Shown piece by piece: positions 1 to 64,000 of a stretch of 64,000 bases of DNA (positions are counted from its first letter, which is position 1; every line of letters starts with the position of its first letter). A program made the position numbers and the translations under genes. The notes beneath the pieces are model-generated. The model worked only from the letters and a program-made list of their open reading frames with translations. It was not told where the DNA came from and ran no database searches. The stretch is from Alphaproteobacteria bacterium (GTDB lineage Bacteria; Pseudomonadota; Alphaproteobacteria; UBA6615): NCBI GenBank assembly GCA_965261975.1, contig CBDHEC010000036.1:9842-73841 (forward strand). The letters run 5' to 3'.

Positions 1-239
1 TTCTGGCCGAGATCGCCCAGGTCCTGGACCAGGACTTCGTGAATCGGGAGGGTGGCGAGCGGAAACAATTCCGCCAGCGCCGGTGCGAACCCGGACGGGT
101 CGTAGACCGCGACCGCGCGGGCGTCGGCCAGACGCGCGATCATTGCCTTGGCCAGGGGCGCTACCGCGGGATGGCCGGCGGCCTTGAAGAAAGGAAAGCC
201 GCCCTTGACGTTCGAGAAGGTATCGATGTTAAGCGTCAT
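1..239 (-). CDS. Hypothetical protein, 5' part only (runs off the window edge)
   Basis: Open frame MTLNIDTFSNVKGGFPFFKAAGHP... Its ATG overlaps the TGA of the upstream oxygenase (ATGA), and codon usage is GC3-rich. Not in the ORF track because it has no stop in the window. Confidence 0.75.
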   Translation of the reverse strand, partial: MTLNIDTFSNVKGGFPFFKAAGHPAVAPLAKAMIARLADARAVAVYDPSGFAPALAELFPLATLPIHEVLVQDLGDLGQ

Positions 240-865
240 GGCGCCTGCTTGCCCGCGATTTTCTTGAAGAAGGCGGATATCGAATGGCGTATCTGCTCGC
301 GCAGCTTGTAGCGTCGGTTGATCACCCAATTCAGCTGGATGGTCCGGCGTTCGCCGTCAAAGGGCTGGTGGCCGTGCCAGGCATTGGGGATGCAGGGGAA
401 CGCCAACAGGGTTCCCTCGTCGGGTGGCACCTCGACGGCGTAATCCTCGAGATCGTCGGGGCTGCGCAGCAGACGGAGCTGTCCGCCGGAATCTTCCCAT
501 GAGGGGTTCATGTAGAGCAGCACCGTCACCAGCTTGCCGGATGAATCGGTGTGGATCTTTCCGTCCGTCGGCCGCGCGCGCCCACGCACCGTGACCATGG
601 TCGGTTTATCGGTCAGATCGAGCCCCAGTTTGTCGCCCAGCGCGGCGGCCATCTCGGGGCCCTCGAGTGCCTTCAGCAGAGCCGCGAAGCCCGGTCCATA
701 TCGAAGTTGGGTGGTCGGAAAGCTGCCCGGACGTTCGATGGATGGAAAATCCTCATGGGCCGCGCGCAGCGCGTCTTGCGAAATGAGGCCCGGCACGAGG
801 ACATGAGCAAACGGGTCATGTCCGACGGGGGCTGACCCCAAGGCTGCGAAGTCGATGACTGACAT
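236..865 (-). CDS. 2OG-Fe(II) oxygenase family protein
   Basis: HTD...H facial triad (IHTDS, AWHGH), GGQLRL and ERRTIQLNW motifs of the prolyl-4-hydroxylase-like fold. Confidence 0.85.
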   Translation of the reverse strand: MSVIDFAALGSAPVGHDPFAHVLVPGLISQDALRAAHEDFPSIERPGSFPTTQLRYGPGFAALLKALEGPEMAAALGDKLGLDLTDKPTMVTVRGRARPTDGKIHTDSSGKLVTVLLYMNPSWEDSGGQLRLLRSPDDLEDYAVEVPPDEGTLLAFPCIPNAWHGHQPFDGERRTIQLNWVINRRYKLREQIRHSISAFFKKIAGKQAP

Positions 866-906
866 ACATATTTCTTAGATCGCGACTCGCGCGAATGCAA
901 ACGATG

Positions 907-1890
907 CTAGGCCCGCTCGGATGCGGCCATACGACGCTGAATCTCGTCCACGACCTTCGTCATGTCATCCGGCGGTTCATAGCGCCATTCCTCCAGCGTG
1001 CCGGTGAAGGGCCGCGTGATGCCGCGCGCGGCCATCGCCTCGTGGAAGCGGTTGAATTTTTTCGACCCACCTTCGAGGTGGACCACGTGCACCGGCTTGC
1101 CGGTGGCGGCGGCCTCGCTGACCATGTTTACCGAGTCCCCGGTCACGATGAGCGAATCCGCGTGTGCCAGGAATCCCAGATAGGGGTTCGCGCCGGTTTC
1201 GTCCCAGATGTCGACATCCATCCCGGCGAGCGCGGCACCGATCGCGTCGAGGACAAAGGCGGGCGTGCGCCTGGATGGGGTGATCGCCAGGCCCCAGCCA
1301 TGGTCCGCCGCCAGGCTGCGCAATTGCGCCGCCAGGGCATCCCCCAGAGCCCGCGTCATTCGGTAGACCGCGTTGTCGCCCCCCAGGAGGACAGCGGCGA
1401 GCGGTCGGGGCAATGCGCCGACCCGATCGGCAAATGCCGCCCGCGCCGCCTCCAGTGCCGCGGGGTCGACGCCCTGCATCGCACCCAGCGTTGTCACCAC
1501 ATTGTCGCCGCGCAGCCGGTCATGCGCCGGTGCCACGACGAGGTCAAAGGCCCCGGTCGCAACACCGGGGTCCTGGATCTGGACGCAAAAGGTCTTGCCC
1601 GCGCTCGCGCGACGGATCGCGCGCGCCGGTGCCACGGACTTGCGGCCCGACGCGATCAGCAAGTCGGGCCATGGCGGTACAAGCGGCGTGGAACCGGCGG
1701 TGACCACATTGGTTCTCGCCGGGATCAATGTCGGTGGCAGCCATGCCCAGGGACGTCGCAAATCGACGGTTTTGGCGTCGGCTTCATGACCCAGTGCGCG
1801 GGCGAGGCCGAGGCACTGGTTCACCATGCCGATTTTGCCATCGGTGAGTATCCAGCAGGATTGCGAGTTGGACGGCACGGTCATCGACAA
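907..1890 (-). CDS. Mitochondrial fission ELM1 family protein (DUF1022)
   Basis: Motifs LTDGKIGMVNQCLGLA, PPWPDLLIASGR, SRRTP, NPYLGFLA, TGDSVNMVSEAAATGKPV. Confidence 0.9.
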   Translation of the reverse strand: MSMTVPSNSQSCWILTDGKIGMVNQCLGLARALGHEADAKTVDLRRPWAWLPPTLIPARTNVVTAGSTPLVPPWPDLLIASGRKSVAPARAIRRASAGKTFCVQIQDPGVATGAFDLVVAPAHDRLRGDNVVTTLGAMQGVDPAALEAARAAFADRVGALPRPLAAVLLGGDNAVYRMTRALGDALAAQLRSLAADHGWGLAITPSRRTPAFVLDAIGAALAGMDVDIWDETGANPYLGFLAHADSLIVTGDSVNMVSEAAATGKPVHVVHLEGGSKKFNRFHEAMAARGITRPFTGTLEEWRYEPPDDMTKVVDEIQRRMAASERA

Positions 1891-1935
1891 TGGTTATAGC
1901 GCCGGGAATTCGGCGAAAATTGAGCAAGCTTGCGT

Positions 1936-1952
1936 TTGAAATATAATTTCAA
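1936..1952. promoter_or_regulatory. AT-rich palindrome, probable transcription-factor operator in the ELM1/Lrp divergent region
   Basis: TTGAAAT-ATA-ATTTCAA, perfect 7-bp inverted arms in a GC-rich context. Confidence 0.5.
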
Positions 1953-2062
1953 TCTGCTAGCATCCGGATCGGTTTTGACGGCGACTATAAGCGGGGCGTT
2001 GGGTGATTCCCATTGCAGGTCCTGCGAAATCAAGAGCCGGGTGACCCTGGAGAGCGCACAGA

Positions 2063-2578
2063 ATGCCGGACAGTGATCGGGGGGGCGAAGACGCCCTGAA
2101 CCGCAAAGTAAAGCTTGATGCGATTGACCGGCGCATTCTCCGCAATCTTCGCGATGAAGGCCGCATCACCAATGTCGAGCTCGCGCGGCGGGCCGGTATT
2201 TCCGCTCCGCCATGCCTGCGGCGTGTCCGCGCCCTGGAGGCGGCGGGCTACATCACCGGCTATCACGCCGAACTCGAGGCCGAACAGCTCGGCTACGAGG
2301 TTGCGTTTCATGCTCTGGTGGGGCTCGACAGCCAGTCGGACGCGGTGCTGTCGGAATTCGAGAGGGTGGTCGCGGATTGGCCGGAAGTGCGTCGCTGCGA
2401 CATGATCCGCGGCGGTGGCGACTTCATGCTGCGTTTCGTGGCACGTAACACCGCCCACGAGAACGAACTCACCACCCGCCTGACCGGCGTGGCCCATGTC
2501 TCGACGGTACAGACGTTCCAGGTGATCCGGAGTTCGAAATACGCCTCCGGCGTTCCGGTAGACGATCCGGCGGAATAG
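2063..2578 (+). CDS. Lrp/AsnC family transcriptional regulator
   Basis: LDAIDRRILRNL...ITNVELARRAGISAPPCLRRVRALE HTH followed by an AsnC C-terminal domain. Confidence 0.92.
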   Translation: MPDSDRGGEDALNRKVKLDAIDRRILRNLRDEGRITNVELARRAGISAPPCLRRVRALEAAGYITGYHAELEAEQLGYEVAFHALVGLDSQSDAVLSEFERVVADWPEVRRCDMIRGGGDFMLRFVARNTAHENELTTRLTGVAHVSTVQTFQVIRSSKYASGVPVDDPAE

Positions 2579-2617
2579 CGCGGCCCGAGGGGCAGCGGTT
2601 TTCGTGCAAATTAGGGT

Positions 2618-3091
2618 CTAGCGGAAGCGGACCGACACCACTTCGAAATAGCGCACGCCGTTGGGTGTCGTGACCTCGACGCTGTCGCCCGTCTCGCGGC
2701 CGATCAGGGCCTTGCCAAGTGGCGACATGATTGAAATCTTGCGCTTCTCGATATCGGCCTCGAATTCGCCGACGAGCTGATAGGTCGCTTCCTCGTCGGT
2801 TTCTTCGTCCGCGAGTTTCACCTTTGCACCGAAGCGCACGGTTTTGCCCTTGAGCTTGGTCGTGTCGATAATCTCTGCGCGCTTGGTCGTGTCTTCGAGT
2901 TCGCCGATCCGACCCTCAACGAAACTCTGGCGTTCACGCGCGGCGTGATACTCGGCGTTCTCCGAGAGATCGCCATGTTCACGCGCGGCGGCGATGGCCT
3001 TCACAATCGCCGGGCGTTCGACGGTCTTGAGGTTTTTCAGCTCTTCTTGAAGGGCCTCGTGGCCCTCCGGAGTCATTGGGATTTTATCCAT
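2618..3091 (-). CDS. greA: Transcription elongation factor GreA
   Basis: [15 protein letters not shown] and SPLGKALIG motifs. Confidence 0.97.
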
Positions 3092-3216
3092 GGTCCGACC
3101 GCTGTTCGATCGCTTTCACAAACGAAAAAATTATTACGAATGAAAGACTAAAACACCCGCCTCGGGCCGCACCAGCCATTTTGGCATGACGCGGACATCC
3201 AGCGGGCCTAAGCCGT

Positions 3217-6483
<3,267 letters not shown>

Positions 6484-6485
6484 GG

Positions 6486-7658
6486 TCAGGCTTGTCCGTC
6501 AATCATCGTGACGAACCGCTCGAACAGGTAGTGGCTGTCATGGGGGCCCGGTGAGGCCTCGGGGTGGTACTGCACCGAGAAGATCGGCGCGTCTTTCACG
6601 CGGATACCTTCGAGCGTGCCGTCAAACAAAGACTGGTGGCTCATCTCGACATTCGCGGGCAGGGAATCCTTGATCACCACGAAGCCATGGTTCTGGCTGG
6701 TGATCTCCACCTTGCCGGTTGCCAGGTCCTTGACCGGGTGGTTTGCGCCGCGATGGCCGTGATGCATCTTCTGTGTCTTCGCGCCCAATGCCAGGCAGAG
6801 CATCTGGTGGCCCAGGCATATCCCGAATGTCGGCACACCGGCATCGACGACCGCCTTGATCGTCGGCACGGCATATTCGCCGGTCGCGGCCGGGTCGCCC
6901 GGCCCGTTGGACAGGAACACCCCGTCGGGCTTGTGGCGCAGTATATCGTCGGCACTCGCACTCGCCGGCACGACGGTGACCTTGCAGCCCAGCCCGGCCA
7001 GCGAGCGCAGGATATTGCGCTTGGCGCCGAAATCGACCGCGACGACGTGGCGGGTGGGCTCTGTCATCTCGCCATGGCCGCCGCCGAGCACCCAGGGGGT
7101 CTCGGTCCACGCATAGGTCTGGGTGCAGGAGACCTCCTTGGCGAGGTCCGCGCCTTCGAGGCCGGGCCAGTCGCTGGCGGCCGCGCGCAGGGTGGCCGCG
7201 TTGATCGGCGTGTCGGGTTGGTGGGCGATGGCGCCGTTGGGGGCGCCCGCATCGCGGATATGCCGGGTCAGGCGCCGCGTGTCGACGCCGGCGAGGCCGA
7301 CCATGTCGTTCGACTTGAGCCAGGCATCCAGATGCTCGACCGCGCGCCAGTTGGACGGGTCGGTGATATTGGCGCGCAGGATGCACCCGCGTGCCGCCGG
7401 CGTGGTCGTCTCGATGTCTTCCGGGTTCGCGCCGACATTGCCGATATGGGGAAAGGTGAAGGTGATGATCTGCCCGGCATAGGACGGGTCGGTCAGGATT
7501 TCCTGATATCCGGTCAGCGATGTGTTGAAGCAAACCTCGGCGACGGCGACGCCGGTGGCGCCGATTCCGCGGCCCCAGAAAATCGACCCGTCGGGCAGGA
7601 CCAATGCCCCGGTCGCCCATGCAGGCTGGCTCCGGTCTTGTGGCGCGTCAACGGCCAT
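6486..7658 (-). CDS. carA: Carbamoyl-phosphate synthase small subunit
   Basis: [40 protein letters not shown]. Start placed at ATG 7658 after a GAGGA RBS. Confidence 0.97.
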
Positions 7659-7920
7659 GTCTTCAGTTCCTCGGGGTGGCGGGAACGCAATCGCGCGACC
7701 GCCGGGGCAAATGTGTTCCTGAGCCGATCGCTGCGCGACCGGAAGCACCCGTGTGGGGCGCAAATTGCCGCGTTGTTTACGGCACCCCGCGGGAGTCGTC
7801 AAGCATGCGTGAGAAAGAAAAAAACGTTAATAAACAATATGTTACGACCATCCCGATCTGATTGCGTTCCCAGCGCAAATCCTTTACCGTCTGCCGCTTC
7901 TGGAAAAGGCCCAAAAATTC

Positions 7921-8379
7921 ATGTTTCGCGATCAACTTCCCGACGCGCTGCGCGCGGCGTTGAAAGACAAAGACCAGCGTGCGGTCTCGACGCTGCGCCT
8001 CATCATGGCCGCGTTGAAGGACCGAGACATCGCGGCCCGCAGCAAGGGGAATGACGAGGGGATCGACGAAGACGAGATCCTTCAAATGCTCCAGACCATG
8101 GTCAAGCAGCGCCGTGAATCCATCGCCATGTACGAAAAGGGCGGACGCCTGGAACTGGCGCAACAGGAAACCGACGAGATCGAGATCATCGAACGCTATC
8201 TGCCCGCTCAGCTGGGCGATGATGCGATCGAGGCCGCCGTCGACAAGGTCATCGCCGATGTTGGCGCGGGCGGGCTCAAGGATATGGGCGCCGTCATGGG
8301 CGCCTTGCGCGAGGGCTATGCCGGCCAAATGGATTTCGGCAAGGCCAGCGCCATCGTCAAAACGCGCCTCGGCGCCTGA
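7921..8379 (+). CDS. GatB/YqeY domain-containing protein
   Basis: KQRRESIAMYEKGGRLELA...YLPAQL...KDMGAVM; usual position between carA and dnaG. Confidence 0.93.
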   Translation: MFRDQLPDALRAALKDKDQRAVSTLRLIMAALKDRDIAARSKGNDEGIDEDEILQMLQTMVKQRRESIAMYEKGGRLELAQQETDEIEIIERYLPAQLGDDAIEAAVDKVIADVGAGGLKDMGAVMGALREGYAGQMDFGKASAIVKTRLGA

Positions 8380-8482
8380 CGGGGCCGACGAAACAGTCCC
8401 CGACAAAAATAATTATCCTCAGGGCCTGACTCTGAAGAGGGCGCTATTCTGTGGGCCGTTACAGTCCTGGAACAGATAGCTC

Positions 8483-10300
8483 ATGGCGTTTCCGCCGCAA
8501 TTTCTCGATGAGTTGCGCGCGCGGCTTCCGGTGTCGGAGGTCGTGGGTAAGAAAGTGCGCCTGACCCGCAAGGGGCGCGAGTTCACCGGGTTGTGCCCGT
8601 TCCATAATGAAAAGACGCCGTCCTTCACGGTGAATGACGACAAGGCCTTCTATCACTGCTTCGGCTGTGGCGTGCATGGCGACGTCATTAGCTTTGCGAT
8701 GGAGACCGACGGGCTCAGCTTTCCCGAGGCGATCGAACGCTTGGCAGCGCAGGCTGGTCTCGAGGTGCCGCAATCCTCGCCGCAAGAGCGCGAGCGCGCG
8801 AAGTTGCGCTCGACCCTCTATGACGTGGTCGAGCAGGTTTGCGGCTGGTACGAGGAACAGCTTTCGCAACCCGGCGGACGTGCGGCCTATGACTATCTGC
8901 GGGAACGCGGGTTTAGCGACGAGACGATCAGCAGGTTTCGATTGGGCTTTGCGCCCGATGGGCGTGGCAGGCTCTTGCAGGCAATGGAGGCGCGCGGCGT
9001 GCGCCAGGACCAGTTGGTCGAGGCCGGGCTGATCAAGCTGCCGGAAGGCGGCGGCAATCCCCGCGACTATTTCTTCAATCGGGTGATATTCCCCATCAAC
9101 GACAGCCGGGGCCGGGTGATTGCGTTCGGCGGACGTATTCTCGGTGACGGTCAGCCGAAATATCTCAACTCGCCCGAGACGCCGCTCTTTCACAAGGGCC
9201 GCAGCCTCTACAATTTCACCATGGCGCGGGAGGCGTCGCGTGAGGCGGGCACGGTGATCGTTGCCGAGGGCTACACCGATGTGATTGCGCTTGCCCAGGC
9301 GGGGCTGCCCAACGCGGTCGCGCCGTTGGGGACGGCTCTGACCGAGGACCAGATGCGCCTGCTGTGGCGCGTCGCGGATGAACCGGTTCTGTGTTTCGAC
9401 GGGGACAATGCCGGCGCGCGCGCGGCGCTGCGGGCGGCCGAGCGCGCCTTGCCATTGCTCCAGCCGGGCAAGACCTTGCGGTTTATGGCCCTGCCGTCCG
9501 GCGAGGACCCGGATACGTTGATCCGGGCGCGCGGCGCCGAGGGGTTCCGCAGCCTGCTCGGGGGCGCCCATCAGATGGTGGATGTCATCTGGAAGGCAGA
9601 GGTCGGTGCGGCCAAACATGACACGCCGGAACGAAAAGCCGATCTGGACCGAAGGATTAATGTGCGATTGGCACAGATCGAGGACCCGGGGGTCAAACAT
9701 CACTATCAGGAGACCCTGCGTCAGCGCTTGCGAGACCTGTTCGCGCCTGCACGGCGCTCGAATGCCGGAAACCTGCGCAGCGGCGGGCGTTTCGACGCCC
9801 CGCGGCGACCCGAAATCGCGCCGGGACTGCGCGCGCGCGGCGATATCGGGGCGATGAAGGCCCAGCAGGAGCGAATGCTGGTCGCAACACTGGTCAATCA
9901 CCCTGACCTTTTGCACGACTCCCATGAGCAGCTGAACGAAATTTCCCTGAAAAACAAGGAACTTGACACCCTGCTCCGGGTGATTTTAAACCTCGCTGTC
10001 ACGAAGCCGGTGCTTGACTCCAAGGACCTGCAACGCCATTTGACCGATAGTGGCCATGAAGCGTCACTCGGTCAGGTATTGCATTCGCAAGTGTATCGTC
10101 AGGCGTCCTTCGCGGCGCCCGATGCGACCATTGCGGATGCGCGTGCTGCGCTTGAAGAGATTCTCGCGCGGTACGGACGGGAACGGCTGGTCGCCGATCG
10201 GGTGGCCGCGAAAGAGGAGCTTGCGGACGACAACAACGAGACGAAGAGCAAAAAACTTCTCGAGTTGGTCCGCGAAGAATCCGGCGCGGGCGGTCTGTAG
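8483..10300 (+). CDS. dnaG: DNA primase
   Basis: CHC2 zinc finger ([11 protein letters not shown]...HCFGC), [14 protein letters not shown] motifs EGYTD and DGD. Confidence 0.98.
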
Positions 10301-10359
10301 GAATAATTTGGCAAGTGCGCGATAGCGCGGCAAGATCCGCCGCCGCTGCGAGGGAAAAT

Positions 10360-12396
<2,037 letters not shown>

Positions 12397-12421
12397 GTCG
12401 TTTGCTGTATTGAACGAATAG

Positions 12422-12450
12422 AAAAGGCCGGCGATATCGCCGGCCTTTTT
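12422..12450. terminator. Bidirectional rho-independent terminator between rpoD and the TetR gene
   Basis: AAAAGGCCGGCGATATCGCCGGCCTTTTT, a perfect palindrome with A and T tails between convergent genes. Confidence 0.9.
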
Positions 12451-12471
12451 CGTTGCGCGATTGCCGGTCCG

Positions 12472-13086
12472 TCATCCGCCGGCGAACAGCAGCTCCATGA
12501 AATCCCTGTAGAGGCCGACCTGGGCGGCGACCAGTTTCGGTTCCTTCAGGGTCTTCGACATGATGAAGGCGCCCTCGATGGTGCCGGTGAACATGTCCGC
12601 GAGATCGGCGGTGTTGACGGGCAACTTCGGCGGATGGGTTTCCGCGACCTTGTCGATCATCGTGCCCAGCGTGAGCCGCCAGTCGCGATAGGTGTCGTCG
12701 ATCACCTGCATCGTGCGGTCGTCGAAGAGGTTTGCCTCATAGAGATATGACGCGAACAGGCAGCCGGGATAGGGTTCGTCGAAACCCTCCATCATCTCTT
12801 CGTAGAGCCCGATGAAAATCAGGAGTTGCTGCAGCGGGTCGCGGGCGAGCTTCTGGGCTCGGGCTCGGAATTCCTCGCGCAGTTCGAGATCCGCCTTCGC
12901 GAAACGCTCGACCAGGGTGTAGGCGAGGGCGGCCTTGTTGTCGAAATGATAGAAGAACGCGCCCTTGGTGACCCCGACCGCGTCGATCAGCTTGTCGATC
13001 GAGGTGGCGGAATAACCCTGGTCCAGGATCAGGGCCTCGGCGGTGTCGAGGATCTTGTCGCGTGTGATGTTGCCGTCGCGGGGCAT
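12472..13086 (-). CDS. TetR/AcrR family transcriptional regulator (NemR-like)
   Basis: N-terminal HTH GYSATSIDKLIDAVGVTKGAFFYHF; C-terminal GCLF motif. Confidence 0.9.
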   Translation of the reverse strand: MPRDGNITRDKILDTAEALILDQGYSATSIDKLIDAVGVTKGAFFYHFDNKAALAYTLVERFAKADLELREEFRARAQKLARDPLQQLLIFIGLYEEMMEGFDEPYPGCLFASYLYEANLFDDRTMQVIDDTYRDWRLTLGTMIDKVAETHPPKLPVNTADLADMFTGTIEGAFIMSKTLKEPKLVAAQVGLYRDFMELLFAGG

Positions 13087-13231
13087 CGCTTCCTGCCGGT
13101 TCGAATTAACAACATCTAATATATACTATGTGGTTTGTTACGTGCAAGCCTGAATGAATCATTTCAGATCTCATTGTGCCCGGAAGTCCGGATAATCATA
13201 CGCCTTTCGTATGATACGCGTGATTGTGGCG

Positions 13232-13280
13232 TTGACTCTGTGGGCATCTATCCGTTTTAAACATACCAACTGGTCAGTAT
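13232..13280 (+). promoter_or_regulatory. Putative sigma-70 promoter and TetR-type operator for the methyltransferase gene
   Basis: TTGACT-N17-TTTTAA followed by ATACCAACTGGTCAGTAT (ACC-N4-GGT core). A related site lies near 13123-13138 close to the TetR start. Confidence 0.45.
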
Positions 13281-13318
13281 AGAAATAACTGACCTCAACA
13301 CGAAACGGAGTTCGAAGA

Positions 13319-14440
13319 ATGTCTGCTGCTGAAATTCACGATATCGACGGGGCTACATCGGTCCAAGGAAGCTTCTCTGAAACCCGCGCCGAGGCGTTCG
13401 AGGAACGCTTCGTCGGCATGCTCAATGGCGCGGCGGCCGCCCTGATGGTCTCCATCGGCCACCGCACGGGCCTGTTCGATGCCCTCGAGGACGGGGCCTG
13501 GCTGTCGAGCGCCGAGCTTGCGGCGCGCGCCGATTTGAACGAACGCTATGTGCGTGAATGGCTCGGCGCGATGGTGACGAGCGAGATCGTTGAATGCGAC
13601 GGCATGAACGGGACCTTTCGCCTGCCGGCCGAGCATGCGGCCTGCCTGAACCGGGCCGCGACCCCGAACAATCTCGCCGTGTTTGCACAATACATTCCCG
13701 AGTTGGGCAGCGTGGAGGGGGACATCGTGCGCTGTTTCCGCGAAGGTGGCGGGGTTCCCTATGATCGGTTCGGACGGTTCCACGAGATCATGGCCGAGGA
13801 TAGCGGCCAGTCGGTCCTGCCGGCGCTTGAAGAACACATCCTGCCGCTGGTTCGCGGGCTGCAGGACCGGTTGGTGGCCGGCATCCGGGTGCTCGACCTG
13901 GGCTGCGGGCGCGGGTTGGCGTTGCTGGATATGGCGGCGCGATACCCCGCCAGCCAGTTCACCGGCTATGACCTGTCGGCCGAGGCATTGGCCTGGGCAA
14001 CCGCAGAAGCCGAGGAACGCGGCCTGGTGAATGTCAGGTTTGAGATGCGTGATCTGGCGACGTTTGACGTCGAGGCCGAACCGGATGCTTTCGATTTCGT
14101 GACCACCTTCGATGCGGTCCACGACCAGGGCAACCCCCGTGCGATGGTGCGCGGCATCCGCAAGACCCTCGCGGAAGACGGCGTCTATCTGGCCCAGGAC
14201 ATCAACGGATGGAGCCATGTGCACGAGAATACCGATCACCCGATCGGCACCTTGCTCTACACGATCTCCTGCATGCATTGCATGACGGTGTCGCTGGCCC
14301 AGGAGGGCGGCGAGGGGCTGGGTGCCATGTGGGGACGCCAGCAGGCGGTTGAAATCTTCACCGAGGCGGGCTTCGGCTCGGTCGAGGTGAACGAACTCTC
14401 CCACGATGTGCAGAATTGCTACTACGTGTGCCGCTTTTAG
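13319..14440 (+). CDS. Class I SAM-dependent methyltransferase with N-terminal winged helix (Rv2258c-like)
   Basis: SIGHRTGLFD...ERYVREWL, VLDLGCGRG, FDAVHD, SCMHCMTVSLAQ. Confidence 0.9.
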   Translation: MSAAEIHDIDGATSVQGSFSETRAEAFEERFVGMLNGAAAALMVSIGHRTGLFDALEDGAWLSSAELAARADLNERYVREWLGAMVTSEIVECDGMNGTFRLPAEHAACLNRAATPNNLAVFAQYIPELGSVEGDIVRCFREGGGVPYDRFGRFHEIMAEDSGQSVLPALEEHILPLVRGLQDRLVAGIRVLDLGCGRGLALLDMAARYPASQFTGYDLSAEALAWATAEAEERGLVNVRFEMRDLATFDVEAEPDAFDFVTTFDAVHDQGNPRAMVRGIRKTLAEDGVYLAQDINGWSHVHENTDHPIGTLLYTISCMHCMTVSLAQEGGEGLGAMWGRQQAVEIFTEAGFGSVEVNELSHDVQNCYYVCRF

Positions 14441-14552
14441 ATCTTGTGGCACCGTGCGCCGTTGCGGCGGCGGCCCCCCGGTTGGGGCCCGCCGTCGCCA
14501 CTCTTCAAGGAGTGATGGCCTGTGCTATAGGAGTTCCGCATCACGCATGCGT

Positions 14553-14629
14553 GGGCCCGTAGTTCAGCTGGTTAGAACGGACCGCTCATAACGGTTATGT
14601 CGCAGGTTCGAATCCTGCCGGGCCTACCA
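14553..14629 (+). tRNA. tRNA with CAT anticodon, most likely tRNA-Ile2 (lysidine-modified)
   Basis: 77-nt cloverleaf: acceptor GGGCCCG/CGGGCCT-ACCA, anticodon arm ACCG-CTCATAA-CGGT, GGTTCGAATCC T-loop. It lacks the initiator C1:A72 mismatch and the GGG/CCC anticodon stem, and lies near rpoD as ileX does. Confidence 0.93.
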
Positions 14630-14803
14630 TTTTTTCAATGACTTGGCTGGCCGCTGCATTCTGAAATCCCACCTCAAGTGCATCGTAAGTGCAGATGGAG
14701 CGGAAATTGTCGCTCTGATTTCCGCATTTCGAATCTGGTTACATCCCGGATACTGCTTGAGCGTGCAGCTTTCGCGAAGTCAAAAGACAGGCGGATTTCG
14801 ACC

Positions 14804-15370
14804 GTGGCGAACTTGAAGGATTGGGTGACCACTTCCAGCGTGCCCGTGTTCGACGGGGCACCCTGGGTCAGTGTTGCATCGGAAAATGTCCAGTTGCCCG
14901 ACGGGCAGACCGTCGACGGCTTCTATCGAGTGACGATGCGTGACTTCGTGTGCATCTATCCCGTGACGGAACAGGGGTCAGTCCTGATCATCAACCAGTA
15001 CAAGCACGGACCCAAACGTGTAAGCCTGACGTTTCCTGGTGGCCATATCGAGGACGGCGAGGATCCCGTCGAGACGGCGGCGCGCGAACTGCTTGAGGAA
15101 ACGGGCTACGAAGCCGGTGCACTCGATTATCTCGGCGGCTATACGATCAGCGCCAACCAGGAGTGCGGGACCGGGCACTTCGTGCGGGCAACCGGGTGCC
15201 GAAAGGTGACCGAGCCGGATTCCGGCGATCTCGAGGAAATGGAAATCGTCGAGATGCCTCTGTCGGAGCTTTGGACGAAGGCTCGGGCGGGCGATATTGT
15301 GTTGCTGAACCAACTTGCACTTCTGACCTTTGCCACCCATCCCGAGCTTTCCTCGGGCCCAATGGACTGA
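14804..15370 (+). CDS. NUDIX hydrolase (ADP-ribose pyrophosphatase-like)
   Basis: Nudix box GGHIEDGEDPVETAARELLEETGY; GTG start chosen at 14804 (uncertain). Confidence 0.88.
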   Translation: MANLKDWVTTSSVPVFDGAPWVSVASENVQLPDGQTVDGFYRVTMRDFVCIYPVTEQGSVLIINQYKHGPKRVSLTFPGGHIEDGEDPVETAARELLEETGYEAGALDYLGGYTISANQECGTGHFVRATGCRKVTEPDSGDLEEMEIVEMPLSELWTKARAGDIVLLNQLALLTFATHPELSSGPMD

Positions 15371-15374
15371 ACAT

Positions 15375-16775
15375 ATGGCTGCCGCTGGAATTTCTGCAAA
15401 CATCCTGCTGGTCGAGGATTCTATTTCCCTGGCTGAACTCTATGCGGAGGAGCTGCGTCAGGCGGATCTGCCGGTCACGCATGTGGAGCTGGGCAAGCAG
15501 GCGCTGGCTGCGATCCGGAAGTCGGTCCCCGATGTGGTTCTGCTTGACCTCGGCCTCCCGGACATGGATGGCCTCGATATTCTGCGTCTTATCGACGAGG
15601 AGCAGATTCCGACGACCGTGATCATCATCACGGCACAAGGCAGCCTGAATGTCGCGGTCGAGGCCATGCGCCTTGGGGCCTATGACTTCCTGGTGAAACC
15701 GTTCACGGGAGAGCGCCTGGCGGTTACCGTAAACAATGCGCTCGAGCGTTCCGAACTCAAGCGCACGGTCGAGGTTTTCAAGGAAGACTTCGCGCGAAAC
15801 TCGTTCCATGGCTTCGTCGGAGAGTCACTGGAAATGCAGGCGGTCTATCGCGTGATCGAATCCGCCGCCGCGAGCAAGGCGACCCTGTTCATCACGGGCG
15901 AAAGCGGCACGGGCAAGGAGGTCTGTGCCCAGGCAATCCATCGCTCGAGCCCGCGCGCCAAGGGGCCGTTTACGGCAATCAACTGCGCGGCGATCCCCAA
16001 CGAGCTGATCGAGAGCGAGATATTCGGCCACGTCAAAGGTGCCTTTACCGGCGCCACCTCGGACCGTGACGGTGCCGCCACGCTGGCTGATGGTGGCACG
16101 CTGTTTCTCGACGAAATCTGCGAGATGGATATCGGCCTCCAGGCCAAGCTGCTGCGTTTCATACAGACCGGAACATTCCAGAAGGTCGGCAGCGGCAAGG
16201 AAGAGAAAGTCGATATTCGCCTGGTCTGCGCGACGAACAGGGACCCGTGGCAGGAGGTCGAGGCGGGTCGGTTCCGGGAGGATCTGTATTTTCGGCTCCA
16301 CGTCATTCCCATGCATCTGCCGCGCCTTGCCGATCGTGGCGACGACGTCCTCCTGATCGCGGAGCATTTCCTGCGCACGATCTCCGAGGAAGAGGGAAAG
16401 GCATTTCAGCATATCGCCCCCGATGCCGCGGCCCTCATATCGTCCTATGACTGGCCGGGGAATGTGCGGGAGCTTGAGAACATCATGCGCAACGCGGTCG
16501 TTCTCCAGGATAGCGAGTAGCTGCGGGCAGACATGCTGGCCATACCGGCGGCCGGGGCGGCATCGCGCCGGCCCGCGAATCCTCAGCCGGCGGCGGCTCC
16601 CGCGGGAGGCAGTGCGCCTCTGGATGCCAATGTGCGGCCGCTCGCGGTCGTGGAGCGCGAGACGATCGAGCATGCGATCGAGGCTGCAGGCGGAAACATC
16701 CCGCGCGCCGCGGCGATGCTGGAGGTCAGCCCGTCGACGATCTATCGAAAAAAGACCCAGTGGGACCAGGAGTAG
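15375..16775 (+). pseudogene. LuxO-like sigma-54-dependent response regulator interrupted by an in-frame TAG at 16518-16520
   Basis: REC domain (LLDLGLPDMDG), GESGTGKE, GHVKGAFTGA, WPGNVREL. The Fis-type HTH (GNIPRAAAMLEVSPSTIYRK) continues in the same frame after the TAG. Confidence 0.85.
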
Positions 16776-16788
16776 CGGTGGGTCCGGT

Positions 16789-18266
16789 TTAGCCGGTCAG
16801 CGAGTCAAACACCGTCTGCGTGCTTTCCAGTCCCGATCTGATCTCGTCGATCTTTGCTCCATCGACATCATTCTCAGGCGTCGGTCCCTTTGCCGCGGCC
16901 TCGAGGTCTGCAGCCGCTCGTGACAGCCGGGGGGCGCCGTAGGTGGCGGCAATACCCTTGATCGCGTGAGCTTCGCGGCCGACCAGATCATGATCGCCGG
17001 CTGCAAACGCAGGACCCAGCCTCTCTGTTCTTTGTGCGACTTCTTTTAGGAAAGTTGCGATGAGGCGCGGGAATCCTTCGCCTGCAGTCTCGCGTAGTTG
17101 CGCGACCACGGTCTCGTCAATCCAGTCTGTCGCGCCGGGGTCCGTATCATCTTGTTCGCTCGGGGGCTCAGACGCGATGAGCTCGAGGTCCAGCCATGTG
17201 CGTACGACTTCGAGCAGTCGCGGCATCGTCACGGGCTTGAGGAGATAGTCCTTCATGCCGGCCTTCAGGCAGGTCGTTCTGAAACCTGGTGCGGCATTCG
17301 CGGTCAGGGCAATGATGGGGGGAAGGTCTGCGTCGGGGTGCTTCTCGATGATTGTCTGGCTGGCCTCCAAACCGTCCATCTCCGGCATCGAGATATCCAT
17401 GAGTACCAGGTCGTAGGGGAATCGATCGATCGCCTCGACCGCCTCGGCGCCGTTGCCCACCACGTCGACGTCGATCCCGGCTTTCTCGAGATAGGTTCGG
17501 AACACCATCTGGTTCGACGGGCTGTCTTCGGCGAGCAACACACGCACGCGGCGGTCGTCGCGTGTGCGCAGACGCGGGGCCTGACCGGGTTGATCGGTCG
17601 AAGCGTTGAGCGCCGGTGCGCCCTTGGCGGTGGGAAGAGGTATCTCGAACCAGAACTCGCTGCCCAATGGCCCGCGTGAGTCGACGCCGATCTTTCCGTC
17701 CATCAACTCGACGAGCGTTTTCGAGATCGCCAGTCCCAGCCCGGTACCTTCGTGCTGGCGGCTGAGACGGTCATCGACCTGGGTAAATGGCTCGAACAAG
17801 TCGGCCCGTTTGTCTTCGGGTATTCCGATACCCGTGTCGACGACATTGAATCTAATGGTTCCGGCCTTCGCGTCCTCGTCACTTACCCAGACGGTGACGC
17901 CGCCGTCGTCGGTGTATTTCACGGCATTGCCGATCAAGTTGATTAGTACCTGGCGAATGCGCGTGGGGTCGCCGTGAACGAAACGCGCGACGTTCTGGTC
18001 AATCACGAGGTCGAACTGGAGGCCCTTTGACTCGGCCCGGAGCATGAACAGCTCCACCGATTCATGCGCGAGAGCGTGCAAGTCGAAATCCGAATATTCG
18101 AGATCCACATGGCCGGATTCGATCTTGGCCATATCGAGTACATTGTTGATCACGGTCAGCAATGCCTCGCCCGACTTTCGGGATGTCTCGATGTAGCGGC
18201 GCTGTTCTTCGTCCAGTGTCGTCGCGTTCATGAGCGTGAGAGCGCCGAGGACCGCGTTCAGGGGTG
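16789..18266 (-). pseudogene. 5'-truncated hybrid histidine kinase (partial HisKA, HATPase, REC, Hpt)
   Basis: Homology begins at PLNAVLG, so the SHE..T H-box with the phospho-His is absent. NLIGNAVKYT, DTGIGI, GTGLGL, LMDISMPEMDG and Hpt AHAIKG are intact. Confidence 0.82.
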
Positions 18267-18413
18267 AGCAGCATATTCCGTTCGGCGGACATCCAGCGTT
18301 ACTACCGGGATGTGAATTCAGGCGCGCAGCAGATATTTCTGAACTGGGATTCCAACGCCACGATCTATGGCAAGGTCGCGCTGGGCATCGAGGCCCGCAA
18401 CGTTCGTTGGTAG
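18267..18413 (+). pseudogene. C-terminal remnant of an acyl-CoA-dehydrogenase-fold flavin monooxygenase (HsaA-like)
   Basis: Manual translation SIFRSADIQRYYRDVNSGAQQIFLNWDSNATIYGKVALGIEARNVRW* resembles the QRxxRDV...LNWD...YG...LG tail of this family; GC3-rich codons. Confidence 0.65.
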
Positions 18414-18464
18414 CCTCAGGCCCACTTCGCCTGTCGGTGAATGACACCATCTCCACCGTCCCGG

Positions 18465-18494
18465 GTCGGGTGTGCGTCTCGACGCACATCCAAC
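18465..18494. terminator. GC-rich hairpin downstream of the monooxygenase remnant
   Basis: GGGTGTGCGTC-TC-GACGCACATCC inverted repeat; no clear U-tract. Confidence 0.4.
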
Positions 18495-18531
18495 GTCTTC
18501 ATTGAACACTCAGTAGGTTGGCTGCTCGAAC

Positions 18532-18636
18532 GAAAACACCGTCGCGGGCACCGTCATCACGCTGGACGGGGATGACAGCCTGACCCTGATCGGTGTACAG
18601 GAAGGCGTCCTTCACGAGGACGACTTCCTGCTGTAG
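18532..18636 (+). pseudogene. C-terminal remnant of an RTX/type I-secreted protein
   Basis: Manual translation ENTVAGTVITLDGDDSLTLIGVQEGVLHEDDFLL* parallels the tail of the intact RTX protein in this window (NATIDYGNNDEITLVGVAMADLSATDFLF). An in-frame TAG at 18514 precedes it and there is no start codon. Confidence 0.7.
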
Positions 18637-18689
18637 TCCTGCGGGAACGGACCTATCGGGCGCATCTTGCGCCGCCGGAGCCCATTTTC

Positions 18690-19451
18690 TTGGAATTTCT
18701 GCCCGCCGACATCGACACGACGGCTGCTGCCGCACTTATCGCTGCGACCTTCGTCGGTAACGTGATTTCCGCCGCCACCGGGATAGGCGGCGGGATCATC
18801 CTCCTCGCCGTTATGGCGAACCTGATGCCGGCTGCCGCGATCATTCCCGTTCACGGGGTCGTGCAGCTCGGCGGCAACATCTTTCGCGGTACGATCCAAC
18901 GCGCCCATATCGACTGGCTGACCTTTGCGTGGTTTGCCTTGGGCAGTGTTGCCGGGGTGGCCGTGGGTGGCAGCATCGTCGTCGCCCTGCCGTCCGATAT
19001 CCTGCGCGCGGGTCTGGGGTTGTTCATCCTGTACACGGTCTGGGGACCGAAGCTGAAATTCGTCAGCGAGGGGAACCTCATCTCGGTCGTGATGGGAGCA
19101 GTGTCGAGCGTCCTGACCATGTTCTTCGGCGCGACGGGGCCGTTCGCCATGGCATTGCTCGCACAGCGCGGCTACACCCCCCAGGGATTGATCGGCAGCC
19201 ATTCGGCCTGCATGGCCGCCCAGCATGCCCTCAAGATTGTCGCCTTCGGGCTTCTGGGTTTCGCGTTCGCCGACTGGCTGGGTTTAATCGCCATGCTGCT
19301 GATGGCCTCACTCGCGGGCAGCCTGATCGGCAGCTATGCGCTGCGGCATATCCCGGCAGGCACCTTTGCAAGGGTACTGAAGGGGGTTCTGACCGTGCTG
19401 GCGGCGAACCTGCTGGCCGTGGCCTTCGGGCTCTACAGCATCACCGGATAG
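18690..19451 (+). CDS. TauE/SafE (TSUP) family membrane transporter
   Basis: About 8 hydrophobic segments; GIGGGIILLA, IPVHGVVQ, FGATGP motifs. Confidence 0.88.
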   Translation: MEFLPADIDTTAAAALIAATFVGNVISAATGIGGGIILLAVMANLMPAAAIIPVHGVVQLGGNIFRGTIQRAHIDWLTFAWFALGSVAGVAVGGSIVVALPSDILRAGLGLFILYTVWGPKLKFVSEGNLISVVMGAVSSVLTMFFGATGPFAMALLAQRGYTPQGLIGSHSACMAAQHALKIVAFGLLGFAFADWLGLIAMLLMASLAGSLIGSYALRHIPAGTFARVLKGVLTVLAANLLAVAFGLYSITG

Positions 19452-19585
19452 TCCCGTTTCGAAGAACGTCCATGTTCCGGGCGTCACAAGTCTTTGATTC
19501 CCCGGTCACGGCTCGTCGCTGGTCTGCGCCAGGAATCGCGTGTACGGTTTGTTCAGGTCAATACTGGCCGGACAGAGGGGTAAAC

Positions 19586-20230
19586 ATGAGTTTAGCAGAG
19601 AAGCTCGCGGAGATTAGTGCCGCGGGTGCCAAGCGGATGCCGGAAGAGGTGCGCGCGACCATGGGCAAGGCGACCCAGGAGCTGCGTGAATCCGGCATCA
19701 TGGATACAGTCGTAAAGGTGGGCGACACGCTGCCCGCCTTCAGTCTTCAAAATGCGAACGGTGAGATGGTGAATTCCGCCGATCTTCTGTCGAAGGGGGC
19801 CGTTGTACTGACGGTGTTCCGCGGCCACTGGTGACCCTATTGCAATGCAGAGCTGTATGCTTTGCGCGATATCGTACCTGCCCTCGACGAAGCCGGCGCC
19901 ACGTTGGTCGCCATCACCCCTCAGCTCGTCGAGCACAATAAGGCCATGACCGAAAAACATGGTCTGAATTTCGAAATGCTTTCCGACCCGGGTAACTCCT
20001 ACCTGGCCGAGTTGGGTCTCAAGTTCGAGATCCCGGCCGCGGTCAAGGAGATCTACCAGGGTTTCGGGCTCGATATTCCGGGCACCAACGGCGACGACAG
20101 CTGGACGCTGCCGATGCCGGGCCGGATTGTCGTCGATTCAAGCGGCGTTGTCCGTGCGACCGACATCGACCCGAACTATGCCTCCCGGCCGGAGCCGGAG
20201 AAGACGCTGGCGGACGTTCAGGCGCTCTAG
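19586..20230 (+). CDS. AhpC/TSA peroxiredoxin-like selenoprotein (Sec at TGA 19832-19834)
   Basis: A single frame reads ...[20 protein letters not shown]...LVAITPQ...LSDPGN...WTLPMPG...RPEP. The TGA replaces the first Cys of the family WCPxC motif. Confidence 0.88.
19839..19870 (+). promoter_or_regulatory. Putative bacterial SECIS element
   Basis: Upper stem GCAGAGC/GCTTTGC with loop TGTAT starts 12 nt after the TGA; lower stem ATTGC/GCGAT; G is the second loop base. Confidence 0.7.
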
Positions 20231-20260
20231 CCGAACCGACAGCTTTTCGAAGTGTAACGG

Positions 20261-20299
20261 AACCCCATCCGCGATCTGCCGCGGGTGGGGTTTTGTTTT
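20261..20299 (+). terminator. Rho-independent terminator after the selenoprotein gene
   Basis: AACCCCATCCGCG-atctgc-CGCGGGTGGGGTT followed by TTGTTTT. Confidence 0.8.
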
Positions 20300-20333
20300 G
20301 CCTGTGCTACGATTTCGGCACGGGAGATGCATC

Positions 20334-22037
<1,704 letters not shown>

Positions 22038-22043
22038 GCGGTC

Positions 22044-22694
22044 TTACTGCACCGGCTTATTCGGGTGGGCCACGTCGGGCTGGATGTACGGCGCCTTCAT
22101 TTCATAGATATCGTGGGTCCGGCAGTAGCGCGGGCCGCCGAGGCGGCCGACGGGGTGGAGCGTGTGGGGATTGACGTATTTGTCGTCCAGCATCAGGTCT
22201 TCGCGCACGTGCCAGCGCAGCACCCGGCCGATCACCAGGTCGGTGACCCACTCATCGCCGAATTTGAGTACCTGCTCGAAGGTGCATTCCATGGCGACGG
22301 GGCAATCCTTGATGCGCGGGGCATCTACCAGGTCCGACGGCACGGTCTCCAGGCCGATCTCCGCGAACTCGTCCTGGTCGGCCTCGTAGTTGGCCGAGCT
22401 GGCGTTCATGGATTCCGCGAAGTCGTCGGTCACCGTATGGACCACGAAGCCCTTGGTGGCCTGGACGTTCGCCGAAGTGTGCTTGGGCGCATGGGTCTTC
22501 TCGCTCACGGCCATGGAGACAAGCGGCGGGTAGTGCGACACGATGGAGAAGAAGGAAAACGGCGCCAGGTTGGGCACGCCGTTTTCGTCGATGGAGCTGA
22601 CCCAGGCGATCGGGCGGGGCACGATCGAGCCGATCAGCAGCCGATAGCATTGCTGGTGGTCGATCTCGTCGGTGTTGAAAATCCTGTAGTCCAT
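22044..22694 (-). CDS. Flavin reductase family protein
   Basis: IVPRPIAWVSS...NLAPFSFF...VGRLGG; ATG follows a GGAGAG RBS. Confidence 0.9.
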   Translation of the reverse strand: MDYRIFNTDEIDHQQCYRLLIGSIVPRPIAWVSSIDENGVPNLAPFSFFSIVSHYPPLVSMAVSEKTHAPKHTSANVQATKGFVVHTVTDDFAESMNASSANYEADQDEFAEIGLETVPSDLVDAPRIKDCPVAMECTFEQVLKFGDEWVTDLVIGRVLRWHVREDLMLDDKYVNPHTLHPVGRLGGPRYCRTHDIYEMKAPYIQPDVAHPNKPVQ

Positions 22695-22787
22695 CACTCT
22701 CTCCTGAGGGCCTCTGCATAAGAGGCCAGTTCGCATTGCCGTGACCCGAGCTTTGCACGTGTGCGCCCATGGTGTAAGCCCCGCGGC

Positions 22788-23381
22788 ATGTCCGATACGC
22801 CGACCGATTCCCTGTCTCTGACCGACCGCACCGCGCTGCCCGAGGGCTATGCGTTCTTGCTGGCGGAATACCCGCGTCCGGTCTGGGACGGGCACCCGAA
22901 CAATGGTCAGTGGTGCCAGTTCTGGCTGCAGCGTCACCAGATGTTCCGGGATTATTCGGCCGCACTGACCGACGCCTGCGAACAGCTCGCCGACGGCAAG
23001 GTCGAGGCGGCGGCGTTTCACGAATGGTTCGTGCCGCGGGTCAATTTCTACTTCGGCGAGATCGATACCCACCACAAGGTCGAGGAGTATCACTATTTCC
23101 CGGCGCTCGCGCAGGCCGACATCAAGATGGCCCGCGGGATCGAGCTGCTCGAGGGCGACCACAAAGTGGTGCATGACCGGCTGATGGCCGCGCACGGCGC
23201 GGTCGTGGCACTGGATGGGGCGATCCGCGAGGCGCCCGCCGATATTGCCTCGGCGGCGCCCGCCGCACGGGACGGGATCGACGCGCTGGGGACGGGGCTG
23301 GCGCGTCACCTCGATGACGAGGAGGACATCATTGTGCCGCTGATCCTCGACCGTTCCGAGCCGGTGCTCGGGATCGGGTAG
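22788..23381 (+). CDS. Hemerythrin domain-containing protein
   Basis: WLQRHQMFR, HHKVEEYHYFP, EGDH and HLDDEE di-iron motifs. Confidence 0.85.
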   Translation: MSDTPTDSLSLTDRTALPEGYAFLLAEYPRPVWDGHPNNGQWCQFWLQRHQMFRDYSAALTDACEQLADGKVEAAAFHEWFVPRVNFYFGEIDTHHKVEEYHYFPALAQADIKMARGIELLEGDHKVVHDRLMAAHGAVVALDGAIREAPADIASAAPAARDGIDALGTGLARHLDDEEDIIVPLILDRSEPVLGIG

Positions 23382-23384
23382 GGG

Positions 23385-24833
23385 CTATTCCAGCCGGTTG
23401 AGGCCGTCGAAGGCGGCCGTCTTGTAGCATTCGGCCAGGGTCGGGTAGTTGAACACCGTATCGACGAAATAGTCGATCGTGCCGCTGTGGGCCATCAAGG
23501 CCTGGCCGATATGGATGAGTTCCGAGGCACCTTCGCCCAGGATGCTCACACCCAGAATTTCGCGGGTCTCGACGTGGAACAGGATCTTCAGCATGCCGGT
23601 CGCATCGCCGATGATCTGGCCGCGGGAGATTTCCTTGTAAAACGCCTTGCCCACCTCGTAGGGCACCCCTTTGGCTGTGAGTTCCTCTTCGTTGGCACCC
23701 ACCACCGAGATTTCCGGGATCGTATAGATGCCGTAGGGGAAGAGTTGGGCGACGCCGGACACCGACGCATCGAAGGCGTGGCAGGCGGCGAGGCGGCCCT
23801 GTTCCATGGATGTTGACGCGAGGCTGGGAAAGCCGATGACATCGCCGGCGGCGAAGATGTTGGGGACATTGGTGCGGTAGTTCGCGTCTACCGTCAGGCG
23901 GCCGCGTTCGTCGGCGTCGAGGCCGGCGGCATCGAGATTGAGCGCGCCGGTCGCGCCGGTGCGCCCGACGCTGTAGAGCGCCTTGGCGGCCACGACCTGT
24001 TTGCCGCTTTCCAGCACCACGCGCACATGCGCGCCATTGGCGCCGTCCTCACGGGCGATGGATTCGACGCCTTCGCCCAGGCGCAGGGTGACGCGGTTCT
24101 GGCGCATCAGGTAGGCCAGCGCGTCGGTGATCTCGCCATCCACGAAGTCGAGCAGTCGCGGGCGCTTGTCGATCAGGGTCACGCGCACGCCGAGTGTGGC
24201 AAAGATGGTGGCGTATTCCAGCCCGATGACCCCGGCGCCGATGACGACGAGAGTGCGAGGCAACTCCTCCAGATCGAGGATGTCGTCGCTGGTGAAAATG
24301 GTTTGGCCGTCGAACGGGATATCGGAAGACCGGGTCGTCTCGGTGCCCACGGCGATGACGATCCTGTCCGCGGTCACCGCGCGCTGGCCGCGACCGTCGA
24401 AATAGTCGAGGCGAACGGTGTTGGCATCGGCGAAGGTCGCCGTCGCCTCGATCACCAGCACGCCGTTGCGGCGCAGTTGGTGGTGGGTGACGTCGATCTC
24501 GTTGCGGATCACATGGTCGGCGCGGAACAGCAGGTCCGACATGGCGATATCCTGCTTCACCACATAGGACGCGCCATACACGTTGCGCTCGCGGTAGCCC
24601 GACAGGTGCATGGCGGGCTCGCGCAGGGTCTTGGACGGGATGGTGCCGGTGTTGATACACACCCCGCCCACGACGGCACGGCGCTCGATGATGGCGGCCC
24701 TCTTGCCCAGCTTGGCGGCCTGGATCGCGGCGCGCTGACCGGCCGGCCCCGACCCCATGACGATCAGGTCGAAATCATGACCCTTGCCGGTCGTCGATTG
24801 GCCGGCAAGCTCCGGTGTCGTCTGGTCGAGCAT
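23385..24833 (-). CDS. sthA: Soluble (Si-specific) NAD(P)+ transhydrogenase
   Basis: GSGPAG; GGVCINTGTIPSKTLRE (CxxxxT in place of CxxxxC); FNYPTLAECYKTAAFDGLNRL. Confidence 0.92.
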   Translation of the reverse strand: MLDQTTPELAGQSTTGKGHDFDLIVMGSGPAGQRAAIQAAKLGKRAAIIERRAVVGGVCINTGTIPSKTLREPAMHLSGYRERNVYGASYVVKQDIAMSDLLFRADHVIRNEIDVTHHQLRRNGVLVIEATATFADANTVRLDYFDGRGQRAVTADRIVIAVGTETTRSSDIPFDGQTIFTSDDILDLEELPRTLVVIGAGVIGLEYATIFATLGVRVTLIDKRPRLLDFVDGEITDALAYLMRQNRVTLRLGEGVESIAREDGANGAHVRVVLESGKQVVAAKALYSVGRTGATGALNLDAAGLDADERGRLTVDANYRTNVPNIFAAGDVIGFPSLASTSMEQGRLAACHAFDASVSGVAQLFPYGIYTIPEISVVGANEEELTAKGVPYEVGKAFYKEISRGQIIGDATGMLKILFHVETREILGVSILGEGASELIHIGQALMAHSGTIDYFVDTVFNYPTLAECYKTAAFDGLNRLE

Positions 24834-24939
24834 GTGCGTTCCCCGTTTCAAACGGCGCGCAGGCGCCGGACAGGGGACCAGAATCGCCTGTTTTGGTTAA
24901 GAAACCCTTGGTTGTGTGCAGATACCGCCGGGACGTTAC

Positions 24940-25761
24940 CTATCCCGGCTCGCGTTCGCCTCGCAAATAGACGAGCCAGTACACCAAGGCGACGAAAACG
25001 CTGCCGCCGATGATGTTGCCGATTGTGACCGAAACCAAGTTTGCGGCTATCGCGCCGAACGCGACCCCTTCGGCGCCGAGCAGCCAGCCCAGCGGCCGGA
25101 GGTACATGTTTGCGACCGAATGCTCGAAGCCGAGAGCCACAAAGGCGGTAATCGGGAAAACGATTGCCAGGATCTTGCCGGTGACGCGATGTGCGCTCAT
25201 GGACAACCAGACCGCGAGGCAGACCAGCGCATTGCACAGAATGGCGCGCACGAAGGCCTCGAACCAGGTCGTGGAAACCTTGCCGGTCGCTATTGTAACG
25301 GCGGTCTCGGCGACCGCCCCGTCACCCAGGTCGAGGGTGCCGGACCAGAAGACCATGACCGCTGTTGCCCCGGCGCCCACGAAGTTTGCGATATAGACGA
25401 TCCCCCAGTTTCGCAAAAGTTTCCCGGTCGTGACCTTCCGGTCTGCCCAGGCCATGACGATCAGGTTGTTTCCGGTAAACAGTTCCGCACCGGCGATGAT
25501 CACCAGGATCAGTCCCAGTGAGAATACGAGACCGCCGATCAGGCGGGTCGGCCCGAATCCGAGCGTGCTGCCGGTGATCGAGAGCGTGAAGAACATCGCA
25601 CCAAACGCGATGAAGGCGCCGGCGAGAATGCCGAGCACGACCAGCGGCAGCAGCGGAAGGTTCGCCTTCCGGACCCCGATGTTCTCGACCAGATGGGCGA
25701 TTTCGGCAGGCGCATAAGGGTCGCGGCCGGTGTTTGGGGTTTCAGGCGTGATGCTCGTCAT
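24940..25761 (-). CDS. Formate/nitrite transporter (FNT) family channel
   Basis: LAGAFIAFG, GAELFTGN, ILCNALVCLAVW, GFEHSVANM, GNIIGG. Confidence 0.93.
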   Translation of the reverse strand: MTSITPETPNTGRDPYAPAEIAHLVENIGVRKANLPLLPLVVLGILAGAFIAFGAMFFTLSITGSTLGFGPTRLIGGLVFSLGLILVIIAGAELFTGNNLIVMAWADRKVTTGKLLRNWGIVYIANFVGAGATAVMVFWSGTLDLGDGAVAETAVTIATGKVSTTWFEAFVRAILCNALVCLAVWLSMSAHRVTGKILAIVFPITAFVALGFEHSVANMYLRPLGWLLGAEGVAFGAIAANLVSVTIGNIIGGSVFVALVYWLVYLRGEREPG

Positions 25762-25834
25762 GGCGCAATCCTAGCGCGGCACCATGCATGGTCGTCTGAC
25801 CTCGATCAAACCCTGGTTCCGATATGGCGGCAGG

Positions 25835-27040
25835 TCAGTCCAGCGCGTTTGCCGCGCGAAGGCCGGCGATCATCGACGATCCCATCATGAAGCCGTAGCT
25901 TTTTTGCGGGTTCTCGGCGGTCGCGCGCATCTCGTCCTGGTTCTTGAGGCGTTCGGCGGGGTCTTTCTCGGCGATGAACTTGGTATTCCGGATCGTCTGC
26001 AGGCGAACATCCTCCAGCGCGACGTGACGGCGTTGGCGGGTGTAGCGGTCGAGAATGTCTTCGTCGGCCTCGCCACGCCAGATCTGTCCCATCTTCTCGG
26101 CGAAGTTGACCGCGTCATGGACGCCGGAATTCATGCCCATGCCGCCCATGGGCGAATTGATGTGGGCGGCATCGCCGCCGATGATCATTCGCCCCTTGCG
26201 GAAATCCTCCGCGACCCGCTGGTGGATCGCCCAGATGTTCCGGTGCAGTTCGACGACAGCGCCGGACTTGCCGAAGAAGGCGGCCATGCGGGCCTCGGCC
26301 ACATCGTCGCGCACCGCCACGTCATCAGCCTCGCCCTCGCGGGCCGAGAAGGTAACGCGCCAGTATTCCGGCAGGTGCAGGATTACGCACCATTCGTCGG
26401 GGTCGGAGATATAGGCGACCCCGGCGATATCGGGCATGGCTTCGCTGACGTCGAAAGTCGTGCCGTACTGGACGACTTTTTCATCGTAGGTGAAGCCGTC
26501 GAAGCCGACACCCAGGGATTTCCGAATGCTGGAGCGCGAGCCGTCGGCGCCGAACACGTACCGGCCGTCGAAGCTCTCCTCGCCGTCGGGTGTTCGTGCG
26601 CGCACGGAAACGCTGTCGCCATCCTGGGTTGCGCCCAGCACCTCATGGGAGAAGCGCACGTCGACGTTGGGATGGGCTTCGAGCTTGCCGTAGAGGGCGC
26701 GGTTCAGCTCCATCTGCTCGCATTGCACACGGTAGGGGTATTTCGTCTCGTCCTTCAGGGCGGCCAGATCGAATTCGGCGACGACGCCGGTGTGCCGGTC
26801 GCGGAACTGCCAGACCGGGGTGATCCGCCCGTCGTTGAGCACCGCATCGACCATGCCGAGTGCGTCGAGATATTCCAGCGTCGGCGGGTGGAAGGTCGTC
26901 GCGCGACGGTGATCCTGCGGTGCGTCCTGCTGCTCCAGCAGCAGCACCGGAATATCCTGGTTGGCGAGTGATAGTGCGGCAATCAACCCGGTCGGGCCGC
27001 CACCGGCGACGATGATCCGGTCGTTAGGGTCTGTGGACAT
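25835..27040 (-). CDS. FAD-dependent monooxygenase (MhpA/PheA-like aromatic hydroxylase family)
   Basis: GGGPTG, GADGSRSSIR, GDAAHINSPMGGMGMNSG. Confidence 0.88.
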   Translation of the reverse strand: MSTDPNDRIIVAGGGPTGLIAALSLANQDIPVLLLEQQDAPQDHRRATTFHPPTLEYLDALGMVDAVLNDGRITPVWQFRDRHTGVVAEFDLAALKDETKYPYRVQCEQMELNRALYGKLEAHPNVDVRFSHEVLGATQDGDSVSVRARTPDGEESFDGRYVFGADGSRSSIRKSLGVGFDGFTYDEKVVQYGTTFDVSEAMPDIAGVAYISDPDEWCVILHLPEYWRVTFSAREGEADDVAVRDDVAEARMAAFFGKSGAVVELHRNIWAIHQRVAEDFRKGRMIIGGDAAHINSPMGGMGMNSGVHDAVNFAEKMGQIWRGEADEDILDRYTRQRRHVALEDVRLQTIRNTKFIAEKDPAERLKNQDEMRATAENPQKSYGFMMGSSMIAGLRAANALD

Positions 27041-27119
27041 GCATGTGCACCGCGAAAGTTTGATCGATGCGTAATTGTTACGCGATTGCCGGGTTTCGTA
27101 AAAGCTCGTGGGGTGCTGC

Positions 27120-27167
27120 TTGACCCCGGTGTTTCACACCGTCAAACTCAATTTCATGAGTATGAAT
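27120..27167 (+). promoter_or_regulatory. Putative promoter and autoregulatory boxes for a probably leaderless IclR mRNA
   Basis: TTGACC-N17-CAAACT ends 7 nt before ATG 27156; no RBS; imperfect palindromes TTTCAC-acc-GTCAAA and TTCAT-gagt-ATGAA. Confidence 0.45.
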
Positions 27168-27911
27168 GATGGCGTGAAGACAGCGGTACGCACGGTCAAC
27201 CTGTTCGAGGCATTTTCGCGTCGCAAGGGGCCGATGACCCTGACCCAGATATCGGAGGCCCTGTCGGCGCCGATCAGCAGCTGCCACGGTCTGGTCCGGA
27301 CGCTCAGCGCCAAGGGGTATCTCTACACGTCTGAACGAAACCGGGCGATTTACCCGACCAAGCGCCTGCTTGAGGTCGCCAACACGATTGCCGCCCATGA
27401 CCCGGTGCTGGAAAGCATTGTCCCGCAGCTTGAAGTGCTGCGCGACGAGACCAACGAAACCATCCTGCTCGGTCGCCGCCAGGGGGAGACGATCCTTTAT
27501 CTGGATGTGATCGAGGGCGGCCAAACGTTGCGCTATTCCGCAGGCGCGGGCGATATCAAGCCGATGCATTCGAGTGCCATCGGCAAGGCGTTTCTCGGCC
27601 GCCTGGACGATGCCGAACGCGCCGCGCTGGTGGCTCGCTTGCCCCTCGATCTGCACACGCCCAACACGATCACCGAGCGCGCGACACTGGAAGCGGATTT
27701 GGCGGAGGGAATTGCCAAGGGTTACTTCGTGACCCGTGGCGAGAATGTCGTCGATGTGATGGGGCTGGCGACCACGGCGGATGTCTATGGCGAGGCCATG
27801 GGCATTGCGGTCGCGGGGCCGCTCGTGCGGATGGAGGCGGGCGAGATCGAGCTCGCCGCACAGCTCCTGGCCGCGAAAGCGCGGCTCGAGGCTCTCGGAG
27901 ACAGTTCATGA
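27156..27911 (+). CDS. IclR family transcriptional regulator
   Basis: VKTAVRTVNLFE...LTQISEALSAPISSCHGLVRTL HTH; PMHSSAIGKA effector domain. Confidence 0.92.
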   Translation: MSMNDGVKTAVRTVNLFEAFSRRKGPMTLTQISEALSAPISSCHGLVRTLSAKGYLYTSERNRAIYPTKRLLEVANTIAAHDPVLESIVPQLEVLRDETNETILLGRRQGETILYLDVIEGGQTLRYSAGAGDIKPMHSSAIGKAFLGRLDDAERAALVARLPLDLHTPNTITERATLEADLAEGIAKGYFVTRGENVVDVMGLATTADVYGEAMGIAVAGPLVRMEAGEIELAAQLLAAKARLEALGDSS

Positions 27912-28459
27912 GCGACACGGTAATCAGACCCGACGCTGCCACACCCGATTGGGCCGATGCGCTCTATGACGTGCTGGTGCAGCAGAATATTCGCCAGGTT
28001 GCCTATGTGCCCGATGCCGGGCATTCCCGTCTGATCGAGCGGTGCGAGGACAACCCGGACATGTGTGCGACCACTCTCACCACCGAGGAAGACGGTGTGG
28101 CAATGCTGGCCGGCGCCTGGCTGGGTGGTGATCGCGGTGTGTTGCTCATGCAGTCGAGCGGCGTGGGCAACTGTGTGAACATGTTCACCCTGATCGAGAA
28201 TTGCCGGATCCCGCTTGTGGCGGTGATCACGATGCGCGGCGAGTGGGGTGAATTTAACCCGTGGCAGGCCCAGATGGGCCAGGCAACGCCCGACGTGCTC
28301 ACCCGGATGGGGGTGCAGGCACATCGGGTCGATGCCCCCGAAGAGGCCGCACCGACATTGGACGCGGCGATCCGGCAATCCTTCGACGGGTCGCTCGCCT
28401 CGGCGGTGCTGCTTTCCCAGCGTCTGATCGGCCGCAAGGCCTTCACGGAGGAGGGATGA
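27908..28459 (+). CDS. ThDP-dependent sulfopyruvate/phosphonopyruvate decarboxylase-like protein, alpha subunit (ComD-like)
   Basis: YVPDAG, TTEEDGV, LMQSSGVGN, RGEWGEFNPWQ. Confidence 0.85.
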   Translation: MSDTVIRPDAATPDWADALYDVLVQQNIRQVAYVPDAGHSRLIERCEDNPDMCATTLTTEEDGVAMLAGAWLGGDRGVLLMQSSGVGNCVNMFTLIENCRIPLVAVITMRGEWGEFNPWQAQMGQATPDVLTRMGVQAHRVDAPEEAAPTLDAAIRQSFDGSLASAVLLSQRLIGRKAFTEEG

Positions 28460-28460
28460 C

Positions 28461-29045
28461 ATGACAGGCCCTCTTCTCGACCGACGCGAGGCCGTCGCGC
28501 GGCTTCTGCAGGACCGCGGCGAACTGCTCGTGGTCTCCGGGCTCGGCTCGGCGACCTATGACTGCGCGGCAGCGGGCGACGACCCGCGCAACTTCTATCT
28601 CTGGGGCGCCATGGGTGGGACCGCCGCCCTGGCGCTCGGGTTGGCGCAGGCCCAGCCGGACCGGCCGGTCGCCGCGATAACCGGCGACGGGGACATGCTG
28701 ATGGGGCTCGGCAGCCTGGCGACGATCGGTACCGCCAAACCGGCGAACCTGTCGGTGATCGTGCTCGACAACGAGGTGTATGGCGAGACCGGCGCCCAGC
28801 CAACGGCCACGGCCGGCGGCGTGAGCCTCGTGGAGGTGGCACGCGGCTGCGGGATCGAGGCACTCGAGGATATCCGGGACATGAACGCGCTGGGTACGCT
28901 TGCAGGGCGCATGCAGCGCTGCGAGGGGCCGCTTTTCGCCAACATCAAGATCGAGGCGGGCGAGCATCCACGCGTGCTCCCCGCACGCGACGGGGCCTAT
29001 CTGCGCTCGCGGTTCCGCGAGGCGGTATTGGGCACCGGCCCGTAA
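28461..29045 (+). CDS. ThDP-dependent decarboxylase, beta subunit (ComE-like)
   Basis: NFYLWGAMG and the GDGDMLM...LDNEVYGETGAQ thiamine diphosphate motif. Confidence 0.85.
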   Translation: MTGPLLDRREAVARLLQDRGELLVVSGLGSATYDCAAAGDDPRNFYLWGAMGGTAALALGLAQAQPDRPVAAITGDGDMLMGLGSLATIGTAKPANLSVIVLDNEVYGETGAQPTATAGGVSLVEVARGCGIEALEDIRDMNALGTLAGRMQRCEGPLFANIKIEAGEHPRVLPARDGAYLRSRFREAVLGTGP

Positions 29046-29083
29046 GGCCGGGACATACCGAACAAATCCAGAGGGAGGACATC

Positions 29084-29968
29084 ATGGCTGAGAAGGTTGG
29101 AATTCTGGGACTTGGACTGATCGGCGGTATCACGGCCGAGATCCTGATGCCCGAAGGCTACGAATGTGCAGCCGTTCGCCGCCCGAGCACGGAGAGCTTT
29201 CCCGACACTGGCGGCAAGTTGTTTGATACGGCACGCGAGCTCGCCGAATGGTCCGACGTGGTGATTTCGGCGCTCCCGAGCACCGACGCCTCCCGCACCG
29301 CGCTGGAAGGCCCCGACGGCTTGTTGGCAGGTGCCCATGAAGGCCTGACCATCATCGAGATGAACACCTTCCCGGTGGGTGAGAAGGAACGTGTACGCGA
29401 CCAGGTGGCTGACACGCCGGCGAAAATCATCGATTGCCCGCTCAGCGGTACCCAGCCGATCATTCGCGCGGGCAAGGGTGTCATCATGATGAGCGGCGAC
29501 GAGGCCTTGTGTGAATCCGTGAAGCCGATGCTGGAGCTCGTTTGCCCGAAGACGTTTTATGTTGGCGAGTACGGCACGGGCATCAAGCTCAAGCTGATGA
29601 TCAACTTCATGGTCGGCGCGAATACGGTGGCCTTGGCCGAAGGCATGCTGTTCGGCGCCCAGATGGGGCTCGATCCCGAGCAGATGATCGATATCGTGGG
29701 ACCCAGTGCCGCCGGGTCGGTCGTGTTCGGCATGCGCGCGGGCATCATCAAGGACCGGTCATGGCAGCCCTGCGCGGGCCCCAGCAAGCTGCTGTGGAAG
29801 GATCTCGATATCGTCGAGGAACAGGCCGATGCGCTGGGCCTGTCCGCGCCGTTGCTGCGGATCTGCAACGACTATTACAAGAAGATCGAGAAGGCCGGGC
29901 GGCTCGAGGATGAGTGCTCGGTGGTCTACGAGATCCTCGAGAGCGAGATCAAGGCGGCTGCGGAATAG
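29084..29968 (+). CDS. NAD(P)-dependent beta-hydroxyacid dehydrogenase (3-hydroxyisobutyrate/tartronate semialdehyde reductase family)
   Basis: GLGLIG, DCPLSG, KLMINF, KDL. Confidence 0.85.
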   Translation: MAEKVGILGLGLIGGITAEILMPEGYECAAVRRPSTESFPDTGGKLFDTARELAEWSDVVISALPSTDASRTALEGPDGLLAGAHEGLTIIEMNTFPVGEKERVRDQVADTPAKIIDCPLSGTQPIIRAGKGVIMMSGDEALCESVKPMLELVCPKTFYVGEYGTGIKLKLMINFMVGANTVALAEGMLFGAQMGLDPEQMIDIVGPSAAGSVVFGMRAGIIKDRSWQPCAGPSKLLWKDLDIVEEQADALGLSAPLLRICNDYYKKIEKAGRLEDECSVVYEILESEIKAAAE

Positions 29969-29995
29969 GTGCGGGCGGTTTTGTAAGCCGCCGTT

Positions 29996-30910
29996 CTACA
30001 TATGCGAGAAGAGAACGCGACCGGCGGTCGGCATGTCGGCCGTCAGCACCTTTCCGCTCGATGATTCCGTGATGTAGAGGGTCTTGCCGTCGGGGCCGCC
30101 ATAGGCGCAATTCGTGGTCAGCGGGCCGGCGCAGGAATTGATCCGGTGGATGGGTTCGCCATTGGCCGCGAAGACCCAGATCGCGCCGAACCCCACGTGA
30201 CAAACGAGAATGCTGTCGTCCGCGCCCGCCGCCATGCCGTCGGGGCCGGTGCCGCCCGACATCCGCGCGAAACGCCCGACCTGGTCGGCGCGGCCGCGGT
30301 CGGCCAGCCGCATGCGCCAGACCGCGTTGTCGCGAGTGAGGCCGACATACAGGATTTTCTCGTCGCTGCTCAGGACCAGCCCGTTCGGGCTCGGCAGGTC
30401 CGCACAGACGAGTTCGAGGCCGCCGTCCGCATGCAGGCAGAACACCCGGCCCGAACGGTCGATCAGGTCCGACGTGCCCTGGTCGGTGAAGTACAGATCG
30501 CCGTTCGACGCGAAGGTCAGGTCGTTGGTGCCGCGAAACCGCTCATTGGTGTTGCGCACCAGATAGGGCTCGACGGTGCCGGCCTCGGGGTCGAGGCGCA
30601 TCAGGCCGTGATAATGGTCGGCGATGATGCCGTGTCCGTCCTTGTGGAAGACCAGGCCGTTCGGTTCGCCGTCATAGGTGCAGGCGAGTTCGATGTCCCC
30701 GGCGGGGGATATCCGGAACAGCCGGCCCCAGGCGACGTCGACGAGCCAAAGATTGCCGGCGCGATCGAATGAAGGGCCTTCCAGGAAACTGGGCGTGTTC
30801 GGGCGGCCGAACAGGAGCTTTGCCCATTCGGACTCACGGTCGTTGATGCCGTGGATGGCATTCACATCGGCGAACACCCGGGTTTCGATGACGGGGGGCG
30901 GAGCGAACAT
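29996..30910 (-). CDS. SMP-30/gluconolactonase/LRE family lactonase
   Basis: FLEGPSFD, EPNGL, NDL...YFTDQG, SPNGL, GPDGM, TTNCAYGG. Confidence 0.9.
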   Translation of the reverse strand: MFAPPPVIETRVFADVNAIHGINDRESEWAKLLFGRPNTPSFLEGPSFDRAGNLWLVDVAWGRLFRISPAGDIELACTYDGEPNGLVFHKDGHGIIADHYHGLMRLDPEAGTVEPYLVRNTNERFRGTNDLTFASNGDLYFTDQGTSDLIDRSGRVFCLHADGGLELVCADLPSPNGLVLSSDEKILYVGLTRDNAVWRMRLADRGRADQVGRFARMSGGTGPDGMAAGADDSILVCHVGFGAIWVFAANGEPIHRINSCAGPLTTNCAYGGPDGKTLYITESSSGKVLTADMPTAGRVLFSHM

Positions 30911-30915
30911 TCCGG

Positions 30916-31815
30916 TCAGGCCCCGTTCGTGCGGTTCAGGCGCGCCACGATCGCGTCGAACAGGTCACCGGGGTTCTGGTCGAGGACATCTTCGCCGGCT
31001 GTCTCGAGCACCTCGTCGATGCGCCGGGAGATCAGCGACTGGGCTTGGTAACGCGCCCGCGCACGCCGCACTGCGTCGGCGTCGCCATGGTCGGCGCGCC
31101 AGGCAGTGTGGGCATTGATCGCGTCGTCGAGGGCTGCGAAGCCCTGGGGGTCGTCGCGTGATGTCATGATGACGGGGGGTGTCCAGCCGTCGGCGCTTTG
31201 ATGGGCGGCCACTTGCTCGATCTCGGCGGCCATGAGGTCGGCACCCGGCAAGTCGGCCTTGTTCACCACATAGATATCCGCCATCTCGAGGATGCCGGCC
31301 TTCATCGCCTGGATCGCGTCGCCGGAATGGGGCACCAGGATGAGCACCACCGTGTCGACCAGTGTTCGGATGGTGTATTCGGCCTGCCCGACGCCCACGG
31401 TCTCGAGAATAATCTCGTCGAAGCCGTGCCCTTCCATGGCGTTGAGCAAATCGGCGGTGTTGTCCGCCAGGCCATCATGGGCGCGGCGCGAGGGAATTGA
31501 GCGGATGAAGATATCCGGGTCGTCGGCGATGGCATCCATGCGGATACGGTCGCCGAGAAGCGAGCCCTGGGACACCGGGCTCGACGGATCGACCGCCAGG
31601 ACAGCGACCTTCCGGTCGGTCCGTTTTCGAAGTTTGGTGAGCCGGGCGATGAGCGAACTCTTGCCGGCCCCCGGCGCGCCGGTGATGCCGATACGCGGCA
31701 GATCGCCTGCGGCACCCTCACTGTGTTGGGCCAGGGTCTCCGATACGTCGGCATTGGCGATGCGCGACAGGGCGCGGCTGAGGTTGCGCCGCGGATTTCG
31801 TGAGGTGCCGCTCAT
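30916..31815 (-). CDS. meaB: MeaB/ArgK family GTPase (mutase chaperone)
   Basis: GAPGAGKSS, DPSSP..GSLLGDRIRM, ETVGVGQAE, QAMKAG, NKAD. Confidence 0.9.
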   Translation of the reverse strand: MSGTSRNPRRNLSRALSRIANADVSETLAQHSEGAAGDLPRIGITGAPGAGKSSLIARLTKLRKRTDRKVAVLAVDPSSPVSQGSLLGDRIRMDAIADDPDIFIRSIPSRRAHDGLADNTADLLNAMEGHGFDEIILETVGVGQAEYTIRTLVDTVVLILVPHSGDAIQAMKAGILEMADIYVVNKADLPGADLMAAEIEQVAAHQSADGWTPPVIMTSRDDPQGFAALDDAINAHTAWRADHGDADAVRRARARYQAQSLISRRIDEVLETAGEDVLDQNPGDLFDAIVARLNRTNGA

Positions 31816-32954
31816 TTGGCCGCAGCGGCGGGCGGGGTGCCCAGGATTTCGTCGGTATGTTCGCCCAGAAGCGGCGGCAGGCCGTAGCGCGGCGGATGAT
31901 CGGTCATCTTGATCGGGTTGCCCACCACCCGCAGCGCACCATCGGGCGTTGGGATCACCGCGATCATCTCGCGTGATGCGGCCATGTCCCCGTCGAGTGC
32001 CTGGTCGAGGGTTTCGACACCGGAAACCACAAGGCCCTCATTGCCCAGTATTTCAACCCAATGCGCGGTGGCTTGTTTCTTCATGAGGTCGCCGACGGCG
32101 CCAATCACGGCGTCGCGGTTCTCCGAGCGTGCGCTCATGGTCGCGAGGTTCGGGTCGCGCGCCTGGTCGTGCCAGCCGACAACCTCGCAGAATTTCTGCC
32201 AGAACTTGTCGGTCGAGATGAACAACATCAGGTGCCCGTCACGGGTCTCGAAGACCTGGGCCGGGACCATGTAGGGATGCGCGCTGTGCGACGTTCGCTG
32301 CGGCACGATGCCATGGTTGAGGTAGCCCGACGCCAGGTAGTTGAGCTGGGCAAGCATGGTGTCGAAGAGCGACACATCGACCTGGCCGCCCTTGCCCTCG
32401 ATGATTTTTGCCAGCAACCCGATGGCACCCATCATGCCGGTGGAGTTGTCGACGGCAGAATAGCCGGCCTTGGTCGGCGCGGTGCCGGGATCGCCGGTCA
32501 GGGTCATGACGCCGGTGAGCGCCTGGACGATGTAGTCATAGGCGGGTTTGTCGGCATAGGGGCCGTCGAGACCGAACCCCGTCAATGCCAGGCATACCAG
32601 GTTCGGATTGTGCGTTTTCAGCTCGTCATGGGTCAGGCCGAAGCGCCGAATGGTGGACGGGCGCAGATTGGTAATCAGGCCCTGCGCATCGGCGGCCAAC
32701 GCGCCGAGTTGAGATTTGCCCGCCGGGGTGTTCAGGTCGAGGACGATGGATCTCTTGTTGCGGTTGAGGCTCGCGAAATAGTCGTTATAGGGCCCCGTGA
32801 ACTGCTTGGTAATGTTTCGGGCCATGTCGCCGCCGGGCGGCTCGACCTTGATCACGTCGGCACCCAGATCGCCCAGAATCATGCTGCAAAACGGTCCCGC
32901 GAGGACGTGCGCGACCTCGATGATCCGGACGCCGGCGAGGGGGCCTTCGCTCAC
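31812..32954 (-). CDS. Family III CoA transferase (CaiB/BaiF)
   Basis: AGPFCSMILGDLGADVIKVEPP, NRNKRS, PPLLGEHT. Confidence 0.93.
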   Translation of the reverse strand: MSEGPLAGVRIIEVAHVLAGPFCSMILGDLGADVIKVEPPGGDMARNITKQFTGPYNDYFASLNRNKRSIVLDLNTPAGKSQLGALAADAQGLITNLRPSTIRRFGLTHDELKTHNPNLVCLALTGFGLDGPYADKPAYDYIVQALTGVMTLTGDPGTAPTKAGYSAVDNSTGMMGAIGLLAKIIEGKGGQVDVSLFDTMLAQLNYLASGYLNHGIVPQRTSHSAHPYMVPAQVFETRDGHLMLFISTDKFWQKFCEVVGWHDQARDPNLATMSARSENRDAVIGAVGDLMKKQATAHWVEILGNEGLVVSGVETLDQALDGDMAASREMIAVIPTPDGALRVVGNPIKMTDHPPRYGLPPLLGEHTDEILGTPPAAAAK

Positions 32955-33349
32955 CCGCCGAGCTCCGCATCGAGGGCGTCGACCACATCATTGACCGCCA
33001 TTTCGGCCGTGAAGATTCCCCGGGCACCGGCATCGCGCAGTTCGTCATGGTCTTCCGCCGGGATGGTGCCACCGACAAACACCCGAATATCACCGGCATC
33101 GAGTTCGTTGAGGCAGCGCACCGTCTCCTCGACCAGTTCCTTATGGCTGCCCGACAGGATGGACAGTCCCACCGCGTCGACATCCTCGTCGACCGCGACA
33201 CGGGCGATGTAGTCGGGCGTGCGGCGCAGGCCGGTATAGATCACGTCGGCGCCGGCATCACGCAGCGCCAGGGCGATGATCTTGGCACCCACATCGTGCC
33301 CGTCGAGGCCCGGTTTCGCGATCAGAATGCGTTTTCCGTTCAGGCTCAT
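32951..33349 (-). CDS. Acyl-CoA mutase small (cobalamin-binding) subunit
   Basis: KPGLDGHDVGAK (DxHxxG), GLSILSGSH, VGGTIP. Confidence 0.93.
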   Translation of the reverse strand: MSLNGKRILIAKPGLDGHDVGAKIIALALRDAGADVIYTGLRRTPDYIARVAVDEDVDAVGLSILSGSHKELVEETVRCLNELDAGDIRVFVGGTIPAEDHDELRDAGARGIFTAEMAVNDVVDALDAELGG

Positions 33350-33358
33350 GATGCGATC

Positions 33359-35002
33359 CTACAGCCTCACCGGTTCTTCGAATTCACCCCATTGGCGCTT
33401 CAGGGTGGCCACCATTTCACCGACGGTTGCATAAGCATGGCAGCAATCGATGAGGTACGGCATCAGGTTCTTGCTGTCGTCCGCCGCAGCGGCCTCCAGC
33501 GCGGCGAGTGACGTTGCGACCGCATCATTGTCACGGCTGTCGCGCACCCGCTCGAATTTCTCGACGACACGGGCGCTGGCGCCCGGGTCGAGCTTGAAGA
33601 GCTCGGCAACACCGTCGTTCTGATCCTCGCGGCGGAAGTGATTCTGGCCGACGACGACCGTCTCGCCGCTATCGATCTTGTGTTTGCGCTCGGATGCCCG
33701 CTGCGCAATCTTCATCTGCAGCCAGCCGTCTTCGACCGCCTTGGTCACGCCGCCATAGGTCTCGATATCGTCGATGACCTTCATGATCTCGTCTTCCATC
33801 TGGTCGGTCAGCCATTCCACATAATGGCTGCCGCCCAACGGATCGACGGTGCGCGCGATGCCGGATTCATGAGCCACGATCTGCTGGGTGCGGACCGCGA
33901 TCTCCGCCGAATGCTCGGTCGGGATCTGGTAGGCCTCGTCGAAGGCGGCGGTGAAGATCGATTGGGCGCCGCCCATCACGGCCGCCATGTTCTCGATGCC
34001 GACGCGGACGACGTTGTTGTAGGGCTGGGCGCCGACCAGGGACGAACCGCCGCAAACGACGCCAAATCGAAACATAAGCGCCTTGGGATCCTGCACGCCG
34101 TAGCGATCCTGCAACAACTTGGCCCAAAGTCGCCGGCCCGCCCGGAACTTGCAGACCTCTTCGAAGAAATCCATGTGGACATAGAAGAAGAAACTGAGCC
34201 GGCGTGCGAACTTCTCGACATCGCCGCCCCGGCGGATCAATTCGTCGATATAGGCCAGGCCGTTGGCCAGGGTGTAGCCCATCTCCTCGACCGCCGTGCA
34301 GCCGGCGTCGCGCACATGCGCCCCGGCGATGCTGATAGCGTTGAAGCGCGGCGTCTGGTCGTAGGAGAAAAGAATCGTATCGGCGATAAGCCGCATGGAC
34401 GGGCGTACCGGGAAAATCCAGGTGCCGCGCGCCACATATTCCTTGAGGATGTCGTTCTGGATGGTGCCGGTGAGTTTCTCGCGGGGCACACCCTTCTTGT
34501 CGGCCACGGCGCAATACATGGCGTAGATGATCGACGCGGTGCCGTTGATTGTGAAAGAGGTCGAGATGCCGCCGAGATCAATACCATCGAAAAGAATCTC
34601 GGCCTCCGCGAGGCTCGAGAGCGAGACGCCGACCTTGCCGACTTCGGTTTTTGCGATCGGGTCGACCGGGTCGTAGCCGCACTGGGTCGGCAGGTCGAGT
34701 GCGACCGAGAGGCCGGTCTGGCCTTGATCGAGCAGGAACCGATAGCGTTCGTTTGATTCCTCCGCCGTCCCGAATCCCGAATATTGCCGGATCGTCCAGA
34801 GCCGTCCCCGGAAACCGTCGGGGAAGATGCCGCGTGTGTACGGGAATTCGCCCGGCATTCCCTGATCAGGGTTACTGACCATGTCCGGTGTCACCACCGG
34901 CGGCACTTCGATGCCCGAAGGGGTCGCGGTGGAGGGTTTGGTCGGCGGTTCGCGCCGCGCCGCGTCGGTTTCGTTTTTCCGGGAGGCAGAGTTGTCGGCC
35001 AT
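33359..35002 (-). CDS. Acyl-CoA mutase large subunit (methylmalonyl-CoA mutase family, atypical active site)
   Basis: PGEFPYTRG, RQYSGFG, GTIQNDILKEY, VDPLGGS, ATVGEM. Confidence 0.93.
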   Translation of the reverse strand: MADNSASRKNETDAARREPPTKPSTATPSGIEVPPVVTPDMVSNPDQGMPGEFPYTRGIFPDGFRGRLWTIRQYSGFGTAEESNERYRFLLDQGQTGLSVALDLPTQCGYDPVDPIAKTEVGKVGVSLSSLAEAEILFDGIDLGGISTSFTINGTASIIYAMYCAVADKKGVPREKLTGTIQNDILKEYVARGTWIFPVRPSMRLIADTILFSYDQTPRFNAISIAGAHVRDAGCTAVEEMGYTLANGLAYIDELIRRGGDVEKFARRLSFFFYVHMDFFEEVCKFRAGRRLWAKLLQDRYGVQDPKALMFRFGVVCGGSSLVGAQPYNNVVRVGIENMAAVMGGAQSIFTAAFDEAYQIPTEHSAEIAVRTQQIVAHESGIARTVDPLGGSHYVEWLTDQMEDEIMKVIDDIETYGGVTKAVEDGWLQMKIAQRASERKHKIDSGETVVVGQNHFRREDQNDGVAELFKLDPGASARVVEKFERVRDSRDNDAVATSLAALEAAAADDSKNLMPYLIDCCHAYATVGEMVATLKRQWGEFEEPVRL

Positions 35003-35006
35003 CGGG

Positions 35007-35783
35007 TCAGCCTTTCTTCGCGGGAAGCACCTTTTCGGCGGCCTCCCAGTGGTCGTCATGAACCCAGGTTTTCACGAACATGCGTGTCTCGGCGTCTTGC
35101 ATCGTGGCACGTGAATCTCCGCGCCGGTGTGCATCGCTGACGGCCTTGAACGCGCGCATGGACTGGGCCTTCTGCTTTCGGATCGGCTCGAGGAAAGCCT
35201 CGATGGTGTCGTCGATGTTTTCGGTTTCGGGCCCGATTGCGTCATACAGCCCGATATCAAGCGCGGTCGGCGCGTCGAGCATCTCGCCGGTGCTCATGAG
35301 TTTGAGCCCCCGCGCACGCCCGACCAGGTCGAGCAGGTCCGGCCCGCCGCCCCAGGCGGTGGCGAGGGCGAGACGACCCTGCACAAAGCCGATGCGCGCA
35401 TGCGCTGCCGCGACCCGGAAATCGCAGGCGACGGCGAGTTCGGCACCGCCGCCGAAGGCATTGCCGTTGAGGCCGGCGATCACGGGCACCGGGAAATCGC
35501 GGATCGCGTTGAACGCCGCCTTGGCATCGAGTGCCATTGTCTCCGCTTCCGCCTCGGTGCGAAGGCCGGCGAGTTCACGCAGGTCGCCGCCCGCGGCAAA
35601 TGTCTTTTCGCCCGCGCCGCGCAAGACCGCCGCGACGAGACTCTCATCAGCCGCCGCCGCACGAAATGTTTCGCCGATCGCGGCGATGATCGAAATTGCG
35701 AGCGCGTTGTGTTTCTCCACCCGGTCGATGGTCACGTACAGGACGCGATCACGTGTTTCGCTCAGGAGATGTGCGTCGCTCAT
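35007..35783 (-). CDS. Enoyl-CoA hydratase/isomerase family protein
   Basis: FAAGGDL, GGGAELAVACDFR crotonase motifs. Confidence 0.9.
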   Translation of the reverse strand: MSDAHLLSETRDRVLYVTIDRVEKHNALAISIIAAIGETFRAAAADESLVAAVLRGAGEKTFAAGGDLRELAGLRTEAEAETMALDAKAAFNAIRDFPVPVIAGLNGNAFGGGAELAVACDFRVAAAHARIGFVQGRLALATAWGGGPDLLDLVGRARGLKLMSTGEMLDAPTALDIGLYDAIGPETENIDDTIEAFLEPIRKQKAQSMRAFKAVSDAHRRGDSRATMQDAETRMFVKTWVHDDHWEAAEKVLPAKKG

Positions 35784-35830
35784 ACCAATTCTTTCGTCAC
35801 GGAAAACACCTTGCTGGTCGGCGAGGGCCG

Positions 35831-36868
35831 TTAGTCCTCGTCCATCTCCGCGGTGCGGTAGATGTAGTTGCCATCCATATAGGTGATGAAGAAATCATGG
35901 AACGACATCGGCTCGTAGACCGGTTCTTCGCCCGGGTTGATGCAGGTCGGGATCGGGTCGGCCACGGTTTCGTCATTGCAGTTATAGAAGAATGTCAGCG
36001 CATAGCGATGGTCGAGCGGCGGCACGACGCGGTGCGGTGTTGCGATGAAACGTCCGTTGGTCCAGCGATTGAAGAACTCGCCGGTGTTGACGACGATCGC
36101 GCCGCGCAAGGGCTCGATTTCCATCCATTTGCCCGATGGGCGCCATGACCTGCAGGTCCCGCCACGTCCATCAGGGGCAAGATATGTCATCGAGCTGTGA
36201 TCGGAATGCGGCGAGAGGGAGAACTGCCCTTCCTCGGCATCCACGGGCGGATACCAGGCGCAACGGTTGTAGTATTCCGGGTGGGAGAACTTGTCGTCGA
36301 AATAGTCTGCCGGCATCTCCAGCGCCCGGGCATAGGCCGGCAGCATCCGTGTCGCCAGGACCGCCATCGTCTCCTGATACTCGAGTAGGGTGGCTTGCGG
36401 AATTCGGGGAGTTCCTCGGGCCACTGGTTGAGGTTCCGGTGACGGATGTTGGCCTTCACCTTGGGATCGTCGGCCGTCGCGTTCGCGCATGAACGCCCAG
36501 GCCTCGTTGAGGTCCTTCTTCTCGTTCTTTGCGATTTTCGACCAGCGCAGGATCAGTGACTTGTTCGGGATGAAGCCCTGGTGGTGGAAATCCACCCGGT
36601 ACTTCATCTTTGTCTCGTCGGAGAGTTTGAACAGTTCGGCGATCTGTTCGAAGCTGCGATCGATCAATCCCTGGTCGATCCCGTGATTGATGATGCAGTA
36701 GAAACCAAGGCTTTCCTGTATGGCCCGCAGGTCGGTGGCGAACTGCTCGACGGCATCGGGGTCCCCTGACAGATAACCGCTGACATCGATGATCGGAATG
36801 CGTTCCTCAGCGATGCATTTCGCGACGTCGGGTGAAACCTGACGTTCCGATTCAGCGGCAACGGACAT
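35831..36868 (-). CDS. Isopenicillin N synthase-like 2OG-Fe(II) oxygenase, with internal compensating frameshifts
   Basis: IPIIDVS, GFYCIINHGI, HSD, VVNTGE...WTNGRF.ATPHRV...RY. The conserved NQWPEELPEFR segment lies in a different frame (ORF 36187-36459). Confidence 0.8.
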   Translation of the reverse strand: MSVAAESERQVSPDVAKCIAEERIPIIDVSGYLSGDPDAVEQFATDLRAIQESLGFYCIINHGIDQGLIDRSFEQIAELFKLSDETKMKYRVDFHHQGFIPNKSLILRWSKIAKNEKKDLNEAWAFMRERDGRRSQGEGQHPSPEPQPVARGTPRIPQATLLEYQETMAVLATRMLPAYARALEMPADYFDDKFSHPEYYNRCAWYPPVDAEEGQFSLSPHSDHSSMTYLAPDGRGGTCRSWRPSGKWMEIEPLRGAIVVNTGEFFNRWTNGRFIATPHRVVPPLDHRYALTFFYNCNDETVADPIPTCINPGEEPVYEPMSFHDFFITYMDGNYIYRTAEMDED

Positions 36869-36950
36869 TTTGGCCTCCGTGATTCTTATGTTCGCCGGCC
36901 CCGCACCGCATGTGCGGTGCAGGGCGGGCCGAACAGGTCTTTGAGCCGGA

Positions 36951-38073
36951 CTACTGGGCGGCGGCGGCGGAATCCTCGTCTTCCGGCACCAGGTCGGCGA
37001 GGTTCGGCATGACTTCCTTGGCGAACAGCGACATGTTGTCGAGCCAATCCTGGAAGGGTTCGTAAACATACTGGACCTGCAGAACGGTGCCGAAGCCTCC
37101 CGTGTCGTCGTAGAGCTTGCGCAGTTTCTCGGTGACCGTATCGGGACTGCCGACGATCCAGATGTTGTCGCAGATATATTCCGCGGTCAGATCCTCGTCC
37201 TTGATGTCCTCGTTCTCCTTGTAGAGATCGACGACGCCGAGTGATTTGAGGACGTTGTACATATAGTCGTTATAGGCCTTCGGGCCATGCCGCCGTTGAG
37301 CACATGGTCGCGTGCTTCCGCATCGGTTTTGCCGACATAGATCTCGCGCGCCACCCGCCAGTCCTTGCGGCTTGGCGTCCGGCCCGTTTCCTTGCCGCGC
37401 CCTGTTTCACCGCTTCCCAATGGGTGTTGAGGTTGGCGGCGGGCAGATAGTTGACGCTCATCGGCATCCAGCCCTCGCGTCCCGCCGTCACCAGCGATTC
37501 CGAGTATTTGTGCAGTCCGGCCACGGCGATTGGCGGATGCGGGTCCTGATAGGGCCGGATGTGATGGTAGAGCGGGATCTGCGGCATCGGTTCGGGCACC
37601 TTGAACTGCCAGAACTTGCCATTGTGTTCGAACGGGTCCTCTTCGGTCCAAAGACGCGTGGATGGCGTCGATCGCCTCGCGCATCCGCTCGCGATGCTCG
37701 CCTTCCTGATAGTCGATGTCGAAGAAGTGGAAATCGGTCGGGTGCGCCGCCCGCACCGATGCCGAAGTTGAGGCGGCCTTTCGAGAGGTGATCGAGATAC
37801 GCGATGCGCAAGTGCCACGAGACGCGGGTCGTGCATCGGCAGCAACACAACGCCGGTGCCGACCCGGATCTGCTCGGTCTGTGCGAATACGGTCGCGGCG
37901 AACAGGTCGGTCGCGGGAATGGGCTCCCACGGGATGGTGTAATGCTCGCCCATCCAGCCCTCGGTGTATCCGAGCTTGTCGGCATGGATATAGGTCTCGA
38001 TGTCGCGGTGATAGTTGCCGTTCACGTCGCCCCCGGGCGGACGCAGAGGCATGCTGAACATTCCGTATTTCAT
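36951..38073 (-). CDS. LLM-class (luciferase-like) flavin-dependent monooxygenase, frameshifted several times
   Basis: GYTEGWMGEH, GTGVVLLP, LDHLSKGRLNFGIGAG, PYQDPHPPI and IVGSPDTV are spread across the three minus-strand frames. Confidence 0.8.
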
Positions 38074-38182
38074 CGTTTCATTCTCCCTAAGGTACCGGAG
38101 CCGTGGGCGGTATTTGAGCCGCTCTCATTCGTTAACGGGGTTTATTCTAGGCGCAGGGGCTTGTCGGCTGGAGTCAATCGGG

Positions 38183-38220
38183 TTCCATTACATAGAAAAA
38201 TAATTCCCATGTATGTGAAA
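38183..38220. promoter_or_regulatory. Tandem palindromic operator-like sites in the divergent promoter region
   Basis: TTCCAT-tac-ATAGAA and TTCCCAT-gt-ATGTGAA in an AT-rich patch. Confidence 0.45.
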
Positions 38221-38277
38221 CATTGTCGGCGCGGTTGGTTTGACCCTATCGTCGCGCAGGACTTGGGGGAGAGGACC

Positions 38278-39066
38278 ATGCTGATTGGCAAGAAGGGCGA
38301 GGCGAAAACCGCTATCGAGACGGCCGACGCGAGCTCGATCACGGTGCGCGGCAAGGATTTGTGCAACGAGGTGATGGGCCATGCCTCGATCGCCGAATTC
38401 TTCTTTTTCCATCTCACCGGTCGCGAGCCGAGTGCCGATCAGGCCTTCTTCATGGATGTGCTGGTGGTCGCGCTGGCCGAACACGGGCTGACGCCGAGCG
38501 TCCAGGCTGCGCGCATGACCCTGGCGGCGGCCCCCGAAGCGCTGCAGGGCGCGGTGGCCGCGGGACTGCTCGGGTGTCGGATCGGTCATCCTCGGCAGTG
38601 CGGATGTGTGCGGGGACATGCTCGACGATGCCGCAAACGCGCATCGAAGGAGGCGAGTCACGCAGAGGCCGCGGCACTGGCGATCGCGCAGGGAATATCA
38701 AGGACGGCCGGAAAATTCATCCCCGGTTTCGGGCACCCCATTCACCACCCCGTCGATCCGCGGGCCGTCCGAATCCTCGAGCTGGCCGATGAACGCGGGG
38801 TCTCGGGACGCCATGTCCATGCGTTGCGCGCGTTTCCCGACGCCGTTGCCGAAGTCTGGGGCAAGCCGCTGCCGATGAACCTGCAGGGACCCATGGCGGC
38901 CGTCTTGCTCGATCTGGACTATCCCGAAGGCGGCGATCCGCGGCATTCCCGATCCTGGCCCGCACCGATGGGACTGATCGGTCACCTGAATGAAGAGACC
39001 GAACGCCCGATCGGATTCCTGCTGGCCCATCACGGTGAAGAAGCCATTAGCTATGACGGGGACTAG
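38278..39066 (+). CDS. Citryl-CoA lyase / citrate synthase-like protein, with internal compensating frameshifts
   Basis: AEHGLTPS, QGAVAAGLLG, PGFGHPIH...DPRA. GSVILGSA and RGIPILAR lie in alternate frames. Confidence 0.8.
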   Translation: MLIGKKGEAKTAIETADASSITVRGKDLCNEVMGHASIAEFFFFHLTGREPSADQAFFMDVLVVALAEHGLTPSVQAARMTLAAAPEALQGAVAAGLLGCRIGHPRQCGCVRGHARRCRKRASKEASHAEAAALAIAQGISRTAGKFIPGFGHPIHHPVDPRAVRILELADERGVSGRHVHALRAFPDAVAEVWGKPLPMNLQGPMAAVLLDLDYPEGGDPRHSRSWPAPMGLIGHLNEETERPIGFLLAHHGEEAISYDGD

Positions 39067-39071
39067 ACTAG

Positions 39072-40403
39072 ATGTCGGCTGCCGAGCTCTTTGATCCCGA
39101 GGCCGAAACCCGGGAATTCGCGGACCAGAAACAGAAAGACGAGCCGGTTTACCGCAGGCAGATTGAGTATCTGTTCGCGCGTTCCGAATTCTATCGCGAG
39201 AAGTTTCGCACGGCTGGTTTCAAGACCCCGGAATCGGTCGGTGGACTGGATGATCTGCGCCACCTGCCGTTCACGGTCAAAGATGAATTGCGCGCCAGCC
39301 AGGCCGACCATCTCCCGCTGGGCAACCAGCTGGCAGCACCGCTCGAAGATGTGGTGCGGATCTATTCAACCAGCGGCACATCCGGTGCGCCGCTCTATAT
39401 TCCGGTCACCCTGGGCGACCTCAAGCGATGGATTCACACGTCCAACCGCAGTTATTTCGCCGCCGGAATTCGGCCTCACCACCGGGTCGTCACCACCTAC
39501 AATTCCGGGCCGTTTGCGGCGGGGGCGGTGCATGAATCCATGATCGCGCTGGGTGTATGCATGGTACCGGTGGGCAGCGGCAATACCGACCGGCTGCTGA
39601 CCGCCCTGGAACGCTTCCAGGTCCAGGCGATGCCCGGGACGCCGTCGTATTTTCTGTATATCGCCGAGGCCGCGCGGGCCCGCGGCATCGATCCGGCGGC
39701 CTGCGGGCTGGAGACGCTTGTGGCCGGTGGTGAGCCGGGGGGCGGTGAGCCCGAAGTCCGTGCTCAGATCGAGGAGGCGTTTAACGCGAAAGTACATGAG
39801 GTCCTGGGGCTCGGCGAGCTGTCGATTTCCATGTTCGGGGAGGGGCCGGAACAGGACGGCATGAACTTCCTCGCCCGGGACTATATCCATATGGAGCTGA
39901 TCGACCCGGACACCGAGGAACCACTGCCGTTCGAGGACGGGGTCCGGGGCGAGCCGGTCTACACCCATCTTCAACAGGAAGCTGCGCCGCTGCTGCGCTA
40001 TCGTTCCCGCGACCATGTGACCGTGCGCATGGGCCCCGTCGCCAGTGGGCGCACCGGACCGCGCATTCGCTGTATCGGCCGGACCGACGACATGCTCATC
40101 GTGCGGGGGGTCAACGTCTTTCCCAGTGCGATCCGGGAGGTGGTGAACCTGTTTCGCCCGGACGTGAGCGGAATCATGCTGGTGCGCCCGACCCAGGCAG
40201 GCGTGCAGCAATCACCGCCACTGCCGGTTCATGTCGAGGCGGCCGAGGGGGCCGAGCCCGGACCCGGGTTGGCGGAAGCGATCGAGAAGGAGATCCGCTC
40301 GAAGCTGGTGGTCACGACCAAGGTCGAGATCGTGACGTTCGGGAGTCTGCCGCGGACCGACTACAAGACGAAGCTCGTGGACTATTCGGACGCCGCCGAC
40401 TAA
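39072..40403 (+). CDS. Phenylacetate-CoA ligase (PaaK)-like CoA ligase
   Basis: LPFTVKDELR, STSGTSG, GTPSY, GGEPG, PLLRYR, GRTDDMLIVRGVNVFPS. Confidence 0.9.
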   Translation: MSAAELFDPEAETREFADQKQKDEPVYRRQIEYLFARSEFYREKFRTAGFKTPESVGGLDDLRHLPFTVKDELRASQADHLPLGNQLAAPLEDVVRIYSTSGTSGAPLYIPVTLGDLKRWIHTSNRSYFAAGIRPHHRVVTTYNSGPFAAGAVHESMIALGVCMVPVGSGNTDRLLTALERFQVQAMPGTPSYFLYIAEAARARGIDPAACGLETLVAGGEPGGGEPEVRAQIEEAFNAKVHEVLGLGELSISMFGEGPEQDGMNFLARDYIHMELIDPDTEEPLPFEDGVRGEPVYTHLQQEAAPLLRYRSRDHVTVRMGPVASGRTGPRIRCIGRTDDMLIVRGVNVFPSAIREVVNLFRPDVSGIMLVRPTQAGVQQSPPLPVHVEAAEGAEPGPGLAEAIEKEIRSKLVVTTKVEIVTFGSLPRTDYKTKLVDYSDAAD

Positions 40404-40406
40404 GCC

Positions 40407-41537
40407 TCAGAACAGGAAGTCGGTCGCCGACAGGTCTGCCATGGCGACGCCCACCAGCGTGATCTCGTCGTTGTTCCCGTAATCGATGGTGGCGTTCCCG
40501 CCGACGTCACTGGTGCTTGCGAGAAGATCCCCGAAGTTGGCGAACCCGAGTGCTGAGACGTCGAGCGTGTCTTCGCCGGACGTGAAATCCTCGACCCAGT
40601 CGTCGCCGCCGTTGACGGAGAACAGGAACAGGTCGTCGCCGTCGCCGCCCCAGAGATGGTCTTCCGCGTTGTCGCCGTCACCGCCGTTGAGCGTGTCTGC
40701 ACCGTCGTCGCCGAAGAGAAAGTCCTGATGCGCGCCGCCGTTGAGTGTGTCGTCGCCATCACCGCCCTGAAGAACGTCGATGCCATTCCCGCCGGAAAGG
40801 TCGTCACTGCCGTCGTCGCCTGACAGCCCGTCATTGCCGTCTTCCCCGCGAAGCGCATCGTCGTCCTCGCCGCCGTGGAGCTTGTCATTGCCGTCGCCGC
40901 CCTCGAGAAGGTCGTTGCCGGTCCATCCGAACAGCCGATCGTCGCCATCCTCGCCGTAGAGGGAATCGTCGCCGGCGTTGCCGAAGAGCCAGTCGTTGCC
41001 GTTGCCGCCGTTGAGCTGGTCGTCGCCGTCACCGCCATGCAGTTCATCCTCACCGTCGCTGCCCAGCAGTCGGTCATCCCCGTCGAGACCCCACAGCGTG
41101 TCGTTGCCGTTGCCCCCGTGCAGCCTGTCGTCGCCCTGGCCGCCATGGAGCCAGTCGTCTCCGTTCTCGCCATGGAGTTCGTCGTCACCAAGGCCGCCGA
41201 GGAGTGTGTCGTTGCCGGCGTCGCCGGCCTGGTCTCCGTACAGCCAGTCATCCCCGGGACCGCCATCGAGCCAGTCATCGCCGTCGTTGCCGTACAGCCG
41301 GTCGTCACCGCGACCGCCGAACAGGTGATCGTCTCCGTCTTCGCCGTAGAGTCGGTCGTTCCCGTTGCCGCCCCGCACATAGTCCTTGCCGCCGCCGGCG
41401 CGAATCTCGTCATCGCCGTCATAGCCGAAGATGATCTCGTTCTCATACGTGCCGTCGATCAGGTCGCCGTCGGCGGTGCCGTAGACAAAACCGTAATCGA
41501 ACGTGTTTCGGTTGTCGTTCTTGTCATGGTCGGACAT
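40407..41537 (-). CDS. RTX/hemolysin-type calcium-binding repeat protein
   Basis: About 30 near-contiguous GGxGxDxLx nonapeptides; C-terminal D.VEDF...ITLVGV...DFLF type I secretion-like tail; no signal peptide. Confidence 0.9.
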   Translation of the reverse strand: MSDHDKNDNRNTFDYGFVYGTADGDLIDGTYENEIIFGYDGDDEIRAGGGKDYVRGGNGNDRLYGEDGDDHLFGGRGDDRLYGNDGDDWLDGGPGDDWLYGDQAGDAGNDTLLGGLGDDELHGENGDDWLHGGQGDDRLHGGNGNDTLWGLDGDDRLLGSDGEDELHGGDGDDQLNGGNGNDWLFGNAGDDSLYGEDGDDRLFGWTGNDLLEGGDGNDKLHGGEDDDALRGEDGNDGLSGDDGSDDLSGGNGIDVLQGGDGDDTLNGGAHQDFLFGDDGADTLNGGDGDNAEDHLWGGDGDDLFLFSVNGGDDWVEDFTSGEDTLDVSALGFANFGDLLASTSDVGGNATIDYGNNDEITLVGVAMADLSATDFLF

Positions 41538-41619
41538 CGTGCTCTCCGTTGGATGCGTCGTTGTCCAACAGATACGTATGCCCGCCGTGATCCGAAGTGA
41601 TGCCGGTCACATGGTCTCG

Positions 41620-41651
41620 AAAAAATTGCGGCGGACCCGAAGATCCGCCGC
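41620..41651 (-). terminator. Rho-independent terminator after the YbhB/YbcL gene
   Basis: Minus strand GCGGCGGATC-TTCG-GGTCCGCCGC-AATTTTTT. Confidence 0.75.
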
Positions 41652-41676
41652 TGAAAATGGCACTGTCAGCCTGAAG

Positions 41677-42309
41677 TTACCCGAGATCGGGGTTCAGGGT
41701 GTATTCCCCCGCCACCTGGCCGCTCGCAAGAATATGACCCTCCATCGCGGCCAGCGCGTCGGCACCGTTGAACACACCGCTCATGCCGAGTGTCTCGACA
41801 TCCAGCGCGTACACGGTGAACACATACTCATGCATGATTTCGTCGTTCCATGGCGGGGCCGGCCCGTCATAGCCGCCATAGTCGCCCGCCATGTCCGGGT
41901 TGCCGGCCATGAACATGCCGAAGTCATTGGCGCCGCGAACGCCGTTGGAGGCAGGTCCGGTCGGCTTGCCTTTCGGCACGACAGAGTCGGATTCCGCGCC
42001 CTTCGGCAGGCTGGTCGTCGTCGCCGGTATGTCGACAAGAACCCAATGCATGAAGTCCATCCGCGCCAGGTCTGCCGGGATTGTCTTGCCTTCCTGGTTG
42101 GCATCGTCGAACACGGTCGGCACGCTGCGATCGTGCATGATGACGGCATAGGATTTGGTGCCGTCGGGGCCGCTGCTCCAGTTGATGGCCGGGCTGATGT
42201 TCGCCCCGAACGTGAACGGCTCATCGTCTGTGCGAATGCCGAAGGCGAACTCCTCGGGAATGCGCTGACCGTCGGCGATGCCGTCGATGCTGAGGTTGAG
42301 GCTCGTCAT
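41677..42309 (-). CDS. YbhB/YbcL (PEBP, Raf kinase inhibitor-like) family protein
   Basis: NISPAINWS, FMHWVLVDIP, YDGPAPPWND...HEYVFTVYALD; GGAGGA RBS. Confidence 0.92.
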   Translation of the reverse strand: MTSLNLSIDGIADGQRIPEEFAFGIRTDDEPFTFGANISPAINWSSGPDGTKSYAVIMHDRSVPTVFDDANQEGKTIPADLARMDFMHWVLVDIPATTTSLPKGAESDSVVPKGKPTGPASNGVRGANDFGMFMAGNPDMAGDYGGYDGPAPPWNDEIMHEYVFTVYALDVETLGMSGVFNGADALAAMEGHILASGQVAGEYTLNPDLG

Positions 42310-42398
42310 GATTCCTCCCCATGATCCTGATCCTGCAAGGTCGGGAAGCTTAACACGAGGCAATGGTCTGAAAAGGCCGGCGTGGGCGCACCGGGCGT

Positions 42399-43403
42399 CT
42401 AAAAATTTGCCGACAGGCTGATCGCACCGAACCGGTCTGCCTGACGCTGGCCATCGAACTCCCGGGTCCGGAATATCTGGGTCACGGCAAGACGCACGCC
42501 TTCGTAGATGAAGGCAATCCCGACCTGGGCATCCCCGACCAACAGGCGCTTGTCGACACTGTGGCTGCTGGCGAAAGTATTCCCGTCGAGGAAGATGTCA
42601 TGGGCGACGCCGCGACCCTGGACGCCGGCGAACGCATACCAGGCGAGACCGGAGCGTTTTTCTACCGCCGCGAGACCGCTGAGCGACGGGCGAATAAGGG
42701 GCGGGCCATAGTCGACGTCCAGATTCTGGCCGATCCGCAGGATTGCACCAGCGCTGGCGAAGGTCATCACATTACCGACGCTGCCGCCGATATGGGGAAT
42801 CGCCCCCGCCTCCAGACCGAATAATTTCCATGGGGCGGGACGCCAGCGGCGTTCGCCGATCAGCATGATGCCCGGTTCGTTATCCAGTTGGTGGCCCCAG
42901 CCGTTCGATCGACCCACATTGATCAGATCATGTACGCCGTTCTGCACCTGACGGCCCAGGGCCCAGGGTCCGACGATGCCGAGGTTGAGCTCGACCGTGT
43001 CGAGGGTATCGGTGGCGGATACCGGTTGGCGATTTGTCTCGGCATGCACCGAGATGGCGCCGTACAACCAGCCGGCGTAGGGACGGTCGTCGGTGACGAG
43101 GGCCGAGGTGGCGGTGTTCTCCGGTGTAAAGATACTCTGGCCGAAAGCGGCACCAACCCGGCCCTGCCGAAGGTTCGCGAAGGGGTAAAGCGTCTCGAGC
43201 ACGTCCTTGACCCATCGGGGGTCATTATCGCGCGCACCGGAGACCCAGGAGAGGCGAAAGCCGTTTGTGTAGTGCCGGTCGGTGTTGGCGATCCGGTCGT
43301 TTTCCCACTGGACGCTATAGGTGTCAGGGTTGGCGGCAACGTCATCGGCGACGACGGTGGCGACCCCGGTGAGGCAGGCCAGCAATATCGCTGCGCGACG
43401 CAT
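42399..43403 (-). CDS. lpxR: Lipid A 3'-O-deacylase LpxR family outer-membrane protein
   Basis: Signal peptide, WENDR...DRHYTNG, GQSIFTP, DRPYAGWL, QNGVH, FLDGNTF, terminal Phe. Confidence 0.85.
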   Translation of the reverse strand: MRRAAILLACLTGVATVVADDVAANPDTYSVQWENDRIANTDRHYTNGFRLSWVSGARDNDPRWVKDVLETLYPFANLRQGRVGAAFGQSIFTPENTATSALVTDDRPYAGWLYGAISVHAETNRQPVSATDTLDTVELNLGIVGPWALGRQVQNGVHDLINVGRSNGWGHQLDNEPGIMLIGERRWRPAPWKLFGLEAGAIPHIGGSVGNVMTFASAGAILRIGQNLDVDYGPPLIRPSLSGLAAVEKRSGLAWYAFAGVQGRGVAHDIFLDGNTFASSHSVDKRLLVGDAQVGIAFIYEGVRLAVTQIFRTREFDGQRQADRFGAISLSANF

Positions 43404-44086
43404 CAGTCTTGCAGGCGCGTGACGGCGAACGGATTGAACCGTGTCTTGCGGTCGTAGTGATCGATGCCTTCCGACCGTTTCAACCAGCCGATCACCGCAT
43501 AGGTGAGGGGCGTGGCCAGGACCTCGTAAGCGATCTTGGCGAGGGCCTGCAGCACGATCGTACCCACCAGCACTTTCATGGGCAGGACGCCCCAGAACGC
43601 GACGAAGACGAAGACGACGGAATCGAGCCCCTGGCCCACCACGGTCGATCCGATGGTGCGCAGCCACAGCATGCGACCCGCGGTGATCACCTTCAGGCGG
43701 GCCAGTATGTAGGAGTTGGCAAACTCGCCGACCAGGTAGGCCAGGAACGACGCGGTGAGGATTCGCGGGGTCGCACCGAGGATCGTATCGTAGGCGGCCT
43801 GACCTTCCCAGAAACCCGCGGCCGGCAGGATTCCAACCAGGGCAAAAGTCAGGACCGCGAACAGATTGGCGCCGAACCCGACCCAAACAACCAACCGGGC
43901 CTTGGCGAAGCCGTAAACTTCAGTCAGAACATCGCCGATGATGTAGCTGATCGGGAAAATCACGATGGCGCCTGTGAGAACATACCCATTTACGTCGATC
44001 AGCTTGACGGCCGTGATGTTCGAAACCATCAAACAGGTCACGAACAGGACGGTGATAATGAGGAAACGCGTGGTTAATCCGGGCAT
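43403..44086 (-). CDS. yhhQ: Queuosine precursor transporter (YhhQ/VUT family)
   Basis: [40 protein letters not shown]; divergent from queA. Confidence 0.9.
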
Positions 44087-44185
44087 CGAAGTGTCGCAGG
44101 TTTCGGGCTGGTACGTTTGGGTCAGGCTAATGGTAGCATGGTCCACGCGCTGTCAATCCGCTGCATCGCAATCAAGGCTTCGCGC

Positions 44186-45214
44186 ATGAAGACATCCGAC
44201 TTCGATTTCGAGCTTCCGCCCGAGCGGATCGCACAACGGCCCGCAGAGCCGCGCGATTCGGCTCGCCTGCTCGACCTGCGCGATGGCATCGCGGATCGGG
44301 CCGTGGCGGACCTCCCGCAATTGCTCGCGCCGGGCAGTCTGCTCGTGGTCAACGACACGCGTGTGATCCCGGCACAACTCGAGGGACGCCGCGGTGAAGG
44401 CAGAATCTCCGTCACCCTGCACAAGCAGATATCGGAGACCGAATGGCTCGCATTTGCGCGCCCCGCAAAACGGCTGCGGCCGGGTGACAGGATCGAGTTT
44501 GCAGAAGGTTTCGCCGCCGAGATGGTCGAGCGGCGCGAGGGGGGTGAGGTGTATCTGCGCTTCGACATGGCTGCCGCTGCCTTTCACGATGCGTTGATGC
44601 GCCATGGCCGGACCCCGCTGCCGCCCTACATCAAGCGTGGCGACGGCCCGGACGGACGCGATACACACGACTATCAGACGATGTTTGCGGCGCGAGAGGG
44701 CGCCGTGGCGGCCCCAACAGCCGGTCTGCATTTCACACCCCAGCTAATGGCAGCACTGGACAATGCGGGCATGGAGCTTGCGACAGTGACGCTGCATGTG
44801 GGGGCCGGTACGTTCCTGCCTGTGACGGTTGAGGATGTCAGCGAACACAAGATGCATGCCGAATATGGCGAGGTTGATGAGGAAACGGCCGAGCGGATCA
44901 ACGCAGCACGGGCTGCCGGGCGGCCGGTCGTATCGATCGGGACGACGGCGCTGCGGGTGCTGGAATCGGCGGTCGATGCGGCGGGTCACGTCGCGGCGTT
45001 TCGCGGCGACACGCGGCTGTTTTGCGTGCCCGGGTACGAGTTTCGCGCCGTCGACCAGCTGTTCACCAATTTCCATCTTCCGCGCTCCACCCTGTTCATG
45101 CTGGTCTGCGCCTTTGCCGGGACCGGGCATATGCGGGCGGCCTACCGCCACGCGATCGCGGCGGAGTACCGGTTCTTCTCCTATGGCGACGCCACACTTC
45201 TCAAGCGCGCCTGA
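44186..45214 (+). CDS. queA: SAM:tRNA ribosyltransferase-isomerase QueA
   Basis: [56 protein letters not shown]. Confidence 0.97.
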
Positions 45215-45280
45215 TATGTGGGGGCGGATGGTGATTTGTGGGATGATCGAGCCGCGGACAGGCGTGAAGGGCCGAAGCGA

Positions 45281-46447
45281 ATGGGCGACGACATAGTTCA
45301 AGCTGCGTCCCCTGCTGCGGTGCGCGACCGCATCCAGGAGAAGGCGCATGCGCTGGGATTCAGCGCGGTCGGGTTCGCCCCGGTGCACCTGGCACCTGAA
45401 ATCCGCGATCATCTCGCACAGTTCATCGAGGAGGGCCGGCACGGCGACATGGACTGGATGCCGGCGAAGGCAGACCGTCGAAGCGAACCGGCGGCACTCT
45501 GGCCGCAAGCGCGTTCCGTGATCGCGCTCGCGATGGCCTACACGCCCGACGATTCGGCGTTCGACAGCCTGGACCAGGACGGTGTGGGACATCTTTCGGT
45601 CTATGCCCGCGGGCGCGACTATCACGACGTGGTCAAGAAGCGCCTCAAGGCGCTGGGGCGCTGGATTTGTGATGAGTTCCCGGGCGACGTGAAGGTGTTC
45701 GTCGACACGGCACCGGTGATGGAGAAGCCGGTGGCCCAGATCGCCGGTCTCGGCTGGCAGGGCAAACACACCAATCTGGTGTCGCGCGAACACGGCTCAT
45801 GGTTGTTCCTGGGCGAAGTGTTCACGACGCTCGAGCTGCCAGATGATCGCGGTATGAACGATCATTGCGGCGGTTGCCGGCGCTGTCTCGATGCCTGTCC
45901 GACCGACGCGTTTCCCGCGCCCTATCAGATCGATGCGCGGCGGTGCATCTCCTACCTCACCATCGAGCATAAAGGGCCGATCGATCGGGAACTGCGGCCC
46001 TTGATCGGCAACAGGATATACGGCTGTGACGATTGTCTGGCGGCCTGCCCGTGGAATAAGTTCGCAGCGACCGCGCCGGTGACCGAATTGCGGGCGCGCC
46101 CGGAATTTGCCAAGCCGCGACTGGCCGATCTGGCAGGCCTGGATGACGGCGCGTTTCGCAGTCTTTTCTCGAAGACGGCGATCAAGCGCGTGGGGCGCGA
46201 CCGGTTCTTGCGCAACGTGCTTATTGCGATGGGCAATGTCGGGACCGAAGAAGACGCCGTCGTCGCCCGCGAGCGGCTCGACGATGCGTCTGCGCTCGTG
46301 CGCGGGGCGGCGGTTTGGGCGCTGTCCCGGTTGATGCCGGGCGACGCCTTTGCCGAGCTGCGGCGCCAACACATGCCCGGGGAGAGGGACAGCGATGTTC
46401 TGTCGGAATGGGCCGCAAGCGGGACGGACGACGGACGGTTGCGCTAG
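45281..46447 (+). CDS. queG: Epoxyqueuosine reductase QueG (cobalamin and 4Fe-4S dependent)
   Basis: YARGRDYH, VDTAPVMEK, CGGCRRCLDACPT, CISYLTIE, YGCDDCLAACPWN; start uncertain. Confidence 0.95.
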   Translation: MGDDIVQAASPAAVRDRIQEKAHALGFSAVGFAPVHLAPEIRDHLAQFIEEGRHGDMDWMPAKADRRSEPAALWPQARSVIALAMAYTPDDSAFDSLDQDGVGHLSVYARGRDYHDVVKKRLKALGRWICDEFPGDVKVFVDTAPVMEKPVAQIAGLGWQGKHTNLVSREHGSWLFLGEVFTTLELPDDRGMNDHCGGCRRCLDACPTDAFPAPYQIDARRCISYLTIEHKGPIDRELRPLIGNRIYGCDDCLAACPWNKFAATAPVTELRARPEFAKPRLADLAGLDDGAFRSLFSKTAIKRVGRDRFLRNVLIAMGNVGTEEDAVVARERLDDASALVRGAAVWALSRLMPGDAFAELRRQHMPGERDSDVLSEWAASGTDDGRLR

Positions 46448-46483
46448 TCTGCGTCGCTGGACGTTCCAACGAAGGAAAACATC

Positions 46484-46978
46484 ATGGCTGAACCGTTAAC
46501 CGACGTCGTGCACGAGTTTGTGGCGCTTCATGACGACGAAGTCGACTGGCAGGACGGAGAGGGTGCGAACGAAATTCTGGCGTTGCCGCCCGGCGTGCAG
46601 GTCAAGATCTTCAACTATGACGCGGCGATGGGCCGGGTCGATATGAAGGTCAAGTTCCCGCCGGGCTATGTGGAACCTGAACATAGCCATAAAAGTTGGC
46701 ACTCGATCGTGGTGCTTGCCGGGCGAATGTGCGTGGCGGGGAAGGACCTGCGACCGGGCGACTATGTATTTGGCGGCAACATGCCCCACGGGCCCTATGA
46801 GTACCCCGATGGTTGCGAAGTTTTCATCGTCTTCATGGGAGAGGGAACCCAGCATGAATGGGACGAGGAGAAACATCTCGCCCATGAAAACAGCTGGGAA
46901 GCCGAGACCGACGACGGCAAGGCCGGCGTCGCCCGGCAGGCGGCGGCACGCGCCGGCGGCAAGGTTAGCGCGGACTGA
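46484..46978 (+). CDS. Cupin domain protein (ChrR-like cupin)
   Basis: FPPGYVEPEHSH...GDYVF...PHGP cupin motifs; AAGGA RBS. Confidence 0.75.
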   Translation: MAEPLTDVVHEFVALHDDEVDWQDGEGANEILALPPGVQVKIFNYDAAMGRVDMKVKFPPGYVEPEHSHKSWHSIVVLAGRMCVAGKDLRPGDYVFGGNMPHGPYEYPDGCEVFIVFMGEGTQHEWDEEKHLAHENSWEAETDDGKAGVARQAAARAGGKVSAD

Positions 46979-46981
46979 GCC

Positions 46982-47587
46982 ATGCCGACATATTTCTTCT
47001 ATTGCCGCGACAAACCCGACAGCCGCGATATCCGCAAGGCGGTTGTCGAGGAGCATTGGGCGTTCATGGACGGGTATGCGGACCAGATGGTGGCACGCGG
47101 TCCGAGTCTGGCCGACGATGGCGAGACGCCGACCGGCAGCATGCATATGGTTGAGTTGCCGGACGCGGAAGCGGCACGGGTGTTCGCCTATGAGGAGCCG
47201 TATGCGAAGGCCGGCGTGTTCGACGACATCATCGTTCGACGATGGCGTAACGCACTCGGGCGCACGATGTGGGATTTCGAGGGCGATCCGGACAACAATC
47301 AGCGTTTCCTGCTGATCGGTCACGGGCGACCGGATACGACCGAAGAGCGAGACAGCCTGCTCGAGGCCCATCGCGAATACTTCATCGATGGCGGGTATCT
47401 GCCGCGATTTATCGAGCGGGGGCCGCTGTACAACGACGACGAAAGCGAATGGGTCGGAAGTGCCATGCTGATCGAATTGCCCGATCGCGGCGCTGTCGAG
47501 GAAATGCTCGAGAACGAGCCTTACTGCAAGGCGGGTCTCTACACGAGCATCGACATTCATCGCTGGCGGTTCGGCGGGCGACACTAG
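46982..47587 (+). CDS. YciI family protein with two tandem domains
   Basis: Two repeats: EEHWAFM...ARGPSL...GSM...EPYAKAG and EAHREYF...ERGPLY...GSA...EPYCKAG. Confidence 0.85.
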   Translation: MPTYFFYCRDKPDSRDIRKAVVEEHWAFMDGYADQMVARGPSLADDGETPTGSMHMVELPDAEAARVFAYEEPYAKAGVFDDIIVRRWRNALGRTMWDFEGDPDNNQRFLLIGHGRPDTTEERDSLLEAHREYFIDGGYLPRFIERGPLYNDDESEWVGSAMLIELPDRGAVEEMLENEPYCKAGLYTSIDIHRWRFGGRH

Positions 47588-47692
47588 TTCCGAGGCCTGC
47601 GTCGGCGACGGGTTGTCGACGAACCGTTGCGCCGGGCGCGCGGGCGGCTTACATAGACGCCCGACTGCCACCAACCTGTTGAGAGTGCGCCC

Positions 47693-49372
47693 GTGAACAC
47701 CCCGCAGTATGTCTATGTCATGAAGGGCCTGACCAAGGCCTTTCCTGGCGGCCGCAAGGTCGTCGAAGATGTCTGGTTGAGCTTCTTGCCCGGCGCAAAG
47801 ATTGGCGTCCTGGGACTGAACGGCTCCGGCAAATCCACCCTGCTCAAGATCATGGCCGGCCTTGATAGCGAGTATCAGGGTGAAGCCTGGGCTGCCGATG
47901 GCTTGAAGGTGGGTTTTCTGCCCCAGGAACCCGATCTCGATCCCGACAAGGATGTGATGGGCAATGTCATGGAAGGCGTTGCCGAGACCAAGGCGCTGCT
48001 CGACCGTTTCAACGAAGTGAGCATGCGCTTTGGCGAGGATCTCACCCCCGAGGAGATGGATGCGCTGATCGCGGAGCAGGCCGAGTTGCAGAACGAAATC
48101 GACGCCAGCGATGCATGGGAGCTGGATCGCCAGATCGAGATCGCTATGGACGCACTTCGGTGCCCGCCCGGCGAGGCCGACGTCTCGAAACTTTCGGGCG
48201 GTGAGCGGCGCCGGGTGGCACTTTGCCGTCTGCTGTTGTCCCGGCCCGACATGCTTCTGCTCGATGAGCCGACGAACCATCTCGATGCGGAATCCGTTGC
48301 CTGGCTTGAGCGCTTTCTCGAGGATTATTCAGGCACCGTGGTGGCAGTGACCCATGATCGTTACTTCCTCGACAATGTCGCCGGCTGGATTCTCGAACTG
48401 GATCGCGGCAAGGGGCTTCCCTTCGAAGGCAACTACAGCGCTTGGCTTGAGGCGAAAGAGAAACGTCTGGCCCAGGAAGAGCGCGAGGAAACTTCCCGCC
48501 AGCGCACGATCAAGCAGGAGCTTGAGTGGGTGCGCCAAAGCCCACGAGCCCGCCAGGCCAAGAGCAAGGCACGCGTCGATGCCTATGAAAAGTTGGTTGC
48601 CGCGAGTCAAGACAAGGCGCCTGAACGCCAGCAGATCACGATCCCGCCGGGCCCGCGTCTCGGCGACCTGGTGATCGAGGCGGAGGGCATTCGCAAGGGT
48701 TTCGGAAATCACCTGTTGATCGACGATCTGAGCTTCAAGATGCCGCCGGGCGCGATCGTCGGTGTGATCGGGCCGAATGGCGCGGGTAAAACCACCTTCT
48801 GCCGCATGGTGACGTCGCAGGATACGCCCGATTCAGGAGATTTTCGGATCGGCGATACCGTGGTGATGGGATATGTGGACCAGAGCCGCGACGCCCTGTC
48901 AGATGAAAAGACTGTCTGGGAGGAGATTTCCGACGGTATTGATGTGATCGAGCTCGGCAAACGCAATGTGCAGAGCCGCGCCTATGTTGCCGGGTTTAAT
49001 TTCAAGGGATCGGATCAGCAGAAACCTGTCGGCCAATTGTCCGGCGGCGAGCGCAACCGGGTGCATCTTGCGAAGGTTCTGAAGTCCGGTTCCAACTTCC
49101 TGATGCTGGATGAGCCGACCAATGATCTGGACGTCGATACGTTGCGTGCGCTCGAGGAGGCGTTGCTGGAGTTCCCCGGTTGCGCGATCGTGGTGAGCCA
49201 TGACCGTTGGTTCCTCGACCGGATCGCGACCCATATTCTCGCGTTCGAGGGAGACAGCGAGGTGGTGTGGTTCGAAGGTAACTACGATGCCTATACAGAG
49301 GACCTGAAGCGCCGGAAGGGAGCCGATGCCGATCAGCCTCACCGGATCAAGTACAAGCCTCTCCAGCGCTGA
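47693..49372 (+). CDS. ettA: Energy-dependent translational throttle protein EttA (ABC-F)
   Basis: Two ABC domains ([18 protein letters not shown]), LSGGE motifs, C-terminal PHRIKYKPL. Confidence 0.96.
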
Positions 49373-49415
49373 GTTCGCTAATCGTTATCTGGATGTCGGG
49401 CCGAGGTCTGGCGGA

Positions 49416-50033
49416 CTAGCTGTCTCGCATCTTGCGCAACTGCTCCAGCAGTGACGACAATTTTCGACCGTTGTTGCGAATGAAAGAGTTGAACTCGTCA
49501 CGTTGCGTCTGCGCCATGCTGAAGCCCGCAACATTCACATCGGTAATCTTGATTACGTCACCCAGGCTCGCGACCCGCCATTCGATCAGAACGGGTGACG
49601 TCGGGCTGGTGAAAAACTCGCTGGACACCAGCGCCACCTTTTCCGGGCCGTTACTCGGAACATTCGTGGCGCCACGGACTTCGAATGCCTGACCGGAATA
49701 CTGTGAAAACCGGTCCGCCCATGTGGTGACGATCACGTCTTCGAAGAGCACGAGATATTCCTCACGCTCCTGCTTGGACGCGCCCCGCCAGTAACGGCCC
49801 AGCGCGAAGCGCGCAACGCCGTCGACGGCGAATCCTTCGCGGAACAGATTTCTGAACTGCACGCGCCGTTCGTCGGTGGTGATATCGGAATCGGTCAGCG
49901 TCGTGATCGCGCGATCGGACAGCGTCTTGATGAATTTGACGGACGTGTCCAGATGATCGTCAGCCTGCACCGACGGGGCGGTGAAGAACAATGCGAGGAC
50001 AACAACGAACGCCGTTGTGAAGCGCACGGTCAT
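49416..50033 (-). CDS. mlaC: Phospholipid-binding protein MlaC/Ttg2D
   Basis: Signal peptide, ARFALGRYWR, KITDVNVAGFSM...QRDEF; follows mlaA. Confidence 0.85.
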   Translation of the reverse strand: MTVRFTTAFVVVLALFFTAPSVQADDHLDTSVKFIKTLSDRAITTLTDSDITTDERRVQFRNLFREGFAVDGVARFALGRYWRGASKQEREEYLVLFEDVIVTTWADRFSQYSGQAFEVRGATNVPSNGPEKVALVSSEFFTSPTSPVLIEWRVASLGDVIKITDVNVAGFSMAQTQRDEFNSFIRNNGRKLSSLLEQLRKMRDS

Positions 50034-50044
50034 GGGCCCCGGCC

Positions 50045-50842
50045 TTACTTTCCTGACGCGGTTTCTTTGGCGTCCGATTTCTCTTCCAGGTCCAACCCAA
50101 GCGTCGGAGCGGGCTGAACTGGAACCGATCCACCATTCCGAACCTGAGCCTCGCGCTGCTGGCGATACAAGCTGCGTACGGCCGCATAATAGTCGAGCGA
50201 GTTTCGCTGCAGATCCCGGACCTGGTCCACGTTGTTGGAGCGCACGACAACAGCGTTGCCGGCAGCACGACCGATGGCCACCGGAGTGTCCGTTACCCAT
50301 CCCACCGGATCGAAGAAGAAGTCGCCGATCGCGCCGAAGGTTCCGCGGACCGAAGACGGTCCGAGCAAGGGCAGCATGACGTAGGGGCCAGGCTCGAAGC
50401 CCCAGACGGCAAGTGTCTGGCCTGCATCTTCGTATACGGGCTCCTGGTCCGGCATCGTGTTGCCGAGGAGAAATGTCGGGAGTGCGGTGAAGAAACGCGT
50501 CGCCGCGAGATTTGCCCGATCCATATCGCCCTGCAGGAGCGAATACAGGAAGCTCATCGGCATGAAGAGATTGGTGATGAAGTTCTCGACCGGCGGTTTC
50601 AGCTCATCAGGAAACAGATCGCGGTAGGTGACAGCCGTAGGCTGCAGAACCAATTGGTCGACTGCGACATTGGCCGAGAAGATCAGACGGTTCGCCGGTT
50701 CGAAGGGATCATTCGCTTCTTCGTAAGCGGCCATCGCCTCCTTGTCGCCGGTCGGCGGAATCGCACATGCCGTCAGCGCGCCCATCAGCAGCGCCGCAAA
50801 CAAGAACCGAGAAGGTCGTAGGTCAGTAAGTGTTTTCAACAT
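50045..50842 (-). CDS. mlaA: VacJ/MlaA lipoprotein
   Basis: Lipobox LTAC, NDPFEPANR, EDAGQTL..WG..PGPYVMLPLLGPS, DYYAAVRSLYRQ. Confidence 0.9.
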   Translation of the reverse strand: MLKTLTDLRPSRFLFAALLMGALTACAIPPTGDKEAMAAYEEANDPFEPANRLIFSANVAVDQLVLQPTAVTYRDLFPDELKPPVENFITNLFMPMSFLYSLLQGDMDRANLAATRFFTALPTFLLGNTMPDQEPVYEDAGQTLAVWGFEPGPYVMLPLLGPSSVRGTFGAIGDFFFDPVGWVTDTPVAIGRAAGNAVVVRSNNVDQVRDLQRNSLDYYAAVRSLYRQQREAQVRNGGSVPVQPAPTLGLDLEEKSDAKETASGK

Positions 50843-51137
50843 TATCTCTATTCTACATCTCAAGTTCGGCTCCCTTACCCAGGAAACAAAGCCGAATGCG
50901 TGACCTGCACACAAAACAACCGCCTCACCATGCCCTGATGCCCTTGAGGGAACCTTAACGTGCCGCCCCCGCGACAAGTCTCGGTCAGGTCGTGTGATGA
51001 ATTTGCTACCACAGCCCTTGGTACAGCGCCACACGGCAAGCAGGAGATCAGAACAGTACTCGAAAAATGTTGCAAAAAGATACAGTTTTCAAAGACGAAT
51101 CGAGCACAGCCACGAGAAATTTGTGGCAAACATAAAG

Positions 51138-51157
51138 ATATAAATATATGTTTATGT
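51138..51157 (+). promoter_or_regulatory. Putative SahR operator
   Basis: ATATAAATATATGTTTATGT resembles the alphaproteobacterial SahR palindrome as recalled (ATATAAAGATATCTTTATAT-like); it lies upstream of sahR-metF-metH. Confidence 0.65.
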
Positions 51158-51252
51158 CAATGGGCGTGCGAATCGACGACGTTCGTCCCGATTCGTCTCA
51201 GTTCCAACGACAACCAAATCCCGACAGATACTGGAAAGAGCCCGGCACACTC

Positions 51253-52221
51253 ATGGACCAAGTCCTGGCAATACTGCGTGCGGCCGGAGAGCCAAACCGC
51301 CTTCGGATTCTGGCCCTGTGTGCCCAGGGCGATCTGACCGTCAGTGAACTGACCCGAATTCTCCGGCAAAGCCAGCCCAGCATTTCCCGGCACCTCAAGG
51401 TCTTGTGTGACGCCGGGCTGCTGGAGCGCCTGCAGGAGGGCAGTTGGGCATTCTTTCATCTCGCGGCAGGCACGCCGACAGCGGATATTCTGCGTTCTCT
51501 TATTGAGGAAATCGACGATACGGACGGGATTATTGCGCGCGACAGGGTGCGCCTTGGCGAAATCAAGGATGCCCGGGCCCGGCTTGCCGAAGCCTACTTC
51601 CGAGAAGCCGCCGGTTCCTGGGACCAAATCCGGGCGCTGCATGTCGATGAGGGGGTGGTCGAGGGCGCGATCCAGGATCTTCTGGCGGGTGAAGTCCATG
51701 ACAACCTGCTGGACGTCGGGACCGGGACAGGTCGCATGCTCCAACTGCTCGGGGGACGTGTGCGTGAGGCGGTGGGGGTCGATCAGTCACACGATATGCT
51801 CGCCGTCGCGCGGACCAACCTTGCCGAGGCGCAATATCGCAATTGCAACGTGCGTCAGGCAGACATGTATCAGCTGCCGTTCGAAGACCAGTCATTCGAT
51901 CTCGTCATTCTGCATATGGTGTTGCATTTCGCCGACGAACCCGGTGATACGATCCGAGAAGCCGCGCGCGTCCTCAAGTCGGGCGGTACTTTCGTGGTGG
52001 TGGATTTCGCGCCCCATGCCATGGAGGAGCTTCGGGACAACCACGCGCATCGCCGCCTGGGCTTTCGGACCGAGGAAGTCGAGCATTGGGCGGCGGAGCA
52101 GGGGTTGCAAACGACCGACATACGCACCCTGCCGGGCAACTCGCTCAACGTCACACTATGGAAAACCCGACGGCCGGCAGACGTGCAGGCTATCGACACA
52201 CGCCCTCGGGCCAGCGCCTAG
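51253..52221 (+). CDS. sahR: ArsR HTH-methyltransferase fusion regulator (SahR type)
   Basis: RLRILAL...QSQPSISRHLKVL HTH plus LLDVGTGTG SAM-binding domain; first gene before metF and metH. Confidence 0.85.
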   Translation: MDQVLAILRAAGEPNRLRILALCAQGDLTVSELTRILRQSQPSISRHLKVLCDAGLLERLQEGSWAFFHLAAGTPTADILRSLIEEIDDTDGIIARDRVRLGEIKDARARLAEAYFREAAGSWDQIRALHVDEGVVEGAIQDLLAGEVHDNLLDVGTGTGRMLQLLGGRVREAVGVDQSHDMLAVARTNLAEAQYRNCNVRQADMYQLPFEDQSFDLVILHMVLHFADEPGDTIREAARVLKSGGTFVVVDFAPHAMEELRDNHAHRRLGFRTEEVEHWAAEQGLQTTDIRTLPGNSLNVTLWKTRRPADVQAIDTRPRASA

Positions 52222-52229
52222 GAACACTC

Positions 52230-53138
52230 ATGGGAACTCAGTCAGACAATATCGAACAGGCCGGTGAAGACCGACAGCTATCCGTCAGCTTCGAGTTCTT
52301 TCCGCCGAAAACACCGGAGATGGAAGCCTCGTTGTGGGACACCATCTGTGACCTCGCGCCGATCGGCCCGTCCTTCGTCTCGGTGACGTATGGCGCCGGC
52401 GGTTCGACGCGAGAACGAACCCATGCGACGGTTTCGCGGATCGTCAACGAAGCGGGGCTCACGGCAGCGGCGCATCTCACCTGCGTCGCCGCCACGCGGG
52501 ACGAGATCGAGAGTGTGGCACGAGATTACTGGGCCGCGGGCGTTCGCCATATCGTTGCTCTGCGTGGCGACCCGCCGGAAGGCGAGACAACCTATACTCC
52601 CCATCCCGACGGCTATGCCTACGCCGCCGACCTGGTGGCGGGACTGCAGTCGGTCGCGCCGTTCGAAATATCGGTGGCGGCGTATCCTGAGACCCATCCC
52701 GAGGCGCCCAGCCCGGCATTCGATATCGAAAACCTGAAGCGCAAGGCCGATGCGGGCGCCACCCGGGCGATCACGCAGTTTTTCTTCGAGAACGGCGCGT
52801 TTCTGCGGTTCCGGGACGAGGTTGCCACGGCCGGGATCGATATCCCCGTGGTGCCGGGAATCATGCCGGTCGGCAATTTCAAGAGCATGACCCGGTTTGC
52901 CGCCATGTGTGGCGCCAGTGTGCCGGCATGGCTGGCCAAGGCATTCGAGGGCCTCGATGACGACCCGGCGGGTCGGGTCGAGGTCGGGGAACGCCTCGCG
53001 AGTGAGCAATGCCTCGAACTTCGGTCTCACGGGATCGACAACTTCCATTTCTACACATTGAACCGCGCGGACATGACCCATGCGATCTGTCGCAATCTGG
53101 GCGTGGCCGAAGACGGTTCGGAGATAAAGCCGACATGA
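52230..53138 (+). CDS. metF: 5,10-methylenetetrahydrofolate reductase
   Basis: SFEFFPPK, SVTYGAGGS, AHLTC, ALRGDPP, ITQFFF, HFYTLNR. Confidence 0.97.
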   Translation: MGTQSDNIEQAGEDRQLSVSFEFFPPKTPEMEASLWDTICDLAPIGPSFVSVTYGAGGSTRERTHATVSRIVNEAGLTAAAHLTCVAATRDEIESVARDYWAAGVRHIVALRGDPPEGETTYTPHPDGYAYAADLVAGLQSVAPFEISVAAYPETHPEAPSPAFDIENLKRKADAGATRAITQFFFENGAFLRFRDEVATAGIDIPVVPGIMPVGNFKSMTRFAAMCGASVPAWLAKAFEGLDDDPAGRVEVGERLASEQCLELRSHGIDNFHFYTLNRADMTHAICRNLGVAEDGSEIKPT

Positions 53139-54207
53139 TTCAGATGCGAAGCAAGAAGGCACTCGTCGACGAACTGACGGAACGCATCGTCGTTCTGGAT
53201 GGGGCGATGGGAACCGAGATTCAGGCCTTGAACCTGGTTTCGGCCGACTATCACGGCAAGCATTTTGAAGGTCTGGGGAACGACCTGACGGGCAACAACG
53301 ATATCCTCAACCTGACCGCCCCCGACGCCATCCGCGATGTTCATCTGAGTTATCTGGCGGCAGGTGCCGACATCGTGGCCACCAATACATTCAACGCCAC
53401 CACGATTTCCCAGGCCGATTACGCGATGGAAGAATATGTGGTTGAGATCAATTCCGAAGGCGCGCGGCTGGCCCATGAGGCGTGCGACCAGGTGATGGAC
53501 AGCGAACCCGGGCGTACTTGCTGGGTTGCCGGTGCCATTGGACCGACGAACAAGACGACCTCCATATCACCCGACGTGAACGACCCCGGTTTCCGCGCGA
53601 TCGATTTCGACACGCTGAAGGAGTCCTACAAGCAAGCGGCACGCGCACTGCTCGTCGGCGGCGTAGACCTGTTTCTCATCGAGACCATCTTCGACACGCT
53701 GAATGCCAAGGCCTGCATCTTCGGGCTCGAGGAGTTGTTCGAGGAAACCGAGGAACGTCGGCCCATACTCATTTCGGGCACCATCACCGACCTGTCCGGC
53801 CGGACCCTGACCGGCCAGACACCCGAGGCGTTCTGGAATTCGGTCCGCCATGCCCAGCCGCTGACGATTGGTTTGAATTGTTCAATGGGCGCCGAGGGCA
53901 TGCGGCCCTACCTCGTCGAGCTGTCCCGGATCGCGGATACCTATATCTGTGCCTATCCCAATGCCGGCCTTCCGAATGAATTCGGTGAGTATGACGAGCA
54001 GGCCGAGGAAACGGCCGGTTTCTTGGGCGAGTGGGCCCAAGAGGGCCTGTTGAATATCGTCGGAGGCTGTTGCGGCACGACGCCGGCGCATATCGCGGCC
54101 ATCCGTAAGGCCGTCGACGGGGTGGCACCACGCGCCGTGCCGGAGCGTCCGACGGCGATGCGCCTTTCCGGGCTCGAGCCGTTCACGCTGGCCACGGGAG
54201 CATCGGC

Positions 54208-54211
<4 letters not shown>
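53135..54211 (+). CDS. metH: Methionine synthase, N-terminal homocysteine-binding module (split MetH)
   Basis: [37 protein letters not shown]. Confidence 0.93.
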
Positions 54212-56889
<2,678 letters not shown>

Positions 56890-56895
56890 CGAAGA

Positions 56896-58137
56896 CTATT
56901 CGTCGACGACCTTCCGTCGCGTCTCCGTTTCGGCGACCACCCGGCCGCGCCGGATCACGTAACGCCGGTCCGGCTTCTCCACGATGGCTTCCAGCGGCGA
57001 CTGCGCATCCAGTACGACAAGGTCGCCGGCGCAGCCCGGTTCCATGCCGTAGTCCGTCAAACCCAGAACTTTTGCGCCACCCTGCGTCGTCATGTTGAAG
57101 ACGGCTTCGATTTCGTCGGGCTGGCTCATATGGGCGGCGTGGGCCAGCAGGAAGGCCAGTTCCAGCGGGTCGTCGCGGCCGAACGGGTAGAACATGTCGC
57201 GCAGATTATCCTGCCCGAATGCCACATTGACCCCGCGGTCCAGAAGTTTCTTCACCCGCGTGATCCCCCGCCGCTTGGGGTGGGAATCCTCGCGCCCCTG
57301 GAGCATCAGGTTGGTGGCCGGGTTGGTCGCCATATGAATGCCCGCCTCGGCTACCATGTCCATGACCCGGTTTGCATGGGCATCGGGGTAGGCGGCCAGC
57401 GCACAGGTATGACCTGCCACGACGCGGCCTTGCCAGCCATGGGCGACGGTGGCCTCGCAGAGCATCTCCAGTGTGCGCGCCTCCGGGTCGTCCGTCTCGT
57501 CGATATGCATGTCGACCGTGCAGTCATGTTCGCGGGCGATGTCGAAGGCGATCTCGATATGCGCGCGGCTCTCCTGCGGGCCCGGCTCGTTGAAAGGCAT
57601 GCCGCCGATCTGGTCGGCTCCGCGATCCATGGCCTCGCGCAGCAGCGCTTCGCAACCCGGATCGCCGACGATGCCTTTCTGAGGAAAGGCGACGATCTGC
57701 AGCTCCAGCAGGTCTGCGAATTGCGCTCGCACGTCCAGCAGTGCGTTGAATGCGGTAAGGCCGCAGCCGGTATCGATGTCGATATGGGTGCGCATGCGGG
57801 TCACGCCGTTGGTGACCGCGGACCGGATGATCTGCCCGGCGCGCTCGATGATGTCCGCGGATGTGTAGCTGTCCTTGCGGGCCCCGAGGATCGCGATCGC
57901 CTCGTCGAGGGAGCCGCTGACATTCACCGGAATACTGTCGGCCAGCAGGACCTTGTCCAAATGGATATGGGGCTCGACGAAGCCCGGTACGCACAGGCGA
58001 CCCTCGGCGTCGAGGATTCTCGCGGCGGCTGGGTCGACTGTGTCGTGCGCGACATAGACGCCGCCGGAGATCGCGAGGTCGACGGGGCCGTGCGGGCCCC
58101 GGATGTCGGCATTGCGGATAATCAGGTCTTTATGCAT
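56896..58137 (-). CDS. Amidohydrolase, cytosine deaminase (CodA)/AtzC-like deaminase
   Basis: EPHIHLDK, IVAFPQ, MHIDET, GHTCAL, GQDNLRD. Confidence 0.88.
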   Translation of the reverse strand: MHKDLIIRNADIRGPHGPVDLAISGGVYVAHDTVDPAAARILDAEGRLCVPGFVEPHIHLDKVLLADSIPVNVSGSLDEAIAILGARKDSYTSADIIERAGQIIRSAVTNGVTRMRTHIDIDTGCGLTAFNALLDVRAQFADLLELQIVAFPQKGIVGDPGCEALLREAMDRGADQIGGMPFNEPGPQESRAHIEIAFDIAREHDCTVDMHIDETDDPEARTLEMLCEATVAHGWQGRVVAGHTCALAAYPDAHANRVMDMVAEAGIHMATNPATNLMLQGREDSHPKRRGITRVKKLLDRGVNVAFGQDNLRDMFYPFGRDDPLELAFLLAHAAHMSQPDEIEAVFNMTTQGGAKVLGLTDYGMEPGCAGDLVVLDAQSPLEAIVEKPDRRYVIRRGRVVAETETRRKVVDE

Positions 58138-58189
58138 GTGGCGGGTGCTCCCGCCGACATCTTAGACCCGGATTAGCGCGGCGGGCGTG

Positions 58190-58816
58190 CTATTTCCCGA
58201 TCATGGCGAGGAATTCCTGGCGGGTCGCGGGATCATCGCGGAATGCACCCAGCATGCGGCTCGTGACCATATCGACGCCGGTCTTGTTGACGCCGCGGGT
58301 GCTCATGCACTGGTGTGCCGCCTCGATCACCACCGCGACACCACGCGGTTCGAGCACCTCGTCGATGATATTGGCGATCTGGGCGGTCATCTTTTCCTGG
58401 ATCTGCAGGCGCCGGGCATAGGCCTCGACGATGCGGGCGAGCTTGCTGATCCCCACCACACGGGTTCTCGGCAGATAGGCGACATGCGCCCGTCCGATGA
58501 TCGGCGCCATGTGGTGTTCGCAATGGCTGACGAAGTCGATGTTGCGCAGCAGGACGATCTCGTCATAGCCGTCGGTCTCGGAGAATGTCCGCTCGAGAAT
58601 CGCTACGGGGTCATCGAGGTAGCCGCCGAAGAACTCGTCATAGGAGCGGACGACGCGATCGGGTGTGTCGAGAAGGCCCTCGCGCGTCGGATCGTCGCCC
58701 GCATAGGCGAGGAGAGTCCGTACCGCGGAGAGCGCCGCATCACGTGATGGGCGTTCGGTGTTGGTGGATGTGCCGATGTCGGCGGCGGTATCGGGTTGGC
58801 GCTTCGGCGCGTTCAT
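58190..58816 (-). CDS. folE: GTP cyclohydrolase I
   Basis: [39 protein letters not shown]. The second ATG (58816) is preferred because ATG 58840 overlaps a TATAAT box. Confidence 0.95.
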
Positions 58817-58892
58817 ATGCTGGATCCCTGTCGCGTTCATTATAGGGATGTACGTACAGACAAGCCGGGCGGATCACGGCCAGGCGGATATT

Positions 58893-60113
58893 CTAAAGCC
58901 CCTGATCGATGACATGCTCGACCGGACGACCGCTGACCCGGATGATGCGCTCGAGAGGAAGATTGAGGGACGGGTCGTCGGTCGGGCTGTCGAGGCCCCG
59001 CTGGATGAAGGCGCCGAGGTTGCGGGCGTGCTCGAGGGCCCGCTTGCCGGCCGGCAGACGCTCGGCCTCGTAACGCGCCATGGCCTCGGGGATGGTGGCG
59101 CATTGGGCCAGGGCGTCGGCCAGCGCGAGCGCATCCTGGCCCGCCTTCAGCACGCCCACCCCCACATGGGGACGGGCGACAAACGCGGCGTCGCCGATCA
59201 GGGCTACATTGCCGAAGGCAAGGCGATCATTGTCGATGTCGTAGATCGGCTGGACCGTGGTCGAGTCCGCGCGCATGACCGCCTCGTGGAAGTTTGCCGG
59301 CATCTCGCGTCGCGCGTTCTCGCGCACGGTCTCCGCATGCACCGGGCGCATGAGATGGGGTGCGATGCCATATTCATGGGTCTTGCCGGATGCGTCGGTC
59401 AGGATGTCGGTGAGTTGTTGGTCGGATGCGGGGTGGTACCAGAGATAGGTATAGCGGCGTTCGCCGGGTTGCTGGGAGCCGTCCGCACCGTCGATCGGGT
59501 AACCGATCAGCTGACTGCCGGACATGAACAGGAAGGCATAGTGATGGAAAATGTCGGTGCGGAACGTCTCCGACAGCGTTAGCTCCTCGCTCACCCCGCG
59601 CCATGCAACATAGCCGGCATATTCCGGTTGCACCGCCGGCGCGACGATCTGGCGGACGGCGGAACGGAAGCCGTCGGCGGCGATCACGACGTCTGCCGTG
59701 AAGCAGCGACCCTCGGTGGTGCGCACCGTCGTGATCCCGCCGGACGTCTCCATGTCCGCAAAAACACTGCCCCCGTGATAGCTCGCCGTCGGGAACCGCT
59801 CGAACAGAGACAGGTAGACCTGGTTCCAGGCGCAGAGCTGCTGATCGAGGTCGTAGGTGGAGATGATCGCACCGGTGCGATCGAAGCCGGTGCGACCCGT
59901 CACATCGATCCCGCCGGACATGCCGCGTGGCACGTCGAGAAGGTCGAGCAGTTCTTCGAGCTCGGCGTGGCGCGCTATTCCCTGGCCTCGCGAGGCGAGG
60001 GTCTCGGGCGCGATTTCCAGAATATCGACGTCCCAGCCCCGGCGGATCAGAAAGTTGCCGGCGAACAGGCCGCCAACCGAACCGCCGACGATGACTGCGC
60101 GTTTGTTCCGCAT
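58893..60113 (-). CDS. FAD-dependent monooxygenase (2,6-dihydroxypyridine hydroxylase-like)
   Basis: GGSVGGL, AADGFRS, YAGYVAWRG, GDAAFVARPHVG. Confidence 0.85.
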   Translation of the reverse strand: MRNKRAVIVGGSVGGLFAGNFLIRRGWDVDILEIAPETLASRGQGIARHAELEELLDLLDVPRGMSGGIDVTGRTGFDRTGAIISTYDLDQQLCAWNQVYLSLFERFPTASYHGGSVFADMETSGGITTVRTTEGRCFTADVVIAADGFRSAVRQIVAPAVQPEYAGYVAWRGVSEELTLSETFRTDIFHHYAFLFMSGSQLIGYPIDGADGSQQPGERRYTYLWYHPASDQQLTDILTDASGKTHEYGIAPHLMRPVHAETVRENARREMPANFHEAVMRADSTTVQPIYDIDNDRLAFGNVALIGDAAFVARPHVGVGVLKAGQDALALADALAQCATIPEAMARYEAERLPAGKRALEHARNLGAFIQRGLDSPTDDPSLNLPLERIIRVSGRPVEHVIDQGL

Positions 60114-60152
60114 ACTGCCTGAATAAGGGAATTCAGCCGTGCGTGGAACCGT

Positions 60153-61247
60153 TCACTCCCCCAGATCGACGATAGCGACAACCGGCCCGCCGCCCTGGGG
60201 ACCCTGGTGCATGGCATCCACCGAGACGAACACCGCGGGATCGCCGATGGCCGTCGCCGCGACGCCGCCGACCGCTGCCTTGGAATGGCGATGATGATGC
60301 ACGTCGGAATCATCGAGCATGATCTGGCGGCGACCGCGCAAGCGTGCGCTCGGGTCGGCCTCGCATTTCATGAAGCAGTTGACGACCTTGCCGTCCAGGT
60401 CCTCCGACCGCGGCCTGTCGGGCAGGTCGAGCCCGGCGTCGCGGATTGCGTCGTAGATGCCGTCGATGTCGAGGGCATCCTTCATCACGCTGTGGCCGAT
60501 CCGGTGGCGGCCGCCGGCGCCGGCCTTGTTGCCGAACAGCACGATTTGCGCCTGATCCAGTTCCACACCCGAAGAGCAGGAGGCGACAGCGGAATAGAGG
60601 TCCATATTCCGGCAGATGTCTTCTTGCGTGGGCATCTCGATCTCGCCCAGGGCGACGGCGATGCCCAGCCCCGTGGTGCCGTTGGAGACGCCCATGGAAT
60701 CATGCACCTCGCAGGCGACGGTCTCGCCGCGCGCGTGGGCGTCCTGCACGCCCTCGACCGTCAGCAGCGGTGTCTTGGTCTGGACGTAATGCACATCCTT
60801 GGGATCGGTGATGCCCGCGTCGGCCATTGCTCCGCGCACGGCGTCGGCGACCTTTTCAACCATGGCCAGGCGCCCAATGTCCTCGGGGAAGAGTTCCGCA
60901 CTCATGGCGGTGCCCATGACGATCCGATCCTTGTCCTCGGGGCCGGTGGTATCGTTTCGTGCGAAGGCCACGGCATGGGGCGTGATCACCCCGTCGCAGC
61001 CGCCCGACCAGACCATGGGGATTTCCTTGATATCGGCCTCGGACCGGCTGCCGTGTTTCATCAGGACGGCGCGGTAGGCCTGGTCCGAGAGAATACGGGT
61101 GAAGTCGTTGACCCCACCGTTGCCCTCGGTCTTGCCGATGACGGCGACGATCTCGTCGGCGGCGGCATCGCCCGACGCGATCCACTCGTCGAGCCCGGAG
61201 GCATCGGAGACGGACTTGATTTCGATCTTGCGGACGTCGATGGCCAT
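60153..61247 (-). CDS. Ring-opening amidohydrolase, AtzD/barbiturase family (barbiturase-like)
   Basis: [59 protein letters not shown]. Confidence 0.9.
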
Positions 61248-61297
61248 TTTGCGTTTCCTTGGTTGCTTGGTTCTTCAGCCGATTCTTCGGCAGGATA

Positions 61298-62087
61298 CTA
61301 GATCGCCGCCGGGGGCCAACCCACCGGACGGACTTGTTGTAACAGTTTCGCGACCGCCAGGATTGTCGGTTCACCCAATCGTGGTCCGATGATCTGGAGG
61401 CCTATGGGAAGGCCCGAGGCGCTCAAGCCTGCAGGTGCGGACCCGGCGGGAAAGCCCGTCAGGGTGATCAGGAAGGCCTGCGCGATCCAGTCGATGTAGT
61501 TCTCGAGCCGGACGCCGCCGATTTCCTCGGGATAGTTCTGTTCGACGGGAAACGGGAGGACCGGGGCCGTCGGCGTCAGCAGCGCATCAAATTGCGACAG
61601 GCAGTCGCGCACGGCTTGCCACATCCGCGTCCGGACCTGCTCTGCTGCTGCCGTAGCACCAACATCCTGGGCCAAGCCGTCGCGGATGTTGCCGGCGAGA
61701 TTGGCGCCGAATCGATCGATATGTTCGAGGCGTGCGTGTTGCTGACCGACCATCCATTCGCCCCGCAACACCTTGAAGGCTTCGCGTCCTTCGGACAGGT
61801 CGAGTGATATCTCCTCGACGGTGGCACCCGCGTGGCGCAATTCCTCCATGGCTGTTTGGCAGGTCGCCGCGATTTCCGGGTCGATACCGATTCCCGCGAT
61901 GTCTGTCGCATAGGCGATGCGCATCCCTGCGGGATTCTCGAGCGCGCGCAGCTCTGCCAGGCAACTGGGCCAGGGTGGCGCGATGGAAATGGGCGACATG
62001 GGGCTGAAACCGGCCATGCCGTCGATCATCAGCGCCGCGTCCTCGGCCGTTCGTGCAAGCGGGCCGTGGACCTGACCGGGATCGAAA
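61298..62087 (-). pseudogene. 5'-truncated amidase-signature family amidase
   Basis: Homology from FDPGQVHGPLARTAEDAALM through FDALLTPT and GLPIGLQIIG. The N-terminal catalytic Lys and GGSSGG/Ser signature are absent, and the upstream DNA is the metY promoter region. Confidence 0.82.
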
Positions 62088-62242
62088 GCCCGCTGACGTC
62101 GCGCTTTTGTTAGGAAACCGTGCGTGCTAAAAGCCCGCAGATTTTGTGTATCACCAAAAATAACACTCAGAAAACGTATTTATAACAGGTGCACTCGGTC
62201 CTGCGCGGCCAGCCCGCTGCCTACGTCCAGCATTCGGAGAAC

Positions 62243-63535
62243 ATGATGACAACGTCCAACAATCCAGAAACGCTCGCGCTTCATGCGGGCCACCGCGCTG
62301 ACCCGACCACCGGTTCGGTCGCGGTCCCCATCCATCAGACGACGAGCTACCAGTTTCGCGACACCGAGCATGCGGGCAACCTGTTTGCTCTCAAGGAACT
62401 CGGAAACATCTACACGCGGATCATGAACCCGACGGTCGATGTCCTCGAACAGCGCCTGGCGGCGATCGAGGGCGGGGTCGCCGGTCTCGGGCTCTCCTCG
62501 GGCCAGTCCGCATCGATGTTCTCGATCATGAACATCGCGCGTGCCGGCGACAATTTTGTCTGCTCGACCGACATCTATGGCGGCACGTGGAATCTGTTCA
62601 AGAACACCATGCGCGACATGGGCGTGGAGGCGCGTTTCGTGGATCCCGCCGACCCCGAAGCGTTCCGCGCCGCGACGGACGACAAGACCCGCGCCTACTA
62701 CGCAGAAACCCTGCCGAACCCGAAACTCGAAGTGTTTCCCATCGGCGAAGTTGCGGCGATCGGTCGTGAGCTCGGCGTGCCGCTGATCGTGGACAATACG
62801 GCGGCACCGCTGCTGTGTCGTCCGTTCGACCACGGTGCGGCGATCGTCATGTATTCCACCACGAAGTATATCGGCGGCCATGGTACGTCGATCGGCGGGA
62901 TGCTGATCGATGGTGGCAACTTCGACTGGGAGGCGCATGCCGACCGGTTCCCGCTGCTCAACGAACCCGATCCCAGCTATCACGGTGCGGTCTGGACCGA
63001 GGCGGTGAAACCGCTGGGGCCGATTGCCTACATCATCAAGGCGCGCGTGACTCTGCTGCGTGATATCGGCGCCGCGATGTCGCCGCAGAACGCGTTCCAG
63101 TTCATCCAGGGTCTCGAGACCCTGGCGCTTCGCATGGAACGCCATTGCGAGAATGCCATCAAGGTGACCGATTACCTGCAGGCCCACGACAAGGTCGAGA
63201 AGGTGATTTTCCCCGGTCAGATGGAAGGTGAAGCACGCGCGCGCGCAGACAAGTATCTGAACGGTGGATATGGCGGGCTCGCCGGGATCGTTCTCAAGGG
63301 TGGCGACGAGGCCGGCCGCAAGTTCATCGATGCCCTCGAGATGCTCTATCACGTGGCCAACATCGGTGATGCGCGCTCTCTGGCCATTCATCCCGCCTCG
63401 ACGACCCACAGCCAGCTTGACGCAGACGAGTTGCTGCAGTCCGGTGTCGTGCCGGGTTATGTGCGTCTGTCGATCGGTATCGAGCATGCCGATGACATCA
63501 TCGCGGACATCGATCAGGCGCTGGCCAAAGCCTAG
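62243..63535 (+). CDS. metY: O-acetylhomoserine sulfhydrylase (aminocarboxypropyltransferase)
   Basis: PIHQTTSY, IYTRIMNPT, STTKYIGGHG (PLP Lys), ANIGDARSLAIHPASTTHSQL. Confidence 0.93.
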   Translation: MMTTSNNPETLALHAGHRADPTTGSVAVPIHQTTSYQFRDTEHAGNLFALKELGNIYTRIMNPTVDVLEQRLAAIEGGVAGLGLSSGQSASMFSIMNIARAGDNFVCSTDIYGGTWNLFKNTMRDMGVEARFVDPADPEAFRAATDDKTRAYYAETLPNPKLEVFPIGEVAAIGRELGVPLIVDNTAAPLLCRPFDHGAAIVMYSTTKYIGGHGTSIGGMLIDGGNFDWEAHADRFPLLNEPDPSYHGAVWTEAVKPLGPIAYIIKARVTLLRDIGAAMSPQNAFQFIQGLETLALRMERHCENAIKVTDYLQAHDKVEKVIFPGQMEGEARARADKYLNGGYGGLAGIVLKGGDEAGRKFIDALEMLYHVANIGDARSLAIHPASTTHSQLDADELLQSGVVPGYVRLSIGIEHADDIIADIDQALAKA

Positions 63536-63559
63536 TATTTCCGTGCGGTATCAGAGTAC

Positions 63560-63587
63560 AGGGCGGTCCCGACAATGGGGCCGCCCT
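63560..63587. terminator. Hairpin downstream of metY
   Basis: AGGGCGGTCCC-gacaat-GGGGCCGCCCT; weak U-tract. Confidence 0.5.
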
Positions 63588-63734
63588 ATCGCATTTCTGG
63601 TCTGCGTTTTCCGCAAACGTCGTTAATCTTTTGACTTGGACTTCCGCGTTTTCGGTTCGAATTCGCAACAGTTTTTTAACTTTTGATGCCTACCTTTCCC
63701 GAAAGAAAATGACGACGTACCGGGAGAGGGTTCA

Positions 63735-64000
63735 GTGCCAAATACCGACCAGAATGATAATCCAGCCAAGCTGGCGAACACCGCCATTGTGCGCATGGCA
63801 AAGCTGGATATCCCACCCACACCCGAGAACTTCACTGTTTGGTACTGCTATCTGCGCGGCGACGACCCCGATGTCGTGCACATGATCGATCGTCTCCTGG
63901 AGGCCGGTGAAACTTTCACGGAAGAACGCTGCAACGCGCTCTATTTGCGATGCGCGGCGTTTAGCGCAAAGACGATAGAGGACGAACGAGAGACGAAGTT
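63735..64000 (+). CDS. N-terminus of a probable diguanylate cyclase (GGDEF protein), runs off the window
   Basis: GTG after GGAGAGGG; IPPTPENFTVWYCYLRG matches the PTPxNF/YxxWYxY N-terminal motif of DgcB/VdcA-type proteins. The GGDEF domain itself is not in the window. Confidence 0.65.
   Translation, partial: MPNTDQNDNPAKLANTAIVRMAKLDIPPTPENFTVWYCYLRGDDPDVVHMIDRLLEAGETFTEERCNALYLRCAAFSAKTIEDERETK

Follow-up and report, generated by a model that had tools for sequence, protein, structure and literature searches.

A candidate catabolic island carrying a split B12 acyl-CoA mutase of a distinct clade in one family of Alphaproteobacteria

Gene content and conservation of the island

The window, the whole 64,000-nucleotide stretch of DNA that was analysed, contains a gene island of about 13.3 kb (27108-40403), most of which lies in the stretch that was annotated initially. 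We give about even weight to a catabolic function with an organic acid as the substrate. All ten genes named in the initial annotation are recovered by Pfam and NCBIfam profiles (Table 1). Eight genes on the minus strand diverge from two on the plus strand, which encode the citryl-CoA-lyase-like protein and the PaaK-like ligase, and six of the eight, lactonase through crotonase, abut or overlap with spacings of -4 to +9 nt. That gene list needs two corrections. The open reading frame at 37270-38073 is a mere fragment of the luciferase-like monooxygenase (LLM), whose frame is broken, and four co-inherited genes on the left were missed (IclR, TPP-alpha, TPP-beta and HIBADH-like; 27108-29968). 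The island is probably under IclR control.

Table 1 Features of the island, with window coordinates and supporting matches
Feature	Position	Strand	Evidence and remarks
IclR-family regulator	27108..27911	+	Pfam HTH_IclR + IclR_C
TPP enzyme alpha subunit, N-terminal TPP domain	27908..28459	+	PF02776; TIGR03845 109.9 bits (cut-off 147.95)
TPP enzyme beta subunit	28461..29045	+	PF02775; TIGR03846 127.6 bits (cut-off 221.5)
Beta-hydroxyacid dehydrogenase, HIBADH/tartronate-semialdehyde-reductase family	29084..29968	+	PF03446 + PF14833
SMP-30/gluconolactonase-like hydrolase (SGL)	29996..30910	-	PF08450, 140.7 bits; final gene of the long operon
MeaB-type G-protein chaperone for mutase	30916..31815	-	PF03308; TIGR00750 252 bits (cut-off 240.75); P-loop GAPGAGKS
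Family III CoA-transferase	31812..32954	-	PF02515, 364.6 bits
Mutase small subunit, B12-binding	32951..33349	-	PF02310, TIGR00640; DGHDVG motif
Mutase large subunit, distinct clade	33359..35002	-	PF01642, 649.7 bits; alignments with 4r3u and MCM structures
Crotonase-fold protein	35007..35783	-	PF00378; alignments
2OG/Fe(II) oxygenase, isopenicillin-N-synthase (IPNS) type	35831..36868	-	PF14226 (DIOX_N) + PF03171
Luciferase-like monooxygenase (LLM), broken frame	36954..38073	-	Best solved relative 3,6-diketocamphane monooxygenase, E 9e-13
Dual operator remnant (TTC-N8-GAA twice), divergent promoter	38182..38221	.	Spacing disturbed in window
Citryl-CoA-lyase-like protein, short citrate-synthase fold	38278..39066	+	NF004868 242 bits (cut-off 193); PDB 6hxp
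PaaK/HCL-like acyl-CoA ligase	39072..40403	+	PF00501 + PF14535; TIGR02155 235 bits (cut-off 646)

The LLM orthologues have 371-378 residues, with an unbroken frame in all 17 related loci compared, whereas the window carries at least four frame changes. Contigs from two public runs, which gave identical tables and may be a single data set, differ from the window by 2-4 letters per 303-635 nt. Near-identical contigs lack the extra letters of the window at 37279, 37391, 37660, 37743 and 37812, as well as further letters up to 38208, including 38188 and 38208 within the operator region. Because these letters are omitted, the frame breaks are probably assembly (indel) errors. Such errors also garble parts of the lyase translation and possibly that of the oxygenase, to which a 343-residue orthologue aligns at 36868-35834. 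The lyase starts at 38278 and not at 37804; a clean orthologue reaches 309 bits on NF004868 (cut-off 193).

Conservation of the island is seen in a single alphaproteobacterial family, sampled from estuaries and seawater. Gene order is identical in 23 family loci, as far as the contigs reach, and survives across 8 genera whose proteins are as little as 57-65% identical. The lactonase varies: 10 of the 23 loci have a match, and in 8 of these the identity is at least 75%. The island divides into two layers. One layer is the mutase cassette, composed of the split B12 acyl-CoA mutase, the crotonase-fold protein, the family III CoA-transferase and MeaB. The other is lineage-specific and comprises a Baeyer-Villiger-type LLM, the IPNS-type oxygenase, the PaaK/HCL-like ligase together with the citryl-CoA-lyase-like enzyme, the beta-hydroxyacid dehydrogenase, a two-subunit TPP enzyme that is probably a 2-oxoacid decarboxylase and, in some loci, the lactonase.

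The mutase clade and its residue signature

The large-subunit reading frame spans 33359-35059, but translation probably begins at its second ATG (35002); the product then has 547 residues, like the database homologues. The best solved relative is HcmA (4r3u, E 6e-143), the large subunit of 2-hydroxyisobutyryl-CoA mutase (HCM, HcmAB), although structures of methylmalonyl-CoA mutase (MCM) score almost equally. HcmAB, which is accompanied by MeaH and the ligase HCL, is split like the window mutase, and no other named group lies nearer to it on the tree. The clade's 21 proteobacterial rows form a single branch (SH-aLRT 100), which joins actinobacterial rows at 89, with HCM in the next group at 95. 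Fused MCM and the putative ethylmalonyl-CoA mutases (ECM) are separate; the latter form a distant fused clade. Judged by tree position and sequence, the mutase is a member of an unstudied branch of the B12 mutase family.

Structure alignments indicate that Tyr89, Gln197, Arg207 and His244 of MCM are retained, including the carboxylate-binding Tyr and Arg, while the position of Tyr243 is occupied by Ala. The resulting YAQRAH pattern is shared by the window and all 48 other clade loci compared (49/49). Other split mutases have YAQRYH or FAQQYH in 62 of 62 cases and Ala at this position in none (0/62); E. coli ScpA, the MCM of the same genome and four putative ECMs likewise have YAQRYH. Where HCM has Ile, Asp and Gln, none of which is found in the window mutase, the clade has Tyr, Ala and Arg, so the substrate should bear a carboxylate and not the neutral methyl of the HCM substrate. 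The proposal of a substituted succinyl- or malonyl-CoA as the substrate fits these residues. ECM handles substituted succinyl-CoA, and the hexylmalonyl-CoA mutases MatB and ActD rearrange substituted malonyl-/succinyl-CoA, in each case with the carboxylate free (PMC5719088). The four putative ECMs keep Tyr243, so Ala243 is no general mark of bulkier substrates. In the clade it could still make room, given the role of Tyr243 in MCM, which we take to be steric.

Distribution of the cassette and its exchange within the family

The compact cassette recurs across Proteobacteria and on plasmids, usually accompanied by IclR and a carboxylate transporter. Annotated plasmids that carry it come from Marinobacter, Sulfitobacter, Paraburkholderia and Diaphorobacter, and the flanking transporters are of TRAP, TAXI, TctC, LivK or MFS type. 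Among 13 genome or plasmid loci outside the family, the crotonase is present in 11, the transferase in 10, MeaB in 8 and IclR in 9. The 73 metagenome loci gave, in their assessable subsets, the crotonase in 56/61, the small subunit in 62/62, the transferase in 35/43 (absent in 8) and MeaB in 33/41. The window IclR is 45-54% identical to the cassette-adjoining IclR of other lineages, with tblastn matches in 9 of the 13 loci.

The accessory genes behave differently. The expected co-occurrence of ligase, lyase and oxygenase genes with this mutase clade extended beyond the family only rarely for the last two and not at all for the ligase: among the 13 genome or plasmid loci and 24 assessable metagenome loci, the ligase was found in 0 and 0, a lyase-like gene in 0 and 3, and an IPNS-type oxygenase in 1 and 3, respectively. 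One lyase-like gene lies directly 3' of MeaB in a locus of an unrelated lineage. TPP, HIBADH, lactonase and BVMO-like LLM genes were next to the cassette in 0/13 and 0/24, so that ligase, TPP and lactonase genes accompany it in one bacterial family only.

A TauD-type dioxygenase can take the place of the mutase. Among 46 family genomes, which are kin and do not yield independent counts, a mutase orthologue occurs in 25 and a TauD-type orthologue in 6, in 5 of these in the same operon slot; the two never occur together (0/46). In four loci TauD is flanked by the 2OG oxygenase on one side and by the crotonase or lactonase on the other; the three that were scanned score 219-228 bits on PF02668. 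The island thus also exists without the mutase, and the idea that it is built around this enzyme does not hold. PaaK (32/46) and TPP-beta (36/46) orthologues are commoner than the mutase, and since the island persists without it, the accessory genes are independent of the mutase.

It is possible, though unlikely, that separate modules (ligase with lyase, LLM with oxygenase, TPP decarboxylase with dehydrogenase) are merely juxtaposed and share no pathway with the cassette, the synteny being inherited and not functional. The restriction of most accessory genes to the family and the island without the mutase agree with this, as do two further observations. Lyase homologues elsewhere are paired with a CoA-transferase and lack the mutase, and TPP alpha/beta pairs are widespread alone: 39 of 201 sampled genomes of the class have a TPP-beta homologue (E <= 1e-25), the alpha-subunit gene adjoins in 8 of 8 non-family loci examined, and no mutase match was found within ~3.5 kb in these 8 loci. 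However, the cassette sits inside a single operon between oxygenase and lactonase, the TPP operon encodes the IclR orthologue, gene order is kept at considerable divergence, and unrelated lineages place an IPNS-type oxygenase or a lyase-like gene by the cassette. The cassette's operator type is also present in the LLM/lyase divergent promoter. Of 24 family loci, 13 carry a single copy of the strict dual site, and in all 13 it falls between the LLM and lyase genes. It is present at the IclR/crotonase promoter in 3 of 13 other loci, and 14 of 15 metagenome matches are at equivalent places. It has no match in 60 control loci (979 kb) and a single unrelated one in the 3.03-Mb genome; no operator was recognised upstream of the family's IclR-TPP operon. 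Through this shared predicted operator the cassette is tied to the LLM/lyase promoter.

A less probable alternative is that the island degrades an organosulfonate, with a sulfonate as the anion held by the mutase Arg and Tyr or attacked by TauD. Against the taurine dioxygenase equivalog (cut-off 313) the swapped-in TauD scores 242.7 bits; sulfopyruvate decarboxylase is the closest match of the TPP subunits, and the dehydrogenase is weakly similar to sulfolactaldehyde reductase. The stretch is also present in public metagenome runs from estuary, ballast water and seawater, and Ala243 would leave space for a bulkier anion. All sulfonate-related matches, however, fall under curated cut-offs, as does the dehydrogenase on every NCBIfam equivalog. 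Pfam profiles of the island's reading frames showed no sulfite exporter, sulfite dehydrogenase or Xsc, and the transporters by the cassette elsewhere are of carboxylate types. To our knowledge, no acyl-CoA mutase acts on a sulfonated substrate. The TPP pair is probably a 2-oxoacid decarboxylase.

A candidate reaction sequence

Two known systems resemble the cassette. The E. coli operon scpA(sbm)-argK-scpB-scpC, which converts succinate to propionate, runs as a closed loop, with CoA passed from the product thioester to activate the next molecule of substrate. It is equally compact and has the same four functional types (mutase, MeaB-type GTPase, crotonase-fold enzyme, CoA-transferase), but its mutase is fused and keeps Tyr243, its transferase belongs to a different family, and ScpB is only 20% identical to the window crotonase. 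The split mutase could accordingly be a second MCM in an ordinary succinate/methylmalonate/propionate shunt with no new substrate. The four retained active-site residues, the near-equal scores of MCM structures and the name methylmalonyl-CoA mutase given to the protein by the sources are compatible with this. We nevertheless regard it as improbable: a canonical fused MCM is already encoded on another contig of the genome, so the window mutase is not the housekeeping enzyme, the clade lies apart from fused MCM and carries the Ala243 signature throughout, and the large subunit scores 567 on NF006944 (cut-off 876). In addition, an IclR, an operator and transporters are dedicated to the cassette, none of which the E. 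coli operon has, and the cassette occurs on plasmids.

The second system is the indoleacetate pathway of Aromatoleum (PMC8360864). There, as proposed initially for the window, a family III CoA-transferase (IaaL) acting on a substituted succinate adjoins a two-subunit mutase (IaaGH). The cluster includes a CoA ligase, and the mutase gives a substituted malonyl-CoA that then loses CO2. The likeness is at the level of gene types: the Iaa pathway is anaerobic, has hydantoinase-like and molybdenum enzymes and decarboxylates with an acyl-CoA dehydrogenase (IaaF among the compared proteins). As noted initially, none of these was found in the window island (28 ORFs, 23.4-46.4 kb, Pfam). ECM systems work together with a carboxylase/reductase and an epimerase, and the island contains neither.

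By analogy with ScpA-ArgK-ScpB-ScpC and IaaL/IaaGH, the most likely mechanism would be CoA transfer, rearrangement and decarboxylation of a substituted succinate. An imported substituted succinate, or less likely a substituted malonate, would gain CoA by transfer; the transferase is nearest to dicarboxylate transferases, with SUGCT, YfdE and formyl-CoA transferase among its PDB matches. The mutase would then shift the thioester carbon onto the neighbouring carbon, with the free carboxylate held by Arg and Tyr and the extra substituent accommodated by the Tyr243-to-Ala change. The crotonase keeps GGGAEL and one of the two hydratase glutamates, the second being Gln in 8 of 8 clade members aligned; it may decarboxylate or epimerise the malonyl-type product, but an isomerase, epimerase or hydrolase is just as plausible. 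Finally, CoA would be handed on to the next substrate molecule. The accessory enzymes may contribute further steps, including ligation of CoA (ligase PDB matches PaaK 4r1l, 2e-58, and 2-hydroxyisobutyryl-CoA synthetase, HCL, 6hdw, 1e-53).

A biosynthetic role, in a branched extender unit or a small natural product as with MatB/ActD and the pentylsuccinyl warhead, appears very improbable. HCM-subclass, ECM-like split mutases act in actinonin and matlystatin biosynthesis (PMC5719088), and ligases, oxygenases and LLM are common tailoring enzymes. Pfam profiles of the island's reading frames, however, gave no PKS, NRPS, carboxylase/reductase or amide synthetase, the cassette adjoins an IclR regulator and uptake transporters elsewhere, and it is exchanged for a dioxygenase with the rest retained.

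A full-text literature search found no description of a pathway of this kind, in line with its designation as uncharacterised. The aerobic mutase pathway envisaged initially stands in part: the non-housekeeping mutase, the carboxylate fit and the neighbouring transferase remain, whereas the central place of the mutase and the wider co-occurrence of accessory genes do not. Its further elements, ring opening and a cleavage that follows the rearrangement, are conjectural. The position of TauD in the mutase's operon slot suggests that the B12-dependent rearrangement is replaceable by an oxygen-dependent step, and the cassette and TauD may, on balanced evidence, be two interchangeable solutions within the family. 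Exchange of a cobalamin enzyme with an oxygen- or metal-dependent one between close relatives is known for MetH/MetE and NrdJ/NrdAB; here, in contrast, a cassette is swapped within one operon, and the equivalence of the steps is only putative. In the CsiD-LhgO route for glutarate, a dicarboxylate is hydroxylated by a 2OG hydroxylase and then oxidised to the 2-oxoacid. In one metagenome locus (L232) a TauD of 61% identity adjoins the cassette, so the two can also act together.

Gene content of the island and state of its sequence

Pfam and NCBIfam scans recover every gene family that the initial annotation had placed in the cluster, each at its assigned position. The lack of a hydantoinase, a molybdoenzyme and an acyl-CoA dehydrogenase noted there also holds, as Pfam finds none among the 28 ORFs scanned at 23.4–46.4 kb. 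Some boundaries were corrected, and the luciferase-like monooxygenase (LLM) ORF, taken as a full gene, proved to be a fragment. Four more genes belong to the unit: an IclR regulator, the alpha and beta subunits of a thiamine enzyme (TPP-alpha, TPP-beta) and a dehydrogenase resembling the beta-hydroxyacid dehydrogenase family (HIBADH).

Features of the catabolic island and its surroundings in the window
Feature	Position	Strand	Remark
Bin with AT skew 0.21	10001–12000		absolute value <0.1 elsewhere in the composition profile
IclR gene flank	23385–27040		includes a pyridine-nucleotide disulphide oxidoreductase and the next two rows
Formate/nitrite-family transporter	24940–25761
FAD aromatic-type monooxygenase	25835–27040		present in only 7/23 related loci
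Island	27108–40403
IclR, two-subunit TPP enzyme, HIBADH-like dehydrogenase	27108–29968
Gluconolactonase-like		minus	Pfam/NCBIfam
MeaB		minus	Pfam/NCBIfam
Family III CoA-transferase		minus	Pfam/NCBIfam
B12-binding small subunit		minus	Pfam/NCBIfam
Mutase large subunit	start probably 35002	minus	Pfam/NCBIfam
Crotonase		minus	Pfam/NCBIfam
DIOX_N/2OG-Fe(II) oxygenase	end 36868 (corrected)	minus	Pfam/NCBIfam
LLM	between 38091 and 36954	minus	Pfam/NCBIfam; needs frames -2, -1, -2, -1, -3
Run of 1–2-nt extra letters	36100–39000
Operator region	38182–38221		fails the strict pattern
Citryl-CoA-lyase-like	start 38278 (corrected)	divergent	Pfam/NCBIfam
PaaK-like ligase		divergent	Pfam/NCBIfam
376-aa ORF, directly after the ligase gene	40407–41537	minus	eight RTX calcium-binding nonapeptide repeat matches (PF00353)
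LpxR	42399–43886		downstream of the RTX-repeat ORF
QueA and QueG	44117–46447

The ligase scores 235.3 bits against a cut-off of 646.3 for the PaaK equivalog TIGR02155, and the TPP subunits stay below the ComDE sulfopyruvate decarboxylase equivalogs (alpha, 109.9 bits vs 147.95; beta, 127.6 vs 221.5). The lyase lies above the NF004868 cut-off of 193 (242.3 bits for the window copy, 309.2 for a clean orthologue); this is a subfamily model, and the match does not imply the substrate. No Rfam family is detected at 20–46 kb, and hence no cobalamin riboswitch.

LLM orthologues are 371–378 aa long, and all 17 related loci give a single unbroken match, whereas the window copy is read only through five successive frame segments. 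We compared four public runs over 35800–39100. The tables for two of them are identical, so that these runs may represent a single data set; their contigs differ from the window by 2–4 letters in 303–635 nt. Near-identical contigs lack the extra letters of the window at 37279, 37391, 37660, 37743, 37812, 38089, 38117, 38165, 38168, 38188 and 38208. Such gaps, seen against the environmental contigs and the closest relative, are few elsewhere in the region. With the extra letters the LLM no longer reads in one frame, parts of the lyase translation come out garbled and the spacing within the operator is altered. Since the near-identical contigs drop them, we read all three defects as assembly indel errors at ~36.1–39.0 kb. 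Genuine pseudogenisation of the LLM is unlikely, as the environmental contigs are free of the frame-breaking letters. For the LLM, oxygenase and lyase, later searches started from clean orthologues. No RNA run is listed among the sequencing runs carrying the stretch, a result with no bearing on expression.

A mutase clade with an invariant Ala in place of Tyr243

The mutases related to the window copy form a distinct, uncharacterised clade. A TIM barrel in the large subunit (PF01642, 649.7 bits, profile positions 2–512 of 512), a B12-binding small subunit (PF02310, 77.5 bits) with the DxHxxG motif as DGHDVG at residue 16, and an adjoining MeaB (TIGR00750, 252 bits vs a cut-off of 240.75) with its P-loop place the pair in the B12-dependent acyl-CoA mutase superfamily. 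A canonical fused MCM is encoded elsewhere in the source genome (3.03 Mb, 59 contigs), and the large subunit scores 567.4 bits against 876 for the MCM equivalog NF006944.

The best solved relative of the large subunit is HcmA (4r3u, E 6e-143), followed by human and bacterial MCM. In our alignments the window keeps the MCM-like Tyr (RQY) and Arg (VARG), where HcmA has Ile and Gln, and has Ala, as in MCM, at the position of the HcmA Asp; the HCM specificity residues Ile/Asp/Gln of 4r3u are thus Tyr/Ala/Arg. The Tyr of the GYH motif, present in all MCM and HCM sequences aligned, is replaced by Ala. Of the MCM substrate-contact set Tyr89, Gln197, Arg207, Tyr243 and His244 (P. shermanii numbering), four of five residues are kept; the fifth, Tyr243, is replaced by Ala in every one of the 49 clade members. 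In MCM this Tyr would limit the room beside the substrate. We found no mention of Y243A in the literature searched.

Written as a six-residue pattern, the window and the other clade loci have YAQRAH (49/49), and other split mutases have YAQRYH (56/62) or FAQQYH (6/62). YAQRYH is also found in E. coli ScpA, the genome's own MCM and all four putative ECMs. One HCM-like locus, L139, has IDQQYH and is joined on the tree by the mutase of a Mycobacterium sp. ELW1 plasmid (L172). In ICM the positions of Tyr89 and Arg207 are occupied by Phe and Gln; the window keeps Tyr and Arg, and the FAQQYH loci lie on another branch.

The phylogeny that the initial annotation had proposed was built by a fast maximum-likelihood method from 64 rows, with MCM, HCM and putative ECM sequences; IaaH and PCM, also named there, were left out. 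The 21 proteobacterial clade rows form one branch (SH-aLRT 100), which joins the actinobacterial rows at 89, with HCM in the next group at 95. The clade is apart from fused MCM, and the window lies far from the four fused mutases of ~665–715 aa taken as putative ECM.

In the actinobacterial sister group, seven loci from Mycobacterium and Nocardia (L008, L009, L011, L012, L015, L018, L019) have the gene order large subunit, small subunit, LLM of another subfamily, CoA-transferase. According to Pfam scans of three of these loci, the neighbours are Mce-type transporter genes, a P450, FadD, split acyl-CoA dehydrogenases and a carboxyltransferase, a context that resembles lipid or steroid side-chain degradation.

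A mobile cassette embedded in a family island

The crotonase, both mutase subunits, the family III CoA-transferase and MeaB form a mobile cassette, which has a regulator and an operator of its own. In the window's own bacterial order, which comprises one family with 46 genomes, the cassette is embedded in a larger island and alternates with a TauD-family dioxygenase. A mutase orthologue occurs in 25/46 family genomes, fewer than the ligase (32/46) or TPP-beta (36/46). All 23 fetched mutase loci share one gene order as far as each contig extends. IclR, TPP-alpha, TPP-beta and HIBADH come first, followed on the other strand by MeaB (with the lactonase ahead of it where present), transferase, small subunit, large subunit, crotonase, oxygenase and LLM; a divergent block of lyase and ligase completes the series. 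At one locus the missing end was recovered on another contig.

Genes found beside the mutase large subunit (for metagenome loci, each gene is counted over assessable loci only)
Gene	Family loci	Genome/plasmid loci outside family	Metagenome loci outside family
Small subunit		13/13	62/62
Crotonase		11/13	56/61
CoA-transferase		10/13	35/43
MeaB		8/13	33/41
IclR		9/13	28/43
TPP-beta	22/23
Oxygenase	20/23
LLM	17/23
Lyase	16/23
Ligase	15/23
Lactonase	10/23

The sets outside the family comprise 13 genome or plasmid loci and 73 metagenome loci. Only six species-level genomes outside the family encode a protein of at least 69% identity to the mutase; in metagenomes the clade is common, with relatives on >500 stretches. 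The cassette is also present on annotated plasmids from Marinobacter, Sulfitobacter, Paraburkholderia and Diaphorobacter, where genes for TRAP, TAXI or TctC transporters lie next to it. One plasmid-borne copy has an adenosyltransferase gene and IS elements on both sides. The remaining flanking genes differ widely between loci. The DctP binding protein beside the Paraburkholderia cassette has 4mco as its best PDB match (E 1e-53), presumably a malonate-bound structure, which we do not count as evidence; the TAXI binding-protein matches name no ligand.

The association of oxygenase, lyase and ligase with the mutase proposed in the initial annotation is seen within the family; outside it no ligase was found in the loci below, and the oxygenase and lyase-like genes are rare. 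The ligase, TPP genes, HIBADH, lactonase and window-type LLM were found beside the cassette in 0/13 and 0/24 assessable loci. An IPNS-type oxygenase adjoins it in 1/13 (Diaphorobacter, 44% identical) and 3/24 loci, and a lyase-like gene in 3/24 metagenome loci, once directly after MeaB. Lyase homologues elsewhere adjoin a family III transferase. TPP-beta homologues occur in 39/201 sampled genomes of the class; all eight non-family loci inspected have the alpha-subunit gene alongside, with no mutase match within the ~3.5 kb examined. Two unrelated metagenome cassette loci (L216 and L260) have a common second set of lyase-like gene, second family III CoA-transferase, SDR, Zn-dependent dehydrogenase and LivK-type binding protein.

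We searched for a strict operator pattern, TTC-N8-GAA twice with 5–8 nt between. It occurs once each in 13/24 family loci, every time within the divergent promoter between LLM and lyase; in 3/13 other loci at the IclR/crotonase promoter; and in 15/80 metagenome loci, 14 of them at equivalent places. None was found in 60 control loci (979 kb) or 11 actinobacterial loci, and the single match in the window's 3.03-Mb genome is unrelated. The operator region of the window fails the pattern where near-identical contigs drop letters. The distribution connects both the long operon and the operon of lyase and ligase with the cassette's usual IclR regulator type; ahead of the family's IclR-TPP operon we recognised no such site.

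Mutase-less family loci carry the island with a 283-aa TauD-family dioxygenase after the oxygenase (PF02668, 219–228 bits in three scanned) and lack MeaB and both mutase subunits. Two of these loci retain crotonase and transferase, a third has only the crotonase, and a fourth has lost both. The TauD stays below the taurine dioxygenase equivalog NF007104 (242.7 bits vs 313). Its orthologues occur in 6/46 family genomes, five in the cluster and one elsewhere, and never together with the mutase (0 of 6 TauD genomes, 0 of 25 mutase genomes). Both types are found inside each of two genera. As the family genomes are kin, the swap is a pattern and not a statistic. At one unrelated metagenome locus a 61% identical TauD directly follows MeaB. 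Two further family genomes have the crotonase without either cassette, and one locus (L285) is a decayed island, with three TAG stops in the ligase match, a partial LLM, and no oxygenase, crotonase, mutase or TauD.

Possible function of the cassette

Enoyl-CoA hydratases proper use two catalytic glutamates. The crotonase keeps the first and has Gln at the second in 8/8 clade members aligned, which sets it apart from them. At 20% identity to E. coli ScpB it is not a close sequence relative of the ScpB/YgfG methylmalonyl-CoA decarboxylases; its function may still be like that of ScpB. The CoA-transferase resembles dicarboxylate transferases. The kept Arg and Tyr of the mutase suggest a substrate with a free carboxylate; this substrate would also carry an extra substituent.

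The cassette would work as in E. coli ScpA-ArgK-ScpB-ScpC and IaaL/IaaGH, with CoA transfer first, a 1,2-shift by the mutase, and a decarboxylation or epimerisation by the one-glutamate crotonase last; the accessory enzymes would feed or drain this step. The analogy draws on the published account of IaaL/IaaGH (PMC8360864). The benzylmalonyl-CoA mutase system of IaaGH includes a decarboxylating acyl-CoA dehydrogenase, IaaF, whereas the island has no acyl-CoA dehydrogenase.

It is possible, if doubtful in this full form, that the clade has a new specificity for succinyl- or malonyl-CoA in which a tertiary or quaternary carbon bears an additional group (e.g. 2,2-dimethylsuccinyl-, citramal-1-yl- or carboxymethyl-succinyl-CoA), forming a widespread mobile "hub" cassette for aerobic branched-dicarboxylate breakdown that marine bacteria exchange for TauD by cobalamin supply. 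Three other substrates were rejected: dimethylmalonate, for which a decarboxylase alone would suffice; itaconate, as itaconyl-CoA inactivates B12 mutases; and citramalyl-CoA with CoA on the C4 carboxyl, which has no abstractable hydrogen. We found no description of the cassette in the literature searched.

To our knowledge few acyl-CoA mutase specificities have been described (MCM, ICM/IcmF, ECM, HCM/RCM, PCM, IaaGH and MatB-type), and each new one has opened a pathway for compounds beyond beta-oxidation. A clade with a clean one-residue signature, its own regulator and operator is a testable start for a possible further one, and it is common, with cultured hosts that have plasmid copies. The mutase/TauD swap in otherwise syntenic operons offers a natural experiment on replacing a cobalamin-dependent step, and bears on B12 limitation in the sea. 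Annotations call for caution, as all clade members are now labelled methylmalonyl-CoA mutase.

Further mutase paralogues accompany some copies of the cassette. On the Diaphorobacter plasmid a second, different large subunit lies 10 kb upstream of the cassette (L134:1-2184), accompanied by a separate MeaB and by an AMP-binding ligase. A metagenome locus (L233:4295-8114) has a B12-binding gene and two further PF01642 large subunits just upstream of the cassette and an MTTB-family gene downstream. This locus and one class-level genome with ten mutase-like matches (G161) have the appearance of hot spots where acyl-CoA mutase paralogues accumulate.
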